IMG/VR virus record: IMGVR_UViG_3300021081_000002
Location: 1-57,647 of that record
Origin: a virus
Taxonomy: Duplodnaviria; Caudoviricetes
Length of the DNA stretch: 57,647 bases
Reading direction: 5' to 3' (one strand)
The notes beneath the pieces were generated by a model. That model saw only the letters and a list, made by a program, of their open reading frames with translations, did not search any database and was not told the origin of the DNA. The translations under genes were made by a program, and so were the position numbers. Shown one piece after another: positions 1-57,647 of this stretch (positions within the stretch are counted from its first letter, which is position 1; every line of letters begins with the position of its first letter).

Positions 1-127
1 CACCTAGACTTTAGTCCGCTACTAACCCGAGAGTTTTTTCCAAAATTCTCTTCTGGAAGTGTCTCGTTGCATCCAGTACACAACTTCATCGGATTATCCT
101 TCGGCTAGCTTCTTCGCAGTTGCAGCG
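1..127. repeat. Terminal direct repeat (circular assembly overlap), identical to 57521-57647
   Basis: Exact 127-bp identity of both ends. The length matches a common assembler k-mer, and the overlap cuts through two genes. Confidence 0.95.
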
Positions 128-600
128 GCCTTCGTCAGCTTGTCCATGTAGTCAACTGCACCTTCGGCGGCCTGCTTCACTTGCTTTTCCGCTTCCTCCT
201 CGGTTTGGGGAGTCTTGATAGCGAGTCTGTTCCGCTTCCTTGCTTCCCACGTCGCACCGAAGGCATCTTCTCTTCGACGCATCTCGGCCATCAATAGTGC
301 GACATTAGATGCGGCTAGTGGCTTATCGCGAGCGACGTCAGGCCGGCGGATTCTCCACAGTTCGTTGTGAATCATCGCAGCCTCCAACAGACTCCACCAG
401 TCTGTCTCGATCATCAGCTTCGCTTGGGGCGACCGGCGCCACATCTCCCACCACGCTCGGGTCAATTTGCACCACTGGATGTTCGGGTGGTCAGGGAGAT
501 CGAAACCCCTGATTACACCGTCCTCCGTGATGATCTCTTCCTCGAACCGTACTGGGTTCCTGCGGACGCGGTCTTCGTCATCCTTCGGAATATTGCCCAT
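94..600 (-). CDS. Terminase small subunit
   Basis: RVRRN and 'WWEMWRRSPQAKLMIETDW' motifs, typical of actinophage TerS. It lies upstream of the large terminase across the circular join. GGAGG RBS. Confidence 0.8.
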   Translation of the reverse strand: MGNIPKDDEDRVRRNPVRFEEEIITEDGVIRGFDLPDHPNIQWCKLTRAWWEMWRRSPQAKLMIETDWWSLLEAAMIHNELWRIRRPDVARDKPLAASNVALLMAEMRRREDAFGATWEARKRNRLAIKTPQTEEEAEKQVKQAAEGAVDYMDKLTKAAATAKKLAEG

Positions 601-622
601 CTTTGACCTCCTGGGTCTGATT

Positions 623-2146
623 TTAAAAGAACGTTATAATGATGGCTATTCCCTCTTTGCCAGCGCCACCCGCACCACTATTACTACCGTTGACCGAGGC
701 GCCACCGCCTCCGCCACCGCCTCCGTAGATCCCTGCGTCAGCTCCAGCCTGCGCGGCAGTCGTAATAGAAGAAGCGCCACCGCCTCCGCCGGAACCGGGC
801 CTACCAGACCCGGAAACGATTGCTGTCCCGGAGCCGGGCGAGGTTGAATCTACGACCCCACCGACGCCAGCAGACGCCGTCGAACTGTTAGAGGCTCCAC
901 CGTTGCCACCGTTGCTAGCGACATTCGCAGTAGTTATGCCTCCACCGGCTCCACCCCCACCTGCGGCAGCTGACGCGCCGCTGTTGGGTCCAGCGAGCCC
1001 TGTAGCAGATGCGGCACCTCCAGCGGTGCCGATACTCATACCGCTGCCACCACCACCGGCCGTACCTAGTCCATTTGTACCGCCGCTGCCTCCAGCACCA
1101 GCTCCCGCGCGCACAAGCCCCGTACCGATTCCTGTAGAGGTTCCAGCGGCACCGGCCGCTCCATCGGTGTCGTTCGCTGTGACCGCTGCGCCACCGGCCC
1201 CGCCACCGCTGCCTACAATTACAGCTAACGTACTAGATAGGACGGAAGCAGGAAAGGTCGCCATCGTTTGGCCTCCGCCACCGCCTCCGCTGCCACCAGC
1301 TCGGACGGTGCCAGCTGCGCCACGTCGACCGGAACCTCCACCCGCGCCACCTCCGACAAGGAAAACATGCACGACTGTTGCGCCGGACGGTTTGGTCCAG
1401 GTGCCAGAGGTTGTAAATACTTGGACGTCGGGTGTCGGGGCTGCGGCACCAGTCGCGCCAGTAGGACCAACTAACGACACCCCGGAGGGCCATGAGCCCG
1501 TAGCCTTCGGTCCATACAAGAACGAAGTCGTCGTCCTAATATAGAAATCTCCGTTCACACCTTCAGTTGTTGGGGCGGCAGTTCCACTTAAGACTGTTTT
1601 ACCATCGGCGCCAGCCGAACCTGTCGATCCTGTACTACCTGTAGCTCCCGTGGTCCCCTGGATACCTTGCGGCCCGACTAGACTTGTGCCACCTGGCCAC
1701 GCCCCACTAGCCTTCGGCCCATAGATGGAGTTCGTTGATGTTCGGATGTAGAAGTTTCCATCCACACCCTCGGTAGTCGGTGCGGCGGTACCGTAAAGGA
1801 TGGTATTACCCGCAGCTCCAGTTGAACCGGTAGAACCGGTAGACCCGGTGGCGCCCGGCGTACCCTGAATCCCCTGGATTCCTTGGGGACCCACGAGAGA
1901 GACTCCCGAGGGCCAACTGCCAGCGGCCTTCGGCCCGTATATGAAGTTCGTAGTCGTGCGGATGTACCAGTCGCCGTTGACGCCTTCGGTGGTAGGAACC
2001 GCTGTTCCAGAGAGAATAGTCTTGCCATCTGCACCGGCCGGGCCTGCACCTTCACCCCCACCGCCAGGTGGACCTTGGACCCCAACCTCACTGAAAATAA
2101 TGGTGTCGTCGGGAGCAGAGATAATGATCAGTTCGTCGTCAGGCAT
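623..2146 (-). CDS. Collagen-like / Gly-rich fibre or minor structural protein
   Basis: G-X-Y runs, three ~50-aa repeats (TILSGTAxPTTEGVxGDxYIRTxTxxxYGPKA) and a C-terminal Gly-rich domain starting DVQVFTTSGTWTKP. Confidence 0.75.
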   Translation of the reverse strand: MPDDELIIISAPDDTIIFSEVGVQGPPGGGGEGAGPAGADGKTILSGTAVPTTEGVNGDWYIRTTTNFIYGPKAAGSWPSGVSLVGPQGIQGIQGTPGATGSTGSTGSTGAAGNTILYGTAAPTTEGVDGNFYIRTSTNSIYGPKASGAWPGGTSLVGPQGIQGTTGATGSTGSTGSAGADGKTVLSGTAAPTTEGVNGDFYIRTTTSFLYGPKATGSWPSGVSLVGPTGATGAAAPTPDVQVFTTSGTWTKPSGATVVHVFLVGGGAGGGSGRRGAAGTVRAGGSGGGGGGQTMATFPASVLSSTLAVIVGSGGGAGGAAVTANDTDGAAGAAGTSTGIGTGLVRAGAGAGGSGGTNGLGTAGGGGSGMSIGTAGGAASATGLAGPNSGASAAAGGGGAGGGITTANVASNGGNGGASNSSTASAGVGGVVDSTSPGSGTAIVSGSGRPGSGGGGGASSITTAAQAGADAGIYGGGGGGGGASVNGSNSGAGGAGKEGIAIIITFF

Positions 2147-2155
2147 TCTCTCCTC

Positions 2156-4231
2156 CTAGAAATAGGTAACGACGATGCAAATGCCTGCACCACCTATGCC
2201 ACCCGCACCACTATTGTTCCCGTTGACTGAAGCACCGCCTCCGCCACCGCCTCCTCCATAGATTCCGCCAGCGGCTCCAGTTTGGCCGACTGTCGTAATG
2301 GAAGACGCACCACCACCGCCACCGGATCCAGGCACGCCCGAGCCAGTAGTGATTGCGGTACCAGAACCCGGTTGGGTGCTGTCTATGACACCACCAGCTC
2401 CAGAGGAGGCTGTCGCTGAGTTGCTTGCGCCTCCGTTACCGCCCGCACTCGCGGCGTTACCGGAAGAGATGCCTCCACCTCCGCCACCACCGCCTGATGC
2501 GGCAGACGTCGCAGAGTTAGCGCCAGCCGCGCCAGCCGCCGCAGCGGCTCCACCAGCAGTCCCGAGGTGAGCGCCGTTGCCAGCACTACCACCCGTACCG
2601 GCACTAGCAGTACCGCCGCTACCACCAGTAGGGGCACCAGACCGAACTAGCGTCCCGAACGTCGTCGCTGCGCCACCGGTACCGGCGTTGCCGTCCGTAT
2701 CGTTTGCTGTGATAGCGGTACCGCCTGCGCCAGCCGCACCGATTGTGACGGCTACGGTGGCACCTAAGATTGAAGCGGGGATGCGGTGCGCACTACTCCC
2801 AGCGCCACCACCACCGGATCCACCAGAACGGACTGAGCCGGCTGCACCTCGGCGGCCGGAGCCACCTCCGCCGCCACCAGCTATACAGCTGACGTCTACA
2901 AACTGAGCACCCGTTGGTTTAGTCCAAGTTCCCGTTGCTGTGAACACCTGGACATCTGTGGTTCGCACCGGAGGGACAACGCCCATCCGAGAGATTGTGC
3001 CAAGGTATTCGTCGATGTAGGTGTTGGTGAGGTTGCCGCTGTTGTCGTCTACTCCCGCAGTCGTCGCGCCAGAGTACGCGCCAGCGAGATTGACGTAGGT
3101 ATTCGAAACGCCACTAGCGATGGTGACGTTATGGCCTTTGTAACCCTTAACTCCAACGATTCGGTTGCGGTCCTGTAGCACCGTAACGCCGGTGTCGACA
3201 TTGACGGCGCCTGTACCCCGCCCGGGGATCTGACCCGTGATGGAGTTGCCACCGAAGTTCTCCGACACCGGAACAGCTAGACGGAAGTAGCTGGTGTTGG
3301 TGGCCGCAGCCTCCTTAGCGATATCAAAGAACTGGAAGTCGCTGATGATGTTAGCGGAACCTTCGATGTGAAACAGCGCGCCGTTGGTGGGGACGTGTAA
3401 GAACTCGTACCACCAGCTATCGAAGAGGTTGTCGTGGGGAGTGAACGAAGCATTGCCGGTGATCCTCGCTGCACCAGAGACGCCGCAGTCAGCCGAGCCT
3501 GTGATCGACCTGAACCCGATACCACGGAATCGGTTGCCGTTAGGCTCATCAGCGACGAAATAAGGGACGTCGTTAGCCTTAGCACTGACAGGGGTATTGA
3601 GTGTGATTCGTTCGAAGTCGGAGAGATAGACCCCGGAGCCGGGGTTTGATTTCAGCTCTAGACAAGGCCCACCAGTATTGGCAATTGCGATGTCGCAGAA
3701 CAACGCCGACCCCATGGCCAGCAGCCGGATGCCAGCGTTGTTCTTCGTGGCGTCAGCGACGTTACTGCCCTGGATGAAAACCCCAGATAGAGGCGTAATC
3801 CGTCCCATCGCGGAGGACGGCAGAACATACCCAGTGAAGTCCAGCACCGGCCCCGTCTGAGTACTTGCTTTAATGACAGAACCGTTCGGAGTAGAACCTG
3901 CTCCAACCCCCGCTCCGTCGCCATGAATCTGTACCGAGTAACCGCTTAGGCTCAAGCCGTTGAGGACGTCAATTACCATACCAGCGGGGATGCGAACGAT
4001 CGTGTACTTGCCCCGAGCCTCGGCCGCGTCGAGTGCGTTGATGAAGGCCGCACGGCTCCCCAGGGTGCCGAAAGCTGGGTTGTCTGCGCGAACCTCAAGC
4101 CCAGAGGTGTAGTTGGGGGTAAGGGAGGCAAGAGAGAGGCTGGCGCCAGTATCCGACAACACTAGCGAGTCAGCGTCGGTTATCGTCAGGCTCTCATTAG
4201 GTTCCTGAAATTGGAGATTGTCGCTAGTCAC
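2156..4231 (-). CDS. Tail spike/fibre-like protein: putative beta-helix domain plus Gly-rich C-terminal domain
   Basis: The N-terminus resembles pectate-lyase-like beta-helix caps (AAFINALDAA...IVRIPAG...IHGDG). The C-terminal ~265 aa are paralogous to 623-1430. Confidence 0.6.
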   Translation of the reverse strand: MTSDNLQFQEPNESLTITDADSLVLSDTGASLSLASLTPNYTSGLEVRADNPAFGTLGSRAAFINALDAAEARGKYTIVRIPAGMVIDVLNGLSLSGYSVQIHGDGAGVGAGSTPNGSVIKASTQTGPVLDFTGYVLPSSAMGRITPLSGVFIQGSNVADATKNNAGIRLLAMGSALFCDIAIANTGGPCLELKSNPGSGVYLSDFERITLNTPVSAKANDVPYFVADEPNGNRFRGIGFRSITGSADCGVSGAARITGNASFTPHDNLFDSWWYEFLHVPTNGALFHIEGSANIISDFQFFDIAKEAAATNTSYFRLAVPVSENFGGNSITGQIPGRGTGAVNVDTGVTVLQDRNRIVGVKGYKGHNVTIASGVSNTYVNLAGAYSGATTAGVDDNSGNLTNTYIDEYLGTISRMGVVPPVRTTDVQVFTATGTWTKPTGAQFVDVSCIAGGGGGGSGRRGAAGSVRSGGSGGGGAGSSAHRIPASILGATVAVTIGAAGAGGTAITANDTDGNAGTGGAATTFGTLVRSGAPTGGSGGTASAGTGGSAGNGAHLGTAGGAAAAAGAAGANSATSAASGGGGGGGGISSGNAASAGGNGGASNSATASSGAGGVIDSTQPGSGTAITTGSGVPGSGGGGGASSITTVGQTGAAGGIYGGGGGGGGASVNGNNSGAGGIGGAGICIVVTYF

Positions 4232-4541
4232 TTGCGATCACCTCGCCAATCAACAGAGTTTTGACGTATGGCGCAGTAATACGAAGCGTATGCCTCCCCC
4301 TGCCACTGAGATCATCCGTTTCAGTGGAGGGGAGGGTTAGAGTGATAACGCCCGTGACTCCGACGACGCTAAGCATCGAATTAGCGGTGTTAGCGACGAT
4401 AGTTACGGTATCAGTTACGAATTCCCATTCGATGGTTAGGCCACTGAGATCTACCGGTACACCGGCAGTCAGGTACTGAACCTGTCTGGTAGTGGTGTCG
4501 CCAGTGTATATATAGAAGTTGTAATTAGCTGGTAACCCCAC
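4224..4541 (-). CDS. Small virion-associated protein (fibre/baseplate adaptor-like)
   Basis: GDT...PVDLSG...GVITLTL pattern. GGAGGG RBS. Overlaps the start of the next gene. Confidence 0.55.
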   Translation of the reverse strand: MGLPANYNFYIYTGDTTTRQVQYLTAGVPVDLSGLTIEWEFVTDTVTIVANTANSMLSVVGVTGVITLTLPSTETDDLSGRGRHTLRITAPYVKTLLIGEVIASD

Positions 4542-4553
4542 TGTGCCCTCCCT

Positions 4554-5390
4554 CTATCGGTTCTTTCGGAATCGCTTCCACCACACGTGCCCGTGCTGAG
4601 ACTCGTCCACTAGCCTTCGCATCTTTTCGAGATCACCGGTTGCCCGGTTGTAGCGAATAGCGAGGTTGTCATTAGTTCGGGGGTGATGCTGTCCCTTCCA
4701 TTTCCGAGTCACCCAAGTATCGCCATGCTTCGGGTGCCACATATGGAGGACGTCGTTCTTGGAAGTCTTATGCTTCCCATATAGAGTATCGAGCGCTCGG
4801 ACGAAGGCGATGTCTTCACCACCCCAGCCACGGAAGCGCTTATCCATACCACCGACGAGTTCGAATGCCTCCCGGGGCATAATCTGGATTAACGCACCGA
4901 ACCGGTGGCCGAAGGCAGAGCCTTGGATCGACTCGACGTCCAAGTCACTCGGCGGGGACGGGAATCTCAGCGGGTCGGTGGGAGAACTCTGAAGTACTCT
5001 CTCAGTCGCTTCAGCTGTCAATCGGAACACACGGCGGTAGGGAACGAACCACAACGGATATCCCTTTCGCCGAGCGCGGTTGATACGCGCGGCGGCATCT
5101 CTGATTACCTGACCGGGAATATAGGTGTCCGCGTCGAGTATCACAAAGATGTTGCCACGTGCGCGTGAGGCAGCGTCGTTCACCGCGCAAGTCTTCGAAA
5201 AGGGGGTGCCGTTGTCATCCCCCATGACGATCTCGGCCTCGGGGAGTTCGCTAGCCCAGTAATGCTCTAGCCACTTCCAAATACGTTTCCGGTGAGCGTT
5301 ATCTGGCCGGAAGGGCACGAGGAGGGAAATTTTAGGATCGGGCGGTCTGTGATGGGGATGGCGTCGGTGGCGCCACCAGCTACTTACCAC
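4554..5390 (-). CDS. Glycosyltransferase, GT-A fold (GT2 / galactosyltransferase C-terminal type)
   Basis: ISLLVPF, DxD motif (LDADT), GGMDKRFRGWGGED. Start placed at GTG 5390, overlapping the upstream stop. Confidence 0.85.
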   Translation of the reverse strand: MVSSWWRHRRHPHHRPPDPKISLLVPFRPDNAHRKRIWKWLEHYWASELPEAEIVMGDDNGTPFSKTCAVNDAASRARGNIFVILDADTYIPGQVIRDAAARINRARRKGYPLWFVPYRRVFRLTAEATERVLQSSPTDPLRFPSPPSDLDVESIQGSAFGHRFGALIQIMPREAFELVGGMDKRFRGWGGEDIAFVRALDTLYGKHKTSKNDVLHMWHPKHGDTWVTRKWKGQHHPRTNDNLAIRYNRATGDLEKMRRLVDESQHGHVWWKRFRKNR

Positions 5391-6096
5391 TCTGCACCAT
5401 CTGACCAACCAACTCGAACATGTCGTATAACTCGTGCTGCATATCTTCGATCCAGTATCGCGGAGCTTGCTGAGTTTTGCCGAGCACCAGTTCCATGCCA
5501 AGCGAAGCAGAGTAGTCACGGAATTTAAACAACCCACCTTCCTTGTCTAGAGTCGTCGAATACTCGATTCGCCGGGGGATAGCGAAGGAGTCTGCCACGA
5601 TAATGCCGTGTAGTGAACTAGAGACAATTTTCTGGCACCGTCCGATCTCGGCAATAACCTCTAACGGGTCGCCTTCGGGACGGATAATGCGAGGGTTGTA
5701 TTTCGTGAACTGAGTTTCGAGGTGGTGATCGCTCCAGTGGGGAACGATACCGAGGTCGTATTCTTTCTTCACCGAAACGAGTTCATCACTAAGGAGTCCG
5801 GGGTCACCGATAACGATGTCTCGCCGACCACCCGAGGATAACGGACCCCTGGCTCCCAGGACTGTGGCATTGAAAGTCCGAGGGATGACGTCGGTGTTCT
5901 CGAATAGCATCCCAGAGCCAGCGACGATCCCGGTGTAGTGGGGAGTAACCGCTTCAAGGATAGAGCCGACACAGAGGATGTCAGCGTTTACCACTGGCGC
6001 CCATTCGACTTCTATCCCTGCAAATCGACTGAGAAGTAGTGGGGTGAGTTGGTCGCCGAAGTTCTTTTTGCCCTTCCACCAAAACGCAGTTGTCAT
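5380..6096 (-). CDS. Polysaccharide pyruvyl transferase family protein
   Basis: NFGD, GSIL, RGPLS, GDPGLL, GIVPHW and SSSLHGIIVAD motifs. Confidence 0.85.
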   Translation of the reverse strand: MTTAFWWKGKKNFGDQLTPLLLSRFAGIEVEWAPVVNADILCVGSILEAVTPHYTGIVAGSGMLFENTDVIPRTFNATVLGARGPLSSGGRRDIVIGDPGLLSDELVSVKKEYDLGIVPHWSDHHLETQFTKYNPRIIRPEGDPLEVIAEIGRCQKIVSSSLHGIIVADSFAIPRRIEYSTTLDKEGGLFKFRDYSASLGMELVLGKTQQAPRYWIEDMQHELYDMFELVGQMVQSGK

Positions 6097-6100
6097 CTCT

Positions 6101-7024
6101 CTAATCCTTTCGGAGAGCCAGCTTTATACCATCTTCGACGGAGATCTCAGGCGTGTAGTGTTCGAGCATCCTCGTTGGGTTGCCGACGCGGTAGCGGACA
6201 CCAGTAGGTTTACAGATGTCGTATGTCACCTGTGGCCGAGCCACCGGAGCGGTGTTGTGATGTGGCAACCCGAGGAAGCCACGGTCGAATGCGAGATCCC
6301 ATGCGGTCTTAGCTAGTGCCCCCATCTCTGTTCCAACGCCGGTGCAGAGATTGACAGGTCGACGGTCATCATCTCGATATACAGCATAAGCTGCTCGTAC
6401 GACATCGTCGATATGAATCCAATCTCTAGTTTGACCGGGTGGTCCCCACACCGTGAGATCGTTATTTCGGGCACGCCGAATGATGCTTGGAAACGGGTAA
6501 TCAAGAGATTGGTCTGCACCATATCCACTAAACGGCCGGACCACGTGTACTCGTAGGCCGAGTTCGTTTGCGGCCTTAGCGAGTCTTTCTCCGGTGACTT
6601 TGGCCCATCCGTAGTTGGCGTCGGGGTTGGCGACATCGAGAGAGAGATCTCTTTCTTCGAGATTCTTGTGGCAATACTGTCCCTGAAAGTGCGTAGGATA
6701 GACGGCAGAGCTAGAGAAATACAAAATAGCACGCTGCTGAGTCCGAACAGCCCAATTGAAAAGCTCGGCATCCAAGATGAGGTTGTCTGCAAGGTTTAGG
6801 TTCGTCCCATCGATTGTCGCTCTTCCACCGACCTTATAGGCGCAGTGGACGGCGAGGTCGTAGACCTCATCAGCAAAATGGAAATATTCGACAGCAGACA
6901 AGCCGTCGTAGGCTATATCGACGCATCTGACCTCGTAATCGAGGTCAACGAGGTAATCGACCATATGCCGGCCAACGAAGCCGTTGCTACCGGTTACGAG
7001 TGCAGTTTTCATTGACATCCCCAT
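6101..7024 (-). CDS. NAD-dependent epimerase/dehydratase (extended SDR)
   Basis: LVTGSNGFVG Rossmann motif, SSSAVY, catalytic YGWAK (YxxxK), QTRDWIHIDD. Confidence 0.92.
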   Translation of the reverse strand: MGMSMKTALVTGSNGFVGRHMVDYLVDLDYEVRCVDIAYDGLSAVEYFHFADEVYDLAVHCAYKVGGRATIDGTNLNLADNLILDAELFNWAVRTQQRAILYFSSSAVYPTHFQGQYCHKNLEERDLSLDVANPDANYGWAKVTGERLAKAANELGLRVHVVRPFSGYGADQSLDYPFPSIIRRARNNDLTVWGPPGQTRDWIHIDDVVRAAYAVYRDDDRRPVNLCTGVGTEMGALAKTAWDLAFDRGFLGLPHHNTAPVARPQVTYDICKPTGVRYRVGNPTRMLEHYTPEISVEDGIKLALRKD

Positions 7025-7557
7025 ATTTGGAAACAGTAGCCCGGGTCGAAGTAGGTCTCGCGGTAATGCGTGGGATTCCAGCCTGTGTCAACTAACATCG
7101 CCTTAACAGCCTCTTGATCCCAACTCCAGTAATGCTCGGGGTTGTCGTCCCGCCACCGACAGATTGGAGTGCTGACGATCAGCTTCTTCGACTTCTGACG
7201 TATCTGTCGTAGCACCGATTCTGGGTCGTCGAGATGTTCGAGGGTTTCGCAGCAAAAGAAGACGTCTACCTCTGGGATCTCCTTTATCGTCTCTTCGATC
7301 GGTCCGCAGTAGGCGTAGCCTGGAGCGTAATCCCCGAGGTACCGTTTCTGGAATGGCAGGCGATTGATGGTGAAAGCGTTACCGCAGGAGAGGTCAGCTC
7401 CGGTGTGGTCAGTGTCGTCCATCAGCTCTGCGGCTAGGTCCAGAGTCGAGCACACACGAAGGACATGATCTGGCCACTGAGTGTGGTCGTGGGGGACGGC
7501 GTAGATCTCTCTTAGCTCTTCGTCTGTATACTTCTCCCGGCAACGGTTGCGGTACAT
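7009..7557 (-). CDS. Class I SAM-dependent methyltransferase
   Basis: DLSCGNA motif I, ETLEHLDDP, LIVSTP. Confidence 0.8.
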   Translation of the reverse strand: MYRNRCREKYTDEELREIYAVPHDHTQWPDHVLRVCSTLDLAAELMDDTDHTGADLSCGNAFTINRLPFQKRYLGDYAPGYAYCGPIEETIKEIPEVDVFFCCETLEHLDDPESVLRQIRQKSKKLIVSTPICRWRDDNPEHYWSWDQEAVKAMLVDTGWNPTHYRETYFDPGYCFQIWGCQ

Positions 7558-8312
7558 CCGTACCTCGCTTCAAAGACGTCGGGATTAGCTAAAAGTTCCT
7601 TATCGGTGGGCCAGCCACCGTCAGCCCAGTCGAAGTTGCTACGGTTGCCGTGTTCGGGGAACCGCATCTTCCCGTTGGCGTAATACCCAGCTCCGCAAAA
7701 TGACCGCGTCGGCCGAGCTACCCGAAGAGGCCGCCGCTGAGACATCCGCTCGTACATCCAATTGCATCCGATGTGAGCCATAATCTTCCTTCGGCATATC
7801 GGCCAGACCTGGAATAGCAGTGCTAGCTGGTCGGTCTGGTAGTAGTCACCGGTTATGGTATCGGACAACCCACCGAGTTCGTAATAATTACTCCGCTGAA
7901 TGCCCCATAGCCCCGCAAGAAGTTGCCGACCATGATAGGGGTGGTCTCGGATGACGTGATAGGGCAACTCTGATTGTTGTGACCACTCACGGACAGCTGC
8001 GATTTCCCTGGAACAAAGCCTGGAATCGACATCCCTAAAGAGGATGAAGTCGTGATCAGAATGCTTCACCGCACGGAATCTCCACCACGTCGCGGTCTGA
8101 TCTTCTGGTTCGTCGACAAATTCGAAGTCGGCATGAGGGTTGCTGTTCCGGATACGAGTGACTACTGAATCTGGCACAGATCGACCGCAGTAATACCACA
8201 AGTCCCAGTCTGGATGAGATTTGCGGTAGTCGGCGGCATTTGTTATCGCACCACCGTAGTAGATGTCGTCCTCATCCAAACCAAACAAGCTAAAAGCAAC
8301 TAGCCCCCGCAC
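7512..8312 (-). CDS. Putative glycosyltransferase-like protein
   Basis: AFSLFG..Y..G, WRF, FRDVDSR (DxD), RDHPYH...AGLWG, DQ..L. Located inside the glycan cassette. Confidence 0.55.
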   Translation of the reverse strand: MRGLVAFSLFGLDEDDIYYGGAITNAADYRKSHPDWDLWYYCGRSVPDSVVTRIRNSNPHADFEFVDEPEDQTATWWRFRAVKHSDHDFILFRDVDSRLCSREIAAVREWSQQSELPYHVIRDHPYHGRQLLAGLWGIQRSNYYELGGLSDTITGDYYQTDQLALLFQVWPICRRKIMAHIGCNWMYERMSQRRPLRVARPTRSFCGAGYYANGKMRFPEHGNRSNFDWADGGWPTDKELLANPDVFEARYGCTATVAGRSIQTKS

Positions 8313-8315
8313 ATC

Positions 8316-8711
8316 TCACCTCCCATAGGTTCGGATTCGATGACAGTTAGCACAGACTACGTCGCACTTGTCTATCTCCTCTTGAACCAACCTAAGCGAA
8401 CGATGGGTGCCGGTGGCGATATTAAACTTTTTCTCTTTTGGATTACGGTGATCGAAGTCCATTACGCATGGCGGATATTTATTGCCGCAGTCCATACACG
8501 GAACGTCTTTGACGGAATTGGTGAGGCAGTAGAAAGCTTCAATACGTTCTTTCTTACCAGCGGCTCCCCAATTAGGGTTCTCTCGTCGCTTGACGTTTTC
8601 GCAATTCCTGCAATAAGACTTCAGGCCGTCGTAGCGTTTGGAGTTTTTATTGAACTCAGCCCGAGACTTTTCAGTGCTGCATCCCGGACAACGCTTTAAG
8701 CCGCGCGACAT
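8316..8711 (-). CDS. HNH endonuclease
   Basis: CxxC pairs, FDHR and KCDVVCANCHRIRT. Start placed at the ATG of MSRGLKRC. Confidence 0.85.
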   Translation of the reverse strand: MSRGLKRCPGCSTEKSRAEFNKNSKRYDGLKSYCRNCENVKRRENPNWGAAGKKERIEAFYCLTNSVKDVPCMDCGNKYPPCVMDFDHRNPKEKKFNIATGTHRSLRLVQEEIDKCDVVCANCHRIRTYGR

Positions 8712-9372
8712 CTCCACCAAACTCCCCACTGTCGTTATAGCGCGCGTACTCGGCGATGTCGGCGTTGGCCACAAGGTGGCTGTTCACTTCCTTGTAGTTG
8801 ACGTCATCCTTCCCCTTACCGGCGAGAGGGTGCATATGCTCGACTACCGTCTCCGGGAGATAGGTCAGGCGGTTGAGCGCCATACCCCAGTCTTTCCAGA
8901 CGACGTCAACACAAAGATGCTGGAAGCCAGGTGGGACCATATACCCGAGTGCTCGGGGGATGTTGGTAGTCATCGCTACCTGAGTGGGTATGGCCTCATA
9001 CTGGAAGAGATCGTTTCCGTATACGAACCCCGTTCCCAGTGTCTCCAATGCCTCAAGGTAGTCGTTGTCCCATCCTCGTGTACGAGCACGGTGATCGTCA
9101 CCCATGAAGCCAACTGCAAATCCCAGCCGAGGTGCGAGTGCTGTATAAGCTTGATTAAGTGCGTCGCACATTCCTCTTCGACCGCCCGGGACAGCAACGA
9201 CTCTCCCATATCCTGTAAGGAGCTTGTAGTATGTTGGTAGATACGGGTCGCTGTCGTCACAGACAATCACCAGTTCTGTCGATGCCGTCGTCGTATCTCT
9301 GAAATTGTCGTAGAGTTCTACAGCGCTCTTCGGCCTGCCTTTGGAAGGTACCAGTATGGTCAGCGCGCTCAT
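8671..9372 (-). CDS. Glycosyltransferase family 2
   Basis: ILVPSKGRP, VCDDSD, FMGDDH, VEHMHP. Confidence 0.8.
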   Translation of the reverse strand: MSALTILVPSKGRPKSAVELYDNFRDTTTASTELVIVCDDSDPYLPTYYKLLTGYGRVVAVPGGRRGMCDALNQAYTALAPRLGFAVGFMGDDHRARTRGWDNDYLEALETLGTGFVYGNDLFQYEAIPTQVAMTTNIPRALGYMVPPGFQHLCVDVVWKDWGMALNRLTYLPETVVEHMHPLAGKGKDDVNYKEVNSHLVANADIAEYARYNDSGEFGGDVARLKALSGMQH

Positions 9373-10048
9373 TGATCAGCTCCAGGGTAGCTTCGCGGTT
9401 AAGGTAGGCGGCGTTGTAACGGTGGAGGATTTCGACATCTTCCGGCTCCCAGTCGAGGGTTAGTTTGCCGGTAGGGTCCGCACGGTCGTGATAGAGGCAC
9501 ATCAGCACCCCGGGATGAAACACCGGTTGACCGACTAGCGTATGAGCGGCGTTAATCATCGCTCTGTCCTCACAACCCCAACCCCTCAGCCTTGAGTCTT
9601 GTCCACCTGCAAGCCACCATACGTCAGGTCGACAAACCCAAATTCCTCCCTGAGAAGGTCCTGCTCGGCAGATTGCTCGGTTTCGGAGCTGAGAAAGATT
9701 TGATCCTCCGGCGATATTGTGGATCGCTTTCGGCGACATCTCCCACACCTCATTGAAAGGGAAATGGAGAAGGTAGTCTTCAGACTGAATAGCATCTCTC
9801 AACGCCCTTTCCTCTGGGATGGAGTCAGCGTCGCAGAGGACCACCTTCTCAGCTCCGTAGCTCTCAGCCATCAACACTCCGAGATTTCTCGTCGCAGAGC
9901 GGTTAAAACGGACATAAGATCTGTCATCGGCAACTAAGACGTGATCGAACGGATACATCTCAGAGACGCGGTCCCGAGTGATCTTGAACGGCTCTTCCCG
10001 CGAGCCTGAGTCATCATTCCGGTACAGGAACACGAGAGCAGTCCGCAC
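9257..10048 (-). CDS. Glycosyltransferase, GT-A fold (galactosyltransferase C-terminal type)
   Basis: FNRSATRN, CDADS (DxD), GGQDSRLRGWGCED. Paralogous to 4554-5390. Confidence 0.82.
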   Translation of the reverse strand: MRTALVFLYRNDDSGSREEPFKITRDRVSEMYPFDHVLVADDRSYVRFNRSATRNLGVLMAESYGAEKVVLCDADSIPEERALRDAIQSEDYLLHFPFNEVWEMSPKAIHNIAGGSNLSQLRNRAICRAGPSQGGIWVCRPDVWWLAGGQDSRLRGWGCEDRAMINAAHTLVGQPVFHPGVLMCLYHDRADPTGKLTLDWEPEDVEILHRYNAAYLNREATLELINERADHTGTFQRQAEERCRTLRQFQRYDDGIDRTGDCL

Positions 10049-10187
10049 GGTTCTCCTTAGAGCCTGTTACACAGAGAGGGAGACAGCCCTACGGACTGGA
10101 CGATCACCAGTATCGAGTGACTGGGAATTTACTAGCCGATCCCTCTGTTGCACTCAGTAAGAGCCGCAACAGAGGGAGAGACCGACC

Positions 10188-10421
10188 ATGAACTACTACG
10201 ACCAGACCCCGACCACTTACAGCGCTAAGGAGCGTGGAATCTACTACCTGCTTTGGTGTCTGTTTGGCCTCATCGGAGGCCATCAGTTCTACCTCGGCCG
10301 GAACGGCAGAGCGCTGAGCTACATCTTGACGTTCGCGTGGGGCACCGTCGGTTTGTGGATCGACTTGTTCTCTGCTAGGAACCAGGTCAACCGGTCCAAC
10401 GCCGGAGAGTTCAGGAGTTGA
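10188..10421 (+). CDS. TM2-domain membrane protein
   Basis: YLLWCLFGLIGGHQFYLG...W.IDLF is the TM2 signature. Confidence 0.85.
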   Translation: MNYYDQTPTTYSAKERGIYYLLWCLFGLIGGHQFYLGRNGRALSYILTFAWGTVGLWIDLFSARNQVNRSNAGEFRS

Positions 10422-10422
10422 C

Positions 10423-10518
10423 ATGCTGATCTTCGAAATCGTCGTTTTTGTCGTCGTGACGATAGTCGGGCTGGCTGCTGTCGTTCTGTGGTTGGCCCAC
10501 CACGGCCCAAGGAGCTAA
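10423..10518 (+). CDS. 31-aa single-TM peptide (not in ORF track)
   Basis: MLIFEIVVFVVVTIVGLAAVVLWLAHHGPRS, with an AGGAG RBS, directly after the TM2 gene. Confidence 0.6.
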   Translation: MLIFEIVVFVVVTIVGLAAVVLWLAHHGPRS

Positions 10519-10519
10519 G

Positions 10520-10627
10520 ATGATCGAGATCCTGATTTTTGCCGCAGCGGCGCTGGTCGTACTAGGCGCAGTCGTCGCAGTGGTGGCCTATACCGACTAC
10601 CAGCAGAGGAAGCCATATACGGAGTAA
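10520..10627 (+). CDS. 35-aa single-TM peptide (not in ORF track)
   Basis: MIEILIFAAAALVVLGAVVAVVAYTDYQQRKPYTE, with an AAGGAG RBS. Confidence 0.6.
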   Translation: MIEILIFAAAALVVLGAVVAVVAYTDYQQRKPYTE

Positions 10628-10652
10628 AGTCACACTTCTTCCCGAGGGAGAA

Positions 10653-10728
10653 AAACAGGGGGATTTAGAGAGAGGGCCCGCCGGGGATGGCGGGCCCCTC
10701 TCGTGTCGTCTAAACGTCCCCCTGCTTA
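10653..10728. terminator. Long GC-rich hairpin between convergent units (terminator or small RNA)
   Basis: CAGGGGGA-TTTAGA-GAGAGGGCCCGCC pairs with GGCGGGCCCCTCTC-TCTAAA-TCCCCCTG. A T-run follows on the minus strand. Confidence 0.6.
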
Positions 10729-10754
10729 GACATTAGGTGTCCAGGGCTAAATAT
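10724..10754 (-). promoter_or_regulatory. Conserved intergenic motif, copy 1 (candidate phage-specific promoter)
   Basis: GCTTAnnnATTAGGTGTCCAGGnnnnAATAT is also present at 24035-24065 with the same spacing. Confidence 0.5.
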
Positions 10755-10773
10755 CACCCGAAACTACCACATA

Positions 10774-12813
10774 TTAGACATCTCCAGGGTTGTCCCCGAC
10801 GATCGGGCCAAAGAGGGTGGCGTCGGGGACTTCGTACACCTGGCCGTAGATCCTGGTCAGTTCCGCAACCCTCGCCGGCTCCGCGACCCACCGACGGAAC
10901 TTGTCATCGCCGTCAGCGAGGTAGACGGCAGTTTTACCACTACCCCTGATGAGGGCCTTTCGGAAGGACTTGTTCATCTCACCCTTCGTCGGGCCGCCGG
11001 TTACCACCGGTCGGTCGTTGATCAGAGCCTCGACTCGGAAGATCAGGGCGTTAAAATGGGTTTCGAAGTTAGCGGGCAGTGGCATATCTTCATCATCTCC
11101 TGTAGTGGTGTGGTTCCAGAAATATAGCGGTCCGCCGGTGGTGACGTCGTTGTCGCAGGCAGCACCAAGGACGGTGACGTTATTCTCCACCTGCCTGACG
11201 CTGGCGCGCTTATCGAAGGTAAAGTCGCTCCCACGGAGGTTGACGGTCTCAGCATTCGGACCGGTACCAACTTGACTCTTTAATGACCAGGCATACGCCT
11301 GCCAACCGTCCTGAATCACCCCCTGGTCGAATCCGAGGGAGATAACCCGGTAACCGCCGTAAACCCCGAAGCGGTAGCCAGCGGCGTTAGTCACTGCCCG
11401 CGCGGCGATCTGATATGGCTTCACTTGCCCGTTCCACGCCGACACAGAGACGTCGAAGTCGGCCGAGAAGTAGATAGTACTTCCCGAGGGGTATCCGAGG
11501 GCCCTAGCCTGCTTTACGGCCTCTGTGGCGTCGCTGGTCCCTCCAGCGGCACCCCTGGACTGATCCCCAGCGGTATTTTCCCAGTTCAGCATGATATTAA
11601 CCCCCGCTGCCAGGAGTTGGTCCCTCTCGGCGGCGAGAATGACTTTACCGTTGGGCAGTGGTGCGAGATACCGCGAAACGAAGGTGATCCCGAGGGGTTG
11701 GAGCCCAGAAAGTGGTGTTGGGCGACCCCATGAGTAGTCGAGACCCTTCAATTTCAACCCGACGGTGGGCGGGGGTGTAGGTGGTGGTGGCGGAGGCGGC
11801 AAAATGACTCCTTGGCGAGCTTGGAAAGCGGCGAGTGTCTCTCCCCGCATGATGCTGAGCGTAGCATCCATTGCTAAATACGATCCGCAGTCCTTACGAT
11901 TGAAGGAGATGTGAATGTGCCACAAGTGGCTGGTATCGGAGGTTGTAGTCCGATGAGCACGGAAGTCCCAACCCTCGACGCCGTTGTCATCGTCAGTCTG
12001 GCCGAAGAACTCCTTCATGTACCCCGAACGGGGGTCGTTAGCCTGTCCAGCGGCGAGAAGCCGGTTTGCATATCTCTTGATGGTGGTATAGTCCCCGGCC
12101 TGGGCGTCTGGGAAGGTTAGATCGATAGCACTGGCCCTGTCGGGGCCCGTGCGGTCATCGGCGTGCTGGACGGAGTAGTCACCGGAACTGTTCTGGCTCC
12201 GGGTGTTGTGATAGCCGGGCTTGTTGGCGTAGATCCCGCCGAGCAGGGTACGCGGCTCGACATTGACATCAAACTGCCTCCAGAACCACCACATCGCGTC
12301 TGTGACGTAATTCGGATTGGGGTTGTCACTGATCGCGACGGGAGCGGGGGCCGGAACGGGGACCGATGACGGCGGGGGTGTAGTTTGTACCCTAATGGAC
12401 GCTAACCACTGGTCTGCGAGTGTTGCGCTTGTTGCGAGGTGTACGTGGTTCGCATGCTGTGCCTTCGTCGCGGCGTCGTAGACGTCCGCTACCCTCTGGT
12501 TCTTGACATAGAAGCCGTTGTCCGTGTCGAAGGGGGTCGTATGGATTTCCTCCACGATGTACTTCGAGAACTGGATCAGCCACAGTGCGACGTCTCTCCC
12601 CTTCTCCGGCTGGCCGGTTCCGCCGAAGCCTATGTCGATTGCGACCGCCATACTTCCGCCATACTGGAGATTTCCGCTGTGATAGCTCCCCGGCTCACTT
12701 CGGACCGAGGATGTGATGTAGATGTCGGCCTTACCTGGATAGAATTCGAGAATTTCGAGGAGTTTGCGTCCGATGTCGTTGAGTTGGACGTCACTCCAGA
12801 CGGTGATAGCCAT
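10774..12813 (-). CDS. Endolysin: two zinc-peptidase-like domains plus a DUF1906-type glycoside hydrolase domain
   Basis: YHS...AIDI...HANHVH; YHN...AIDL...HLWHIH; GLDYS...FVSRYL...NWE...IYFSADFD...GVYGG...WQAYAWS; Pro-rich linkers. Start placed at ATG 12813 (GAAGGGA RBS). Confidence 0.85.
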   Translation of the reverse strand: MAITVWSDVQLNDIGRKLLEILEFYPGKADIYITSSVRSEPGSYHSGNLQYGGSMAVAIDIGFGGTGQPEKGRDVALWLIQFSKYIVEEIHTTPFDTDNGFYVKNQRVADVYDAATKAQHANHVHLATSATLADQWLASIRVQTTPPPSSVPVPAPAPVAISDNPNPNYVTDAMWWFWRQFDVNVEPRTLLGGIYANKPGYHNTRSQNSSGDYSVQHADDRTGPDRASAIDLTFPDAQAGDYTTIKRYANRLLAAGQANDPRSGYMKEFFGQTDDDNGVEGWDFRAHRTTTSDTSHLWHIHISFNRKDCGSYLAMDATLSIMRGETLAAFQARQGVILPPPPPPPTPPPTVGLKLKGLDYSWGRPTPLSGLQPLGITFVSRYLAPLPNGKVILAAERDQLLAAGVNIMLNWENTAGDQSRGAAGGTSDATEAVKQARALGYPSGSTIYFSADFDVSVSAWNGQVKPYQIAARAVTNAAGYRFGVYGGYRVISLGFDQGVIQDGWQAYAWSLKSQVGTGPNAETVNLRGSDFTFDKRASVRQVENNVTVLGAACDNDVTTGGPLYFWNHTTTGDDEDMPLPANFETHFNALIFRVEALINDRPVVTGGPTKGEMNKSFRKALIRGSGKTAVYLADGDDKFRRWVAEPARVAELTRIYGQVYEVPDATLFGPIVGDNPGDV

Positions 12814-12875
12814 AGATATGTCCCTTCGGGGCTCTGTCTGCGTCTTGGCGGCGATTTCGGACAAAATGGGGCAAA

Positions 12876-12904
12876 ATTATGGCATCAAGTGCCACATCGA
12901 CCAA
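12876..12904 (-). promoter_or_regulatory. Putative housekeeping-sigma promoter for the lysin/structural arm
   Basis: TTGGTC-17 nt-CATAAT on the minus strand. Confidence 0.45.
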
Positions 12905-12963
12905 TCTACAGGTAGTACAAACTGTTAGAGGCGAAGACGAATAGTGCAGCGACGTTTATCGAT

Positions 12964-13340
12964 GGGGGTACCCCCCCTACCCCACCACCACTAGACACCA
13001 GACACACACCACAGTGGTGGGTACCGGTACCTGGGTACCGGTACCTGTAAGGGATCCCTTATGTGACTCCAGTACCGGTACCTCTAAGGGATCCCTTAGG
13101 GTCCCATATGGAGGGTAGGTACCGGTACCCTACTAAGGGATCCGTTAAGGGATTCCTTAAGGGATCCGTTATAAGGATTGTTATTATGGGTCCTATATCA
13201 TGGGGTAGTAAGGGATCCGTTAATAGGCACCATATGGGTCCCATCGACATCGATATGCGAGGCGACACATATGAGCGATGTGAGAGGTATGTATTATATT
13301 TATTAACAGATCCCTTATTAATATAACAGATCCCTTATGT
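12964..13340. repeat. Array of short palindromes (GGTACCGGTACC and TAAGGGATCC(C/G)TTA families)
   Basis: GGGGGTACCCCC at 12964. GGTACCGGTACC at 13020, 13034 and 13118, core only at 13072. About 8 TAAGGGATCCCTTA-like copies between 13048 and 13338. Confidence 0.9.
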
Positions 13341-13800
13341 ATATGTATAGTATACATACCACTACTATATATATATTATACATATATATAATACATATAT
13401 ATATTATATACATATATATACTATATGTATATATATATACTATATGTGTATGTATATACTACTACTATATATATACTATACATATATATACTACATACAT
13501 ATATGTACCATATACATATACCATATACTAATAGCGTATGTATGTGTGGTATGTATGGTATGTATATACATATACCATATGTGTATAGTGTATATGCACA
13601 TAGCATATGCACATAGCACTAAGAGATATAGCATATGCACATAGCATATGCATGTGCACCATCACGGTAGCGTGATAGGGGTATATAGCACATGCACACC
13701 CTGCACCTGCGACAGCACGTGCACCCCACGCCACATGGCAGGTACGTGCACCCCACACCACAGCACGAGGTGTGCTCCACGCCACACCCACACCACACCC
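13337..13800. repeat. AT-rich TA-type low-complexity tract grading into CATATGCACA / GCACGTG alternating purine-pyrimidine repeats
   Basis: Directly visible. ATAGCATATGCACATAGCA is repeated at about 13600-13650. Confidence 0.9.
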
Positions 13801-13820
13801 CGTCCTCGCCACACCCTGAT

Positions 13821-13849
13821 TTGCATTCAAGCTAGGTGTATGCTAAGCT
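13821..13849 (+). promoter_or_regulatory. Strong early promoter
   Basis: TTGCAT-17 nt-TAAGCT with an extended -10 TGn, at the head of the plus-strand arm. Confidence 0.7.
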
Positions 13850-13855
13850 TGAGAG

Positions 13856-14975
13856 GTAGGGCAAGGAAGACAGAGTTGACAACTGAAGAGGCTAGGTAGA
13901 GGTACTCAGTGAGGTAGTTCACAAACTGATACCCCGGTTGCAGGTCTAGACCCCCTGGAAGTACAGAGGGAATTATCTGAGAGCCACAGTGTTATACCTA
14001 GTAGAGAGCAAAATAGCAAAGGGACACACCGATCGGGTTGAACGAAGATCCAATTGGATGCGAGAGATCCGGTTCGTGACCAAGAGTCCTGATGTACCGA
14101 ATAGAGACAGCGTCCAGCTAATGATGCCAGAGGGTTGCCACCCCGAGCGCGTCATGTGGGTATCGCTTCACAGCGATCAGTACTTTATCTCGTTCCGGCC
14201 CACTACTGGTACACACCAATTAGAGAGTTGTGTGTAGGGTGCGAGGTCATACGCTGTCCAGTGTACGTTGTACGGTTTGAGGGGTCTGTGAAGGTAGTTA
14301 GCCACAGTGCAACAACACGACAACGTACGCGAAACATGAGTCCAGCCACACATGAGCCGGTAGTTAGGCGGGATGCCAGACGGCTAGTCAGTAGTTTGAC
14401 GGGATGTCAGAGGCTAGCGGGACTCAAGGCAGTACGTCCCCTACCATCCAGGGGTTACAGGGATGATGAAGACGTGAGTATGGGTGCGTTCCTTGGCGCT
14501 AGCAAGACGGTTGCCAAGTGGCCTAGTGAGGCTAGGCGACGTACCCAGATCCTCTAAGGAGTTGATCGCTCACGGGCCGGGTACTACGAGGGAGAGTGCC
14601 AACGACCGCACTTAGCACGGATTGAGGAGCCGGTGCTATCTGGGGGGAGGTTGATAGGTGACGTTAACGGACCTATCAGACTGTACCAGGGTAGCAACCT
14701 TGTCCGGAAACGTGGAGAGTGCAAGATCAGCTTCATAGACTGATCATGACACAACAGAGAGACTTAACACATACTTAGCACTTAGCTTCACACTTCGCAC
14801 TACATCGCACATAGAGCACTGGACCCAAACACGGGCGGCAACACTGCTTAGAGGATACGTCGTACGACCACAGACGGGCATTTAGGTAGGCAGTCCTAAT
14901 AGAGGGTAGGTAGTTAGGCAGGATGCCAGACTGGTGTGTCAGGTCATGAGCGGGATGCTCGCGACACACACGATG
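13856..14975 (+). ncRNA. Candidate large structured non-coding RNA / leader
   Basis: No convincing ORF. Many helices with G-U pairs, a three-way junction (14482-14546) and repeated GGA-loop hairpins. Confidence 0.6.
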
Positions 14976-15026
14976 TGCTCACACATACAATCACAACTAG
15001 AAGATAGATCAAGAGAAGGTGAGGTA

Positions 15027-15161
15027 ATGAATAGCATCTGTGGCTACCTGCTAGAACACGCAGAGGCCACAACCGAATTCAAGCTTGAGTGGGTTACCAC
15101 CCCGCTTAGGACCGCCATGGGAGTAATGCATCTAGTCCAGCAAAGTGGTATCCTCGGCTAG
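15027..15161 (+). CDS. Small hypothetical protein (44 aa)
   Basis: ATG preceded by a GAAGGTGAGG RBS-like stretch. Confidence 0.35.
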   Translation: MNSICGYLLEHAEATTEFKLEWVTTPLRTAMGVMHLVQQSGILG

Positions 15162-15198
15162 ATGTACTACTGAGAGGGAGAGGGGGAGGTGTTGCAAG

Positions 15199-15849
15199 AT
15201 GTATACGCTGTTAGTCGTTGGAATCGGGATCGTGGGCGCTCTCCTAGGGTGGATCCTCGGCTATAGAAAGGCAAGCCGACGATCAGAAGATATAGAGAGG
15301 GCTGCCCACCTTGACAAACTAACTGGGCTGTTTGATAGGGCCATCGTCGAAAACGCTATTGATGATGCCACGAAGAGTGGCGTCAACCTCACAATTGGGG
15401 TATGTGACGTCAACGGCCTACATGACATCAACGAGTCCTTGGGGCACGCTGCGGGCGATCAACTGCTCTTAGCCGTGTCTCATCGCTTACTCGACCTTCT
15501 CCCCGAGGGAGAGGGATTGGTGGCAAGAACGGGGGGAGATGAGTTCTGGATTGCAACCTCTCAGTCACCTCAAAGCCTAGTAGATGCGTATACCTCTGAC
15601 ATCGACGGCTTGGCTCACAGGGCCAGTGTCGGAGTTGCATCATCCCCACAAAACGGGTCGCCGAGACACGCTGTCCTCTGTGCAGATCTCGCGATGTACT
15701 CAGCAAAGAGTAGCCACACACCTGCGATGATCTATAACCAGAGCACTATGGGTACGCCTGAAGAGCAGAATGAAGGACTACCGGAGGAGATCAAGTACGA
15801 GCATCGCCATCACGAGCGCCGACAAAAAGAGAGAAGGAAAAGGGCGTGA
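15199..15849 (+). CDS. Membrane-anchored GGDEF-domain protein (putative diguanylate cyclase)
   Basis: N-terminal TM helix, DKLTGLFDR, DVNGLHDINESLGHAAGD, ARTGGDEF, ASVGVA, ADLAMYSAK. GGAGG RBS before ATG 15199. Confidence 0.9.
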   Translation: MYTLLVVGIGIVGALLGWILGYRKASRRSEDIERAAHLDKLTGLFDRAIVENAIDDATKSGVNLTIGVCDVNGLHDINESLGHAAGDQLLLAVSHRLLDLLPEGEGLVARTGGDEFWIATSQSPQSLVDAYTSDIDGLAHRASVGVASSPQNGSPRHAVLCADLAMYSAKSSHTPAMIYNQSTMGTPEEQNEGLPEEIKYEHRHHERRQKERRKRA

Positions 15850-15912
15850 CTACTACACTAGGGATGATCTTGATGCTGGGAATCATATACCCGTTCTTGG
15901 TGTTGTAGCGGA

Positions 15913-16150
15913 TATGGATCCCAACATCACACTCCTACGCATCCGTGAGTTGAGCCATAGGCTTAACAGGACCTACGACGAACTCACCGAGCTAGCTGAG
16001 CTAGTGGAAGAGCTTGATCACTGGATGACCAGAGGTGGCTTCCTTCCGAAAGCATGGGAGCACAAGCCACGAACCAGAGAGTGGTGGGACAAGGTAGCTA
16101 CAGGAGAAGAAGTGGCTACCCCCCGCTACGAGAGGGAGGGGTCACCATGA
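15913..16150 (+). CDS. Hypothetical protein (MDPN...LDHWMTRGGFLPKAW, actinophage type)
   Basis: The motif is familiar from actinophage early genes. Coupled to the next gene by ATGA. Confidence 0.6.
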
Positions 16151-16407
16151 ACGACCTAGCCAACGAGCCATTTGGACCAGACGACGAGTCGCTGCCAGAC
16201 GACGAGCGAGGGGCTGTAGCCCTAAGTCTAGTCCGAGTGTTGACAGAAGCGCTGCTTGACCGTAATCTGACTCAAGACCTCGATGACCAGCACCACATCA
16301 TCAACTACATCGAGCCGTATACCGTCCCACCATTCTCACTTGAGATGAGCATCGCGCTCCAAGCGAATCAGCCTGGCCAGAGTGTTGGCCTCAAGGAGGG
16401 TAACTGA
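16147..16407 (+). CDS. Hypothetical protein
   Basis: GGAGG RBS and ATGA overlap. Confidence 0.55.
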   Translation: MNDLANEPFGPDDESLPDDERGAVALSLVRVLTEALLDRNLTQDLDDQHHIINYIEPYTVPPFSLEMSIALQANQPGQSVGLKEGN

Positions 16408-16408
16408 G

Positions 16409-17401
16409 ATGACCAAGGAAACTCAGCAGTGGCTAGAGTCCAACATCCGCGTCGGCTTCACGAAGCAGAGAGGGAATGCGTGGTGGTATGAGGGAGACAC
16501 TCAGAGCCACTACACCGGCGAAGTCCCCGAGGAGGAGGTCAAGCGGCTACTTGGCTTCCCAGTCGTCGAGAGCCCTGTGTACGTCAACGTCGAGCCGGAT
16601 AGCACGGGGAAGCTCGTAGTCCCTGACAAGAAGGCCATCATCCGAGGAGACACAGGGGAGGTCTTCAACATCACCGCGAGCGGCTACCAAGTACACCCAC
16701 TGACTGAGTGGCTGTATGACAGCGTCTACCAGATGCTAGACGGCGGGGTAGGGGTCGGCAGTGTTGGACTCCTGAATGGTGGCAGGGTCGCCTTCGTTCA
16801 GATGGAGCTGCCAGAGAACCAGCGGGGCCCTAACGGCGAAGACTTCCGACCGTTCGTAGCGGCTACGACCTCACTGGACTCCTCACTGGCAACTGAGTAC
16901 CAGCGGGGGACGACTCGGATCGTCTGCGACAACACCCGTAGTGCGTTCTTCGCCCATGGTGGTGGGCTGAAGAAGCGGCACACCAAGAACTCAAGTGTGA
17001 AGCCTCAAGAACTGCGGGACCACCTCGGGATCGCACTTGAACAGATCTCCGAGGACTACATCGCAGAGATCGAGGCGCTGACCTCGAAGGACGTCAGTGA
17101 GCGACAGTGGGCCGCGTTCCTCAACGAGTACGCGCCTATCCCCGAGAACCCCGGTAGGGGCCAGACGATGGCCAGGAACAAGCAGGACGCCCTCATGGGG
17201 TTGTGGGAGTCCGATGACCGAGTACCAGCGGGGACGGAGTGGGGAGTGCTGCAAGCCGTCAACACCTACAACCAGCACGTCCGAACCGTGAAGGAGGTCG
17301 ACAGGGTAGAGCGGAACTACATGAACCTCCTAGAGGGCAAGACCGCGAAGGAGGACAGGACGACACTGGAAGTGTTGGATCGGGTACTGTCGCGGGCGTG
17401 A
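16409..17401 (+). CDS. DUF932-family phage/plasmid protein
   Basis: G.LNGGR.AF, TSLDSS, TRIVCDNT, RHT, GTEWGVLQAVNTY. AAGGAGG RBS. Confidence 0.85.
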   Translation: MTKETQQWLESNIRVGFTKQRGNAWWYEGDTQSHYTGEVPEEEVKRLLGFPVVESPVYVNVEPDSTGKLVVPDKKAIIRGDTGEVFNITASGYQVHPLTEWLYDSVYQMLDGGVGVGSVGLLNGGRVAFVQMELPENQRGPNGEDFRPFVAATTSLDSSLATEYQRGTTRIVCDNTRSAFFAHGGGLKKRHTKNSSVKPQELRDHLGIALEQISEDYIAEIEALTSKDVSERQWAAFLNEYAPIPENPGRGQTMARNKQDALMGLWESDDRVPAGTEWGVLQAVNTYNQHVRTVKEVDRVERNYMNLLEGKTAKEDRTTLEVLDRVLSRA

Positions 17402-17417
17402 TACCGTGAGTTAACCG

Positions 17418-17445
17418 TGGGGGCGTCGGGAAACCGGCGCTCCCA
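17418..17445 (+). terminator. GAAA-capped GC-rich hairpin (terminator or processing site)
   Basis: GTGGGGGCGTCGG-GAAA-CCGGCGCTCCCAC. Confidence 0.5.
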
Positions 17446-17469
17446 CTCTCTATTTGCCGAGGGGTATTG

Positions 17470-17715
17470 ATGGAGACAGATCAAGACGAAGAAGTCGAAG
17501 AAGCCACTGTCGACTCCGATGAGTACGAGCACGCATTTTGCTCTGTTTGTAACGACTTGAGTTGGGCGACGCTCGCGGCCATCCAACCGGGTGATGTCCT
17601 ACTGACGATATGCGGTCTGAGACGGCCTATAAGGAACAAACTCCCGACGTGCCCCACTTGCCTACCGTCTTGGCGTACGATGACGTGTATGTTCCACTCA
17701 AGGGGGCAAACGTGA
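17470..17715 (+). CDS. Small Cys-rich hypothetical protein
   Basis: HxxCxxC...CG...CPTC. GAGGGG RBS. Confidence 0.55.
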   Translation: METDQDEEVEEATVDSDEYEHAFCSVCNDLSWATLAAIQPGDVLLTICGLRRPIRNKLPTCPTCLPSWRTMTCMFHSRGQT

Positions 17716-18071
17716 GGTGGTGTGTGATCGAGGGGTACCCGAACTACCAGATCAGTGATCGCGGGACGGTGCGCGGTCCAAGAGGGGTCTTGAAGCCATG
17801 GCTACAGAAACGTGGAGGGTATCCTGCCGTCAGACTCAGCAAGGGCACCTATGCCAGTCAAAAGAACTGGTGCGTGCACACACTCGTTGCTAACGCATTC
17901 CTTGGACCTAAGCCTACGTCGAAGCACGAAGTCTGCCATCGTGACTCTAACCCTACCAACAACCGTGTCTCTAACATATACTGGGGCACTAGAGCAGACA
18001 ACGTACGCGATGCTATGAACCGGGGCACCGCATTCAATGTAGGTCGGGATGGTGGAAGATGGTCAAAGTAG
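17712..18071 (+). CDS. NUMOD4-HNH homing-type endonuclease
   Basis: EGYPNYQISDRGTVR, VHTLVANAF, VCHRDSNPTNNRVSNIYWGT. Overlaps the dnaE start. Confidence 0.88.
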   Translation: MRWCVIEGYPNYQISDRGTVRGPRGVLKPWLQKRGGYPAVRLSKGTYASQKNWCVHTLVANAFLGPKPTSKHEVCHRDSNPTNNRVSNIYWGTRADNVRDAMNRGTAFNVGRDGGRWSK

Positions 18072-21000
18072 ACCCGTTCGTTCACCTACACAATCACAGC
18101 GGCTACAGCCTGCTAGATGGGTTGAGCAGTATTGAGTCGATGGTTAATGAAGCCGTGAAGCTTGGTCAACCAGCCATAGCATTGACGGACCACGGGAGTA
18201 TGGGAGGGGCTTATGAGCTATGGGACAGATGCCGCCGGGCAGGGATCAAGCCGATCGTCGGAACGGAGTTCTATGTCAGCCCAGGAGATCACCGAGACAA
18301 GAGCAAGATTCGATGGGGTACTGAGGAACAACAACGAGAGGATGTCGGAGGCGCAGGAGCTTATACGCATCTCACGGTCCTCGCTACTACAGCTGGAGGG
18401 CTTAGAAATCTCTTTGCCCTACACGCTGCGTCCTTCGCTGAAGGATTCTATTCGAAGCCTCGAATCAGTCGCAACGCTCTTATCAATCTATCAGACGGAC
18501 TTGTTGTGCTTTCTGGATGCCTTGGAGGTGAGTTCCAGACTCGACTGAAGCTCGGCCAGGTGGGAGAGGCAAAGAGATACGCCGCAGAGATGCGTGACGC
18601 CTTGGGGGATAAGTTCTACATCGAGATGATGGACCACGGGCTGGAAGTCGAGGACACCATCAACCCGCTTGTATTCTCGATTGCTCAAGAGCTAGATATC
18701 CCAATAGTGGCCACCAACGACAACCACTACACCCGAGAGGCTGACAGTGACATTCACGACGCTCTACTTTGCCTCCAAACTGGCCAGAGGGTTGCGACAA
18801 AGAAACGGTTTAGGTTTGATGGCGCGGGATATTACCTACGCAGTCGAGAGGAAATGTCTGCGCTCCCTCTACCGGACTCAGCACTACAGAGAACTTGTGA
18901 GATCACTGATCGAGTTGGATCGTACGACTCAGTCTTCGAGGAGGACGTCAGACTCCCAGGACTAGGGGACGACAACAAACTCATCCGACAGACCGTAGCC
19001 GACTGGCTCTACTGGAAGCTAGGGGTTGACGGCGCCACCGAGTACAGGACCTACGAACAACGAGCGGAGTACGAGCTTGACACAATCATCGGGAGAGGGA
19101 CGGCTGGATACTTCACCGTCCTGGCTGACGTTGTCGCCAGAGGAAAGGATCGCGGCATACGAGTTGGCCCGGGGCGCGGTAGTGCGGGAGGCAGCCTTGT
19201 CGCATATGCACTGGGAATTACAGAGCTTGATCCAATACGCGAGGGACTACTCTTCGAACGATTTCTTAACCCCGCGCGAGTTGGACTACCTGACATCGAT
19301 ATTGACATCCCTGACGACCGCAGAGACGAGTTTATCGAGATTGTCCGGGAAGTTCACGGCAACGACAACGTAGCGCAGGTTGGGACGTACGGAACGGTGG
19401 CGTCGAAGTCTGCGATACACGACGCAGCCCGCGTACTCGGCCACTCACGCGACTTCTCCAACACCCTCGCTAGTCAACTACCCCCGGCTCGATTTGGTCG
19501 GTTACCGTCGCTCTCAGAGCATCCGTATTGGTCAGACCCAAGTCCGACGGGGCCAACACGAGAGACGATGGAGCTTGCGGCAGGACTTGAATCTGCGATC
19601 AGGTCCAAGGGTGTGCACGCTGCGGGGGTAGTCGTCTCACCGACTCCACTCGCCAACCAACTGCCGTTGTGGATACCGACGGGGGAAACAGGATGGGTGA
19701 CAGCGTTCAGTAACCCGAACGACTACCCCATCCTTGACAAGATGGGGATTCTGAAGTACGACGTGCTTGGACTGAAAACACTAGGAGTAATCGATGAGTG
19801 CTTGCGCATGGTGGCCCCCAGGGACGTGCAGTTGCCCAGTGCATCAGCCGACTGCACAGACACTAAGACCTTCGAACTCCTCCGCTCCGGACACACCCTC
19901 GGAGTCTTTCAATTGGATAGCCCCGGGATGCAACAACTACTGAGAGCACTTAAACCAGATAGGTTCGCAGACATTTCTGCCTGCCTCGCTCTATACAGAC
20001 CAGGACCAATCGGGGTCAACGCACACCACAGCTATGCCAAACGCAAGAATGGACGAGAACGGGTTAGCTATCCTCACGGTGAGTTGGAAGAAGCTCTACG
20101 ACCAGTTCTAGAGGACACCTACGGGTTGATCGTCTACCAGGAACAAGTGCTCGAAACCCTGAGAGTTGTGGGAGGGTACGACTACGCATCCGCTGGGTTG
20201 ATATTCGATGCAATGAGGAAGAAGAACACCGAGAAGATGCTGGCTAGTAAGCCAGACTTCTCTTCACGGATGAAGGCAGAGGGTTACAGTGAAGACTGCT
20301 GTGAAGTTCTATGGGCCACGCTGGTTCCATTTAGTGATTATTCCTTCAACAGAGCACACACCACGGGGTACGGCTTGGTTGCGTATTGGACCGCGTACCT
20401 CAAAGCGAACTATCCGACTGAGTATATGGCCGCGCTTCTCACTCGTACGCCACCGACGACGAAAGATGGGGTAAAGAAAGCCCATGAGTACATCAATGAA
20501 GCGGAGAGGATGGGTATATCGGTATTATCTCCCGACATCAATGAATCATCCGCTGGATGGACTCCGACCTCAACCGGAATTCGTTATGGACTTACCACCA
20601 TCAAGGGTGTGGCAGACAAAGCTTTCGACGCGCTTCAAACGAAGCGACCATACAAATCTCTGGACGATATGCTGCGAAGAGCGCCGGCTAAAGCGCTTAA
20701 CGTCGGCGTACTGCGGAGTCTTGTCCGGGCGGGCGCGGTGGATAGTCTGGAGGACAGACGAGAAGAACTTGACCTGGATCTTGAGAGTCTGGTTGAACAG
20801 GCATTAGCAGAGAGGAAGATGAGGTCAAAAGGTCAGGTTGGGATCTTAAGCACTACGTACACGGCAAGCTCTCGTGGGTTGTATTCGAAAGGAGGGAGAC
20901 AAGAATGGGAGATGGATCTTCTGGGAGTGCACCTGACCCAGACGGAGATAACACTACGGCTGTCACGGTGGTTGACTCCCGAGGAGTTCGAGTATCTGAA

Positions 21001-21148
21001 TTCCGTATGTTCGGAGCACCCTGGATCGAGTCCATTACACTTAAATATCGGCAAGATTCTGTTGAGGGGGATCGCGATGGTTGGTTGGTCCGAGTCGATC
21101 AAGAGGGCTTTCACCTCACTCGGGGTAATAGAGGTGACTGAATCATGA
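18059..21148 (+). CDS. dnaE: DNA polymerase III alpha subunit (family C, DnaE-like)
   Basis: PHP domain HLHNHSGYSLLDG/TDHG, GPGRGSAGGS, FERFLNP, catalytic PDIDID, KYDVLGL, YSFNRAH. Confidence 0.96.
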   Translation: MVKVDPFVHLHNHSGYSLLDGLSSIESMVNEAVKLGQPAIALTDHGSMGGAYELWDRCRRAGIKPIVGTEFYVSPGDHRDKSKIRWGTEEQQREDVGGAGAYTHLTVLATTAGGLRNLFALHAASFAEGFYSKPRISRNALINLSDGLVVLSGCLGGEFQTRLKLGQVGEAKRYAAEMRDALGDKFYIEMMDHGLEVEDTINPLVFSIAQELDIPIVATNDNHYTREADSDIHDALLCLQTGQRVATKKRFRFDGAGYYLRSREEMSALPLPDSALQRTCEITDRVGSYDSVFEEDVRLPGLGDDNKLIRQTVADWLYWKLGVDGATEYRTYEQRAEYELDTIIGRGTAGYFTVLADVVARGKDRGIRVGPGRGSAGGSLVAYALGITELDPIREGLLFERFLNPARVGLPDIDIDIPDDRRDEFIEIVREVHGNDNVAQVGTYGTVASKSAIHDAARVLGHSRDFSNTLASQLPPARFGRLPSLSEHPYWSDPSPTGPTRETMELAAGLESAIRSKGVHAAGVVVSPTPLANQLPLWIPTGETGWVTAFSNPNDYPILDKMGILKYDVLGLKTLGVIDECLRMVAPRDVQLPSASADCTDTKTFELLRSGHTLGVFQLDSPGMQQLLRALKPDRFADISACLALYRPGPIGVNAHHSYAKRKNGRERVSYPHGELEEALRPVLEDTYGLIVYQEQVLETLRVVGGYDYASAGLIFDAMRKKNTEKMLASKPDFSSRMKAEGYSEDCCEVLWATLVPFSDYSFNRAHTTGYGLVAYWTAYLKANYPTEYMAALLTRTPPTTKDGVKKAHEYINEAERMGISVLSPDINESSAGWTPTSTGIRYGLTTIKGVADKAFDALQTKRPYKSLDDMLRRAPAKALNVGVLRSLVRAGAVDSLEDRREELDLDLESLVEQALAERKMRSKGQVGILSTTYTASSRGLYSKGGRQEWEMDLLGVHLTQTEITLRLSRWLTPEEFEYLNSVCSEHPGSSPLHLNIGKILLRGIAMVGWSESIKRAFTSLGVIEVTES

Positions 21149-21348
21149 AGCCTCCTATCGGACAACGGGTGAAGCACTCTCTCGACGGCGCCAGTGCTGT
21201 TGTCGTCGAGTGGGATATCTGTAACTACTCCGGAGAGTACTGGGATGACTGGAAGGGAGTAGTCGAGTCGCACGACGAAACCGTAGTAGTTCTATTTGAC
21301 GACGACGACAAGGCCACACTACAACGAGTAGCATTTCTACGCTGGTAG
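21145..21348 (+). CDS. Small hypothetical protein
   Basis: ATGA overlap with dnaE. GAGGTG RBS. Confidence 0.55.
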   Translation: MKPPIGQRVKHSLDGASAVVVEWDICNYSGEYWDDWKGVVESHDETVVVLFDDDDKATLQRVAFLRW

Positions 21349-21481
21349 GCGCCTGCTACAATAGGTGGAGACGTCAACTCCAGGGCAGCGGGTTCTACTC
21401 TCTCCCCGCGTGGCAATCGGTTAGTCCAGCCCCGATGCTCATAATGCTGGACACAAACCCTCTTAGTGAAAAAGATGTTCA

Positions 21482-21545
21482 CCCTTCGAAGCTTGATGGA
21501 AGAGCACGAAAGTGTTAGTTGGTTCGAATCCAACCGAAGGGACTA
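21482..21545 (+). ncRNA. tRNA-like RNA lacking a canonical anticodon arm
   Basis: Acceptor CCCTTCG/CGAAGGG, D arm GCTT-GATGGAA-GAGC, T arm GTTGG-TTCGAAT-CCAAC. Only 12 nt lie between the D and T arms. Confidence 0.7.
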
Positions 21546-21567
21546 GTTGTACATAAGAGAGGGAGTT

Positions 21568-22023
21568 ATGAGTGATTCAGTCGTAGTTGCACTCATTGTC
21601 GGGTCCTTTACTATTATGGGGCCACTAATCTTAGGATGGTATCAATACAGAGCGCTCCAAAAAGCTAAACTCCAGGATTATGCTCACCAAGAACTGTTGT
21701 CCGCAATTGCGACCAACAAACTCGACCTTATTCAAAACACAGTCACATCGAAGATGAGTCAAACGATGCAAGCGGAATTAGATTCCACTATCCGTGAGCT
21801 GGTCGTCATCCGAGAGGTAGCAGCCCTGCACCGAGCGGCGGGGAACCCCATCGACTACGATGCCATCGTAAACGCCGATGTCGCGAAGCGCCGTATCCAC
21901 GAACTAACCTCTATACTCGCCGATCGAGCAGAAAACCTAAAACAACAACTGCCACAACAAACTGACGGTCAGGATGAATCCGACAAATCCAACGAGGTAC
22001 TTCCCACCGTCACCAATTCCTGA
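21568..22023 (+). CDS. Membrane protein (N-terminal TM plus helical domain)
   Basis: Hydrophobic residues 4-25. GAGGGAG RBS. Confidence 0.6.
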   Translation: MSDSVVVALIVGSFTIMGPLILGWYQYRALQKAKLQDYAHQELLSAIATNKLDLIQNTVTSKMSQTMQAELDSTIRELVVIREVAALHRAAGNPIDYDAIVNADVAKRRIHELTSILADRAENLKQQLPQQTDGQDESDKSNEVLPTVTNS

Positions 22024-22362
22024 ACTATGACTCTGCTGAGAGACTACTATCTCTCGGAGTTCGTTGATCTTCTCGGTCAGCGCAGACATGCGTTGCTCGG
22101 CCTCCGTCCGGGGCATCATCGTTGAGATGATGTCCTGGTACGCCTGGCGGAACTCATTCACTGACTCGAACCGCTTCTCGGATGCCATCTCAGCCTTCAA
22201 CACCGCTTTCTCGGCCGCTGCGATGGCAGCGACGACCGCTTTCTCCTGAGCCTCGAAACGTTGCTGGTATCGCCGGTCCATCTCGCTGAGCATGGCGGTG
22301 AAGTAGGCGACGATCGTTACCTCTCCTTCACCCCCAACGGAACCTTCAGCAGTTGTGGGCAC
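21937..22362 (-). CDS. Coiled-coil protein with C-terminal TM (type often found near actinophage lysis genes)
   Basis: RFEAQEKAV...AVLKAE.ASEKRFESVNEFR. AAGGAGG RBS. Confidence 0.7.
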   Translation of the reverse strand: MPTTAEGSVGGEGEVTIVAYFTAMLSEMDRRYQQRFEAQEKAVVAAIAAAEKAVLKAEMASEKRFESVNEFRQAYQDIISTMMPRTEAEQRMSALTEKINELREIVVSQQSHSSGIGDGGKYLVGFVGFILTVSLLWQLLF

Positions 22363-22533
22363 GTGGCCTCCTTAAGGGTCAGGAAGTAGGACATTAAGGG
22401 GGATAGTGGTCAGGGTGATGGGCGTCAGTCTGAGGGCTGAAATGTCCCTGAAATTGGGGGACCCCTAGTTTTCCTCGCTGAAGCCGTTTTAGTCGCTTAG
22501 CGTGGCTCTCAGCGGGCTACAGGGCATGTTCTG

Positions 22534-22746
22534 TCACGACGCGGGGAGTCCAGCCGCACGCGCTATCTGGATGGGGGACATCCTGTCGGTGACGCTGGTG
22601 GGCTGAGAAGCGAGGTAGGCGTCTACCTGCCTCATCGCTCTCAGTGCAGTGACCCCGTCGGCGGAGAAGATCGCTTGATTCCGGAGGTGCCGGCGCGCAG
22701 TCTCCTCGGTCCAACCTGTCTTCGACACCCAGGGGTTGTTATTCAC
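22534..22746 (-). CDS. Hypothetical protein
   Basis: Coupled to the HNH gene stop. Confidence 0.45.
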   Translation of the reverse strand: MNNNPWVSKTGWTEETARRHLRNQAIFSADGVTALRAMRQVDAYLASQPTSVTDRMSPIQIARAAGLPAS

Positions 22747-23056
22747 GCTTCCTACCTCTCCTCGCCTCGGCCTTGGTCTTAATCTGGTGACAACTGTAGC
22801 ACAATAACTGCAAGTTTGTCAATGCATCACTGCCACCCGAAGCACGGTTGACGATGTGATCTAGTTGTAACCTCTGTCTTGAGCCGCACTGTCTGCACCT
22901 TTTGCCGTCTCTCTTCTCTACCGTCCGTTTCAGCTTCACCCAGTTGCTAGGGAGCGTGGACTGTGACGCACGCCACCCTTTCGGGTGGGTGGGGCAGGGC
23001 AGGAAGTTGCCGCAATCTTTTGGACACCGGCGCCGGGCTCTGGGAATCTCCACCAC
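22739..23056 (-). CDS. HNH endonuclease (packaging-associated, HK97 gp74-like type)
   Basis: RD.xxCxxC...DHI.....GG.D...NLQLLCxxCH..KT. GGAGG RBS. Confidence 0.85.
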   Translation of the reverse strand: MVEIPRARRRCPKDCGNFLPCPTHPKGWRASQSTLPSNWVKLKRTVEKRDGKRCRQCGSRQRLQLDHIVNRASGGSDALTNLQLLCYSCHQIKTKAEARRGRKRE

Positions 23057-23077
23057 CTCCAGGTCGTTGGACAGTGT

Positions 23078-23350
23078 ATGAACGACACCACTGAGAAGTT
23101 GACGCCCCTCCAGCGCCGCATAGCGGCCTGGGAGCTACATGACCGAGGGATGTCCCAGAGATGGATCGCGAGGACCCTCGGGGTCGGGAAGTCGACCATC
23201 GGAAATGATCTACGGAAGCGAGTCATGCCGGAAGGAGAGCGGAGTGGGCAAGCTAGCGAAGAAGTTCGAGGAGGTAGTCCGGAAGCTCAACGACGAGATC
23301 GAGGGGGCGAAGCAGCGAGCCCGGGAGGAGAGGGAGAAGCAGCGTCGTAG
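23078..23350 (+). CDS. Helix-turn-helix protein
   Basis: GMSQRWIARTLGVGKSTIGNDL. Confidence 0.65.
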   Translation: MNDTTEKLTPLQRRIAAWELHDRGMSQRWIARTLGVGKSTIGNDLRKRVMPEGERSGQASEEVRGGSPEAQRRDRGGEAASPGGEGEAAS

Positions 23351-23354
23351 CTGA

Positions 23355-23789
23355 TCACCACAACGACCCTCCGGGCCACACCACACGACCGATGCAGTGG
23401 TCGTCGAGCAACTGGGTGCAGTCGGTGCACGGTGCTCGCGTGATGTACGCGGTGGTGTGCTCGGAGTGGTCCATCCACGCTCCGAGCGGGTAGCGGTCAG
23501 TGAACCGTTCCATCAGGTTGAACTCAGCGTGATACGCGATGCAGTTGGCGTAGGTCCCACCAGCAGCGAGTTGGTCATACGTCAACAAACCCCTCGGACA
23601 GGCACCTTCGAGACACCCTGGGACACCAGGGTCAGTTCCGTTGTAGGACGTAGCGAGGATGTGATGACTGCGGTTGTCCATCAGCACAGCACCGACGAGG
23701 CTACGACGGCAGTCACCTCGGGTGCCTGCTGCGGTTGCGAGGATGAGACCGTACGAGTCCCAGTCCGGTCGTCCTTCGAGGGTGTGCAT
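23355..23789 (-). CDS. Deoxycytidylate (dCMP) deaminase
   Basis: RPDWD, C.R..VGAV, YNG, HAE.N, PCxxC. Start placed at ATG 23789. Confidence 0.9.
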   Translation of the reverse strand: MHTLEGRPDWDSYGLILATAAGTRGDCRRSLVGAVLMDNRSHHILATSYNGTDPGVPGCLEGACPRGLLTYDQLAAGGTYANCIAYHAEFNLMERFTDRYPLGAWMDHSEHTTAYITRAPCTDCTQLLDDHCIGRVVWPGGSLW

Positions 23790-23864
23790 GTCGCCTCTGT
23801 CTGATTCGCAAAACAACGCATTATAATAAGGAAGCGCGCCCCCGGCGCGCAACAAGATCCGGGG

Positions 23865-24035
23865 GAGCCGTTTCCTAGGGAAGCCTCTCGGCTTCTTCCC
23901 TGAGGTATCCGTTAGCTTCACTGAGTGAGGTAGTCCCTGAGTCGAACAGGGTCAACCTTCCAAAGTCCTCACCTAGTGCCCGTTGGTAGGCTTCCACTGC
24001 TACCAATCAGCGTACCGTAAGAGTTTCCCCCTCGG
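23865..24035 (-). ncRNA. Candidate structured RNA with a T-loop arm
   Basis: CCCTG-TTCGACT-CAGGG arm nested in GTGAGG/CCTCAC and CGCTGA/TCAGTG stems, a TTGGTAG/CTACCAA hairpin, and GAAA and GAGA tetraloop hairpins. Confidence 0.5.
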
Positions 24036-24065
24036 CTTAAGTATTAGGTGTCCAGGTGAGAATAT
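24035..24065 (-). promoter_or_regulatory. Conserved intergenic motif, copy 2
   Basis: Matches 10724-10754, including an exact 14-bp core. Confidence 0.5.
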
Positions 24066-24107
24066 ACGGCATAGCCGGCGAAACTATGACATCTGAGAGG
24101 TGATACG

Positions 24108-24380
24108 ATGACACCCATGGACACCGTCAACGCCCTCTGCGACCACCCCCTGTGCCCTGCTGCGGGGACCGTGCTGACCGCCAAACCGGTTGGTGCCGAC
24201 GACTTCTCTGAGCTGTTGTGGTGCGCCCACCACTACCGGGCGCAAGAGGTGATCTTGAAGACTGCGGGGTTTGAGGTTGTCTCAAGTACAGACGACTGGA
24301 TAAACGACACCAAACGGGAGGAAAAGGATGACCACCCAGGAACTACACCAGATGTCCATCCGGACTACCGGGGACCGTAG
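24108..24380 (+). CDS. Small Zn-binding hypothetical protein
   Basis: CD...C...LLWCAHH. GAGGTG RBS. Confidence 0.6.
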   Translation: MTPMDTVNALCDHPLCPAAGTVLTAKPVGADDFSELLWCAHHYRAQEVILKTAGFEVVSSTDDWINDTKREEKDDHPGTTPDVHPDYRGP

Positions 24381-24764
24381 CCAGTGCTCCAGGTGCTTCG
24401 GCTTCGTTGATGACTACAGACACATCGGTCCCGACACCCTTTACGGACCGCCGGTAGAGGCGCTACACTCTGATCACGGCAACCAACACACGACTAGGAG
24501 TGGTGAAGGTGGCAGACCAGTGGGAGGGTGATACCCCGAGGAAGCGCTTGAGGAAACCTCCGCCCCCACGAGCGAGAAGGCAGGTTTTGAACAGTTGCGG
24601 CTGTTATGTCTACTACTGCCGCGACTATCCCATTCCAGCCCCGAGATGCAAGGTGCTATGCGCAAATTGCGGAGAGAGTACTACGGTCCAGTCGTGGTTG
24701 GGGCTGTCCTCGGCTTCACGGCCTCCGTCCCGATTTTCTCCTTCATCCTGAGAGGTATAGACCA

Positions 24765-25244
24765 GTGGCAAACGACATCGCATTCGAGGAAACACTCCAC
24801 CAGATCGAAACGGGGGACATCCTCTTCAACATGGATTCCTTCTACGAGCCGGCGAGTGATCACGCCTGCCAGAGCAAGGCTTGCCTGGCTGGTCAGGCAG
24901 CTATCGCAGCGGGGCACTACGAGTCGTACGACACCGAAGACGGCAAGCGGTTTCTCCAGCCGGCGAAGGGCGGGACGTGGGCAGAGTGGGGGCGGGAAGT
25001 CCTCGGGTTGACTCGCGTCGAGGCAGAGATCCTCTTCTATCACTCGATGGAGGTCACGACCCCCGAAGAACTCCGCGAGCGGTGGATCGCAGTGACGAAA
25101 AACGGCGTCACCACCGACATGAGCACGGAGAAGGACATCGGCGAATTCTTGAAGACCTACTACACCGTCCTCGAAGAGACCGACGACCCGAATGCGGCTT
25201 ACGCCGCCGCCGTCCGGGTCGGCCAAGAGGTGGCAGTGGGGTGA
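24765..25244 (+). CDS. Hypothetical protein
   Basis: FNM..F...C.S.ACLAG...LGLT..EA..LF pattern. GAGG RBS before GTG 24765. Confidence 0.6.
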   Translation: MANDIAFEETLHQIETGDILFNMDSFYEPASDHACQSKACLAGQAAIAAGHYESYDTEDGKRFLQPAKGGTWAEWGREVLGLTRVEAEILFYHSMEVTTPEELRERWIAVTKNGVTTDMSTEKDIGEFLKTYYTVLEETDDPNAAYAAAVRVGQEVAVG

Positions 25245-25882
25245 AGATAGACGCTGCTCTCCTCCACCAGACCATCTACAACACCCTGATCTTCACTCCG
25301 GGGAAGGGAGAAGCGAAGAAGACAACGACTCGGGGGGACGTCCTGCTCTCCGCTCGCAGCGACGGGATGTTTTTTATTGCGACGGAGGGGTACGTCGTCC
25401 TCTCCGAGAAATTTCCGGCGGTAAATATTGACATCCCCCCCGGTGACAGTGTAGAGTGCTGGATACGGGGGGATGAACTCCGGGAGTTTGAAAAAGCCCT
25501 CCGGGAGATCAAGGGGGAGATCAGTCTGTCGTTGCCACCGTTCGACCTCTCTATCGACGACGGCCCGACACTGAAACTCCTCCTCTCCAGTGACGCCAAG
25601 GACTACTGGGATGGCGTCCGGAAACTACTCGCTGGGAAGGGGGTCGACGGGGATGCCCTAGACGGACCATTTGCGATCGGTCCCGACCGGCTGAGCAAGT
25701 TCTCGCGGCTGAAACCTCAAGGGGAGTACCCGCTGGATCTGAAGCGCTTCGTGACCGAGTCCAGTCAGGATCTCCTCTATTGGAAGTACGGCCCGGCTGT
25801 CCGGGGGATTCTCGTACCACTCAACAGGGACATCATCCGCGAGCATTACGCAGAGACACCGGAGGTTCTGTGGAAGGGGTGA
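25241..25882 (+). CDS. Putative sliding-clamp (beta subunit)-like protein
   Basis: IATEGYVV resembles the beta-clamp VATDGxRL motif. The C-terminus RGILVPLNR resembles the xxLIMPxR ending. GTGA overlap. Confidence 0.45.
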   Translation: MKIDAALLHQTIYNTLIFTPGKGEAKKTTTRGDVLLSARSDGMFFIATEGYVVLSEKFPAVNIDIPPGDSVECWIRGDELREFEKALREIKGEISLSLPPFDLSIDDGPTLKLLLSSDAKDYWDGVRKLLAGKGVDGDALDGPFAIGPDRLSKFSRLKPQGEYPLDLKRFVTESSQDLLYWKYGPAVRGILVPLNRDIIREHYAETPEVLWKG

Positions 25883-26076
25883 GCGTCGGATTCCTAGGCT
25901 TCTTCGTCCTCCTCGGACTGAAGCTCTCAGGGGTCATCGGGTGGTCGTGGTGGTGGGTGACCGCGCCTCTGTGGGGCGGGTTCGCACTGACACTGGCGAT
26001 TCTGGTGGTCTTCGGGACGTTGATCGCGGTGACGCGGCGAGTCTTCAGTTTGATCTGGGAAGACAACGATCGATGA
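25879..26076 (+). CDS. Small membrane protein
   Basis: LKL.GVI.WSWWWV.APLW motif, common in phages. Confidence 0.7.
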   Translation: MSVGFLGFFVLLGLKLSGVIGWSWWWVTAPLWGGFALTLAILVVFGTLIAVTRRVFSLIWEDNDR

Positions 26077-26483
26077 GAGTAGCCATTGTAGGGTCGTCGT
26101 ATCTCTCGGAGGAACAACTCCGGGAGGTACGGCATCTCTGTGAGCTGATCTTATTCACGGAGTGCGATGAGCAGGTAGGGGACGTCGAAGTCGTCTCAGG
26201 TGGGGCGCCTGGCGTCGACACCATAGCGGCCGAGGTGGCGAAAGACGTCGGTCTCGACTCTATGACCTTCCGACCGGAGGTCTTCCAGTGGGAGGACCTA
26301 TACGAACAGAAGTTCGGAGGCTTGGTGAGGCGCCGAGGTTTTCGGAGTCGGAACTTGCAAATAGCTGAATACTGTGATACGCTGTACTGTGTGAGGTCGA
26401 CAGAGAGTCAGACATACGGCAGCGGTTGGACCGCTGACAGGACCGAGGAGCTTGGGAAGCGTGTCTACCGGTACTTTGTCTAG
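26073..26483 (+). CDS. SLOG-superfamily (DprA/YspA-like) protein
   Basis: VAIVGS, VSGGAPGVDTIA, RN..IA..CD. Confidence 0.8.
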   Translation: MRVAIVGSSYLSEEQLREVRHLCELILFTECDEQVGDVEVVSGGAPGVDTIAAEVAKDVGLDSMTFRPEVFQWEDLYEQKFGGLVRRRGFRSRNLQIAEYCDTLYCVRSTESQTYGSGWTADRTEELGKRVYRYFV

Positions 26484-26958
26484 GGTCCTAGACAACGCCC
26501 AGAACAGCTACTTCTCAGAGGCGTTCAGGCCCCCGATGGGGCTGAAGCGGAGAGCTAAAAGAGACTTAGAGGAGGTAGATTTCGATACGTTTGTAGTCAC
26601 TGGTATCTCCGGGGCGCTGGTGGTGGCCGAGCTAGCCCACCACCTCCATAAGAATTTCGCTGTGGTGAGGAAGACTCAGACTGAGTCTTCCCATGCCAGT
26701 CGGAAGATAGAGGGATGTCTCGGATCTCGCTGGATTTTTCTGGATGATTTCATCTCTTCCGGGGCAACACTACAGAGAGTAATCAACGAGGTCGAGGACT
26801 TCGTTACAGACAGTAACCGTTGGAGGACCGACTACGAGACCCCACTATTCGAATCTCATATAGTGGGAACATACACCTACCAGAGGCAGAACAACAATGG
26901 GTGCGGGTTCAGGAAGATCTCAGATTACTCCAACTACATCCTCGACCGAAGCGTGTGA
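26452..26958 (+). CDS. Type I phosphoribosyltransferase
   Basis: TGISG, VVRK and the PRPP-binding motif IFLDDFISSGAT. Confidence 0.85.
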   Translation: MGSVSTGTLSRVLDNAQNSYFSEAFRPPMGLKRRAKRDLEEVDFDTFVVTGISGALVVAELAHHLHKNFAVVRKTQTESSHASRKIEGCLGSRWIFLDDFISSGATLQRVINEVEDFVTDSNRWRTDYETPLFESHIVGTYTYQRQNNNGCGFRKISDYSNYILDRSV

Positions 26959-27153
26959 CTACTGCCTCGGCAGTCTCGTATACATCCACTGCTACGGCCG
27001 GGAGGGTGCGAACGGGTGTCACGAGTCCTTCGGTGACATCGAGGCCGCGCTACGCCACCAGGCGAAGACTGGCGGCTGCCACTTCCCGGGGAACCCGAAG
27101 CTACAGATGGTATTTGATGGATTGTGTTGGAGAATCAAACCAGAGAGGGACAG

Positions 27154-27294
27154 ATGAACGAGACGTTCTGGAGCAAGGTGAAGCGGGTATGGAACCGGTG
27201 GTGGAAGAGCCGGCCTGTAGGTGGGACGATCCCTGTCCCACCTGTGAAGCCTCCGGTGGTGAAGCCTCCGGTGACTGGTGGATGTGGTTTGTAA
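27154..27294 (+). CDS. 46-aa hypothetical peptide (not in ORF track)
   Basis: MNETFWSKVKRVWNRWWK...VKPPVVKPPV. GAGGG RBS. Contains a 15-bp tandem duplication (27244-27273). Confidence 0.4.
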   Translation: MNETFWSKVKRVWNRWWKSRPVGGTIPVPPVKPPVVKPPVTGGCGL

Positions 27295-27349
27295 TAGGTG
27301 CGATGGCTATCGTCTTAGTACACGTTCTCACCCGGAGGGGGTAAGATAG

Positions 27350-27421
27350 ATGCATTGGTGGATGTGGCTGTTAGTAGCAGTGGCAGCAGTGTGGTTAGTC
27401 CAAGTCCTGATCCGTCGCTAA
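27350..27421 (+). CDS. 23-aa TM peptide (not in ORF track)
   Basis: MHWWMWLLVAVAAVWLVQVLIRR, with a GGAGG RBS. Confidence 0.45.
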   Translation: MHWWMWLLVAVAAVWLVQVLIRR

Positions 27422-27457
27422 AAATTTTTCAGCTTCGAAATCTAGGGAGGCGAATAG

Positions 27458-28306
27458 TTGGGTAAATACAGCCGGAGCGTCAGCCAACTGAAGAGTGTGA
27501 CGCGGTGCGGCGAAGCCTTCCGACTGGAACGACTCTCCTTCCCGAAAACACCCCGCCGGCCGGCTGCCTGGACGGTGCTCGGGATCGCGCTGCACGAGGT
27601 GTTCCCTGAGTGGGAGATCGGGGATCGGAAGGACGATCCGGTGCAGATGTTCGACGTCGCCTTCGATAAGATTCTAGCCGAGGAACAACAGCGCCAACCA
27701 GATCAGGAGATGTGGCAGAAGGCTCCGAATGCCAAGACCGTCGACAACGACATCAAAAACTACAAAAAACGGGGGATGACTAAGGACGTCCCGCTGTACC
27801 AGCAACGGTGTGTGGAAGCAGAGTGGGAGATCCTCCACCTCCCGGACGGTGACCGCGCACTTGAGCTTGAGTTTGAGCTAGAACTAGGAGAGGTGACTGT
27901 GAAGGGGGCCCTCGACCGGGTGCTGTGGTTCCCGGGCAAGAAGATGGCTGCGATGGAGGATCTCAAATCAGGGAGTCCGGATGATGAAGTCGACACCAGG
28001 CAGTTGGGTTTGTACTCACTGGCGGCAGCTGAATGCTACGGTCTGGATATCAGTCATGGTCGCTATTGGTATACTAAGTTGGATCGACCTGGCGACTGGG
28101 TTGACCTCTCTCGCTACAGTCGTGACTACCTTACCCAGGAGTATGGTAGACTAGACGAATTGATAGATCGGAATTTGCTACTGCCTAATCCGGGGAAGCA
28201 CTGCGGTCTGTGCGGCAGCCGGCCATGGTGCAGCGAATTAGGGTGGTTGAAACCAGGAGAGGGGTTGTTCGGTCCGAATGAGGAAACTGCAACAGCCACA
28301 AACTGA
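27458..28306 (+). CDS. RecB/Cas4-like PD-(D/E)xK exonuclease
   Basis: S.SQL....C, G.ALH, E...KGALDR...DLKSG, QL..Y, CxxC.....C. Confidence 0.9.
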   Translation: MGKYSRSVSQLKSVTRCGEAFRLERLSFPKTPRRPAAWTVLGIALHEVFPEWEIGDRKDDPVQMFDVAFDKILAEEQQRQPDQEMWQKAPNAKTVDNDIKNYKKRGMTKDVPLYQQRCVEAEWEILHLPDGDRALELEFELELGEVTVKGALDRVLWFPGKKMAAMEDLKSGSPDDEVDTRQLGLYSLAAAECYGLDISHGRYWYTKLDRPGDWVDLSRYSRDYLTQEYGRLDELIDRNLLLPNPGKHCGLCGSRPWCSELGWLKPGEGLFGPNEETATATN

Positions 28307-28423
28307 CTACGAAAAGATGATGCTGCTGGCACTACACCGGAAGCTGTTCGGTAAGAACGACGCCAACGACGACACACTACAGACAGAGACCACCACTCCC
28401 AATCGAAAGGATAAGAGACGGCG

Positions 28424-28873
28424 ATGGGGAAGCGCTCGAAACCGGATCAGGGCATTCAACCTCAAACATTCTACCAACCTCCCCTTGAGGCCCCGCCTGA
28501 AGCCGGTGTTGTGGATCGGTCAGCGCAAGATATTCGTGACGAGATCTACGACGACGGCTACAACCACGGATTCTCCGACGGACTCTACATCGGGGCACAG
28601 CCTGTGGTCCTTCGGCCGAAGCCGACGAAGCTCCGAGTCACCCTCAGTCGACGACTGACGTGGTCAGAGCGGGAGGCATTCCGGGAGGCTATCGACGGGG
28701 TATACGACAGTCATCGGTTCAACACCAACAACTCAGCGGTGGTGTACGTCTCTGCCTCGGGCGGCATGGACTCACGGGAGTTGGCATGGGAGCTACATGA
28801 TTGGTTCGCGACGGAGTTGTTCAACGTCCATATTCATAGCGTCAAGACCATCTATCCGGAGGTAGTAGTATGA
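28424..28873 (+). CDS. Hypothetical protein
   Basis: ORF coupled to the next gene by ATGA. Confidence 0.5.
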   Translation: MGKRSKPDQGIQPQTFYQPPLEAPPEAGVVDRSAQDIRDEIYDDGYNHGFSDGLYIGAQPVVLRPKPTKLRVTLSRRLTWSEREAFREAIDGVYDSHRFNTNNSAVVYVSASGGMDSRELAWELHDWFATELFNVHIHSVKTIYPEVVV

Positions 28874-29256
28874 CAGAAGAGTTAACTAGCACTGCGGGCT
28901 ACAACAAACTCCAGATCTCGGGCGACCTCAATGGCGATCTCTACTGTATCAGAGCTGACACTGTTCAAGAATTGAACGAAATTTTTGAGGGGCTTGCTTC
29001 TTCTGGGGAAGATCTCGTCAAAAACCTCAGTACGTTTAAGCAGGTGGCGATTGCGAAGGGTGTGTTCACGAAGCCTGCGCCGAAGGCACAAGAGCGGAAG
29101 GCAGACACGCCGCCTCCGGGTGGGGATGGGGTGCCGAGGTGCAAGCATGGTCCTCGCAATGATGCTGGTGACCCCGCCGAAACAGGTTACAAGCACAGGT
29201 ACTACTGCACGCTGAAGACATCGAACTGGAAAGAAAAATGTCCTCCAGTCGACTAG
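28870..29256 (+). CDS. Hypothetical protein with C-terminal CxH...C...C zinc motif
   Basis: GGAGG RBS. Lies between the exonuclease and the helicase. Confidence 0.65.
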   Translation: MTEELTSTAGYNKLQISGDLNGDLYCIRADTVQELNEIFEGLASSGEDLVKNLSTFKQVAIAKGVFTKPAPKAQERKADTPPPGGDGVPRCKHGPRNDAGDPAETGYKHRYYCTLKTSNWKEKCPPVD

Positions 29257-29262
29257 GAGAGG

Positions 29263-30075
29263 GTGAGTATCTCGCAGACGCTTGGACTCAGCTTGAGAAC
29301 AAAAGGCGATGAGGGTCTCCCACTCCCGAGTGTGTTCCACCAACTCTTCGTCCTAGGGGCGAAGCCAAGGATGGGGCAACTGACCCTTATCGCCGCCGCA
29401 CCTGGCGGGGGGAAGTCTGCGATTGCGACGTTCATGGCGCTGGTGATGCGTTGGGGCGACGGACACGCCGTCCCGACGCTGTACTTCTCGGCTGACTCAG
29501 ACCGGATGACGTTCGGGATGAGAGCGATGGCTGGGGCTCTGAATATCGTGATGGATGACGCCGAGGAAATTCTGCTGGCGCGGGAACCTGATGGACTGAT
29601 AGCATTAGATGAGTCGACCAAACATATGTGGGTGAACTTCGATAGCTCACCAACCCCGAAGGACATCGACGACGAAACAGAAGCGTTCGCTTACGTCTAC
29701 GGCAGCTATCCGCAGTTGATTGTGGTCGACAACCTGATGGATGTCTCGACGGGAGGGTTGAACGAGCGTGACGCCCACGATGCTGTACTTGATTTCTGTA
29801 AGCGACTTGCCCGTAGAACTAGCGCAGCAGTGGTGGTATTGTGTCATGTTACCGGTGAATATACAGATGGGAAAAAGATCATCCCACGGTCAGGTCTTAT
29901 CAACAAAATTGACAAGCGGCCGAGGCTTATACTCACACTGCACCAAGCAGATACTAACCTTCTCGGTGTTTCAGTTGTAAAAAACAGCAACGGCAGAGCT
30001 GATAGCAGTGGCACGGGCGTTATCGCTTATATCCCGGTTTTGTGGGAAAAATCTTGGTTCTCCCGAGGCGTCTAG
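29263..30075 (+). CDS. DnaB/RecA-like helicase ATPase
   Basis: Walker A AAPGGGKS, YFSAD, Walker B IVVDNL, VVKN. Confidence 0.88.
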   Translation: MSISQTLGLSLRTKGDEGLPLPSVFHQLFVLGAKPRMGQLTLIAAAPGGGKSAIATFMALVMRWGDGHAVPTLYFSADSDRMTFGMRAMAGALNIVMDDAEEILLAREPDGLIALDESTKHMWVNFDSSPTPKDIDDETEAFAYVYGSYPQLIVVDNLMDVSTGGLNERDAHDAVLDFCKRLARRTSAAVVVLCHVTGEYTDGKKIIPRSGLINKIDKRPRLILTLHQADTNLLGVSVVKNSNGRADSSGTGVIAYIPVLWEKSWFSRGV

Positions 30076-30223
30076 GTGGGTGATAAGCGCCGCGAACCAT
30101 GTCCTGATTGTGGAGAGCCTAAGACGCTGGTTGCTAGCCGGTGCAAGCCATGTACGGATCTACACAGGCGCGGTTCGGATCGTATCGAGCCGGTGGAACT
30201 AGGTGGAGAATAAGGAGAATAGC

Positions 30224-30397
30224 GTGGCTGTAACTAAGAAGATAGAGTTGTCGTCGTGGGAGTATAAGGACGACGCCAACGACTTTTCCGTTGAGATTGA
30301 GACGACCTATACGGGGGAGATCTCAGCTGAGTTCATAACTGCCTTCGATAAGGCAGTCAATGAAGTACGGGCCGAGCTAAAGAGGGTGAAGAAGTGA
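30224..30397 (+). CDS. Small hypothetical protein
   Basis: AAGGAG RBS before GTG. Confidence 0.5.
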   Translation: MAVTKKIELSSWEYKDDANDFSVEIETTYTGEISAEFITAFDKAVNEVRAELKRVKK

Positions 30398-30783
30398 CGA
30401 TGGATACTCCGACGCAGTTGAGTACGACATCTATCCGGGAGAACCTCTTAGTCGCAGCGGAGGTAATCTCCACTGACGGCTGGGCTCACGGATTTCTCCG
30501 AGAAAACAACGGTAGCTATTGCATCAACGGTGCTCTGTATGTCGCCAACGGTGAAGAGTTCGAAGAGATGAACGTCGAGGGGCAGAAGTACTACTGCGAC
30601 GGTAATCGGACTCAGGAGTTCTACGGTCCGGAGCGGGAGGTGCTGAAGGATTACATCACCCGGCACTACCGACAACTGACAACAACAGAACTGTGGGAGT
30701 GGAATGACTCGCTGCCGATTGATGAGGGTCAGGATGTCGTCATCTCTGTCCTTCGTGGCGCGGCGGCCGAGCTACAGGAGTGA
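30394..30783 (+). CDS. Hypothetical protein (DUF6197-like), paralog of 37207-37539
   Basis: GW..G......G..CI.GA...WND....DV..LR pattern. Confidence 0.6.
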   Translation: MTMDTPTQLSTTSIRENLLVAAEVISTDGWAHGFLRENNGSYCINGALYVANGEEFEEMNVEGQKYYCDGNRTQEFYGPEREVLKDYITRHYRQLTTTELWEWNDSLPIDEGQDVVISVLRGAAAELQE

Positions 30784-31586
30784 TTTGGGTGGGGACGTTG
30801 ATCGTCGGCAGCACCGCCCAGTATTACTGGTTCCCGGCGGTCAGCCGGGAACCGAAGGATTTCGACATCTTCTCCGACCTTCCCGAGAAGGTTAGGGTCG
30901 CGGTACTGGGGATGTCAACTGAAAATTTTTGGCATCCGAATTTCGAACAGTGGATAACTCCGGCGACTCATAGGCACGCCTCTGTCGACGAACTCTACAC
31001 GATTAAGATCTCCCATTCATACTGGGAGCTGAAGAACGGGTCGTGGGATAAGCACACAGGAGACATCCTCTTCTTGGAGTCGATGGGCGCGGCATATCTT
31101 CCGTGGTTGCACGGCATCCTCTACCCAGTGTGGGAGGACCGCTACGGCAAGAAGCAGATGAATCTGAAACAAGAGGCGGCCAACTTCTTCAAGGACAAGG
31201 TCAAGAGGGTATACGATCACGACTCGATCCACGACAGTGTTGCGTATGGAGATGAAGCGATGTATACTAGAGTCTTGAAGGACGGCGAGACAGTAGACAT
31301 CGATCCGGTGAAGTTGTGGGACCAACTGACGTTCGATGAGCAAGTGATGTTGTTCCGCGAGGAGATCAATGCGACTGCCCTAGAGAGACTGGTTATCCCC
31401 AGTGGCTATCGCTGTAGCCCTGGTCGTGCTTATCGGTGGGCACTACGGCGAACGGTGACCAGTCTTACGAAGGGGAGGTCAGCGACCTTTATCATGACCA
31501 ACCTCTCCTCTTTCATCCATCCAGATGACTACGTCTCTCGGCACAAGTCGAAGTTAGATAAACTGATTTCGTTAAGAGAGGGGTGA
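30780..31586 (+). CDS. Conserved phage protein with nucleotidyltransferase-like N-terminus
   Basis: IVGSTA...KDFDIF (GS..DxD), LYTIKISH, YDHDSIH. Confidence 0.6.
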   Translation: MIWVGTLIVGSTAQYYWFPAVSREPKDFDIFSDLPEKVRVAVLGMSTENFWHPNFEQWITPATHRHASVDELYTIKISHSYWELKNGSWDKHTGDILFLESMGAAYLPWLHGILYPVWEDRYGKKQMNLKQEAANFFKDKVKRVYDHDSIHDSVAYGDEAMYTRVLKDGETVDIDPVKLWDQLTFDEQVMLFREEINATALERLVIPSGYRCSPGRAYRWALRRTVTSLTKGRSATFIMTNLSSFIHPDDYVSRHKSKLDKLISLREG

Positions 31587-31978
31587 CAGTGGCGACGCGA
31601 CATCTAAGTAAGTCGACCGGAGAGTTGGCCGAACTGCTAAAGGGGCACGTCTTCAAGGGGGGTTATGTACCCTACGGTAGTGAGTCCGGCGAGCCGGTGG
31701 AATACCACCAATCCGGCTGGGATGCGTGGGCGGAGACCGAAGGAGAGTGGGAAAGTGTCAACGACCTCGGTTCAGTGAGGGTGGTCGAGAATTTCGGTGG
31801 TGAGGGCCTCGGTGACGACTGCTTCCTCGTGTTTGAAGTCGCTGACGGCACTGGAGCGAGGCACTTCTTCAAGCTCCCCGGGTACTACACCAGCTACCAG
31901 GGTGGGTACTACGACGGTCAACTCTATGAGGTGAAGCCGGTTGAAAGGAAGGTAACTGTCTACGAACCCATCGAATGA
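31583..31978 (+). CDS. Hypothetical phage protein
   Basis: GGEG.GD...G.Y.SY.G...EV.P motif. Confidence 0.65.
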   Translation: MTVATRHLSKSTGELAELLKGHVFKGGYVPYGSESGEPVEYHQSGWDAWAETEGEWESVNDLGSVRVVENFGGEGLGDDCFLVFEVADGTGARHFFKLPGYYTSYQGGYYDGQLYEVKPVERKVTVYEPIE

Positions 31979-32384
31979 CTGTGTGGTCTGCGGCGGCCTT
32001 CTCACAGGACGCCAGAAAAAATTTTGCGGCGCCAACTGTAGCAAACTAGAAGGAAGGAGGAAACATATCTTTGAATGCTTCGCCATCACCCTCGAAGAAT
32101 ACGATCGGATCTTCCAAATACAGGGAGGTGGATGTGGCATCTGCTCCCGGAAACCTCGACCTGGGAAGTCACTGGCAGTTGATCACGACCACCAGACTGG
32201 TCTCGTCCGAGGGTTGTTATGTTTTCTCTGTAACCGACGAGTTCTCGGCGCGCGAACTGCCGATGTCATTATCCGAACAGCAGCGTACGTCACTGATCCA
32301 CCTGCTCGAAGAGCACTGGGGCGAGATGTTGTCGCGCCTGGTCGTCGGAAGCGTACGCGCCAACCTCGGAAGCGGCGTCGATGA
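31956..32384 (+). CDS. Endonuclease VII (Holliday-junction resolvase-like), probable CTG start
   Basis: QGG.C.IC, LAVDHDH.TG.VRGLLC..CN. The first Cys of the N-terminal CxxC lies upstream of the GTG at 31983. Confidence 0.85.
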   Translation: MSTNPSNDCVVCGGLLTGRQKKFCGANCSKLEGRRKHIFECFAITLEEYDRIFQIQGGGCGICSRKPRPGKSLAVDHDHQTGLVRGLLCFLCNRRVLGARTADVIIRTAAYVTDPPARRALGRDVVAPGRRKRTRQPRKRRR

Positions 32385-32707
32385 CTGAGTGGACGGAGCA
32401 TGCGACTCTCTCCCCCTCTGATTGGGGGAAGTGGGTACCTCTTGAACACTTAGAGGTAATGGTTGTTATCTCCGACCCGGTCGGGATGATTCGAGTCAGG
32501 GAAAGGAAGAAGCCATTGACAACAACGAACCCCAAGATATCGGAGCTGTCCTCGCGCATTACGGATACGAAGGTGAGACTCCGGGAGCTTGGCGCAGCAT
32601 TAGGTGCCCTTTCCACGACGACCGCCGAGCTTCGGCAAGAGTTAGTGGAAGTGCAGGAGCTTTTATTTGCCTTGGATGCGGAGTTAAAGGCGACGCAATC
32701 GGAGTGA
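32381..32707 (+). CDS. Hypothetical coiled-coil protein overlapping the primase zinc-finger ORF
   Basis: ATGA coupling and a heptad-like C-terminal half. Confidence 0.4.
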   Translation: MTEWTEHATLSPSDWGKWVPLEHLEVMVVISDPVGMIRVRERKKPLTTTNPKISELSSRITDTKVRLRELGAALGALSTTTAELRQELVEVQELLFALDAELKATQSE

Positions 32708-32883
32708 TCAAGGAGGTTGAGGGTTGTGACTGGAGCGGTGCCTTCACTCTCTACGAGACGATTACTCGCGGAGCGAACACAGGAGTACGCCGGACAGATG
32801 ACGGCAGAAGCGGCGGCGTATCTCCTCGGTCGCGGGATTACGAAAGAGGCAGCGGAATTTTTCCGGATTGGTTTTGTCGCTAG
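32515..32883 (+). CDS. DNA primase CHC2 zinc-binding domain (not in ORF track; probable ATT start)
   Basis: Manual translation: IDNNEPQDIGAVLAHYG...IRCPFHDDRRASARVS....FICLGCGVKGDAI...EG. Confidence 0.85.
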   Translation: MDNNEPQDIGAVLAHYGYEGETPGAWRSIRCPFHDDRRASARVSGSAGAFICLGCGVKGDAIGVIKEVEGCDWSGAFTLYETITRGANTGVRRTDDGRSGGVSPRSRDYERGSGIFPDWFCR

Positions 32884-33373
32884 TCCCCTACCGGGGGATG
32901 ACATGTACGCTGGAAGATTAGCTATCCCTTACTGCACTCCGAGTGGGGTCGTAGCTATGAAGTTCCGCAGTCTAGGTGGGGAGAAGGACAACCGTTTCAT
33001 AACCTTCACGGGTACGACGATGAAGAGGTTGTATAACCCCGGCGTTCTCGTCAAACCACATCTCACTATCTATCTCTGCGAGGGTGAGATTGACACGATC
33101 ACGGCCTGGATGTGTGGGCTACCGGCACTGGGGATCCCGGGGGTTAAGCAATGGAGGAGGACATTCTCACGTGCTCTCCGTAACCGAAGAGTCGTCGTCT
33201 TAGCGGACGGGGACGACAACGGTGAAGGTGAGAGATTCGCCGACACTATCAGCGGGGACGTCGACGACTGCGGAGTCATCTTACTGACGGATGAGGATGT
33301 CAACTCCTACTTCATGAAGCATGGCAAAGACGGACTACGGGAAAGGGTTGGGTTGAGTGGCAGAGGAAGCTAA
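32726..33373 (+). CDS. DNA primase TOPRIM domain
   Basis: YL..RGI, GRLAIPY, CEGEID, GIPG, DGDD. AGGAGG RBS. Confidence 0.9.
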   Translation: MTGAVPSLSTRRLLAERTQEYAGQMTAEAAAYLLGRGITKEAAEFFRIGFVASPLPGDDMYAGRLAIPYCTPSGVVAMKFRSLGGEKDNRFITFTGTTMKRLYNPGVLVKPHLTIYLCEGEIDTITAWMCGLPALGIPGVKQWRRTFSRALRNRRVVVLADGDDNGEGERFADTISGDVDDCGVILLTDEDVNSYFMKHGKDGLRERVGLSGRGS

Positions 33374-33719
33374 GGACAAAGACGAGAAGCCGCCACCAAA
33401 GGACAACCCGAAGGAAGGGGACTTTAAAACTGTTCAGGACATCATCAACTACCAAGGCGAGATGACTGACGAGATGTTCCAGTTCCAGACGGTGGTCACT
33501 CAGGCATGCCTTAAAACTGCTGATGACTGGTCTGCAGTGGCAGAGGCTTTCGAACTGCAACGACGACGGGCGATGGCTATGATCGAGAGTTGTGCCTGGA
33601 TAGCGCGGAAGTCTGCGGACAACATCGGGGATCTAATCACCGCGAAGTTCTCCCTTGACGACGACGCGGTCTACGAGAACGACGATGACGACGACGAGGA
33701 TGACGATGACGGTAAATGA
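33357..33719 (+). CDS. Hypothetical protein with acidic tail
   Basis: ORF in the operon, with a poly-Asp C-terminus. Confidence 0.55.
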   Translation: MAEEAKDKDEKPPPKDNPKEGDFKTVQDIINYQGEMTDEMFQFQTVVTQACLKTADDWSAVAEAFELQRRRAMAMIESCAWIARKSADNIGDLITAKFSLDDDAVYENDDDDDEDDDDGK

Positions 33720-33996
33720 ATTTGCGTGGGCTATGGGGTGGTACGAAGAAGCCAAGGAGATTAACGCTGAGGTCTTAACTGAGCTAGATAAGGCAGTGGT
33801 GAAGCACGGCATCTTCCAGACTCCGATGTGCCCGGCGATGGACCAGCGGGACCGGTTCGTCATCCTCTCTGAGGAAGTGGGGGAGGTCGCTCGGGCGATG
33901 ACGTACGACGAAGGCGACAAGAACAAACTAATCGAGGAGCTGATTCAAGTGGCAGCGATGGCGACTGCGGCGGTAGTTGGGTTGCGTAATGAGTGA
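33706..33996 (+). CDS. MazG-like nucleotide pyrophosphohydrolase
   Basis: LSEEVGEVARA...EELIQVAAMA. Confidence 0.8.
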   Translation: MTVNEFAWAMGWYEEAKEINAEVLTELDKAVVKHGIFQTPMCPAMDQRDRFVILSEEVGEVARAMTYDEGDKNKLIEELIQVAAMATAAVVGLRNE

Positions 33997-34207
33997 CCTC
34001 CCGAACCCGAAGAAGTTGGCGAAGAGTGTCATCCTTGGTGCTATCGAAGACGTCGAGCACCTAACCGTGACCGAGATGACCTACGACGCTATCGAGGACC
34101 CGATGTCTTTCTCAGAGAAGGAGATCGATGACCTCATTGACCAAGTCCAAGAGCTGGTGGACAACGCCACGGTGAAGGTAAAGGTGAGGTTCGCCAGTGA
34201 AGACTGA
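33989..34207 (+). CDS. Hypothetical protein
   Basis: ORF overlapping both neighbours. Confidence 0.5.
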   Translation: MSDLPNPKKLAKSVILGAIEDVEHLTVTEMTYDAIEDPMSFSEKEIDDLIDQVQELVDNATVKVKVRFASED

Positions 34208-34721
34208 GCCGGAGAAGAAGGAGCCGATGGCGGGGCTGCCCGAGTTCATGAAGGAGGAGCCGGGGCTGAAGAAGGAGGACCCTGGATTGATGAAGGACAA
34301 GGCCATCACTGAATCGTATGTCGGGAAGAATTTTCTCGATCCTACGGTGAATCATCAGGAAGAAGACTGGGAGGAAGAGGACGACGACGAAGAGTGGTTC
34401 GACGGTGACGACCTCTCTGAGATCTTCCGTGCACCGGCACGGCAGGAGCTTCTAGAGGACGCTATCCTCGCGACCACTCAGCAACGCAACAACTCCTACG
34501 GTCCTCCGACTCAAGACTTCCGCCGTATCGCTGGGATGCTGAACGCGATGGGGTTTCGCTTCTTTGGGGACTTCGGCGCTGACGACATCCAACCTCATCA
34601 CGTCGCGATGATCATGATGGCACTGAAGCTAAGCCGTCTGACTTGGGACCCGCAGAACAGAGATTCGTGGCTCGATATTGGTGGCTACTCTGCTTGTGGG
34701 TATGAATGTACCGTTTCGTAA
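34197..34721 (+). CDS. DUF6378-like protein (putative nucleotide hydrolase)
   Basis: R...YG.P...F.RIA...VAM.M..LKLSR......DSWLDI.GY.ACG. Confidence 0.75.
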   Translation: MKTEPEKKEPMAGLPEFMKEEPGLKKEDPGLMKDKAITESYVGKNFLDPTVNHQEEDWEEEDDDEEWFDGDDLSEIFRAPARQELLEDAILATTQQRNNSYGPPTQDFRRIAGMLNAMGFRFFGDFGADDIQPHHVAMIMMALKLSRLTWDPQNRDSWLDIGGYSACGYECTVS

Positions 34722-35053
34722 GTGATGATCGGTGGGTGCCTGAACCTAACACGGGGTGTTGGTTATGGCTACTGAGCCTTAATAGCTCAGGCTACGGTCA
34801 ACATCGACTTTACTATGAACATTACCGAGGAAAGATTCCTAAGGGAATGACAATAGATCATTTGTGCGGGACCCCGGCTTGTGTTAATCCAGATCATATG
34901 GAGGTGGTTACCTATTCAGAGAATAACCGTCGTAAGGCCGGGCCATACCAGCATGGTACTCGGAGAATGTATGATGGACAGCGCTGTAGGTGTGATAAGT
35001 GTCGAGCATTCAACACCGCTAGACATCGTGCCTATATTGAGAGGCGCCTATGA
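34706..35053 (+). CDS. HNH endonuclease
   Basis: GCWLW, GYG, IDHLC....CVNPDHME.VT..EN. Confidence 0.88.
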   Translation: MYRFVSDDRWVPEPNTGCWLWLLSLNSSGYGQHRLYYEHYRGKIPKGMTIDHLCGTPACVNPDHMEVVTYSENNRRKAGPYQHGTRRMYDGQRCRCDKCRAFNTARHRAYIERRL

Positions 35054-35772
35054 GGGTCCTGTTCTTGGACATTGAAACCTCCCCCAATCTTGCGCACGTC
35101 TGGGGCCTATTCAATCAGAACGTCTCGCTCAACCAACTACGGGAGTCAAGCTACACCCTATGCTTCGCAGCGAAGTGGCGGGGTGAAAAGAAGGTGATGT
35201 TCTACCGGAGCGACGACATGATCGAGCAAGCGTGGCGGCTGTTGGATGAAGCTGATGTCGTCACCCACTACTACGGCAAACACTTCGACATCCCGACGCT
35301 GAATAAGGAGTTCGTAGTCCGAGGGTACCGCCCGCCAAGCCCGTATAAGCAAGTAGATCTGTGCGCCGTAGTGAAGAAATGCTTCCGCTTCCCGAGTAAC
35401 AAACTCGCGTACGTCAGCGAGGCGTTGGGGTTGGACGGGAAGGTTAAGCATGAGGGCCACGAACTGTGGGTGAAGGTGATGGCAGGGGATGCGAAGGCTT
35501 GGAAGGAGATGGAGACATACAACAAGAGGGACGTTACCCTACTCGAAGAATTAGAGGCCGTGCTGCTCCCGTGGATCTCGAACTATCCGAGCTCGCGACT
35601 CTACGACGGCACTATTACAACCTGTCCGACGTGCATGATCGGCTCGCTCCAACGGCGCGGCTTCGCCTATACAGCGACGGGGAAGTATCAGCGATACGTC
35701 TGTTTGGATTGCGGTTCGTGGACTAGAGACACTAAGAGAATCGAGGGTGTGGATTTGGTGGGTGTGGTATGA
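35050..35772 (+). CDS. RNase H-like 3'-5' exonuclease with C-terminal zinc ribbon
   Basis: FLDIET, FDIP, YNKRDV (DEDD-type), CPTC...CLDCG. Confidence 0.88.
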   Translation: MRVLFLDIETSPNLAHVWGLFNQNVSLNQLRESSYTLCFAAKWRGEKKVMFYRSDDMIEQAWRLLDEADVVTHYYGKHFDIPTLNKEFVVRGYRPPSPYKQVDLCAVVKKCFRFPSNKLAYVSEALGLDGKVKHEGHELWVKVMAGDAKAWKEMETYNKRDVTLLEELEAVLLPWISNYPSSRLYDGTITTCPTCMIGSLQRRGFAYTATGKYQRYVCLDCGSWTRDTKRIEGVDLVGVV

Positions 35773-36404
35773 GCGAAGATTTCTACAGTGTGTGGGAGGG
35801 TGATGTCTCCAGGATAGCTACGTTCGTCGCTAAAGACTTCCCGGACGTCGACGCCGAGGACATCTCCCAAGAGATGATGTTGTGGTTGTGGGAGAAGGGG
35901 AGGGTGAAGTTCAACAACCCCGACGCCGCTGGTGCGAGCACTGCGTTGTTCTGGTTGGCGAAGAAGATCGCGGGGGACTACCGACGGCAGCACCTCACTA
36001 TCTCCAGTCAGTACTCGTACAAAACCAGTGATGTGAAACAAATACTGGAGTCGATCTTCTCAGTCGAAGACTGGGCGACTGCGTTTATCCCGGAGGACTG
36101 TCGGGCCGAGGAGTTCGATGAGCACATGGCGATCTACAGCGATGTCGCCTGGGCATACGAAAACCTCCCAGCCCAGTACCAGAACGCCATCTACGGACGG
36201 TACTACCACGGGATCGAGTATGAGTCTGATAGTAACGGTCGACGGACCCTTAACCGAGCAATTGAGAAGCTGGCGGACGTCCTCAACACCTACTCCCGAG
36301 GTGATAGACGCCGAGTGGCAATCAGTAACGCCAACGCCAGATACATTATCGCCAACGCCAATGACGTCAACCTCTCAGACAGAACCGTCAACAACGGTCC
36401 GTGA
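35769..36404 (+). CDS. Sigma-factor-like transcription regulator
   Basis: Region-2-like DAEDISQEMMLWLWE and region-4-like LP..YQ.AI..RY...RAIEKL. Confidence 0.7.
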   Translation: MSEDFYSVWEGDVSRIATFVAKDFPDVDAEDISQEMMLWLWEKGRVKFNNPDAAGASTALFWLAKKIAGDYRRQHLTISSQYSYKTSDVKQILESIFSVEDWATAFIPEDCRAEEFDEHMAIYSDVAWAYENLPAQYQNAIYGRYYHGIEYESDSNGRRTLNRAIEKLADVLNTYSRGDRRRVAISNANARYIIANANDVNLSDRTVNNGP

Positions 36405-36520
36405 GGCGTATCTCCTAGTGAGGGAGGCTCTTACTGAGCCGTATCGGGGGAGGGTGGGGACGTACGGTCCGGACGCTGCTAGACTGTTGGTGGAGCTGTA
36501 CGACGCAGTAGGGAGAGAGT

Positions 36521-37210
36521 ATGAAGGTGTGGCTGATCGGGTACACGAAGATAGACTTCTTCGACCAGCCGGGGCTTGAGGAGGAGGTGGCCCCGTGGTA
36601 TCCGGGCTACGACGACGACGCCGACACTCTAGCTGAGTTCGCCGGCCGTGCCTGCTACCAGTCGTGGGACCGTCCGAACCCTGCTACGGCTAACAACAAG
36701 GATTACCTCAAACACATCCTCGAAGTGAACCACCAATCCGTCCTAGAGCATAACTCCTACACATTCTATTGTGTGGGAGTTAGCCGTACCTTGACCCACG
36801 AACTGATCCGGCACCGCCACCTCTCCTTCTCGGAGCTGTCTCAGAGATACGTCGATCTTGCAGGGTATGACACCATCTGCCCCCCTGATATCGTCGGTAA
36901 GGACACCCCCGGGTTGACTAGAACCTGTTCGTGGGCGGTGGTTTCTGCCCACAACGCTTATGATATGGTCATGGCCACCCTCCTCGGTGAGGGGAAGAAG
37001 CGGAAGGAAGCGCGGCAGGCAGCGCGGGCCTTCCTGCCGGCGGGGATGGAGACTAAGATCGTCGTCTCGGGGAATGCTCGGGCGTGGCGGCACGTTATCG
37101 AGATGCGGGAGTCGCCTCAAGCTGACGCCGAGATCCAGGAGTTCGCACGAGAGATACACCGGAAGCTACTAAACCACTCACCGAATCTGTTCCAACAACT
37201 AGGAGAATGA
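36521..37210 (+). CDS. thyX: Flavin-dependent thymidylate synthase
   Basis: AGRACY, H.SVLEH, RHRHLSFSELSQR signature, N.RAWRH, ADAEI. Confidence 0.95.
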   Translation: MKVWLIGYTKIDFFDQPGLEEEVAPWYPGYDDDADTLAEFAGRACYQSWDRPNPATANNKDYLKHILEVNHQSVLEHNSYTFYCVGVSRTLTHELIRHRHLSFSELSQRYVDLAGYDTICPPDIVGKDTPGLTRTCSWAVVSAHNAYDMVMATLLGEGKKRKEARQAARAFLPAGMETKIVVSGNARAWRHVIEMRESPQADAEIQEFAREIHRKLLNHSPNLFQQLGE

Positions 37211-37539
37211 CAGTGACTCAGACTGGAACACCGCTCTTCCACAAAGCGAAGATGATCGAGCACCTGTCGGAAGTCGTCTCAGTTATTCAGGAGAGAGGGT
37301 GGTGCCGGGGGATGCTGACGAACCACGATACTGGAGCTGTCTGTATCGTCGGAGCGCATAACGTCGCGGTTGACGCCCGCGACGAAGATGATGTGTGGTC
37401 TCAACTCGAATTCGCTCGGGCGCTCGGGTTTGATTCAATCGAGCAGGTGGTTATGTGGAATGATTTTAAGGCAGAAGATCAGGACGACGTCATGGAGTTC
37501 ATACTTCAGCGAATCGAGAGGATTGTACAGACAGCATAG
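37207..37539 (+). CDS. Hypothetical protein (DUF6197-like)
   Basis: GWC.G......G.VCIVGA...WND. Confidence 0.6.
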   Translation: MTVTQTGTPLFHKAKMIEHLSEVVSVIQERGWCRGMLTNHDTGAVCIVGAHNVAVDARDEDDVWSQLEFARALGFDSIEQVVMWNDFKAEDQDDVMEFILQRIERIVQTA

Positions 37540-37544
37540 AGACG

Positions 37545-37585
37545 AAAAAAGAGGGGGTCAGCCATCGGGCTGACCCCCTTCTTTG
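37545..37585. terminator. Bidirectional intrinsic terminator between the two arms
   Basis: A-run, GGGGTCAGCC/GGCTGACCCC stem, then TTCTTT. Confidence 0.85.
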
Positions 37586-37593
37586 TGTCTGTT

Positions 37594-37767
37594 CTACTGT
37601 ACGTTTGGACTCCGGCGAGTGTTCGGGATGGCGTACACACCCAGTACAGTCAGCACTGTCAGCGCGATCTCGATCCCGTCGTTGACCGAGAAGACGTTGT
37701 CGCTGAGGTAGTACGCAGCGGCGCCGAGGGCCGCGACGATAGCCTTCCCATAGGGACCTAGATTCAT
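37594..37767 (-). CDS. Holin
   Basis: Y.KAIVAALGA...LTVLGVYAIPN, two TM segments. AAGGAG RBS. Confidence 0.75.
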   Translation of the reverse strand: MNLGPYGKAIVAALGAAAYYLSDNVFSVNDGIEIALTVLTVLGVYAIPNTRRSPNVQ

Positions 37768-37864
37768 CGATTTACTCCTTCGTGGTGGGGGTGATGGCTT
37801 GGGGCCTGGCAGGGTGATCTCACACTTCTCCTCGTACTCGTACTCTTCGCCTTCGTAGGTCAGT

Positions 37865-38548
37865 CTAGCCAACTTTCCACAACTCCATGAACGACCCCGC
37901 TAAACAGATAGAGTCCGAACCGGCGGCGGCATACTTCGCGAAGTAGAACCCGATGACTCCGGTGTTGGCGCCAACTTGTCCGAAGAGATGAAGTAAAGCG
38001 TAGGACGGTGCGGCTGTTACCGCTGGAGCTCCAGCGACGATGGAGTTGGTTTCGCTGTTGTACTCCATGTTCGTGATAAGATCTCTTGCTGTCGTGGCAC
38101 CAGCCTCCAGCGCGATCGAACCGACGGAGACGGAACACGACGGCGGACCGATACAGTTAATTTTGAAGTCGTTGGAGTGCTGGCAGAAGTAGAGGAGATT
38201 GATTCGGCCAACGTACTTCGAGTTCGTCTCGACGGACAGTAGCATCGCTGAGTCTGCCACTAGAGTAGTACCCGTAGCGTTCTGGTTCGAGGGCTTGTAC
38301 GCGACACGGGGGACGGCAGAAACCCACGTCGTGCCGTTGTATCGATACGTCTCCTTCGTACCTGAGACGTAGCACATCATTCCCTCGGTCGGGGCAGAGA
38401 TCCTGGTATCCCGGACGGCAACAGTCGTAAACCGGGGGAGGATGAATTGGTCGATGGCATTAGCGAATGGCTGGATGGCGGTCTCGATATTGGGAGAGTC
38501 CGCCAACTGCGGGATCTGGAACTGATTGATCGGGGTAACTGTTGACAC
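37865..38548 (-). CDS. Minor tail / fibre protein
   Basis: RF.T...RD..I.APTEGM.CYV...Y.YNGT.W motif. AAGGAG RBS. Confidence 0.7.
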   Translation of the reverse strand: MSTVTPINQFQIPQLADSPNIETAIQPFANAIDQFILPRFTTVAVRDTRISAPTEGMMCYVSGTKETYRYNGTTWVSAVPRVAYKPSNQNATGTTLVADSAMLLSVETNSKYVGRINLLYFCQHSNDFKINCIGPPSCSVSVGSIALEAGATTARDLITNMEYNSETNSIVAGAPAVTAAPSYALLHLFGQVGANTGVIGFYFAKYAAAGSDSICLAGSFMELWKVG

Positions 38549-38556
38549 GATTCTCC

Positions 38557-38922
38557 TTAGAGGAACCAGAGTGTTGAATCGACTACGATATCTCCGGTGA
38601 TGACACCGACTATTACTATCGGCATCCCCTTCGCTACGAGCACGAGACACTGGTCGTTAGCCGTCAGGGTTCCGACATGCTTCAGCTTCCGGACGTTGTG
38701 ATGCTCGATCCCCTCGGCAATGATGTAGCTAAGCTTCGGGTCGGTCTCCTCGGCGACGAAGCTAGCCTGTAGCCACCGAGTGCCACTGTTGTCCACCATC
38801 GTCTGGATGGCCTGGACTACGGCGTCAACGACGTTCACTGGGGTCACCGGCGCCGGTCCCGGCTCGTAGGTGGGTAGCGTCGGCTGAGTAGGGGGTAACG
38901 GTCCCTGACTACTGGGCTGCAT
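38557..38922 (-). CDS. Tail-associated hypothetical protein
   Basis: Position after the baseplate-hub-like gene. Confidence 0.5.
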   Translation of the reverse strand: MQPSSQGPLPPTQPTLPTYEPGPAPVTPVNVVDAVVQAIQTMVDNSGTRWLQASFVAEETDPKLSYIIAEGIEHHNVRKLKHVGTLTANDQCLVLVAKGMPIVIVGVITGDIVVDSTLWFL

Positions 38923-40078
38923 ACTGAGTACTCCTAGTGCCTATTTGCATCTTCCCGTTGAGGAGGTCGATGTCGATGGAGTCGACGAGGTGTAACTCAA
39001 ACGTCCCATTCAGGAACCCGACCGTGATCATATCTCCTGGGTCGAGGGCAGGGTTGCAGAGGGCATCGAAGCTTAGCGTCCGACTAAGGCCGACGGTACT
39101 GCGGAGTTTTGAGATCGCAGCGGCGTAAGCCTGACTGTCGGACGAGATCGCAGCGTTGCTGACCCGGAGAGTCTTCTTCCCGAAGGGCCCGTTGTAGTAG
39201 GTCTTCGACCGTGTGTCGAGGTCATAGACGGCAGCGAAAGCTTGAGGCTTCCCTTCCTGTCCGGTTGCTCCCAGCATCACGACGGAGTTATAGGTGTTGC
39301 TTCGGCTGACGATCCTCGCTGCGGTCATCAAAACCCCGGTACCCTCACCTACTCCACACTCCCACACCGAGTCGGCGGCGTCCGACTCATCTGTGATGAT
39401 TGGCGGTGGCCTGACCTGGCACATCCCGTCACGGTCGAAGTAGACCTCTCCACCCATCGACAACGCGAGATCCTCGGCCATCTTCCACCGGTCAGTGGCG
39501 CCGTTGTAGAACCCCGTCGGGATGAGGAAGTCGGTGATGCCTGACTGGAGGGTCACCGTCCAGAGCGGGTGGTTGTCAGCCCACCCAGGGGCAGCACCCT
39601 CTACGGTGGTTCGGAGGGCCTGGCTAGCGTAGTCTCCACCGAATAACTGTGGTCCGGAGTCAGCGACGTGCGTCGACATATCGTACACACGTTGGGCGCG
39701 GTCGAACATCGCAACCTCGGGGAACAAACCAGTGGCCTCGTCCCCCGAGATATCGTCTATTCCGAAGATACCCATCGGAATCAACTCTTCGGTGTTGTCG
39801 GCGTACACGAACCCAGTCCGGACTACCATCTCTGTGCCGTAGGGGTTCAACTCAGAGGAGTTGTCGATCAGGGGGAACAGTGCGGGGTCGCCGACAGTGA
39901 TGTTTCCACTCCGTCGACTCCGGCTGCCTGAGTCACACTTAATACTCCCAGCTACTACCGGGATGTCATTCTCAATACGGACCCAGCTACTACCTGCTCC
40001 GTAGTAGAGGTCGACGACAGTCTTACGTCTCCCCCCTTGAGCGATTGTCTGGAGGAAGCGATCGGATACCGAATACAC
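38909..40078 (-). CDS. Minor tail protein (DUF5047-like baseplate hub)
   Basis: MYSVSDRFL, L.PYG.E, YFDRDG, YN.V, GPFG, NPALDPGD. Confidence 0.8.
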   Translation of the reverse strand: MYSVSDRFLQTIAQGGRRKTVVDLYYGAGSSWVRIENDIPVVAGSIKCDSGSRSRRSGNITVGDPALFPLIDNSSELNPYGTEMVVRTGFVYADNTEELIPMGIFGIDDISGDEATGLFPEVAMFDRAQRVYDMSTHVADSGPQLFGGDYASQALRTTVEGAAPGWADNHPLWTVTLQSGITDFLIPTGFYNGATDRWKMAEDLALSMGGEVYFDRDGMCQVRPPPIITDESDAADSVWECGVGEGTGVLMTAARIVSRSNTYNSVVMLGATGQEGKPQAFAAVYDLDTRSKTYYNGPFGKKTLRVSNAAISSDSQAYAAAISKLRSTVGLSRTLSFDALCNPALDPGDMITVGFLNGTFELHLVDSIDIDLLNGKMQIGTRSTQYAAQ

Positions 40079-40081
40079 GAC

Positions 40082-41776
40082 TCACTCTCCATCCAATAGG
40101 ACATCCAACCAATTCGTATTTGCGGTCGAAACCCCAACCGAGACGTCGCCCCAGTTGTCGTTGACGTCCAAGACATTTTGCCACGTACTAGTGACGGCCT
40201 GGCTAAGGGTGGCCGGTCGGTCAGTCTCGATGAACTGCACTGTGATCTCGTAGTAGGGGTAGTCGAGTGTGATATCTCCGTACTGCGCAGCCAGTCTATT
40301 CAATCGGTGGATCGAGATAGAGTCGATGACGAAATAGAAGTCCGGGATGCCCGCAATCATCGCACTCCGGTGTCGCATCATCAGGATGTTTCCCCGGTTG
40401 AAGAAGTCCTCGATCCTCTTCGGCCCTGTCGGGGTACCGTAGCTGGCAGCGGTCAGGAACCCACGGTCAGCCGTCAACGCCGGGGGGGTGTTATCCGTCC
40501 GGCTTGGCGAGACATTCATCGCGAGGATAGTGAAGGATCCCGTCATGCCCGCTGACGTATCAGTGACGATCACTGGATTTCGTCGGCCGAGGACCTTATG
40601 ATTCCCGAGGATCGCTCCCGCTCGGTCGTAGGTGTCGAATTGCATCACCATCACGGGGATATCGACACTCGGAGCGATGGGGTCAGAGATGAACGTCACT
40701 GGACAGGTGGAGTACGGAGCAAAGAACCCATCCGCAGCCGCCGCAGTGGCGTAGTCTGTTGCCGGTGTCACTGGGCCTACGGTGACGGTGGCGTTAAATA
40801 TCCCACCGGAGTATACCGTGATGTCGTAGTAGTGTTGCTCGACGAGTACCTCACGACCCGAGAAGTGAAACTCGATGTCGTCGAGGACCGCTGAGCTTGT
40901 CGGGATGTCCTGGTAGTCACCACCACGCACCGGCACCGTAGCGTATTCACCGGAGACTCCGCGTCTCTCAATCTTCCATTGATCGAATGGGCCGAGGCCA
41001 GTAATGGTGAGTTGGTATCTCGGTTGGATGTGGAAGTCCGTATCTGGGACGATAGAGACAGCGGGATCGGTGACCTCCCGGATACGTAGCATCATGCTCG
41101 TACCGGAGCCAGTGAACGCCGCAGCGGTTCCACCGGCTGTAGCGGGCCCACTCTGGGTCGTACCGGCAGTGATTAGTGCTTGGTTGATAAGTAGCCTGCC
41201 GTCATCCCCGAGGGTGGTGGCGTTGTTAGCGAGGTTAGTTACCGTACCTACTGTTAACCCGGGGACAGTGATGGTTGGGACTGTCCACGTCCCGGAGTCG
41301 GAGTTCATCCCCGTCACCGAGAAGAGCTGGTCGCCGTTGAGAGCGACGAAATTCCCGATGTTGCTGTTTGTGGAGTAGTTCGCACCGTCGGTGGTGTCCC
41401 GAGCAGTGCTGGCTTTGAACGCAAAGGTCTTCCCAGCCGTCCGGTGGCAGGTGATCATCTGGCCTTGCATCACGGTGGAGTTACCGGGAGTAGTCAGGGT
41501 AGTGACCGCGCTCCCAGTGACACCGTATTTGAAGAAGCAAGCGATGTTTACGATACCGGTATCAGCCGCAGAGCCCACGGGGAACCCGAGGAACTCGTTA
41601 AGCTTCACCCACCCACCTTCAGGTGGAGCCCACGTCACCGTACCGGTACCGTAAATCGTCTTGCTGGTGAGGAACAGGAAGGTGACATCACTGTCGACCT
41701 GCCCGGCCGGAGCCGCCACTGTCAGCGGTGCTGAAGCAGAGGCGGCGTACGCACCTAAGGTATATGTAATAGCCAT
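40082..41776 (-). CDS. Minor tail (distal-tail-like) protein with Thr/Gly-rich N-terminal domain
   Basis: Directly after the tape measure gene; VLGRRNPVIVTD motif. Confidence 0.7.
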   Translation of the reverse strand: MAITYTLGAYAASASAPLTVAAPAGQVDSDVTFLFLTSKTIYGTGTVTWAPPEGGWVKLNEFLGFPVGSAADTGIVNIACFFKYGVTGSAVTTLTTPGNSTVMQGQMITCHRTAGKTFAFKASTARDTTDGANYSTNSNIGNFVALNGDQLFSVTGMNSDSGTWTVPTITVPGLTVGTVTNLANNATTLGDDGRLLINQALITAGTTQSGPATAGGTAAAFTGSGTSMMLRIREVTDPAVSIVPDTDFHIQPRYQLTITGLGPFDQWKIERRGVSGEYATVPVRGGDYQDIPTSSAVLDDIEFHFSGREVLVEQHYYDITVYSGGIFNATVTVGPVTPATDYATAAAADGFFAPYSTCPVTFISDPIAPSVDIPVMVMQFDTYDRAGAILGNHKVLGRRNPVIVTDTSAGMTGSFTILAMNVSPSRTDNTPPALTADRGFLTAASYGTPTGPKRIEDFFNRGNILMMRHRSAMIAGIPDFYFVIDSISIHRLNRLAAQYGDITLDYPYYEITVQFIETDRPATLSQAVTSTWQNVLDVNDNWGDVSVGVSTANTNWLDVLLDGE

Positions 41777-44700
41777 TAGATTCCCCTACCTCTATCCAGT
41801 GCGTTAATCAGTTCGGCGTTATTCTTTTGGACCTCTACCCTTGCGGCGTGTAGCACACCATCGACGTACACCAATACTGTAGTGTCGCCGCCAGCGTCGG
41901 CCGTCTCTTTTCGGAGGAGATCGGAGTTCACCAACGGCTCTGGTTTGCCGGTGTTGTTGTTGATGATGCTTGTCCCCGTAGGCAGCATTCCTCCCTGGTC
42001 GAATACCAATCCACCACCGAAGAAGCCCGGGTAGCCAGCCTGCTTCAGCAGAGCCATAGCCTGCGGTACGACAGCCTGATACCTCCCAGGGAAGGCTGAC
42101 TTCTGGACATTCTGAGCGGACTGGCCGATAGAACCGAGATCCTGATACCGAGAGAGGAAGTTAGCAGCCTGGAACGCCGGGCTAGCAAGCTGGGCGAGAC
42201 TGCCCCAACCCTGACTCGTACGTTGCTGGAGAACGCCAATGGAGTCGTGGTCAAGCATCTTGAGGATGTTCCTCCAGCCTGACTCGACGATCCCAGCCGC
42301 GACCATCGCCAACACCGCATTCTTACTCGCGTTCATCAGCTTCGCTTGCTCAAGAGCCTCGAACAGTGGCGAACCTTGAGCCGTCGAGATAGGCCCACCA
42401 TAGGGCCCGGACGCGTTTTGGTTTGACAGCTGTTTCTCGTACTCTTCGGTGATCTTCTTCTTGATCCCCTCGACCATCTTATCTAGGACGGCGGGGGCCA
42501 TCTCAGCCGCGACGTTCCCCTTCGGAAACAGCTTCTTAGCTTCGCCGATGACAGGTTCGAGCATGTTCTTAAAGACCCACGCCAGACCCTTCTTGAAGAA
42601 CTTATTCAGGGCTGCCAGCGGGCCACCTCCACCACCAGTGGAGAAGATGCCGTAGTCACCGGCTGAAGTACGGTGGATTAGTTCGACAACCCCAGGGAAG
42701 TGACCGAAGAACTCAGCGAGTTTGTCTTGGTTGAAGCCGGGGAAGTCCACGGCCTTACCTGCTCCGTGGAAGTCCTTAGCACCAGGACGAACGGTCGAGC
42801 CGACCGTGTGGCCGACACCTGACTGTTTCGCGGCAGCGATGACAGCTTGATAACCGGCACCCATAGCGGCGTGCACGTGGTCCTTGTGCTCATTCATCAA
42901 GCCTTCGTTGTCACCGTTGGCGCCAATCCAGACGATCTTCTTAGCGAAGCCTTGAGGCAAGCCACCGGAGGTGCCGTTGATTACCCCACCACCACCGAAG
43001 AATTTTAGGTGGTCACCCTTTCGGGGCCTGGTATCGCTTCGTTTCCGATCCCCTACTACATGGAAGTTCGTCTTCCAGGGCTTGATTGCTTTGTTCTGGA
43101 AGTTAGAAGCTGTCTTCTGTTGGGTTCTGCCAGCGTTGATCGCCCGGAGGAGGTGGATGTTAGACGCGGTCGCTTTCTTGTTGACCACGAACTCACCACG
43201 CGAGCCCATCAGCGGGACGCGGTCCTCGCGTCCACCACCTTGCCCAGTGATTGGCCGACCAGGACGGGTCCGCTTCCAGTTGCTACCGAGCGGGCCACCA
43301 TGAGCTAGCTCGACAGGACCGCCATCAGCAAGGCCACCGACGAGTCCACCGCCAGCTAGTCCGGGGATGTCCGGAATCTTGAAGGAGACCCCGAGCTTCC
43401 CGAGCATCCCGTTGATCAGCCCGATGCCTTTGTTGAAGATGCCGATGACGGAGTTAATCCCACCCTTCACTCCATCTGCAATCTTCTTCATCGTGCCTAG
43501 CAGGAATTGGTGCATCCCAGTCCAGGCATCATTCCAGCCCTTGTGGACTGCGTTGACAGCGGCGAAGAACAGGTTCTTAATCTGCTCCCACCACGCTCTA
43601 CCGGTAGCGAGGATCTGAGTCCAGGTATCGAGTACGAACCGGTGGATCGCAGACCACGCAGAGTTCCACGCACCGTGCAGCAAATTCAGTGCCGATTCGA
43701 AGAGCTGCCGAATCTGTGCCCACCACGCCGCACCAGTCTGGAAAATTTGTTGCCAGGTCTGGACGACGAAGAGATGGATGGCATTCCACACTGTCTGCCA
43801 TATCAACTGGAGGAAGTTCAACGCCGCTTGGAACAACTGCATCATGAAGTTCCAGAACTGCTGGGCAGCGTTGCTGATTGCACCAGCAACAGCCAGGAAG
43901 AACTGGACGCAGAAGTTCCAGACCGCACTCCAAATAGCCTGGATGAAATTCAATCCAGCCTGGAAGATAGCAGTTAGGAAAGCCCAGAATGCCTGAGCGA
44001 AGGCAATGATAGTACTGACTACCGCCATGAAGAACTGAACTACGAAGTTCCACACGGCTCCCCATATGGCCTGGATGAAGTTCAGCCCAGCGGAGAATAT
44101 CGCTGTCAGGAAGGACCACAACACCGCAGCCCATTGCATCACCGTCTGCCACACGAAGACAACGAGGTTCAATACAAACGTCCACACCGCCGACCACAGT
44201 TGGAAGATGAAGTTCAGTCCGAAGTTAAACCACTGGATAAGGACGTTCCAGAAGACAACCGCAGCTGTAGCGATGGCATTCCACACGGCCATCACGAAGC
44301 CACCGATGAATCCCCAGACGACATTCCAAAGGTTCAAGATGAAGTTCAACCCGAAGTTGAACCACGCTATGAGGATGTTCCAGAAGGCGACTGCGGCGGC
44401 AGCTATCCAGTTCCATATTCCGATGACGAACGGAGCTACCCATCCCCATGTAGCGTTCCAGATAATCCGGATGAAGTTCAGGCCGTTGTTAAACCATCCG
44501 ATGAGGAGATTCCAGAAGGCAACAACCCCAGCAGTGATGGCCTGCCATGCCGCGACAGCGACAGCATTCAGCCCGTTCCACGTCACACTCCAGAGCCACG
44601 CGATAAACCGGAGTCCGTTATCGAAGTTCCTAACCATCCACATCACTGCGAAGACGATCAACCCGATGGCGGCACCGACGATGCCGACAGCTAGGACGAT

Positions 44701-46407
44701 CGCCCCGACCACCAGAGCGAAGGCGATAGCGACGGCAGCGATGGGAGCTAGGAGGACCCCAGCGATGCCAAGCATCGCAAACCGGAAGATCTCGCTTGCC
44801 CGCCACAACTCGACGAACTTACTGATGAGGCTAGCGAAGAAGATGATGATGGCAGCGACAGCGTCAATCGCAAAGGACAACACCGCGATGAACACGTGCC
44901 ATACGATGATCAGACCATCCATGGCCTCGTGGTTTCGGACGATCTTGTCAACCATATCGAGGAGTTTATTCCCGATGATGCCGAAGCTGTCACCCATGAC
45001 CTTCAACAACGCGAGCACTTGGGCGTTAGCCATCCACCGGCCGAAGAACGCGGACATCTTGATGATGCCGTCACCGGCTCCATTGATTGCCCACGACAAC
45101 AACTGGAAGCCCATCTCCAGGGCCTTCAGGACCCCAGCCATAGCCGGTCCGTTGTTCAAGAATTTGTTGATGAAGCCACCGATAGCCTCGCCAATCTTCA
45201 CGAGACCTTGACCGAAGATGTTGAAGAGGTCTTTGAGGAACTGCGACTCAGCGAAACGCTGGAGGGCAGGGAGGATGTGATCGATCATCCCGATGAAGCC
45301 GGAGGTAACCGGCGCCAGCAACGGGGCGAACCCCTTCATGATCCGATCGATCATCGGCATCCATCTCTGGAAGGCCGCACCGATCTGGTCCATCGCCTGC
45401 ACCAACGGTCCGATGAAGGCCTTGACCCCATCGGAGTTCATGAACCGGCCCCACGTGTTCTCCTTGAACCGGGCGAACGCACCTTGGACTTGGGGATCTT
45501 TCGAGACTGCTGCGATGCCGAGGGCGAATGCACCAGCGACGATGCCTATGAAGCCGCCGGCTAGAATCAACCCAGCGACTCCAGCCAGTGCGACACCGAT
45601 AGCTACCGCCATCGCACCAATGAGGCTAGCGACGAACCCAGCCATCACGAATCCCAGTATCGCAATCATCCCGGCTGCCAACACCGCTATTCCAGCGACG
45701 ATCGCACCACCCACGGGACCAGTCATCGCCAACCCCGACTGAACGGCGCCACCGATGACGCCGATCCCTGCGAGGAGGCCGTGCCGGGCAGTCTGAGTGA
45801 AGACGTCCCCCAACATCTGGCCGAGGCCGTGGGCCGCAGCCGACACGAACCCCGCCGCTCCGGCGATGCCTGCGCCGATGCCGGCAGCTAGAGTCCTCGT
45901 TATCCTGTCGTGGTCTACACGAGTCTCGATCTCAATCGTGGGGTGTTCGGTTGCGATCCGAGCACGGAGGGCACCGATTGCGGCGGCGTAGCTAGCTCTG
46001 TCAAGGTCGCTTTTGATTCCGATAGTAAGGGTGAGGCCGTTAGCCAGTCGAGCCCGCAGCTCTGCCATCTGGGCATTAAGCCGGCCGGTGTCGAGGTTGG
46101 CGTTGACGTTAAAAGCGTTGTTAAGGGAGGCTCCGAGGGACCGCATCTCTGCGACCCGAGCCATCACCTTCGAGGTGTCGAGGTCGGGCTTTGCGACCAT
46201 CCCACCGATCTTTTCGAAGGCGGTACGGAACACCGCCATCTGAGCCTGAGCCTTCGTGGTGTCGACGTCGATGTTAGTCTTGACGTCCCTAACCAGCCGC
46301 GCAGCGAGCTTGTTGAAGCCCTCGATATCCGAGACGGCTCCGGTGGTGTCAGTGCGATAGTCGACTTGGACGAAAGCTGAACCTACCTGGTTCCCTGGCT
46401 GAGTCAC
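41776..46407 (-). CDS. Tape measure protein with C-terminal muralytic domains
   Basis: 1543 aa, Ala/Gly-rich, Trp-periodic repeats, D.VP...S.GEFVV, FDQGG...N.TGKPE. Follows the chaperone genes. Confidence 0.95.
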   Translation of the reverse strand: MTQPGNQVGSAFVQVDYRTDTTGAVSDIEGFNKLAARLVRDVKTNIDVDTTKAQAQMAVFRTAFEKIGGMVAKPDLDTSKVMARVAEMRSLGASLNNAFNVNANLDTGRLNAQMAELRARLANGLTLTIGIKSDLDRASYAAAIGALRARIATEHPTIEIETRVDHDRITRTLAAGIGAGIAGAAGFVSAAAHGLGQMLGDVFTQTARHGLLAGIGVIGGAVQSGLAMTGPVGGAIVAGIAVLAAGMIAILGFVMAGFVASLIGAMAVAIGVALAGVAGLILAGGFIGIVAGAFALGIAAVSKDPQVQGAFARFKENTWGRFMNSDGVKAFIGPLVQAMDQIGAAFQRWMPMIDRIMKGFAPLLAPVTSGFIGMIDHILPALQRFAESQFLKDLFNIFGQGLVKIGEAIGGFINKFLNNGPAMAGVLKALEMGFQLLSWAINGAGDGIIKMSAFFGRWMANAQVLALLKVMGDSFGIIGNKLLDMVDKIVRNHEAMDGLIIVWHVFIAVLSFAIDAVAAIIIFFASLISKFVELWRASEIFRFAMLGIAGVLLAPIAAVAIAFALVVGAIVLAVGIVGAAIGLIVFAVMWMVRNFDNGLRFIAWLWSVTWNGLNAVAVAAWQAITAGVVAFWNLLIGWFNNGLNFIRIIWNATWGWVAPFVIGIWNWIAAAAVAFWNILIAWFNFGLNFILNLWNVVWGFIGGFVMAVWNAIATAAVVFWNVLIQWFNFGLNFIFQLWSAVWTFVLNLVVFVWQTVMQWAAVLWSFLTAIFSAGLNFIQAIWGAVWNFVVQFFMAVVSTIIAFAQAFWAFLTAIFQAGLNFIQAIWSAVWNFCVQFFLAVAGAISNAAQQFWNFMMQLFQAALNFLQLIWQTVWNAIHLFVVQTWQQIFQTGAAWWAQIRQLFESALNLLHGAWNSAWSAIHRFVLDTWTQILATGRAWWEQIKNLFFAAVNAVHKGWNDAWTGMHQFLLGTMKKIADGVKGGINSVIGIFNKGIGLINGMLGKLGVSFKIPDIPGLAGGGLVGGLADGGPVELAHGGPLGSNWKRTRPGRPITGQGGGREDRVPLMGSRGEFVVNKKATASNIHLLRAINAGRTQQKTASNFQNKAIKPWKTNFHVVGDRKRSDTRPRKGDHLKFFGGGGVINGTSGGLPQGFAKKIVWIGANGDNEGLMNEHKDHVHAAMGAGYQAVIAAAKQSGVGHTVGSTVRPGAKDFHGAGKAVDFPGFNQDKLAEFFGHFPGVVELIHRTSAGDYGIFSTGGGGGPLAALNKFFKKGLAWVFKNMLEPVIGEAKKLFPKGNVAAEMAPAVLDKMVEGIKKKITEEYEKQLSNQNASGPYGGPISTAQGSPLFEALEQAKLMNASKNAVLAMVAAGIVESGWRNILKMLDHDSIGVLQQRTSQGWGSLAQLASPAFQAANFLSRYQDLGSIGQSAQNVQKSAFPGRYQAVVPQAMALLKQAGYPGFFGGGLVFDQGGMLPTGTSIINNNTGKPEPLVNSDLLRKETADAGGDTTVLVYVDGVLHAARVEVQKNNAELINALDRGRGI

Positions 46408-46439
46408 ACTAACACCACCTTCTCGTTAACTGCCGTGCA

Positions 46440-46862
46440 TCATCCGTGCATCATCGCTTTCAATTCTCTACCTGACAAAAACCGGGGCTTCTCTTTCTCT
46501 GGGTCCTTGAAGCGAGGACGTACAACCGGGTCAGGTGCTTCTTTGAACACTTTCCGGGCCTGCTTCCCTGCGTCGACACTCGCAGACACGGACGAATAGA
46601 ATGCACTACTCCGCATCACTTCGAAGATGTCTGTCAGGAGATGTTCCTTGCGGTCGAAGAGGTCATTCCGGATCTTCTTGGGAGTCCGGGCTTCGTCTGG
46701 TAGTAAGAGGAGGTGGCTAATCACCCAACGGAGTGTCACCTTCCGGTTCTCCGGGTCGAAGAGATCCCGGAGATCTGCGTTATAGAACTGAGTGAAATCA
46801 GCTTCTACACTGCCGCACATCTCCGGGTCTTCGAGGAGTGTGATTAGCCCTCTAATTCCCCC
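46440..46862 (-). CDS. Tail assembly chaperone, -1 frameshift extension
   Basis: The -1 frame is open from the slippery site GGGGGAA (plus-strand TTCCCCC 46856-46862) into GIRGLITLLEDPEMCGSVEADF. Confidence 0.85.
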   Translation of the reverse strand, partial: GGIRGLITLLEDPEMCGSVEADFTQFYNADLRDLFDPENRKVTLRWVISHLLLLPDEARTPKKIRNDLFDRKEHLLTDIFEVMRSSAFYSSVSASVDAGKQARKVFKEAPDPVVRPRFKDPEKEKPRFLSGRELKAMMHG

Positions 46863-47125
46863 GGGGTAACCCCAGAGGCATTGACCATAGCTTCGAGGAA
46901 GTCACCGAGGTCAGCCACCGTCCTCGGCTTCGCCTTGAATTTGTTGTACTGCTTCATCCCGATGAGTTCCTTCACCGCGAGGGCATTCTTTCCACTCTCC
47001 TGAGCCTCAAGTACTTCCAGTGGCCACAACTTCATAGCCGGGGCGGTATAGGTTTCGCCGTCGTACTTGAACTCGATCGGCTGGTCACTCTGCTCGTCGG
47101 AGAGGTTCTTCTTGACAGTGGGCAC
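46844..47125 (-). CDS. Tail assembly chaperone
   Basis: AGGAG RBS before GTG 47125. Ends PGELEG at the slippery site. Confidence 0.85.
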   Translation of the reverse strand: MPTVKKNLSDEQSDQPIEFKYDGETYTAPAMKLWPLEVLEAQESGKNALAVKELIGMKQYNKFKAKPRTVADLGDFLEAMVNASGVTPGELEG

Positions 47126-47258
47126 GTGATTCTCCTGGTTAGTTGGTGGGGAGGGGGCGGGAGGTAGCGAACCAGGCCCCCTCCCTGGCATTACGACGGC
47201 AGCATTTTAGCTGCCTGCTCCGCTAGGAGGTGGGTACGACAGTGCAGGCCAGCTATGA

Positions 47259-47822
47259 TTAGCTGGTTGGCACCAGATCCGGGTTGTCGGAGTAGACGTA
47301 ACCGAACACGCCGTTGAAGTCCAGCGCCGAGAAGGTGACACCGGAGAGTACCGGGTCAGTTCTGGTGAGCTGGAGGTCGTCGCGGTCGGTTAGGGTCGCC
47401 TTCGGCAACACCAGTCGACACTGGTCAGCTTCGTCATCCACCCACTCGATAATGAGTGCGCAGTCCTGCGTCCCCGGGTTGGAGAGCAGAGTCAGCTTTG
47501 CCTGTCCGAAGTTATTCGCCCAGGCAGAGTTGTTGAAGAAGTACAGACCCCACGTGGCCTTGTTGACCTGGCCCATCGAGAACTTCACCTCGAATGACGC
47601 GGTGTCTAGGGTGCGCTTTACAGGCACCGCAGACTGCCACATCATAACGTCGTTGATGTCGACGCCAGGGGTGAGAGCTACACCATCCTCGGAGATATAC
47701 CCGAGGTCGGAGAGAGCGGCGTTCACGGCCATAGTCGCGTTGGTCGGTAGGGTTGAACCTACAGGACCGACGTAGACCTTGCCGTCGGGTGCAAGTCGTA
47801 CTTGCGCGCCGTCCTTCGCCAT
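47259..47822 (-). CDS. Major tail (tube) protein
   Basis: G.VYVGPVG..LPT, LGYISEDGV, WQ motifs; position in the operon. Confidence 0.88.
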   Translation of the reverse strand: MAKDGAQVRLAPDGKVYVGPVGSTLPTNATMAVNAALSDLGYISEDGVALTPGVDINDVMMWQSAVPVKRTLDTASFEVKFSMGQVNKATWGLYFFNNSAWANNFGQAKLTLLSNPGTQDCALIIEWVDDEADQCRLVLPKATLTDRDDLQLTRTDPVLSGVTFSALDFNGVFGYVYSDNPDLVPTS

Positions 47823-47828
47823 TTACGT

Positions 47829-48257
47829 TCACCTCTTTCTATTATAGTTGATTAAGTAGTTAGAGGCCGCTATTAGCGTGTCTGGCGAGTCATTGAAACC
47901 GCCAAGCCCCCTGTTGCAACGAGCACAGAGTAAACCTCGTATGCATTTGCCACAACTGCCTCCCGCTTTGGGACAGCAAAAGTGGTCGTGATCTATATGG
48001 AGTGTTTCGTCGGAAAGCTGTCCGCATATAGCGCACTTCCCATCTTGGTCTTCGACCATCTTGCTGTACTCGTCGGCCGTAAGGCTGTATCGGGCCAGCA
48101 CTCCACGCCTCACCGCGTTTGGGTGGTTGGCGTTCCATTTCTTTTGTCTTGCGATGCAGCAAGCTTTACACGCATACTGGTATCCGCTTTTTATAGCTCG
48201 CTTATAGAATTCTTCAGGGGGCTTTTCTTCCTTACACCCCGAACAAGTCCTTAGCAT
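47829..48257 (-). CDS. Endonuclease VII-like free-standing endonuclease
   Basis: QDGKCAIC, IDHDHFCC, SCGKCIRGLLCARCN. Confidence 0.88.
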   Translation of the reverse strand: MLRTCSGCKEEKPPEEFYKRAIKSGYQYACKACCIARQKKWNANHPNAVRRGVLARYSLTADEYSKMVEDQDGKCAICGQLSDETLHIDHDHFCCPKAGGSCGKCIRGLLCARCNRGLGGFNDSPDTLIAASNYLINYNRKR

Positions 48258-48694
48258 GGTGTCGGCAAGGGGGTTCCGAAGGGAACGGTAGTCAGTCGTA
48301 CGGAGAATACGTACCGCGATGTCTCTTGATATTTGTCGGGCACGCGGGTCACTCCTTGCTCAAGCTTCACGGCTGTGATCTTAATTCCAAAACCGCTGTA
48401 TGTTCCCATTGCCCTGAAGATAGAAGCTAGGCAAATATTTGCCAGGTCTCTCGCAGTGGATCTAATCGGTGCGTAGCACTCGACATCAATCCTCGGTCGG
48501 GAGACTTTGGGCCAGGTGAAGCTGGAGCCTTCCTGGATTATATGGATCCATCTCTTATCCGGGGTGTATCCGATCATGTTCGTTCGGATAAATAGATCAG
48601 AGACGTTATCGAGTTCGATGGTTTCGTTGACGAGAATATCGAGGACGGCAGCTTCCGCATCACCATCTTGGATATACTCCCAGATAGCAGCCAT
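48251..48694 (-). CDS. Tail terminator
   Basis: DAE..V, PRIDVECYA, RY.F; position. Confidence 0.75.
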   Translation of the reverse strand: MAAIWEYIQDGDAEAAVLDILVNETIELDNVSDLFIRTNMIGYTPDKRWIHIIQEGSSFTWPKVSRPRIDVECYAPIRSTARDLANICLASIFRAMGTYSGFGIKITAVKLEQGVTRVPDKYQETSRYVFSVRLTTVPFGTPLPTPC

Positions 48695-49059
48695 TAATCC
48701 TCCATCGCGACAATATCTAGTGCCCTAGCCAGCGGCCGGTAACGGAGGACGGCAGTCCTACCGCCCGCGTGTGCGCCAAACTCAACCCACACTGCGCTAG
48801 GGTCGTCATTCCGGGCTTCGTACGCCCACGTCCCGTCAGGCTTCTCGATCCGACGGACGGAGAATGAGAACAGATACTTCGGAGGGGTCGTCTCGGATGT
48901 CCTAGCTTCGTTGTCCCCGCGCTGGGATGCGATGAACACCTGCTTCGCAGTCTCGACGATCTTCTCAGCCTCTTCTTTTGTCTGTCGCTGGAGTTCGAGG
49001 GAGTTTCTAGCCACACGCTCTAGTGCGGCGTGATCTACCTTCGACGACGATCTAGCCAT
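48694..49059 (-). CDS. Neck protein (HK97 gp10-like)
   Basis: N.DP.A.WVEFG...RPLARAL. Confidence 0.65.
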   Translation of the reverse strand: MARSSSKVDHAALERVARNSLELQRQTKEEAEKIVETAKQVFIASQRGDNEARTSETTPPKYLFSFSVRRIEKPDGTWAYEARNDDPSAVWVEFGAHAGGRTAVLRYRPLARALDIVAMED

Positions 49060-49064
49060 CAGTT

Positions 49065-49427
49065 CTACCCATCTCGCTCCCTCGCTATGAACGCGACGTG
49101 ATGAGTCTGGCCGCTGAACCGACGCCACGGCCCCGGCTCGCCGAAGACATCCAATTCATACGGCCCCCACACAACCCGGCTGGTCGGGAGTACTACCCCT
49201 TCGGTCGAGGGAGGACAGTAGAACCGGAAGGCCGTACGGATGAACTCCCTATCCCGGTTGTCCTCGAAGTTCAGCTTCTCGGCCATAGGGAACGGCTCGA
49301 CCATCACCTTTGTCACCACGGTAGCGACGGGGTTATCCCAGTCTCGATAGGAGGTGTTGTCACGGGGATCGAATACTAGCGGCGCGTTCAGAATCGTGAT
49401 GGTGTCGTTACCTAGTGGTTTCCCCAC
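49065..49427 (-). CDS. Head-to-tail stopper
   Basis: DWDNP, RV.W...V.GEP..W, HH; position. Confidence 0.75.
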   Translation of the reverse strand: MGKPLGNDTITILNAPLVFDPRDNTSYRDWDNPVATVVTKVMVEPFPMAEKLNFEDNRDREFIRTAFRFYCPPSTEGVVLPTSRVVWGPYELDVFGEPGPWRRFSGQTHHVAFIARERDG

Positions 49428-49437
49428 AGCTCACCCC

Positions 49438-50037
49438 CTATGGAATCGGTAGGGTGGGGGTGTTGTCGGGGTAGTGCCCCGCCCCCAGCCTCAATGTGTA
49501 GTCTGTCGTGCAGTACCGTGCGAGTGTGTGGCCGGCGAGTGTTACCCCCGCGACCTTCCCACCAGCAGTGGTGTCATAGACTTCCGAGACATCTCCGACA
49601 GTGAAGCTCCGGATTGGTCCGGAGGTTCCGAGTTCGAGAACCCCGAGTACGATATCCCGAACCATAAACTTAATATCGTCGGGTATCTCTACCCAACCGT
49701 GGGTGTACGTGACATCTACTACTTGCAATGGCTGAAGGCCGTAGATCTGGTCAATCCCATTCCAGTATGCGTACGACACTTCGGCGTCCGTCCTCCAATT
49801 CGAGATCAGAGAGACGTCAGATATTGGACCACCTCCTAGGTCGATCAAGCCGTAGTAGTCAGCCTGATAGCGGACAACGTCATCGGTAATTTCTTCGAAG
49901 ATGTCGTCTACATAACCGTTAACAAAACTGGAGACTGAATCGATGTAGGCTTGCCACTTCGGCTCTTCCGATAATGGAATTGGATCCCCGGTAGCAGCTT
50001 CGATGTCATCAATAGTGGTCAAAGCCAATACAGTCAC
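49438..50037 (-). CDS. Head-to-tail adaptor
   Basis: VTYTHGW.EIPDDI, TVGDVS..Y, LARY. Confidence 0.8.
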   Translation of the reverse strand: MTVLALTTIDDIEAATGDPIPLSEEPKWQAYIDSVSSFVNGYVDDIFEEITDDVVRYQADYYGLIDLGGGPISDVSLISNWRTDAEVSYAYWNGIDQIYGLQPLQVVDVTYTHGWVEIPDDIKFMVRDIVLGVLELGTSGPIRSFTVGDVSEVYDTTAGGKVAGVTLAGHTLARYCTTDYTLRLGAGHYPDNTPTLPIP

Positions 50038-50041
50038 GCGG

Positions 50042-51022
50042 TCACCCCGACTCTATAAGATGAAGGAAGTCTGGAATCTGGTCTTGGGTCTGCTTCCACA
50101 GACGGTCAGAAGCGTCGATAGCGTTAGTAGTGTGCCAGTCGTAGTTGTTGAGGAGAGTCGTCAGCGCCGACTCCCACGTCCACATATCTTTGGGGTCGAT
50201 ATAGGCGAAGGAGACCCCCGCTTCCAATGGCCCGGGGAGGTCAGTGGAAATGCTTGGGATTCCACTGGCGGCGGCCTCCACCGCCACCCGGCCGAAAGAC
50301 TCCACCGTCGACGGCACCAGCAACACCGAGGTCTGTCTGTAGATCTCCAGCGGGTTCTGGGTGTGGGGCAGGATGGTGACGTTGTCCATCTCTCGGACGT
50401 CTTGGTTGCCGTAGGCTCCGAGGACCCCGAGGAACTGGAGATCCGGAAATCGTGCCGCGAGATGATAGAAGACGTCGTGGCCTTTGTCGTAGAACGGCTC
50501 CGTGCCGTCCGACAAGTTCACTAGTGTGATGTAGCCCTTGTCCACCCTCGGAGGGGTGATCTTGTACAGCGCGGGGTCGACCAGCGGATAGAGCACACAG
50601 TTCGGTTTGTGGGTGCCGTTGGCCTCGACTGCCGCGCGGGTGTTGTAGGAGTTGTAGACGAGTTTGTCACAGTACCGTTCGGCTATATTGAGTGAGAACT
50701 CCGTGTAGTTGTGCACCATCTGGACGGTGGGGATCTTGTGTTGTTGGGCGACGAGGCTCCCACGGGCCGCACACTCAAGCTGGGTTATGATGAGATCGTG
50801 TCCAGGAAAATGGAGGGTCGGATCTCTCTTCGACGAGTACGCGTTGACTGGGATACCATCTACTAGGTACGACGCACTACCATCAACGAAGACGCGGCTA
50901 GCAAGCACCTCGACCTTGTGCCCTTCCCGCTTCAGCAGACGGAGGAGGTCGTGGAGCGACGTCTCTGCCCCAGCATTATGGCCACTGCCGACGTATGTGC
51001 TGTTGTAACCGAGTACCTTCAC
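50042..51022 (-). CDS. Glycosyltransferase family 4 (GT-B)
   Basis: AGAE, KG, LLVPS.VESFGRVAVEAAASGIP (EX7E). Confidence 0.9.
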   Translation of the reverse strand: MKVLGYNSTYVGSGHNAGAETSLHDLLRLLKREGHKVEVLASRVFVDGSASYLVDGIPVNAYSSKRDPTLHFPGHDLIITQLECAARGSLVAQQHKIPTVQMVHNYTEFSLNIAERYCDKLVYNSYNTRAAVEANGTHKPNCVLYPLVDPALYKITPPRVDKGYITLVNLSDGTEPFYDKGHDVFYHLAARFPDLQFLGVLGAYGNQDVREMDNVTILPHTQNPLEIYRQTSVLLVPSTVESFGRVAVEAAASGIPSISTDLPGPLEAGVSFAYIDPKDMWTWESALTTLLNNYDWHTTNAIDASDRLWKQTQDQIPDFLHLIESG

Positions 51023-51044
51023 AAGGGAGTCCTAGGGAGAGAGT

Positions 51045-51314
51045 GTGGCAAAGCTAATTATTGAGGTCGAGCAATCTGGCCAGATTGGGTCAGTCCGGGC
51101 GACGAAAGCTCGGACGGGACCACGGAACGTCGATACGTGGTCAGAGGCGACGGTGTACTTCATCAGAGATCTGACTGAGAACGTCCTCGACGAACTGTGG
51201 GCTGATCTGATCAGGGACTGGTTCAACAACACCTCCCCTGTGAAGTCAGGGATGGTAGAGTGGACGAGCTACTTCGATCCTGGGACGTCCATCAAGTGGG
51301 AGTACCAGGAGTAA
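51045..51314 (+). CDS. Hypothetical protein, antisense to the structural operon
   Basis: GGGAGAG RBS. Fits exactly into the capsid-GT4 gap. Confidence 0.45.
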   Translation: MAKLIIEVEQSGQIGSVRATKARTGPRNVDTWSEATVYFIRDLTENVLDELWADLIRDWFNNTSPVKSGMVEWTSYFDPGTSIKWEYQE

Positions 51315-51320
51315 TAGACC

Positions 51321-51358
51321 GGGAGGGGCGCCCGCTGTGGGGCCGGGCCGCCCCTCCC
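51321..51358. terminator. Hairpin after the major capsid gene
   Basis: GGGAGGGGCG / CGCCCCTCCC stem. Confidence 0.65.
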
Positions 51359-51363
51359 ACCTA

Positions 51364-52329
51364 TTAGCTAGCGCCTACCGGCTTCAAAATCCCGAACGGG
51401 AAAGTCCCGCCCAGAACCTTGATCGGGTTAGGCACGGCGTAACCGAGCCGCATCACAGCACGGAGCACCTTACCATCCTGCTCTACAGCAGAGTAGGTAA
51501 CGTTTCCCGCGCCATCAGTCAGAACAGCCTGGTCGAACAGGTCGAAGGTTATGTTCTGCTTGATTCCGATGACGAGCTTGTCCCACTCGCCGGCCAGAGC
51601 CAGCGCTTCAGTGTCGTCCCACGCGCCGTTGCCGACTTCGTAGAACGGCTGCCCGAAGACAGTCGCGGGTCCAGCTTCGCTCATCGGAGCGTACACAGCC
51701 TCACCAGTGGTCGCACGGAGCTTCTTGAGCCGCCATGCGAAGCCCTTCCGGGCCACGAATCCGTTGGTGTCGTAGCCGTCTACAGCGAGATCCTCAGCGA
51801 CAGTAGCAAGGTCAAGAACGATGTCGTTGACCGTGTTGCTGATGGTCGTCCCGACGATCGTGGCGTTGCCGGCCGCGTTAGCGCCACCGACTAGACCACC
51901 GACGGGGCCAGAGAAACCGGCCGGGGGCGAACCATCACCGAAGATGATTGCCTGGTCGATCTTTTTGGCGAACGCCCTAGAGACTTCCTTCCGGATTTCG
52001 CTCCAAGCGATGTCGGAGTCGTCCATCCATGCGTCGTCGATACGGACCAGGACAGCGAGTTCATCAGGAGTGATGTATACGTTGTCCCAGGACAGGTCAG
52101 TCTCGGTCTTCCGAGCACTGTCCTTGACAGCCTGGGTTGCACCCGACAGCCAGAACGCATCCGCGAAAGCCTTCAGCACCCGGATACGGTGCTGGTAGGC
52201 AGTCATCGTGAATGTGTTACCCAACTGGAGTACAGCGGAAGCCTCGACAGCGTCAGCGAGAATCCCCGCCGAAACGGTTTCTGGAATCTCTCTCGCGGTA
52301 CGGCTTGTACCAGTACGATTAATAGTCAT
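51364..52329 (-). CDS. Major capsid protein (HK97 fold)
   Basis: IPE.VS..I, AFAKKIDQAIIFG, G.W, LRAVMRLG. AAGGAGG RBS. Confidence 0.92.
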   Translation of the reverse strand: MTINRTGTSRTAREIPETVSAGILADAVEASAVLQLGNTFTMTAYQHRIRVLKAFADAFWLSGATQAVKDSARKTETDLSWDNVYITPDELAVLVRIDDAWMDDSDIAWSEIRKEVSRAFAKKIDQAIIFGDGSPPAGFSGPVGGLVGGANAAGNATIVGTTISNTVNDIVLDLATVAEDLAVDGYDTNGFVARKGFAWRLKKLRATTGEAVYAPMSEAGPATVFGQPFYEVGNGAWDDTEALALAGEWDKLVIGIKQNITFDLFDQAVLTDGAGNVTYSAVEQDGKVLRAVMRLGYAVPNPIKVLGGTFPFGILKPVGAS

Positions 52330-52373
52330 ATGTCATTCACCTCCTTCAAGGTGTTGTAGAGAGAGCGAGCTTC

Positions 52374-52958
52374 CTACCGGAAGCTCTGCTCGTAGAATTC
52401 ACCGAACCAATCGCCTTCGGACTTCTTCCCAGCCTTTCCGACTGGGTCACCCCGCTTACCTGCGAGTAGTCCGGTAGACTGGACACCCTGTGGCCTCATT
52501 GCCGAAGCAGGGTCGTCAGTTGGGGAGCTGTTCGACAGCTTGCCACTCAACCTCTCAGCCTTTTCACGCATTTCGTCTTCGTCTGCACCAGTGATGAAGT
52601 CGAGAAAGTCATCATCAAGGTTGTATTCCTTGAGGACCGCCCGCGCAGTCATATCCTTCGCTTTCTGCTCTGCCTTGTCCGCGCGATCGCGCTCGCGTTC
52701 TAGGTCGGACATCTGGCTAGCTTTCCACGAATTGAACTCTTCGAGTTCTGACTTCACTTGCTGCTTCTCTTTACGACCCTTCGCATTCTCTCCGCGAAGG
52801 CTCTTCACCATCTGCTTCAGCACGACCGGGTCATCAATGTCGTCCAGCGACTGATTGATGCTGTCGTTCGTGTTTCCGCTCGGGGCCTTCTTCGTAGACT
52901 CAGTTTCCTGGGTCTCTTCTACACCGGCTGAGGACTCCTGGCCCTCTTCGACATCAGA
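52374..52958 (-). CDS. Scaffolding protein
   Basis: Acidic coiled coil, LR.ENAK.R, ITG.DEDEM...AE.L. Lies between portal and capsid. Confidence 0.8.
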   Translation of the reverse strand, partial: SDVEEGQESSAGVEETQETESTKKAPSGNTNDSINQSLDDIDDPVVLKQMVKSLRGENAKGRKEKQQVKSELEEFNSWKASQMSDLERERDRADKAEQKAKDMTARAVLKEYNLDDDFLDFITGADEDEMREKAERLSGKLSNSSPTDDPASAMRPQGVQSTGLLAGKRGDPVGKAGKKSEGDWFGEFYEQSFR

Positions 52959-52990
52959 CATCTCTTTATTCACCTTTCCAGAAGGTCATT

Positions 52991-55117
52991 CTATTTCCCT
53001 GCGGGCTTCTTTGAGCCTGCCGCAGAAGTCTTCTTTTGTGCAGCGGCCTTCTCTTTCTGGGCTTGTGCACTGATCTTTGTTTTTTCGATATCGGTCTGGT
53101 TCTTGGCGTCACCCTTCGCCATATCCGTCTGTCCCTTAGCGCCGATCTGGGCCATGCCCTGTTCGGCCTGCTGGTCTGCAAGAGCCTGCTGTTGCATCAT
53201 CTCTTGCTGCATCCTGCGCTCTTGTTCCTGGACAGCGAACTCGATCTCTTCAGGAGTGAATCCAAGCTTCTCCATCGTCAACTGCAACCCGATGACATCG
53301 ACGAACTTACTCGCGGCGTCACTCTGCTCCGCTAGCGTCCGGCGCTCCGGGTCAGCCCATAGAGTAGAGGCTTCAGTACTGTTCGCTTTCTCTTTGTCAC
53401 CCTTGTAGGCGAAGGCAAGCTTTATCAACTTCTCATAGAACCAGCCCATCGCGTCGCATCGATCCCCGACCTTCATCACCAGAGCAATCTGGTCCTGGCT
53501 TAGCGTGTCGCCAGAGACGTTGACCATCCGGTTCATCAGATAGGTACCGGGCGTCTGGGTGATAGCGGCCATGTCGCCGACGTCATTCTTCACCGCTTCG
53601 AGTACCTGAGTGATGTCAGCTTGCTCGAAGTCACCGAACTTCGCTTCCGCGTTATCCGTGACCCATAGCATGTCCGCTCCGGGATCCCAGGCCGGGGCCT
53701 TGCTCCCCTTCGCACCCTTCTTCCCACGGGCGGGGGTCACACCACTGACCCACCGCTGGCGGTAGGCTTGGTTCTTCGTGATGATCAGCCGGTCGAGTAC
53801 GGTGTGGTTGATCCGGTCCTGGATGTCGAGGACGTTCTCATGCTCGGCCATACTCACAGGGCCGAACGACGGCTGCCACATCCCTTCGACTAGCGGCACC
53901 TCTCCGAGTTCATTCGGCTCGATCGAGACGAGCTTGAAGCCACCAGCGCGGGGATTCGACGCCCACTCTCGGGTAAGCTTGGCGACCTCCTCCGGAGAAC
54001 GGTCCACCCATCCAGGCCCAGTGAAGATGTAGGTGTATTCGGGGAGATAGAGGACAGCTACGACAACCTCTAACACCGAGTCTTGAAACAGCTTCAATCC
54101 AGCGATTGACTTCCCGAATCGAAGAGGGTCTCTTTCCGTGATGCAACATCTCGGGTCCTCTATCGAGATTCGGGGGTGCTCGTCGCCTTCCTCGGCGGGG
54201 CAGACGAGGCCGTAGCAGACGCCAAAGGTCGCGGCCATCTGGAGGTTCATCGGGCTCTGGAGATCCATGTCATTGGCATCCCAGATGTCTCCAGCTTCGC
54301 TGTCAGCGGCGTTAATCGTCGCTACTGGCGGCGGGGCGATGTCTGCGGGGTGAACCGAACGCGGATATTGTCCCGGCTTCCCGGGACCGTCATTCTGGCT
54401 ACCCTGGTCACCACGGGCAGCATCCCGAGGTTGCTGAGTATTGCCCTGCCCAGTTCGACTAGAAGCCCCATCTCTCGAAGAAGCCTGAGCCTGTCGTCCC
54501 CCTCCACCACTACCACTCCCCTGCTGCTTTTGCTGCTGGCGGTCACGCTGGGTCTGGTCCTGGTCGTACTGGTCTCGGTTAGCCTGCCGGTCCTGGTTCT
54601 GGTCGCGCTGTTGGGGGCGACCCTTACCGTCCTGCTGTGGCTTCCCACTGGGCTTCCGAGGGTCACCCCCCGCGCCATCCGGCTTCAGTGAGTTTCCCTG
54701 ACGCTGCGGGTTGTTTCTGGTGCCAGGATCACCCTCGCCCGCAGCCTTACCGAAGCGGAAGCCTCGTACCTTCATTCTCTGGATTGTCGCCTTGATGACC
54801 AGATCACAGTAATTCGTTGTAGCTTTTCTTTGAAGGTCCTCAAGTGCTCGTACATATCGCTTATCCAGATTAGGCAGAGGATGATTACCGACTGCGTATC
54901 GTTCGAGCGTGTCAAAGCGGGCCTGCCTATCCATCAGTCGGAGAACGAGCCTGTCCAACCACCACCACGGCGTCCCCGGTTCCCGGGATGCGTCCACTTC
55001 CTCGGGGGTCGTCAGGGGTGCGATCTTCGCCTTGAAGGGATTCTTCTCTTCGTCCAACGGCGACTTATTCTCGGTGAGGACGACAGAGTCGGTTACCTTT
55101 TGCAGAGGTAGGGTCAT
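52991..55117 (-). CDS. Portal protein (SPP1 gp6-like) with low-complexity insertion
   Basis: YA.G.H.L, NYC.LV, GFR, W.AND, QDRIN, QRW, W.DPE.RT. Confidence 0.9.
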   Translation of the reverse strand: MTLPLQKVTDSVVLTENKSPLDEEKNPFKAKIAPLTTPEEVDASREPGTPWWWLDRLVLRLMDRQARFDTLERYAVGNHPLPNLDKRYVRALEDLQRKATTNYCDLVIKATIQRMKVRGFRFGKAAGEGDPGTRNNPQRQGNSLKPDGAGGDPRKPSGKPQQDGKGRPQQRDQNQDRQANRDQYDQDQTQRDRQQQKQQGSGSGGGGRQAQASSRDGASSRTGQGNTQQPRDAARGDQGSQNDGPGKPGQYPRSVHPADIAPPPVATINAADSEAGDIWDANDMDLQSPMNLQMAATFGVCYGLVCPAEEGDEHPRISIEDPRCCITERDPLRFGKSIAGLKLFQDSVLEVVVAVLYLPEYTYIFTGPGWVDRSPEEVAKLTREWASNPRAGGFKLVSIEPNELGEVPLVEGMWQPSFGPVSMAEHENVLDIQDRINHTVLDRLIITKNQAYRQRWVSGVTPARGKKGAKGSKAPAWDPGADMLWVTDNAEAKFGDFEQADITQVLEAVKNDVGDMAAITQTPGTYLMNRMVNVSGDTLSQDQIALVMKVGDRCDAMGWFYEKLIKLAFAYKGDKEKANSTEASTLWADPERRTLAEQSDAASKFVDVIGLQLTMEKLGFTPEEIEFAVQEQERRMQQEMMQQQALADQQAEQGMAQIGAKGQTDMAKGDAKNQTDIEKTKISAQAQKEKAAAQKKTSAAGSKKPAGK

Positions 55118-55569
55118 TAGAGCCTCCCTTCAATCAAATATCTAGTCATGTTCTGAAGTAGCTCGGGAGAATCTTTGGCGTACCCGAGCGCACTATTACA
55201 TGACCGACAAAGGAGGCCCCTTATGCATCTACCACAAGAAGTATTCCCAGGACAACACGAATGGTCATGATCTATAGAAAGTTCCGAACCGGTCTTGCAT
55301 GGCTTATAGCAGGTGGCACAAACCCCACCCTGGAATAGATATAGATCCTCGAACTGAGCTTCGGTCAGAGAATGTCGCTTAAGATTGCTTCGTCTTCCGC
55401 GACCGGCATGCATCCGATTTCGTTGACCTTCGCGATACTCTGGGGTCCGCTTCCTAACCAACGCACAGTCTAAACAGGTCCAGCGACGAAGAGTGTTTCC
55501 GGCAGTGGTTGTATATTCACGAAAACGTTCCAGTGGCCTCTCGACCCCGCACTTATTACAGAGTCTCAT
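55117..55569 (-). CDS. Endonuclease VII-like free-standing endonuclease
   Basis: QGGVCATC, IDHDHSCC, SCGRCIRGLLCRSCN. Start placed at MRLCNKC. Confidence 0.88.
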   Translation of the reverse strand: MRLCNKCGVERPLERFREYTTTAGNTLRRWTCLDCALVRKRTPEYREGQRNRMHAGRGRRSNLKRHSLTEAQFEDLYLFQGGVCATCYKPCKTGSELSIDHDHSCCPGNTSCGRCIRGLLCRSCNSALGYAKDSPELLQNMTRYLIEGRL

Positions 55570-55577
55570 AAGCCCCC

Positions 55578-57176
55578 TTAAAATGAATACAGCGTACCGA
55601 CCTTTGACTTCATGGCCCCTTCTTCGATCGCGAGGATTCCAGCCTCCCAAGCCAACACGGCAGCTTGCGCGCCAATGATATAGCGAGTAGTATGTCGTGT
55701 CTCCTGGCGAATAGTGTAGCCGGTGGGAGTTTCCACTTCGTGACAATTAAGAACGTGTCGCGAGATCTGATCATCGTTGTATTTAAGCCTCTTGCCGACA
55801 ACAGCAGATTCAAAGGCTTCACAATATCTACTCATCTTCGTCTTGTTCTGGACGGAGGTCTCTTCGATAACGTCCTCGTAGTCAATCGACCACCGGCCGA
55901 TGATGTCCTGGAACGACTGTTGGTCGGCTACGACTTTGTAGACGTCGTAGTCGTCGATGAGCTTTCGGATACGTTTGTCGACAGCAGTGGCACTGACTTC
56001 CCACTTCTCAGGGTCGCCGTCGGTTCTCTCCCAGTCCTTCCCGGAGAGGTTGAAGAGAGCGCCATCTGTCAGCCGGCAGGCCACGATCACACAAGCTTTG
56101 GACGGTGTGATCTTAAATCCGAGGGCAATCTGGTCGGTCTTCTTCAGTTTGATTGAGTCATCACGACAGGCTTTCCACTCGTGGGGTTTGAGCCACGTCG
56201 TATGCCCGCTGATCCGTTGGTTGAAGTAGAACCGCCTGGCCATGTGCTCACGGCAGCTTGGGTCGAGGATCTCATCCCAGATACGATCGAGGTTTACCCA
56301 TCCACCGTTGTCTTTGGCGGCGTCACCATAGACGTACCGCAGCGCCGGGAATGCTTTTTCTTTGTCGTAGATGTCCTCGACGAACACCTCTCGGGTGTCA
56401 AGGAGGATCTTGACGTAGCTCCCGTCGACCCCCGCAGCGGCCAACCCAGCTACCTGCTTAACCACCGCTTCGTGGCTGTCTTCAGCGACGCTCATCTCAC
56501 CAGGGACGGGGGCGTTCGTCGTCTCGACGATCCGGTTGTCCATCTTCACAGCGTTACGACGCAGGGCGTCCATCAGCTCCGGGCCATTCTCAGCAGGGAC
56601 CCACAAGTGGGTCTCGTCGCAGACTACAAACGTCACCCGCTGGCCTTCACGACCACGTGGGCTAGCGGTTACCTTCTGGATGATGCCGTTGTCGTGGGTG
56701 TGGACCTTCGACAACATGACACAACCTTTGAGGTCATAAGCTATGTACGCCAGTCCCTCATTCAGCATTTCCATGACGAGGTAGTATGTGTTGTTCGCCT
56801 GGTCTTCGGAGATAGCTGCAATCTGAATCAGTGGGGTGTACTCAGGCCGGCCGATTGGCTGTCCGGTTTCATCGAAGTGACTGAATCGGACCGGCCCGAG
56901 GAGTTCTGCACAACACAGAGCGGCGAGAAGTGGACTCTTTCCCCAACCTTTCGCTCTTTCAAGGATAGCTCTATTGAAGACGAATTCACCATTTGGCTTT
57001 ATAGCATAAAGCCTTAAAACAAAGAGAGCCTGCTCATTAGTGAATCTCCAATTGTCTCCCTTTGTTTTTCCATCCGGTTGTCCTAAATAGGTAGTACACC
57101 AATTGAGGACCGACCAGCCGAGACTTTTAACTTTGCCGCTAGTGAAATCCTCAATCTCAGGGAGTATCAGTTCCAT
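55578..57176 (-). CDS. Terminase large subunit
   Basis: RAKGWGKSP Walker A, VVCDETHLW Walker B, ETTNA, RRFYFNQ. Confidence 0.95.
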   Translation of the reverse strand: MELILPEIEDFTSGKVKSLGWSVLNWCTTYLGQPDGKTKGDNWRFTNEQALFVLRLYAIKPNGEFVFNRAILERAKGWGKSPLLAALCCAELLGPVRFSHFDETGQPIGRPEYTPLIQIAAISEDQANNTYYLVMEMLNEGLAYIAYDLKGCVMLSKVHTHDNGIIQKVTASPRGREGQRVTFVVCDETHLWVPAENGPELMDALRRNAVKMDNRIVETTNAPVPGEMSVAEDSHEAVVKQVAGLAAAGVDGSYVKILLDTREVFVEDIYDKEKAFPALRYVYGDAAKDNGGWVNLDRIWDEILDPSCREHMARRFYFNQRISGHTTWLKPHEWKACRDDSIKLKKTDQIALGFKITPSKACVIVACRLTDGALFNLSGKDWERTDGDPEKWEVSATAVDKRIRKLIDDYDVYKVVADQQSFQDIIGRWSIDYEDVIEETSVQNKTKMSRYCEAFESAVVGKRLKYNDDQISRHVLNCHEVETPTGYTIRQETRHTTRYIIGAQAAVLAWEAGILAIEEGAMKSKVGTLYSF

Positions 57177-57609
57177 TTCGACTCCAGTGATTGAGGTATT
57201 CTATTGACCTATGGAAGATCTCTATGGATTCACCCGCCCCTGCAATTAGCCAATTGCACTTATTGCAAAGAATTCCACGAATGCATTTTCCACAAGAAAG
57301 GTAGCCTGCGCAACAGTAGTGATCGTGATCAACGTGCATGTTTTTTAGGTTGCTATCGATCTTTCCACATATTGCGCAGCCGCCTTGTGCCTCCAGCATC
57401 TCATTAAACTGGTCGGCCGTCATCCCATAGGTTCGCTTAAGGTATTTGTTCCTAGCCGTGAGGGAGTCGTATGGATTACGCTTCGCGTACTCCCGCATCC
57501 AAGAGTTGAGACAGGATTTACACCTAGACTTTAGTCCGCTACTAACCCGAGAGTTTTTTCCAAAATTCTCTTCTGGAAGTGTCTCGTTGCATCCAGTACA
57601 CAACTTCAT
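57157..57609 (-). CDS. Endonuclease VII-like free-standing endonuclease
   Basis: QGGCAIC, HVDHDHYCC, SCGKCIRGILCNKCN. Lies between TerS and TerL. Confidence 0.88.
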   Translation of the reverse strand: MKLCTGCNETLPEENFGKNSRVSSGLKSRCKSCLNSWMREYAKRNPYDSLTARNKYLKRTYGMTADQFNEMLEAQGGCAICGKIDSNLKNMHVDHDHYCCAGYLSCGKCIRGILCNKCNWLIAGAGESIEIFHRSIEYLNHWSRNGTDTP

Positions 57610-57647
57610 CGGATTATCCTTCGGCTAGCTTCTTCGCAGTTGCAGCG
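57521..57647. repeat. Terminal direct repeat, copy 2
   Basis: Identical to 1-127. Confidence 0.95.

Follow-up and report, generated by a model that had tools for sequence, protein, structure and literature searches.

A gene-poor stretch with a structured core between the divergent arms of an actinobacterial phage genome, tentatively read as a long early leader RNA

The 1.1-kb stretch at positions 13856-14975 of the complete phage genome IMGVR_UViG_3300021081_000002 is real and unannotated; most of it is non-coding, its structured core has moderate support, and it contains a repeated hairpin that is RNA-like in character. Our tentative reading, to which we give a little under an even chance, is that it forms the long, largely non-coding 5' leader of the rightward early operon. 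The preliminary description of this DNA had proposed a structured non-coding RNA of 1.1 kb; the scarcity of genes, the position at the head of the rightward early arm and a structured core of 0.5 kb agree with that proposal, but the stretch is not one 1.1-kb structured RNA, since its 5' third folds at chance level and has codon-like periodicity in the frame of an 82-aa open reading frame (ORF). Direct observations are the anatomy of the region, the folding excess of its core, compensating substitutions among the hairpin stems, and one relative in which the same layout recurs.

The window, meaning the whole stretch of DNA that was analysed, is the entire genome of 57,647 bp, which carries an exact 127-bp terminal repeat. 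Genes on the minus strand span 94-12864 and form a leftward lysis/structural arm, the last of them encoding a lysin with an Rv2525c-like domain; genes on the plus strand span approximately 15027-37539, the rightward early arm, and include those for GGDEF and DUF932 proteins, an HNH endonuclease and a DnaE-type polymerase. The stretch sits within the 2.2-kb gap that separates these divergent arms. Since the DnaE is at most 42.6% identical to its counterparts in Streptomyces phages, the genome represents an uncultured, distant actinobacterial phage. A tRNA or tmRNA can be set aside as an explanation of the stretch, as a search found none. The setting comprises the following features:

13016-13250: GGTACC repeats and palindromes of about 14 bp, TAAGGGATCCCTTA and variants, at least nine copies (repeat search)
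13250-13600: AT-rich, microsatellite-like tract of (TA)n/(CATA)n, 22-33% GC (sequence, composition)
13585-13816: two direct-repeat families just upstream of the promoter-like site, ATAGCATATGCACA (five copies) and GTGCACCCCACGCCACA (three copies)
13821-13849, plus strand: promoter-like TTGCAT-17 nt-TAAGCT, its -10 preceded by TG, immediately behind the repeat tract (script scan)
14987-14992, plus strand: TACAAT, which may be a proximal -10, located 35 nt ahead of the first gene (read by eye, flagged by no tool)
15027-15161, plus strand: 44-aa ORF, the first to have a strong ribosome-binding site (duplex -9.7 kcal/mol)
15199-15849, plus strand: GGDEF diguanylate cyclase gene (Pfam PF00990, E 4e-20; ribosome-binding duplex -15.2 kcal/mol)

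In the GGDEF protein, encoded by the second gene of the early arm (15199-15849), the GGDEF motif is intact, the N-terminal part includes a hydrophobic segment and the C-terminal tail is rich in arginine; the protein may change c-di-GMP signalling in the host. Further along the arm, an HNH/NUMOD4 homing-type endonuclease gene (17610-18071) lies immediately before the DnaE polymerase gene and overlaps it slightly.

The site at 13821 had been described as a near-consensus promoter, which overstates the match: its two hexamers each agree with the Escherichia coli consensus at three of six positions, with an extended -10 TG, and a sigma-70 scan did not flag it. It fits the loose actinobacterial pattern TTGNNN-16..19-TANNNT, which has a genome-wide frequency of 0.42 per kb per strand (24 occurrences on the plus strand), and it is the sole plus-strand site of this kind between 12865 and 14227. 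The plus-strand purine fraction rises at about 13800 from 0.50 to 0.56-0.57 and is then kept at the level of the plus-strand genes. Given this uniqueness and the purine rise, the position of the site is still suggestive. The TACAAT at 14987 could be an alternative early start that drives the early genes independently of the leader; if so, the leader reading and the reading as a separate RNA, considered below, would both be weakened. The terminator scan found no plus-strand terminator-like site in 12800-15300; with none ahead of the first genes, a separate transcript is no more likely than a 5' leader. One RNA-seq metatranscriptome run contains a fraction of 0.89 of the sampled words from 13000-16000, a match at contig level that covers the upstream tract too and could stem from carried-over DNA. 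A literature search for Streptomyces phage transcriptomes found no relevant publication among those listed.

The helices reported in the preliminary description are all present, with coordinates off by at most 1-2 nt, and they fall into segments of different folding behaviour (z-scores against dinucleotide-shuffled sequences):

13856-14239, plus strand: purine-rich 5' segment without excess structure, holding the 82-aa ORF (z -0.50; 33 of 100 shuffles as good)
14162-14177, plus strand: helix ATCGCT/AGCGAT (in sequence)
14210-14236, plus strand: helix TACACA/TGTGTA (in sequence)
14240-14760, plus strand: structured core, a chain of stem-loops (z -3.93; none of 100 shuffles as good)
14262-14330, plus strand: hairpin with an 11-bp base helix (14262-14272/14320-14330, one G.U) around CTGTG/CACAG (sequence and fold)
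14482-14546, plus strand: three-way junction with two G.U pairs (sequence and fold)
14609-14720, plus strand: long irregular stem-loop with TGATAGGT/ACCTATCA as its tip (in the minimum-energy and centroid structures)
14613-14638, plus strand: helix TAGCAC/GTGCTA (in sequence)
14652-14678, plus strand: helix TGATAGGT/ACCTATCA (in sequence)
14725-14745, plus strand: helix GATCAG/CTGATC (in sequence)

From 14262 onwards these helices are recovered in the RNAfold minimum-energy structure of 14240-14760, and the two upstream ones, ATCGCT/AGCGAT and TACACA/TGTGTA, in folds of the 5' part and of individually picked elements. The observation that mismatches are G-U wobbles on the plus strand also holds, in that the two largest helices have plus-strand G.U pairs that are A.C mismatches on the minus strand. 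Among the elements picked by the analyst, the three-way junction is the standout (14478-14550, z -3.68 on the plus strand with none of 200 shuffles as good, vs. -2.02 on the minus strand); the fold of 14258-14334 gave z -2.68 vs. -1.72 (200 shuffles) and that of 14604-14690 z -2.35.

The expectation that the stretch would fold better than shuffles is borne out for part of its length. The core, whose limits 14240-14760 were picked after the helices had been inspected, lies beyond six coding controls of the same 521-nt length (z -0.01, 1.66, -0.81, 1.11, 0.13 and -1.01), but the 5' segment 13856-14239 does not exceed chance and the stretch as a whole does so weakly (13856-14855, 1000 nt, plus strand, z -2.18, none of 20 shuffles as good). 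The segment downstream of the core is marginal (14761-15030, plus strand, z -1.80, 9 of 200 shuffles as good), and 14895-14975 folds better on the minus strand (z -3.70 vs. -1.94). The core itself also folds on the minus strand (z -2.85, none of 100 shuffles as good), and given this value DNA-level hairpins in the core are compatible with the data. Eleven 200-nt windows over the stretch average a z of about -1.15, three of them at -2 or lower; the corresponding mean for 47 coding windows is -0.32 (sd 1.19), again with three at -2 or lower. Since the 200-nt windows within the core are unremarkable (z -0.89, 0.15, -0.96 and -2.15), its excess rests on longer-range helices. The strongest folding among the 47 control windows occurs at 17351-17550 (z -4.88), which spans the gap between the end of the DUF932 gene at 17401 and the start of the HNH gene at 17610. 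The fold of 14761-15030 shows a C/U-rich word, GCUUCAC...CUUCG (14785-14797), paired with 15013-15023, where the first ORF has its ribosome-binding site; this predicted pairing, in a segment with an overall z of only -1.80, could mask translation of that ORF. Words of the TAGCAC type recur in the leader at 14770-14820.

A second line of evidence is a small hairpin with an RGGAU loop that occurs in two modules on either side of a C-rich tract:

14359-14420, plus strand: Module A, a tandem 31-nt repeat, each unit with a small GGGAU-loop hairpin (repeat family D7, hairpin census)
14724-14840, plus strand: C-rich, G-poor, rut-like stretch separating the hairpin modules (78-nt windows with C/G ratios as high as 2.27)
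14909-14969, plus strand: Module B, a third repeat copy (AGGAU hairpin, loop 14920-14924) followed by a GAGC-GGGAU-GCTC hairpin (repeat search, hairpin census)

The stems of Module A pair 14367-14369 with 14375-14377 and 14397-14400 with 14406-14409; in Module B, GAGC-GGGAU-GCTC (14948-14960) is enclosed by the helix GTGTGTC/GACACAC. The 21-nt motif shared by the repeat copies has just three occurrences in the genome, at 14360, 14391 and 14910, and each copy holds a stem-RGGAU-stem hairpin. A closing stem of at least 3 bp flanks three of the 84 GGGAT sites on the plus strand, all three within the stretch, and one of 52 AGGAT sites, the copy at 14920. When the four hairpins are aligned, 18 of 20 cells pair and three of the five pairs change on both sides, a result reached by 5 of 500 shuffles, and slid registers of the alignment pair at 20-45%; the set consists of four copies found by eye, three of them from one repeat family. 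A conserved loop with compensating arms is the opposite of what a palindromic DNA operator would show and, as a pattern in the sequence, fits a hairpin that is read by a protein. The C-rich tract belongs to the top 1% of the early arm, where the 99th percentile of the C/G ratio across 1716 plus-strand windows is 2.05.

In the leader reading, transcription would probably start just past the repeats and the AT-rich tract, near 13856. The transcript would pass through the purine-rich, unstructured 5' part, then through the chain of stem-loops of about 520 nt (14240-14760), then through the C-rich, G-poor tract and into the second hairpin module; in the absence of a terminator it would run on into the 44-aa ORF and the GGDEF gene. 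We infer that the four RGGAU-loop hairpins may be bound, as RNA, by a protein through which the early transcript is controlled in its read-through, stability or processing. Rho could enter at the C-rich tract and be overridden by such a factor, although antitermination of this kind is purely inferential.

No alignable homolog of the stretch was found in the collections searched (phage records, viral, metagenome and genome contigs). A blastn search (word size 11) with 13800-15050 against 50,697 phage records returned no match, and the earlier impression that no known RNA family is present was confirmed: Rfam gave no match at gathering score in the whole window and none in 13856-14975 at E<=10. 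At the latter threshold, all 41 weak matches in 12865-15250 lie in the AT repeat tract at 13016-13662, which draws spurious matches to microRNA families. The 23-nt and 21-nt repeat motifs had no match in viral contigs and one in genome contigs, in an Algoriphagus genome, which is approximately the chance expectation. Relatives were sought through proteins. The lysin query of viral contigs found distant relatives only (L002 and L003, 41-45% identity); the DnaE query found one viral contig (L004, 48%) and three metagenome contigs (L006-L008, 45-48%), which are the nearest genomes; the DUF932 protein query of viral contigs added no further relative, and a DUF932 alignment search of them gave none. 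In L002, L003, L004, L007 and L008, no AT-rich tract or ORF-poor gap comparable to the stretch was found, and a DNA search of three relatives' records yielded a single 14-nt match (E 0.73), inside a gene.

The remaining contig, L006, whose DnaE is 45% identical (best tblastn segment) and whose DUF932 protein is 38-40% identical to those of the phage, has the following order of elements: TAAGGGATTCCTTA palindromes, a (TA)n tract, a promoter-like site (TTGTGC-16-TAGAGT at 446), an ORF-poor region of about 600 nt, small genes with ribosome-binding sites, and DUF932. Its TAAGGGATTCCTTA palindromes share 76-85% DNA identity with the repeat tract of the phage, and its (TA)n tract, at 240-370, is similar as well. 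The L006 leader shows a strand-specific folding excess (z -3.12 sense vs. -0.44 antisense), and a 521-nt piece of it gave z -2.43 next to controls of 0.01, -1.27 and -0.11. The two leaders are unalignable, with a Smith-Waterman score of 13.5 and a shuffle mean of 13.7; since they align at chance level, the shared layout is an analogy or a conserved arrangement rather than proven homology or an RNA family. At 1008-1045, just before the first small gene, L006 has a strong hairpin with a 9-bp stem, GGGAGGUAAG...CUUACCUCUCCC, followed by CGUUUGU, which judging by its sequence may be a terminator or attenuator; the terminator scan did not flag it.

The closest precedent comes from cluster A mycobacteriophages (L5, D29, StarStuff), in which a non-coding region of about 500 bp downstream of Pleft gives rise to an RNA that is described as abundant, stable and toxic (PMC5712189). 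The precedent invoked in the preliminary description is thus on record. The likeness lies in an actinobacterial phage with hundreds of bases free of convincing genes after a presumed early promoter at the head of the early arm; the placement directly downstream of that promoter, as in cluster A, holds if the promoter-like site at 13821 is real. The stretch differs in being about twice as long, in occupying a central divergent region rather than the right genome end, and in containing ORFs of 82 and 140 aa; in the cluster A region, no ORF exceeds approximately 30 codons. The two share no sequence similarity (blastn against the 50,697 phage records), and abundance, stability and toxicity are known for cluster A.

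On this model, which is that of the preliminary description, the first early transcript would itself be, or be processed into, at least one discrete and stable non-coding RNA that acts in trans on the host, as has been proposed for the abundant Pleft-proximal RNAs of cluster A; we consider this reading unlikely. Its position by the early arm and the missing convincing genes match the cluster A region (PMC5712189); the structured core (z -3.93) would suit such an RNA, and the 9-bp hairpin with GUUUGU at about 1008-1045 in L006 could end a transcript before the first gene. On the other hand, no terminator-like site precedes 15027 and the L006 hairpin was passed over by the terminator scan, while the 5' third is unstructured and nothing similar appears in any of the 50,697 phage records.

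Other RNA systems offer partial parallels to the leader. In lambdoid phages, leader RNA sites such as the nut boxB hairpins and the HK022 put RNA serve processive antitermination. The RGGAU hairpins are boxB-like in being small, with a conserved pentaloop and variable stems, and in lying in an early operon leader upstream of a possible Rho entry site; unlike boxB, they have stems of just 3-6 bp, the loop of one copy, AGGAU, does not begin with G, and the host is actinobacterial. GOLLD and ROOL are large structured non-coding RNAs found in phages, comparable in size class and phage setting; in contrast to them, the stretch has no Rfam match at E<=10, a folding excess limited to about 520 nt and no family of homologs. 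Riboswitches for c-di-GMP occur upstream of GGDEF/EAL genes, and the stretch is likewise a structured leader upstream of a GGDEF gene; this candidate was rejected, as a search of 12865-15250 at E<=10 gave no match to any model of a c-di-GMP riboswitch.

A different explanation, which we regard as improbable, is that the stretch acts as DNA, as part of a replication origin or control region that would also take in the palindromes and AT tract upstream, its 21-nt repeats serving as protein sites or single-strand hairpins. The palindrome/GGTACC tract is kept at the DNA level in L006 (50-230, 76-85%) and in contig L108 (12090-12460, 93% over 44 nt), despite proteins that are only 38-48% identical to those of the phage in L006 and without detectable similarity in L108; this tract is possibly an origin, or else an array of master operators. 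Windows of 200 nt starting at 13101-13301 fold with z -2.3 to -4.7 on both strands, and 13401-13600 is at chance. A search with the palindrome TTAAGGGATYCCTTA matched at least 109 stretches, nearly all of them single and chance-like, with motif clusters only in L108 and L093; a two-unit pattern matched L108 and one coding region in L118. The L108 contig ends within the repeat tract and therefore carries no leader. In L093, an unrelated low-GC viral contig, five palindromes of the CTAAGGAATCCCTTAA type occur within about 280 nt (9360-9650), with the same core palindrome as in this phage, which may be a coincidence or reflect a widely shared DNA-binding specificity.

The DNA reading draws on the adjoining TAAGGGATCCCTTA palindromes, GGTACC repeats and (TA)n tract (22-33% GC), conserved in L006 and L108, on the minus-strand folding of the core (z -2.85), and on a 21-nt motif whose three copies are the only ones in the genome. 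It is opposed by the hairpins, all four of which keep the loop and vary the arms with compensation, the reverse of what a palindromic operator would do; by the G.U pairs of the main helices, which are A.C mismatches on the other strand; by the strand-specific folding excess in L006; and by the purine-rich composition of the stretch, like that of the transcribed plus-strand arm.

The leader reading also depends on the coding potential of the stretch. The preliminary description saw no credible gene for over 1.1 kb; this stands insofar as the first start with a strong ribosome-binding site is that at 15027, apart from ORFs of only 26-36 aa at 14633-14658, but two plus-strand ORFs of 140 aa (14135-14557) and 82 aa (13989-14237), the longest in the stretch, have to be considered. 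Among ten ORFs on both strands, none matched a Pfam or PHROG family below E 0.01, the sole match being a minus-strand ORF at E 0.035. The 140-aa ORF has no homolog among 5.8 billion proteins and a codon score of -0.083, compared to a gene mean of 0.20; since the tandem repeat units are 31 nt apart, it reads each of them in a different frame. The 82-aa ORF scores -0.004, binds the ribosome with an energy of -4.2 to -5.2 kcal/mol at best (the value is -6 or better for 56 of 64 sense ORFs), and its only match in the protein database is itself, as a called protein from the same genome. GC periodicity in its frame is 0.19 over 13901-14200 (coding mean 0.165; shuffle 95th percentile 0.13), and we consider it possible, if doubtful, that this ORF is a real small gene. 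Across 14200-15000, periodicity is 0.02-0.085, shuffle-like, and this part looks non-coding.

That part of the stretch encodes small orphan early proteins, chiefly the 82-aa ORF, with a correspondingly shorter non-coding gap, is in our estimate also rather improbable. The periodicity of the 82-aa frame, above the coding mean, its record as a called protein, and the analogous interval of L006, packed with many genes of 34-66 aa, speak for such genes; the weak ribosome-binding energy, the near-zero codon score and the lack of a homolog or Pfam/PHROG family speak against the 82-aa ORF, as do the negative score, the missing homolog and the repeat read in two frames against the 140-aa ORF. That the stretch is a functionless spacer or decayed remnant with chance helices is very improbable: the 1000-nt z of only -2.18, the absence of a known family and the lack of measurable conservation would suit it, but the core lies outside all six controls (z -3.93), the hairpin motif recurs with compensating changes, and a similar leader is kept in a relative with proteins only 38-48% identical.

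The region is best described as a variation on the theme of early-promoter-proximal non-coding RNAs or long leaders in actinobacterial phages, and as a candidate known from one genome, with an analogous region in one relative. To our knowledge, early control in actinobacterial phages is poorly understood, and its sole studied precedent, the cluster A Pleft RNAs, is without a known mechanism. In a more far-reaching form, which we hold to be unlikely as a whole, a little-sampled lineage of actinobacterial phages would open its early operon with a structured leader RNA that is large (0.5-1.1 kb) and evolves fast. Its paired RGGAU-loop modules would be read by a phage or host protein that decides whether early transcription goes ahead, and the adjoining palindromes and AT tract, conserved as DNA, would be an origin or master control region. 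If true, this would amount to a new class of RNA and a new early-control circuit. The repeated hairpin motif provides a concrete handle for the discovery of a binding protein, and if a second phage lineage, unrelated to cluster A, does carry a long structured leader in this position, such RNAs would seem to be an early device of general use in actinobacterial phages.

Follow-up and report, generated by a model that had tools for sequence, protein, structure and literature searches.

Four hairpins with a fixed C-RGGAU-G loop are clustered on the + strand of a non-coding stretch of about 1.2 kb upstream of the rightward early operon of an actinophage. We interpret this stretch as a cis-acting, structured leader of the early operon, in which the hairpins would act as paired protein-recognition sites, and assign to this interpretation a probability of about 0.4.

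Genomic setting and coding status of the leader

The window, i.e., the whole stretch of DNA analysed (57,647 nt), represents the complete 57.6-kb genome of the phage. A phage-database search with its polymerase yielded a top match of just 42.6% identity, and cultured close relatives of the lineage are absent. Positions 12865-15026 form a 2.2-kb control region between two divergent gene blocks. A similar layout, consisting of an opposite-strand endolysin gene, GGTACC repeats, a TA/TG-rich tract, a promoter block and a long leader without genes, was found in the distant relative L005. A putative rightward early promoter (TTGCAT, 17-nt spacer, TAAGCT; 13820-13848, + strand) aligned with TTGCGC-16-TAAGGT in L005 and TTGTGC-16-TAGAGT in L003, two relatives whose promoter blocks share 71% identity across 59 nt. 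From this promoter-like site, transcription would probably start near 13855, and RNA polymerase would then produce a folded non-coding RNA of approximately 1.2 kb (leader at about 13850-15026, + strand, 1177 nt) ahead of the first open reading frame at 15027.

No coding signal was detected in the leader. A coding-score scan gave a sustained score in none of its frames, none of the 57 stop-to-stop frames in 12865-15200 matched the relatives at E<0.01, and a homologue search with the 140-aa ORF at 14135-14557 returned none. A protein-coding explanation of the leader was therefore rejected. Its purine skew agrees with that of the + strand genes downstream. The stretch is present in a DNA run and a metatranscriptome run (one each), and contigs of the latter contain 0.96 of the sampled words from 13800-15200, which, because DNA carry-over may account for them, is weak evidence of transcription. 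A scan restricted to sites with a T-run, a feature that may be missing from actinobacterial terminators, found no + strand terminator-like site in 12700-15400. Terminator-like hairpins in 15000-34999 were not above expectation (17, vs. 13.4 ± 3.9 in shuffled sequences). At the gathering score, Rfam gave no match in the window. When matches with E up to 10 were admitted, all 40 were confined to a low-complexity tract (13016-13662), outside 13830-15027, and the same resource identified two tRNAs, both in L003, as the only matches in L002, L003, and L005.

The leader is followed on the + strand by an ORF of 44 aa (15027-15161), which belongs to no family and is not arginine-rich, and by a gene encoding a GGDEF-domain protein with a hydrophobic N-terminal segment (15200-15849; PF00990, E 4e-20; the letters GGDEF occur in the translation). 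The cyclase gene is the second in the rightward early/replication operon. The hairpins lie upstream of it and are plausibly co-transcribed with it, as the first-pass annotation had it. Pfam scans of 49 ORFs showed HTH proteins and replication machinery of the phage's own. None of the families matched by these ORFs is annotated as a regulator that binds RNA, so that they offer no candidate phage partner for the hairpins, and no antiterminator, repressor or integrase family was found. Many of the small ORFs match no Pfam family and could include an antiterminator.

Hairpins, repeat units and conservation in a relative

The hairpins occur in two pairs on the + strand. In the first pair, repeat unit 1 (14359-14381) consists of GGTAGTTA followed by the hairpin GGC-GGGAU-GCC (14367-14377; loop near 14370), and unit 2 (14390-14412) of AGTAGTT followed by UUUGAC-GGGAU-GUCAGA (14395-14411; loop at 14401), 31 nt from its neighbour. 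The second pair, spaced by 32 nt, is formed by unit 3 (14909-14931), in which GGTAGTTA precedes GGC-AGGAU-GCC (14917-14927; loop at 14920), and by a composite terminal hairpin (14934-14969; loop 14952-14956; -17.9 kcal/mol) with an outer stem GUGUGU/ACACAC, an inner stem GUC..GAC and the apical element UGAGC-GGGAU-GCUCG. These four hairpins, as well as a TACAGGGATG site at 14456-14465, had all been quoted in the first-pass annotation and were each found in place, with the quoted TGAC-GGGAT-GTCA of unit 2 at 14397-14409 and GAGC-GGGAT-GCTC of the terminal hairpin at 14948-14960. The 23-nt unit is sharply bounded, and its copies at 14359 and 14909, which that annotation had also reported, are identical at 22 of 23 positions. 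With up to three mismatches, the 23-mer occurred in the whole window at these two positions only (0 expected from 100 shuffles), 550 nt apart and with unrelated flanks. A third copy at 14390 (unit 2) is 78% identical to unit 1, and its stem carries a double change from G-C to A-U and a change from A.A to U-A. As a single repeat unit underlies three of the four hairpins, these are not independent of each other.

The cluster of hairpins exceeds chance. The motif CRGGATG is present four times in the 1177-nt leader, as compared to 0.22 ± 0.46 times in 300 dinucleotide shuffles, none of which reached four. On the + strand of the whole genome, at least three Watson-Crick pairs flank 4 of 136 RGGAT sites, and these are precisely the four of the leader; the 4 of 123 sites flanked in the same way on the - strand are scattered. 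Single hairpins showed an ordinary stability (z -0.58 to -1.72). When the ensemble of the whole leader was considered, the loop of unit 2 was the only one of the four predicted to be open (probability of being unpaired 0.92), and the other three were predicted to pair elsewhere (0.02-0.08). Folding of the whole leader was stronger for the + strand than for the - strand (z -2.97 vs. -1.54; 20 shuffles each). Folding energies likewise favoured the + strand in the window (-41.8 vs. -35.9 kcal/mol) as well as in L005 (-64.3 vs. -44.2 kcal/mol), and + strand stems include G.U pairs.

A domain of the leader (14850-14965, + strand) was found by gapped local alignment to be homologous to positions 5145-5285 of L005, whose polymerase is 46-48% identical to that of the phage. 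The alignment of this domain, which spans approximately 116-141 nt, scored 41.2, as compared to 23.4 ± 2.8 for 200 shuffles (maximum 35; 0/200 reached 41.2), and includes, in collinear order, GAGGATACG, CGGGCATT, CTAATAGAG..GGTAGT and the terminal hairpin. The core of the latter is identical to L005 5260-5285 at 25 of 28 positions and differs by a paired 1-nt insertion on both sides of the loop. These two 1-nt indels shift the frame of an ORF that overlaps the hairpin, which indicates that conservation acts at the level of nucleotides rather than of protein. In the outer stem, the sequence differs between the two phages and pairing is retained, with 6 bp and 5 bp (chance 0.024 and 0.061, respectively). 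The proposal of a fixed loop carried by compensating stems in + strand hairpins was thus borne out in two comparisons, between units 2 and 1 and between the terminal hairpins of the phage and L005. Conservation of the loops, which the first-pass annotation had named as a check, held for the terminal hairpin in L005 and did not extend to units 1-3, for which no counterparts were found in L005, L003 or L002; at the position of unit 3, L005 has no such hairpin and contains a longer, GC-rich insert. L004 is equal to L005 in sequence, so that the domain is represented in a single independent relative (n = 1). The leaders of L003 and L002 showed no significant similarity (111/200 and 171/200 shuffles, respectively, scored as well). 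In the + strand of the former no RGGAU hairpin was found, and in the latter one weak RGGAU hairpin, closed by a U.G pair, was present.

Alignment of whole leaders with MAFFT partly misaligned them and the terminal hairpin, and local alignments and single-sequence folds were used instead. A helix closing GAGGATACG...CGGGCATT appeared compensated and is part of the minimum-energy fold of the window but not of that of L005; it is not claimed here. Closer relatives were also sought in larger collections. With blastn, positions 12800-15300 matched none of 50,697 phage records; a degenerate 20-mer of the repeat unit was absent from viral_contigs, and a hairpin-core pattern was absent from both viral_contigs and genome_contigs. 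In a search at the scale of whole genomes, the 28-nt match would score approximately 31 bits (an estimated rather than measured value), no better than matches that looked like chance, and was not among the best 25 of 36 matches. The pattern CTAATAGAGNNNNGGTAGT gave 60 loci, all with 29-48% G+C, that were judged to be chance occurrences, and the single locus sharing a further motif has an unrelated context. Single-protein scans with the DUF932 protein (viral_contigs) and the endolysin (genome_contigs) yielded no relatives, and a search with a polymerase alignment yielded 12 viral loci, with the L002 contig as the only member of the clade.

CsrA, DNA sites and incidental repeats as alternative readings

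The first-pass annotation had proposed that the hairpins constitute a CsrB/RsmZ-like sponge. Host CsrA as the partner, either titrated by the leader or controlling it, is improbable on the evidence collected here. If so, expression of the early genes and of the GGDEF protein would be linked to flagellar control by FliW-CsrA in a motile Micromonosporaceae host. CsrA bridges sites that are 10-63 nt apart, and the spacings of 31 and 32 nt within the hairpin pairs would fit a dimer. Short-loop GGA, an RGGAUG core and pairs spaced by tens of nt are indeed shared with CsrB, CsrC and RsmX-Y-Z sponges and with CsrA-repressed leaders of the glgC and hag type. The CsrA consensus obtained by SELEX is RUACARGGAUGU, with ACA and GGA invariant (PMC4347634); RGGAUG in the phage loops corresponds to six of its positions, with GGA in a hairpin loop. 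However, the invariant ACA is absent before the loop in all four hairpins. The TACAGGGATG site, the only one to carry ACA, was rightly noted to resemble the consensus in sequence (10 of 12 positions by our own count), but its GGA is predicted to be buried in a CAUCC/GGAUG stem (14444-14465, + strand) with CAUCC at 14445-14449 (probability of being unpaired 0.07). The leader, moreover, contains 21 GGA in 1177 nt (one per 56 nt), less than its shuffles (29.2 ± 3.6; 298/300 with at least 21) and than the coding strands of the phage (25-30 per equal length), and far below the density of sponge RNAs. No GGA occurs in the 20 nt upstream of the ATG at 15027, so that, unlike in CsrA-repressed leaders, no phage site overlaps the first ribosome-binding site; at the GGDEF gene, GGA is merely part of the ordinary purine run of the ribosome site. 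Phage relatives reside in assemblies titled Micromonospora and Plantactinospora. Of 201 Micromonosporaceae genomes sampled, 43 contained csrA, with fliW and a flagellin-family gene adjoining it in the one locus examined, which places csrA in part of the likely host family. Flagellin leaders of five csrA-positive genomes showed a CA-NGGA-(U/C)G hairpin together with a AAGGAGGA ribosome site, and two of the five carry GGAUG as in the phage loops. Against this, csrA was found in neither of the two bacterial genomes that contain phage relatives, and none was detected in the other 158 of the 201 genomes sampled from the family. A host search with 20 kb of DNA against 401 genomes of Micromonosporaceae-type family matched the conserved polymerase core only; three longer matches turned out to be polymerase genes of high G+C content that were not accompanied by any other phage gene. 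Five unpublished genomes flagged in this search underlie none of the conclusions drawn here. The proposed sponge is accordingly not supported: unlike CsrB-type RNAs, the leader is depleted in GGA, lacks ACA in its hairpins and has no CsrB/Rsm match in Rfam, the T-run scan gave no + strand terminator that would mark off a separate small RNA, and csrA was not found in the two genomes with relatives. The better reading is given by the caveat of the first-pass annotation, namely that a protein other than CsrA may be the partner. Least probable of all is the specific scenario of a flagellated Micromonosporaceae host whose FliW-partnered CsrA is captured on two bivalent hairpin pairs, which would couple expression of the early operon and its membrane-anchored c-di-GMP synthase to the motility and sporulation state of the host. 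If true, such capture would provide the first phage-encoded RNA partner of CsrA, and the first to be described in Actinomycetota; a title-level literature search gave no title describing a phage-encoded CsrA sponge.

Two other readings are both unlikely, though less so than CsrA. According to one, the units act as DNA, either as operators or iterons that a DNA-binding protein of the phage would recognise, or as single-strand priming hairpins near an origin in the TA-rich tract 13280-13600. A dense field of DNA repeats adjoins the leader, with GGTACCGGTACC, ATAGCATATGCACA, CCACGCCACACC and TAAGGGATCCCTTA, a 14-bp palindrome that likewise includes GGGAT; these adjoining repeat types recur in L003 and L005, the HTH proteins and replication machinery encoded by the phage are in line with DNA sites, and a sharply bounded 23-mer conserved at 22/23 resembles a protein-binding site in DNA. 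However, a fixed loop with stems that change and still pair is the opposite of a palindromic operator with conserved half-sites, and the 23-mer is found nowhere else in the genome, unlike in dispersed operator systems. The paired insertion in the terminal hairpin, furthermore, destroys both short palindromes of L005 and preserves the hairpin. G.U pairs and a + strand advantage of 6-20 kcal/mol argue against a symmetric duplex, and would still be compatible with a hairpin in + strand DNA. The other reading, which we consider about equally doubtful, regards the repeats as largely incidental, resulting from recent local duplication of a 23-31-nt unit without specific function in a fast-evolving spacer, leaving the terminal hairpin as the only functional element, which might be, for instance, a processing site or a terminator lacking a U-tract. 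Consistent with such an origin, one unit gave rise to three of the four hairpins, units 1-3 lack counterparts in L005, L003, and L002, single-hairpin stability is unremarkable, and leaders across the phage group have diverged beyond recognition except for one domain. It fits less well that units 1 and 3 have remained nearly identical despite their distance and unrelated flanks, that the changes in unit 2 relative to unit 1 keep or improve pairing, that spacing is nearly equal in both pairs, and that the repeat-derived hairpins share their loop heptamer with the terminal hairpin, which is conserved independently.

Possible mode of action and relation to known systems

In the favoured interpretation of a cis-acting leader with paired recognition sites, the two tandem hairpin pairs would be bound by an RNA-binding factor of phage or host origin, either a dimer or a factor with two binding sites. 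Once bound, this factor may set the fate of the early transcript by acting on its stability or processing, on its translation, or on read-through at terminators further downstream. Long folded leaders that precede phage early operons are control points, for example in lambdoid phages, and to our knowledge almost nothing is known about those of actinophages. The conserved leader domain of approximately 120 nt with its terminal GGGAU hairpin, together with the repeat-borne copies of the loop, provides a compact element that can be tested. Binding of a specific protein to the loops would reveal a new RNA-protein switch for the timing of early genes in phages of antibiotic-producing actinomycetes, and possibly a regulatory part for use in these hosts. 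If nothing binds, GGA in a loop by itself is a poor predictor of CsrA sponges.

Several known phage elements resemble the leader in part. The stoperators of cluster A mycobacteriophages are dispersed throughout the genome and are bound as duplex DNA by the repressor. The phage units are likewise asymmetric and repeated in a single orientation relative to transcription, but they are confined to the leader, their stems covary, and neither a repressor nor an integrase family was seen in the 49 ORFs scanned. In actinophage phiC31, the early region contains terminators without U-tracts, and the terminal hairpin at 14934-14969 could similarly be a stable, G+C-rich hairpin of an early transcript without a U-run. 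A terminator of this type accounts for at most one of the hairpins and leaves the fixed loop and the paired arrangement unexplained.

In lambdoid phages, a nut site consists of boxA and a boxB hairpin that is bound by N. The phage leader is similar in form only, with a short, conserved linear GGTAGTT segment followed by a hairpin with a 5-nt loop three times just past the early promoter. It differs from the nut/N system in its unrelated loop sequence and its actinobacterial host, and the 49 ORFs scanned include no N-like arginine-rich protein or known antiterminator family. A strong terminator-like hairpin is also present downstream in the phage operon (17417-17446, + strand; 13 pairs, of which 10 G-C). 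This hairpin is located 3' of the DUF932 gene, 2.4 kb downstream of the leader, and possibly ends an immediate-early transcript.

Fixed-loop hairpins in a probable early-operon leader

The stretch reads best as the long, folded leader of an early operon in a new actinophage lineage. It bears a few related hairpins with a fixed loop, and one of these is kept, with compensation, in a distant relative. The motifs quoted in the first-pass annotation were all found where it had placed them (loops near 14370, 14401, 14920 and 14952), and the hairpin observation is sound and statistically real. CRGGATG occurred 33 times genome-wide (20.0 ± 4.3 expected), with four occurrences, all on the + strand, within 600 nt. 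In the 1177-nt leader (about 13850-15026), 4 copies were counted versus 0.22 ± 0.46 expected, a number reached in none of 300 shuffles. At least three Watson-Crick pairs flanked RGGAT at 4 of 136 + strand sites, only the four of the leader, and at 4 of 123 scattered - strand sites. Stability of the single hairpins was ordinary (z -0.58 to -1.72).

Two copies of the 23-mer were present in the window at up to three mismatches (14359 and 14909; none expected), and a third, with 78% identity, lay 31 nt past the first (14390). The repeat unit is bipartite, with a linear GGTAGTT followed directly by a hairpin of variable stem and fixed loop. GTAGTT and AGGTAG occurred five and six times in the leader, versus 0.29 and 0.36 expected.

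Genome layout and control region

The window spans a virus record that is complete at 57,647 bp and falls in the direct-terminal-repeat class. Judged by its protein families, it is an actinophage: matches included a DnaE-type polymerase (18059-21148), an Rv2525c-like endolysin (10774-12864, - strand), HNH endonucleases, a DnaB-like helicase, Toprim primase, ThyX, endonuclease VII and small terminase. The closest named phages by polymerase were Streptomyces phages, at a distant 42.6% identity, and the large terminase was 34-38% identical to those of Streptomyces, Thermobifida and Arthrobacter phages. Four HNH endonuclease genes are spread across the replication arm (15770-16150, 17610-18071, 22739-23056 on the - strand, and 34706-35053). 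In the late arm (4554-10048, - strand), two glycosyltransferases, an NAD-dependent epimerase/dehydratase and a methyltransferase form a sugar-modification cluster adjoining glycine-rich, likely tail proteins, which suggests glycan modification of the virion or host surface.

Genes run leftward without exception on the left of 12864 and on the right of 37594, and mostly rightward in 15027-37539. Since the genes diverge around 12865-15026, this span is the genome's single divergent control region. Repeat analysis divided it into four parts: a dense array of GGTACCGGTACC repeats in which a 14-bp palindrome, TAAGGGATCCCTTA, appears five or six times (13016-13240); a TA-rich low-complexity tract (13280-13600; G+C about 0.42, measured over 13001-14000), which gave all 40 sub-threshold Rfam matches, of microRNA type; five ATAGCATATGCACA repeats with CCACGCCACACC-type repeats (13585-13816); and, from about 13830, 1.2 kb without an open frame of consequence.

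Four related loci encode polymerases 45-48% identical to that of the window: L002 (a viral contig), L003, L004 and L005, of which L004 equals L005 over 6,000 nt and was counted once with it. L005 shares the window's layout, with leftward glycosyltransferase and endolysin genes and then about 2.1 kb without genes, containing GGTACC repeats and a TA/TG-rich tract. These repeats, and related AAGGGATTCCTT palindromes in L003, occupy the same relative place as the 13016-13240 array, whose repeats are probably operator or iteron sites for a conserved DNA-binding protein. Tracts rich in TA or TG and resembling that of the window occur in L003, L004 and L005, and 13280-13816, flanked by the divergent operons, is a candidate origin of replication. 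No tRNA genes were found in the window; L003 carries two just past its polymerase gene (9547-9619 and 9718-9797).

With 25 long ORFs as the training set, a codon-usage score gave no sustained positive frame in the leader and was positive for downstream genes. None of 57 stop-to-stop frames in 12865-15200 had a relative in the four related loci at E<0.01, and the longest leader ORF (140 aa, 14135-14557) had no homologue in a large protein collection. Purine excess in the leader was that of the downstream + strand genes (GC skew +0.12, AT skew +0.14), and its fold scored z -2.97 on the + strand versus -1.54 on the - strand (20 shuffles each). Long-range complementarity between 14549-14562 and 14843-14856 (13/14), also present in the centroid fold, could close a leader domain of ~300 nt.

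Just 3' of the TA-rich tract, a block of 59 nt is common to L003 and L005 (71% identity; TTGYGC-16 nt-TARRGT). Its counterpart by alignment in the window, TTGCAT, 17 nt and TAAGCT at 13820-13848, is a putative early promoter. A gene-free 0.6-1.2 kb followed by a first ORF with a ribosome-binding site was seen in the window, L003 and L005, and also in L002 (about 1.1 kb ahead of the first rightward gene). Of words sampled from 13800-15200, a fraction of 0.96 was present, as assembled contigs, in one freshwater sediment metatranscriptome run, which is compatible with transcription without showing it; all were present in one DNA run, possibly the one from which this genome came. The second gene of the early operon (15200-15849) encodes a GGDEF-domain protein whose GGDEF motif is intact and which starts with a hydrophobic N-terminal segment; Rfam searches found no c-di-GMP riboswitch upstream of it.

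Terminal hairpin in related loci and possible function

Gapped local alignment of the window and L005 leaders, one independent comparison, scored 41.2 versus 23.4 ± 2.8 (200 shuffles, maximum 35). The aligned spans (window 14850-14965, L005 5145-5285) consist of collinear blocks GAGGATACG, CGGGCATT and CTAATAGAG..GGTAGT, ending in a 28-nt core identical at 25 of 28 positions. The core reached E 9e-4 in a small leader-scale search; at whole-genome scale it would score no better than chance-like matches and was not among the best 25 of 36 hits. Its hairpin reads UGAC-GGGAU-GUCG in L005 and UGAGC-GGGAU-GCUCG in the window, the window having an extra base on either side of the loop, which adds a pair. 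In the outer stem (GUGUGU/ACACAC in the window, GAGCG/CGCUC in L005) the letters differ and pairing is kept, with chances in random flanks of 0.024 and 0.061. Conservation of this hairpin (14934-14969) is not protein-coding, because the ORF overlapping it is put out of frame by the two indels. It was present in single-sequence folds of both leaders, in which the + strand had a fold advantage of 6 (window) and 20 kcal/mol (L005).

The window leader showed no significant similarity to those of L003 and L002 (111 and 171 of 200 shuffles, respectively, scored as well). No + strand RGGAU hairpins were found in L003, and L002 had one weak hairpin, GAU-GGGAU-GUC, and two GGAU tetraloop hairpins. Units 1-3, the 23-mer copies, had no counterparts in the relatives' leaders, L005 having a longer G+C-rich insert where unit 3 would lie. 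Another leader hairpin is common to L003 (639-659) and L005 (4868-4889); its GUAUCA hexaloop is fixed, its stems differ in sequence and remain complementary, and it was not found in the window.

The bipartite unit, the two loop pairs of nearly equal spacing (31 and 32 nt) and the common loop heptamer together give the anatomy of repeated recognition sites. Incidental duplication, an improbable explanation, would fit the three of four hairpins that are copies of one unit. In self-comparison the 23-mer repeat had sharp ends and unrelated flanks, and the repeat-borne hairpins share their loop heptamer with the terminal hairpin, which is conserved independently of them. It is similarly doubtful that the units act as DNA-level sites next to the probable origin; the terminal hairpin retains pairing rather than letters in its outer stem. 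As putative recognition sites, the hairpin units would serve a factor with two binding surfaces that binds the nascent early transcript, and binding might control read-through, or else stability or processing. Read-through control is a concrete possibility because a very strong terminator-like hairpin (17417-17446; 13 pairs, 10 G-C) trails the first gene block, between the gene of a DUF932 protein (family match) directly 5' and the HNH and polymerase genes; this hairpin could be the end of an immediate-early transcript. Lambdoid nut sites mediate read-through control, and the leader, with a terminator-like hairpin downstream, would resemble them in this respect. Cis-regulatory hairpins are familiar from the early leaders of phages, and those described here would add a new version. 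None of the 49 ORFs scanned matched a known RNA-binding regulator family in Pfam, giving no candidate partner, and many small ORFs are without family; interest of the feature is moderate until a binding partner is found.

Hosts and the CsrA question

A sponge RNA requires many sites. The leader contained 21 GGA per 1177 nt versus 29.2 ± 3.6 expected (298 of 300 shuffles had at least as many), and the phage's own coding strands averaged 30.2 and 25.1 per equal length. A scan of 12700-15400 for terminators with a T-run, which those of actinobacteria may lack, gave no + strand site delimiting a small RNA, and the leader had no Rfam matches. The SELEX consensus for CsrA is RUACARGGAUGU, with ACA and GGA invariant and GGA preferably in a loop (review, PMC4347634). 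All four phage loops fit RGGAUG, with GGC, GAC, GGC and AGC instead of ACA, and the GGA of the TACAGGGATG site is predicted to lie in a stem, the site pairing with CAUCC just upstream. With GGA under-represented, ACA absent from the loops and Rfam searches negative, the earlier proposal of a CsrB/RsmZ-like sponge was not sustained.

The L002 contig (= L078; 58,139 bp) was identical to a whole scaffold of an assembly titled Micromonospora sp., and another relative (polymerase 43%) sits in a Plantactinospora assembly. Since a full phage genome travels with the assembly of a Micromonospora sp. isolate, the data point to Micromonosporaceae as likely hosts of this phage group. Host searches for the window phage gave matches to the polymerase core only. 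Neither of the two genomes carrying relatives had a CsrA match (control genomes were positive). The first-pass statement that CsrA occurs in some actinobacteria held, with csrA in 43 of 201 sampled genomes of the relatives' host family, adjoining fliW and a flagellin-family gene at the one locus examined. The window phage's host could be a csrA-carrying actinobacterium; host CsrA as partner is a minority possibility, given the loops without ACA, the scarce GGA and the two relative-carrying genomes negative for CsrA.

Flagellin leaders from five csrA-positive genomes of this family (L161-L165) were conserved and all carried a hairpin GGC(U/G)CA-NGGA-(U/C)G(G/U)GCC, a AAGGAGGA ribosome site and a GCCGA-type promoter element. 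Two of the five hairpins read GGAUG; all have CA before NGGA, whereas the phage loops are without that CA. Hairpin and ribosome site look like the family's natural CsrA sites, resembling the two-site arrangement of the Bacillus hag leader.
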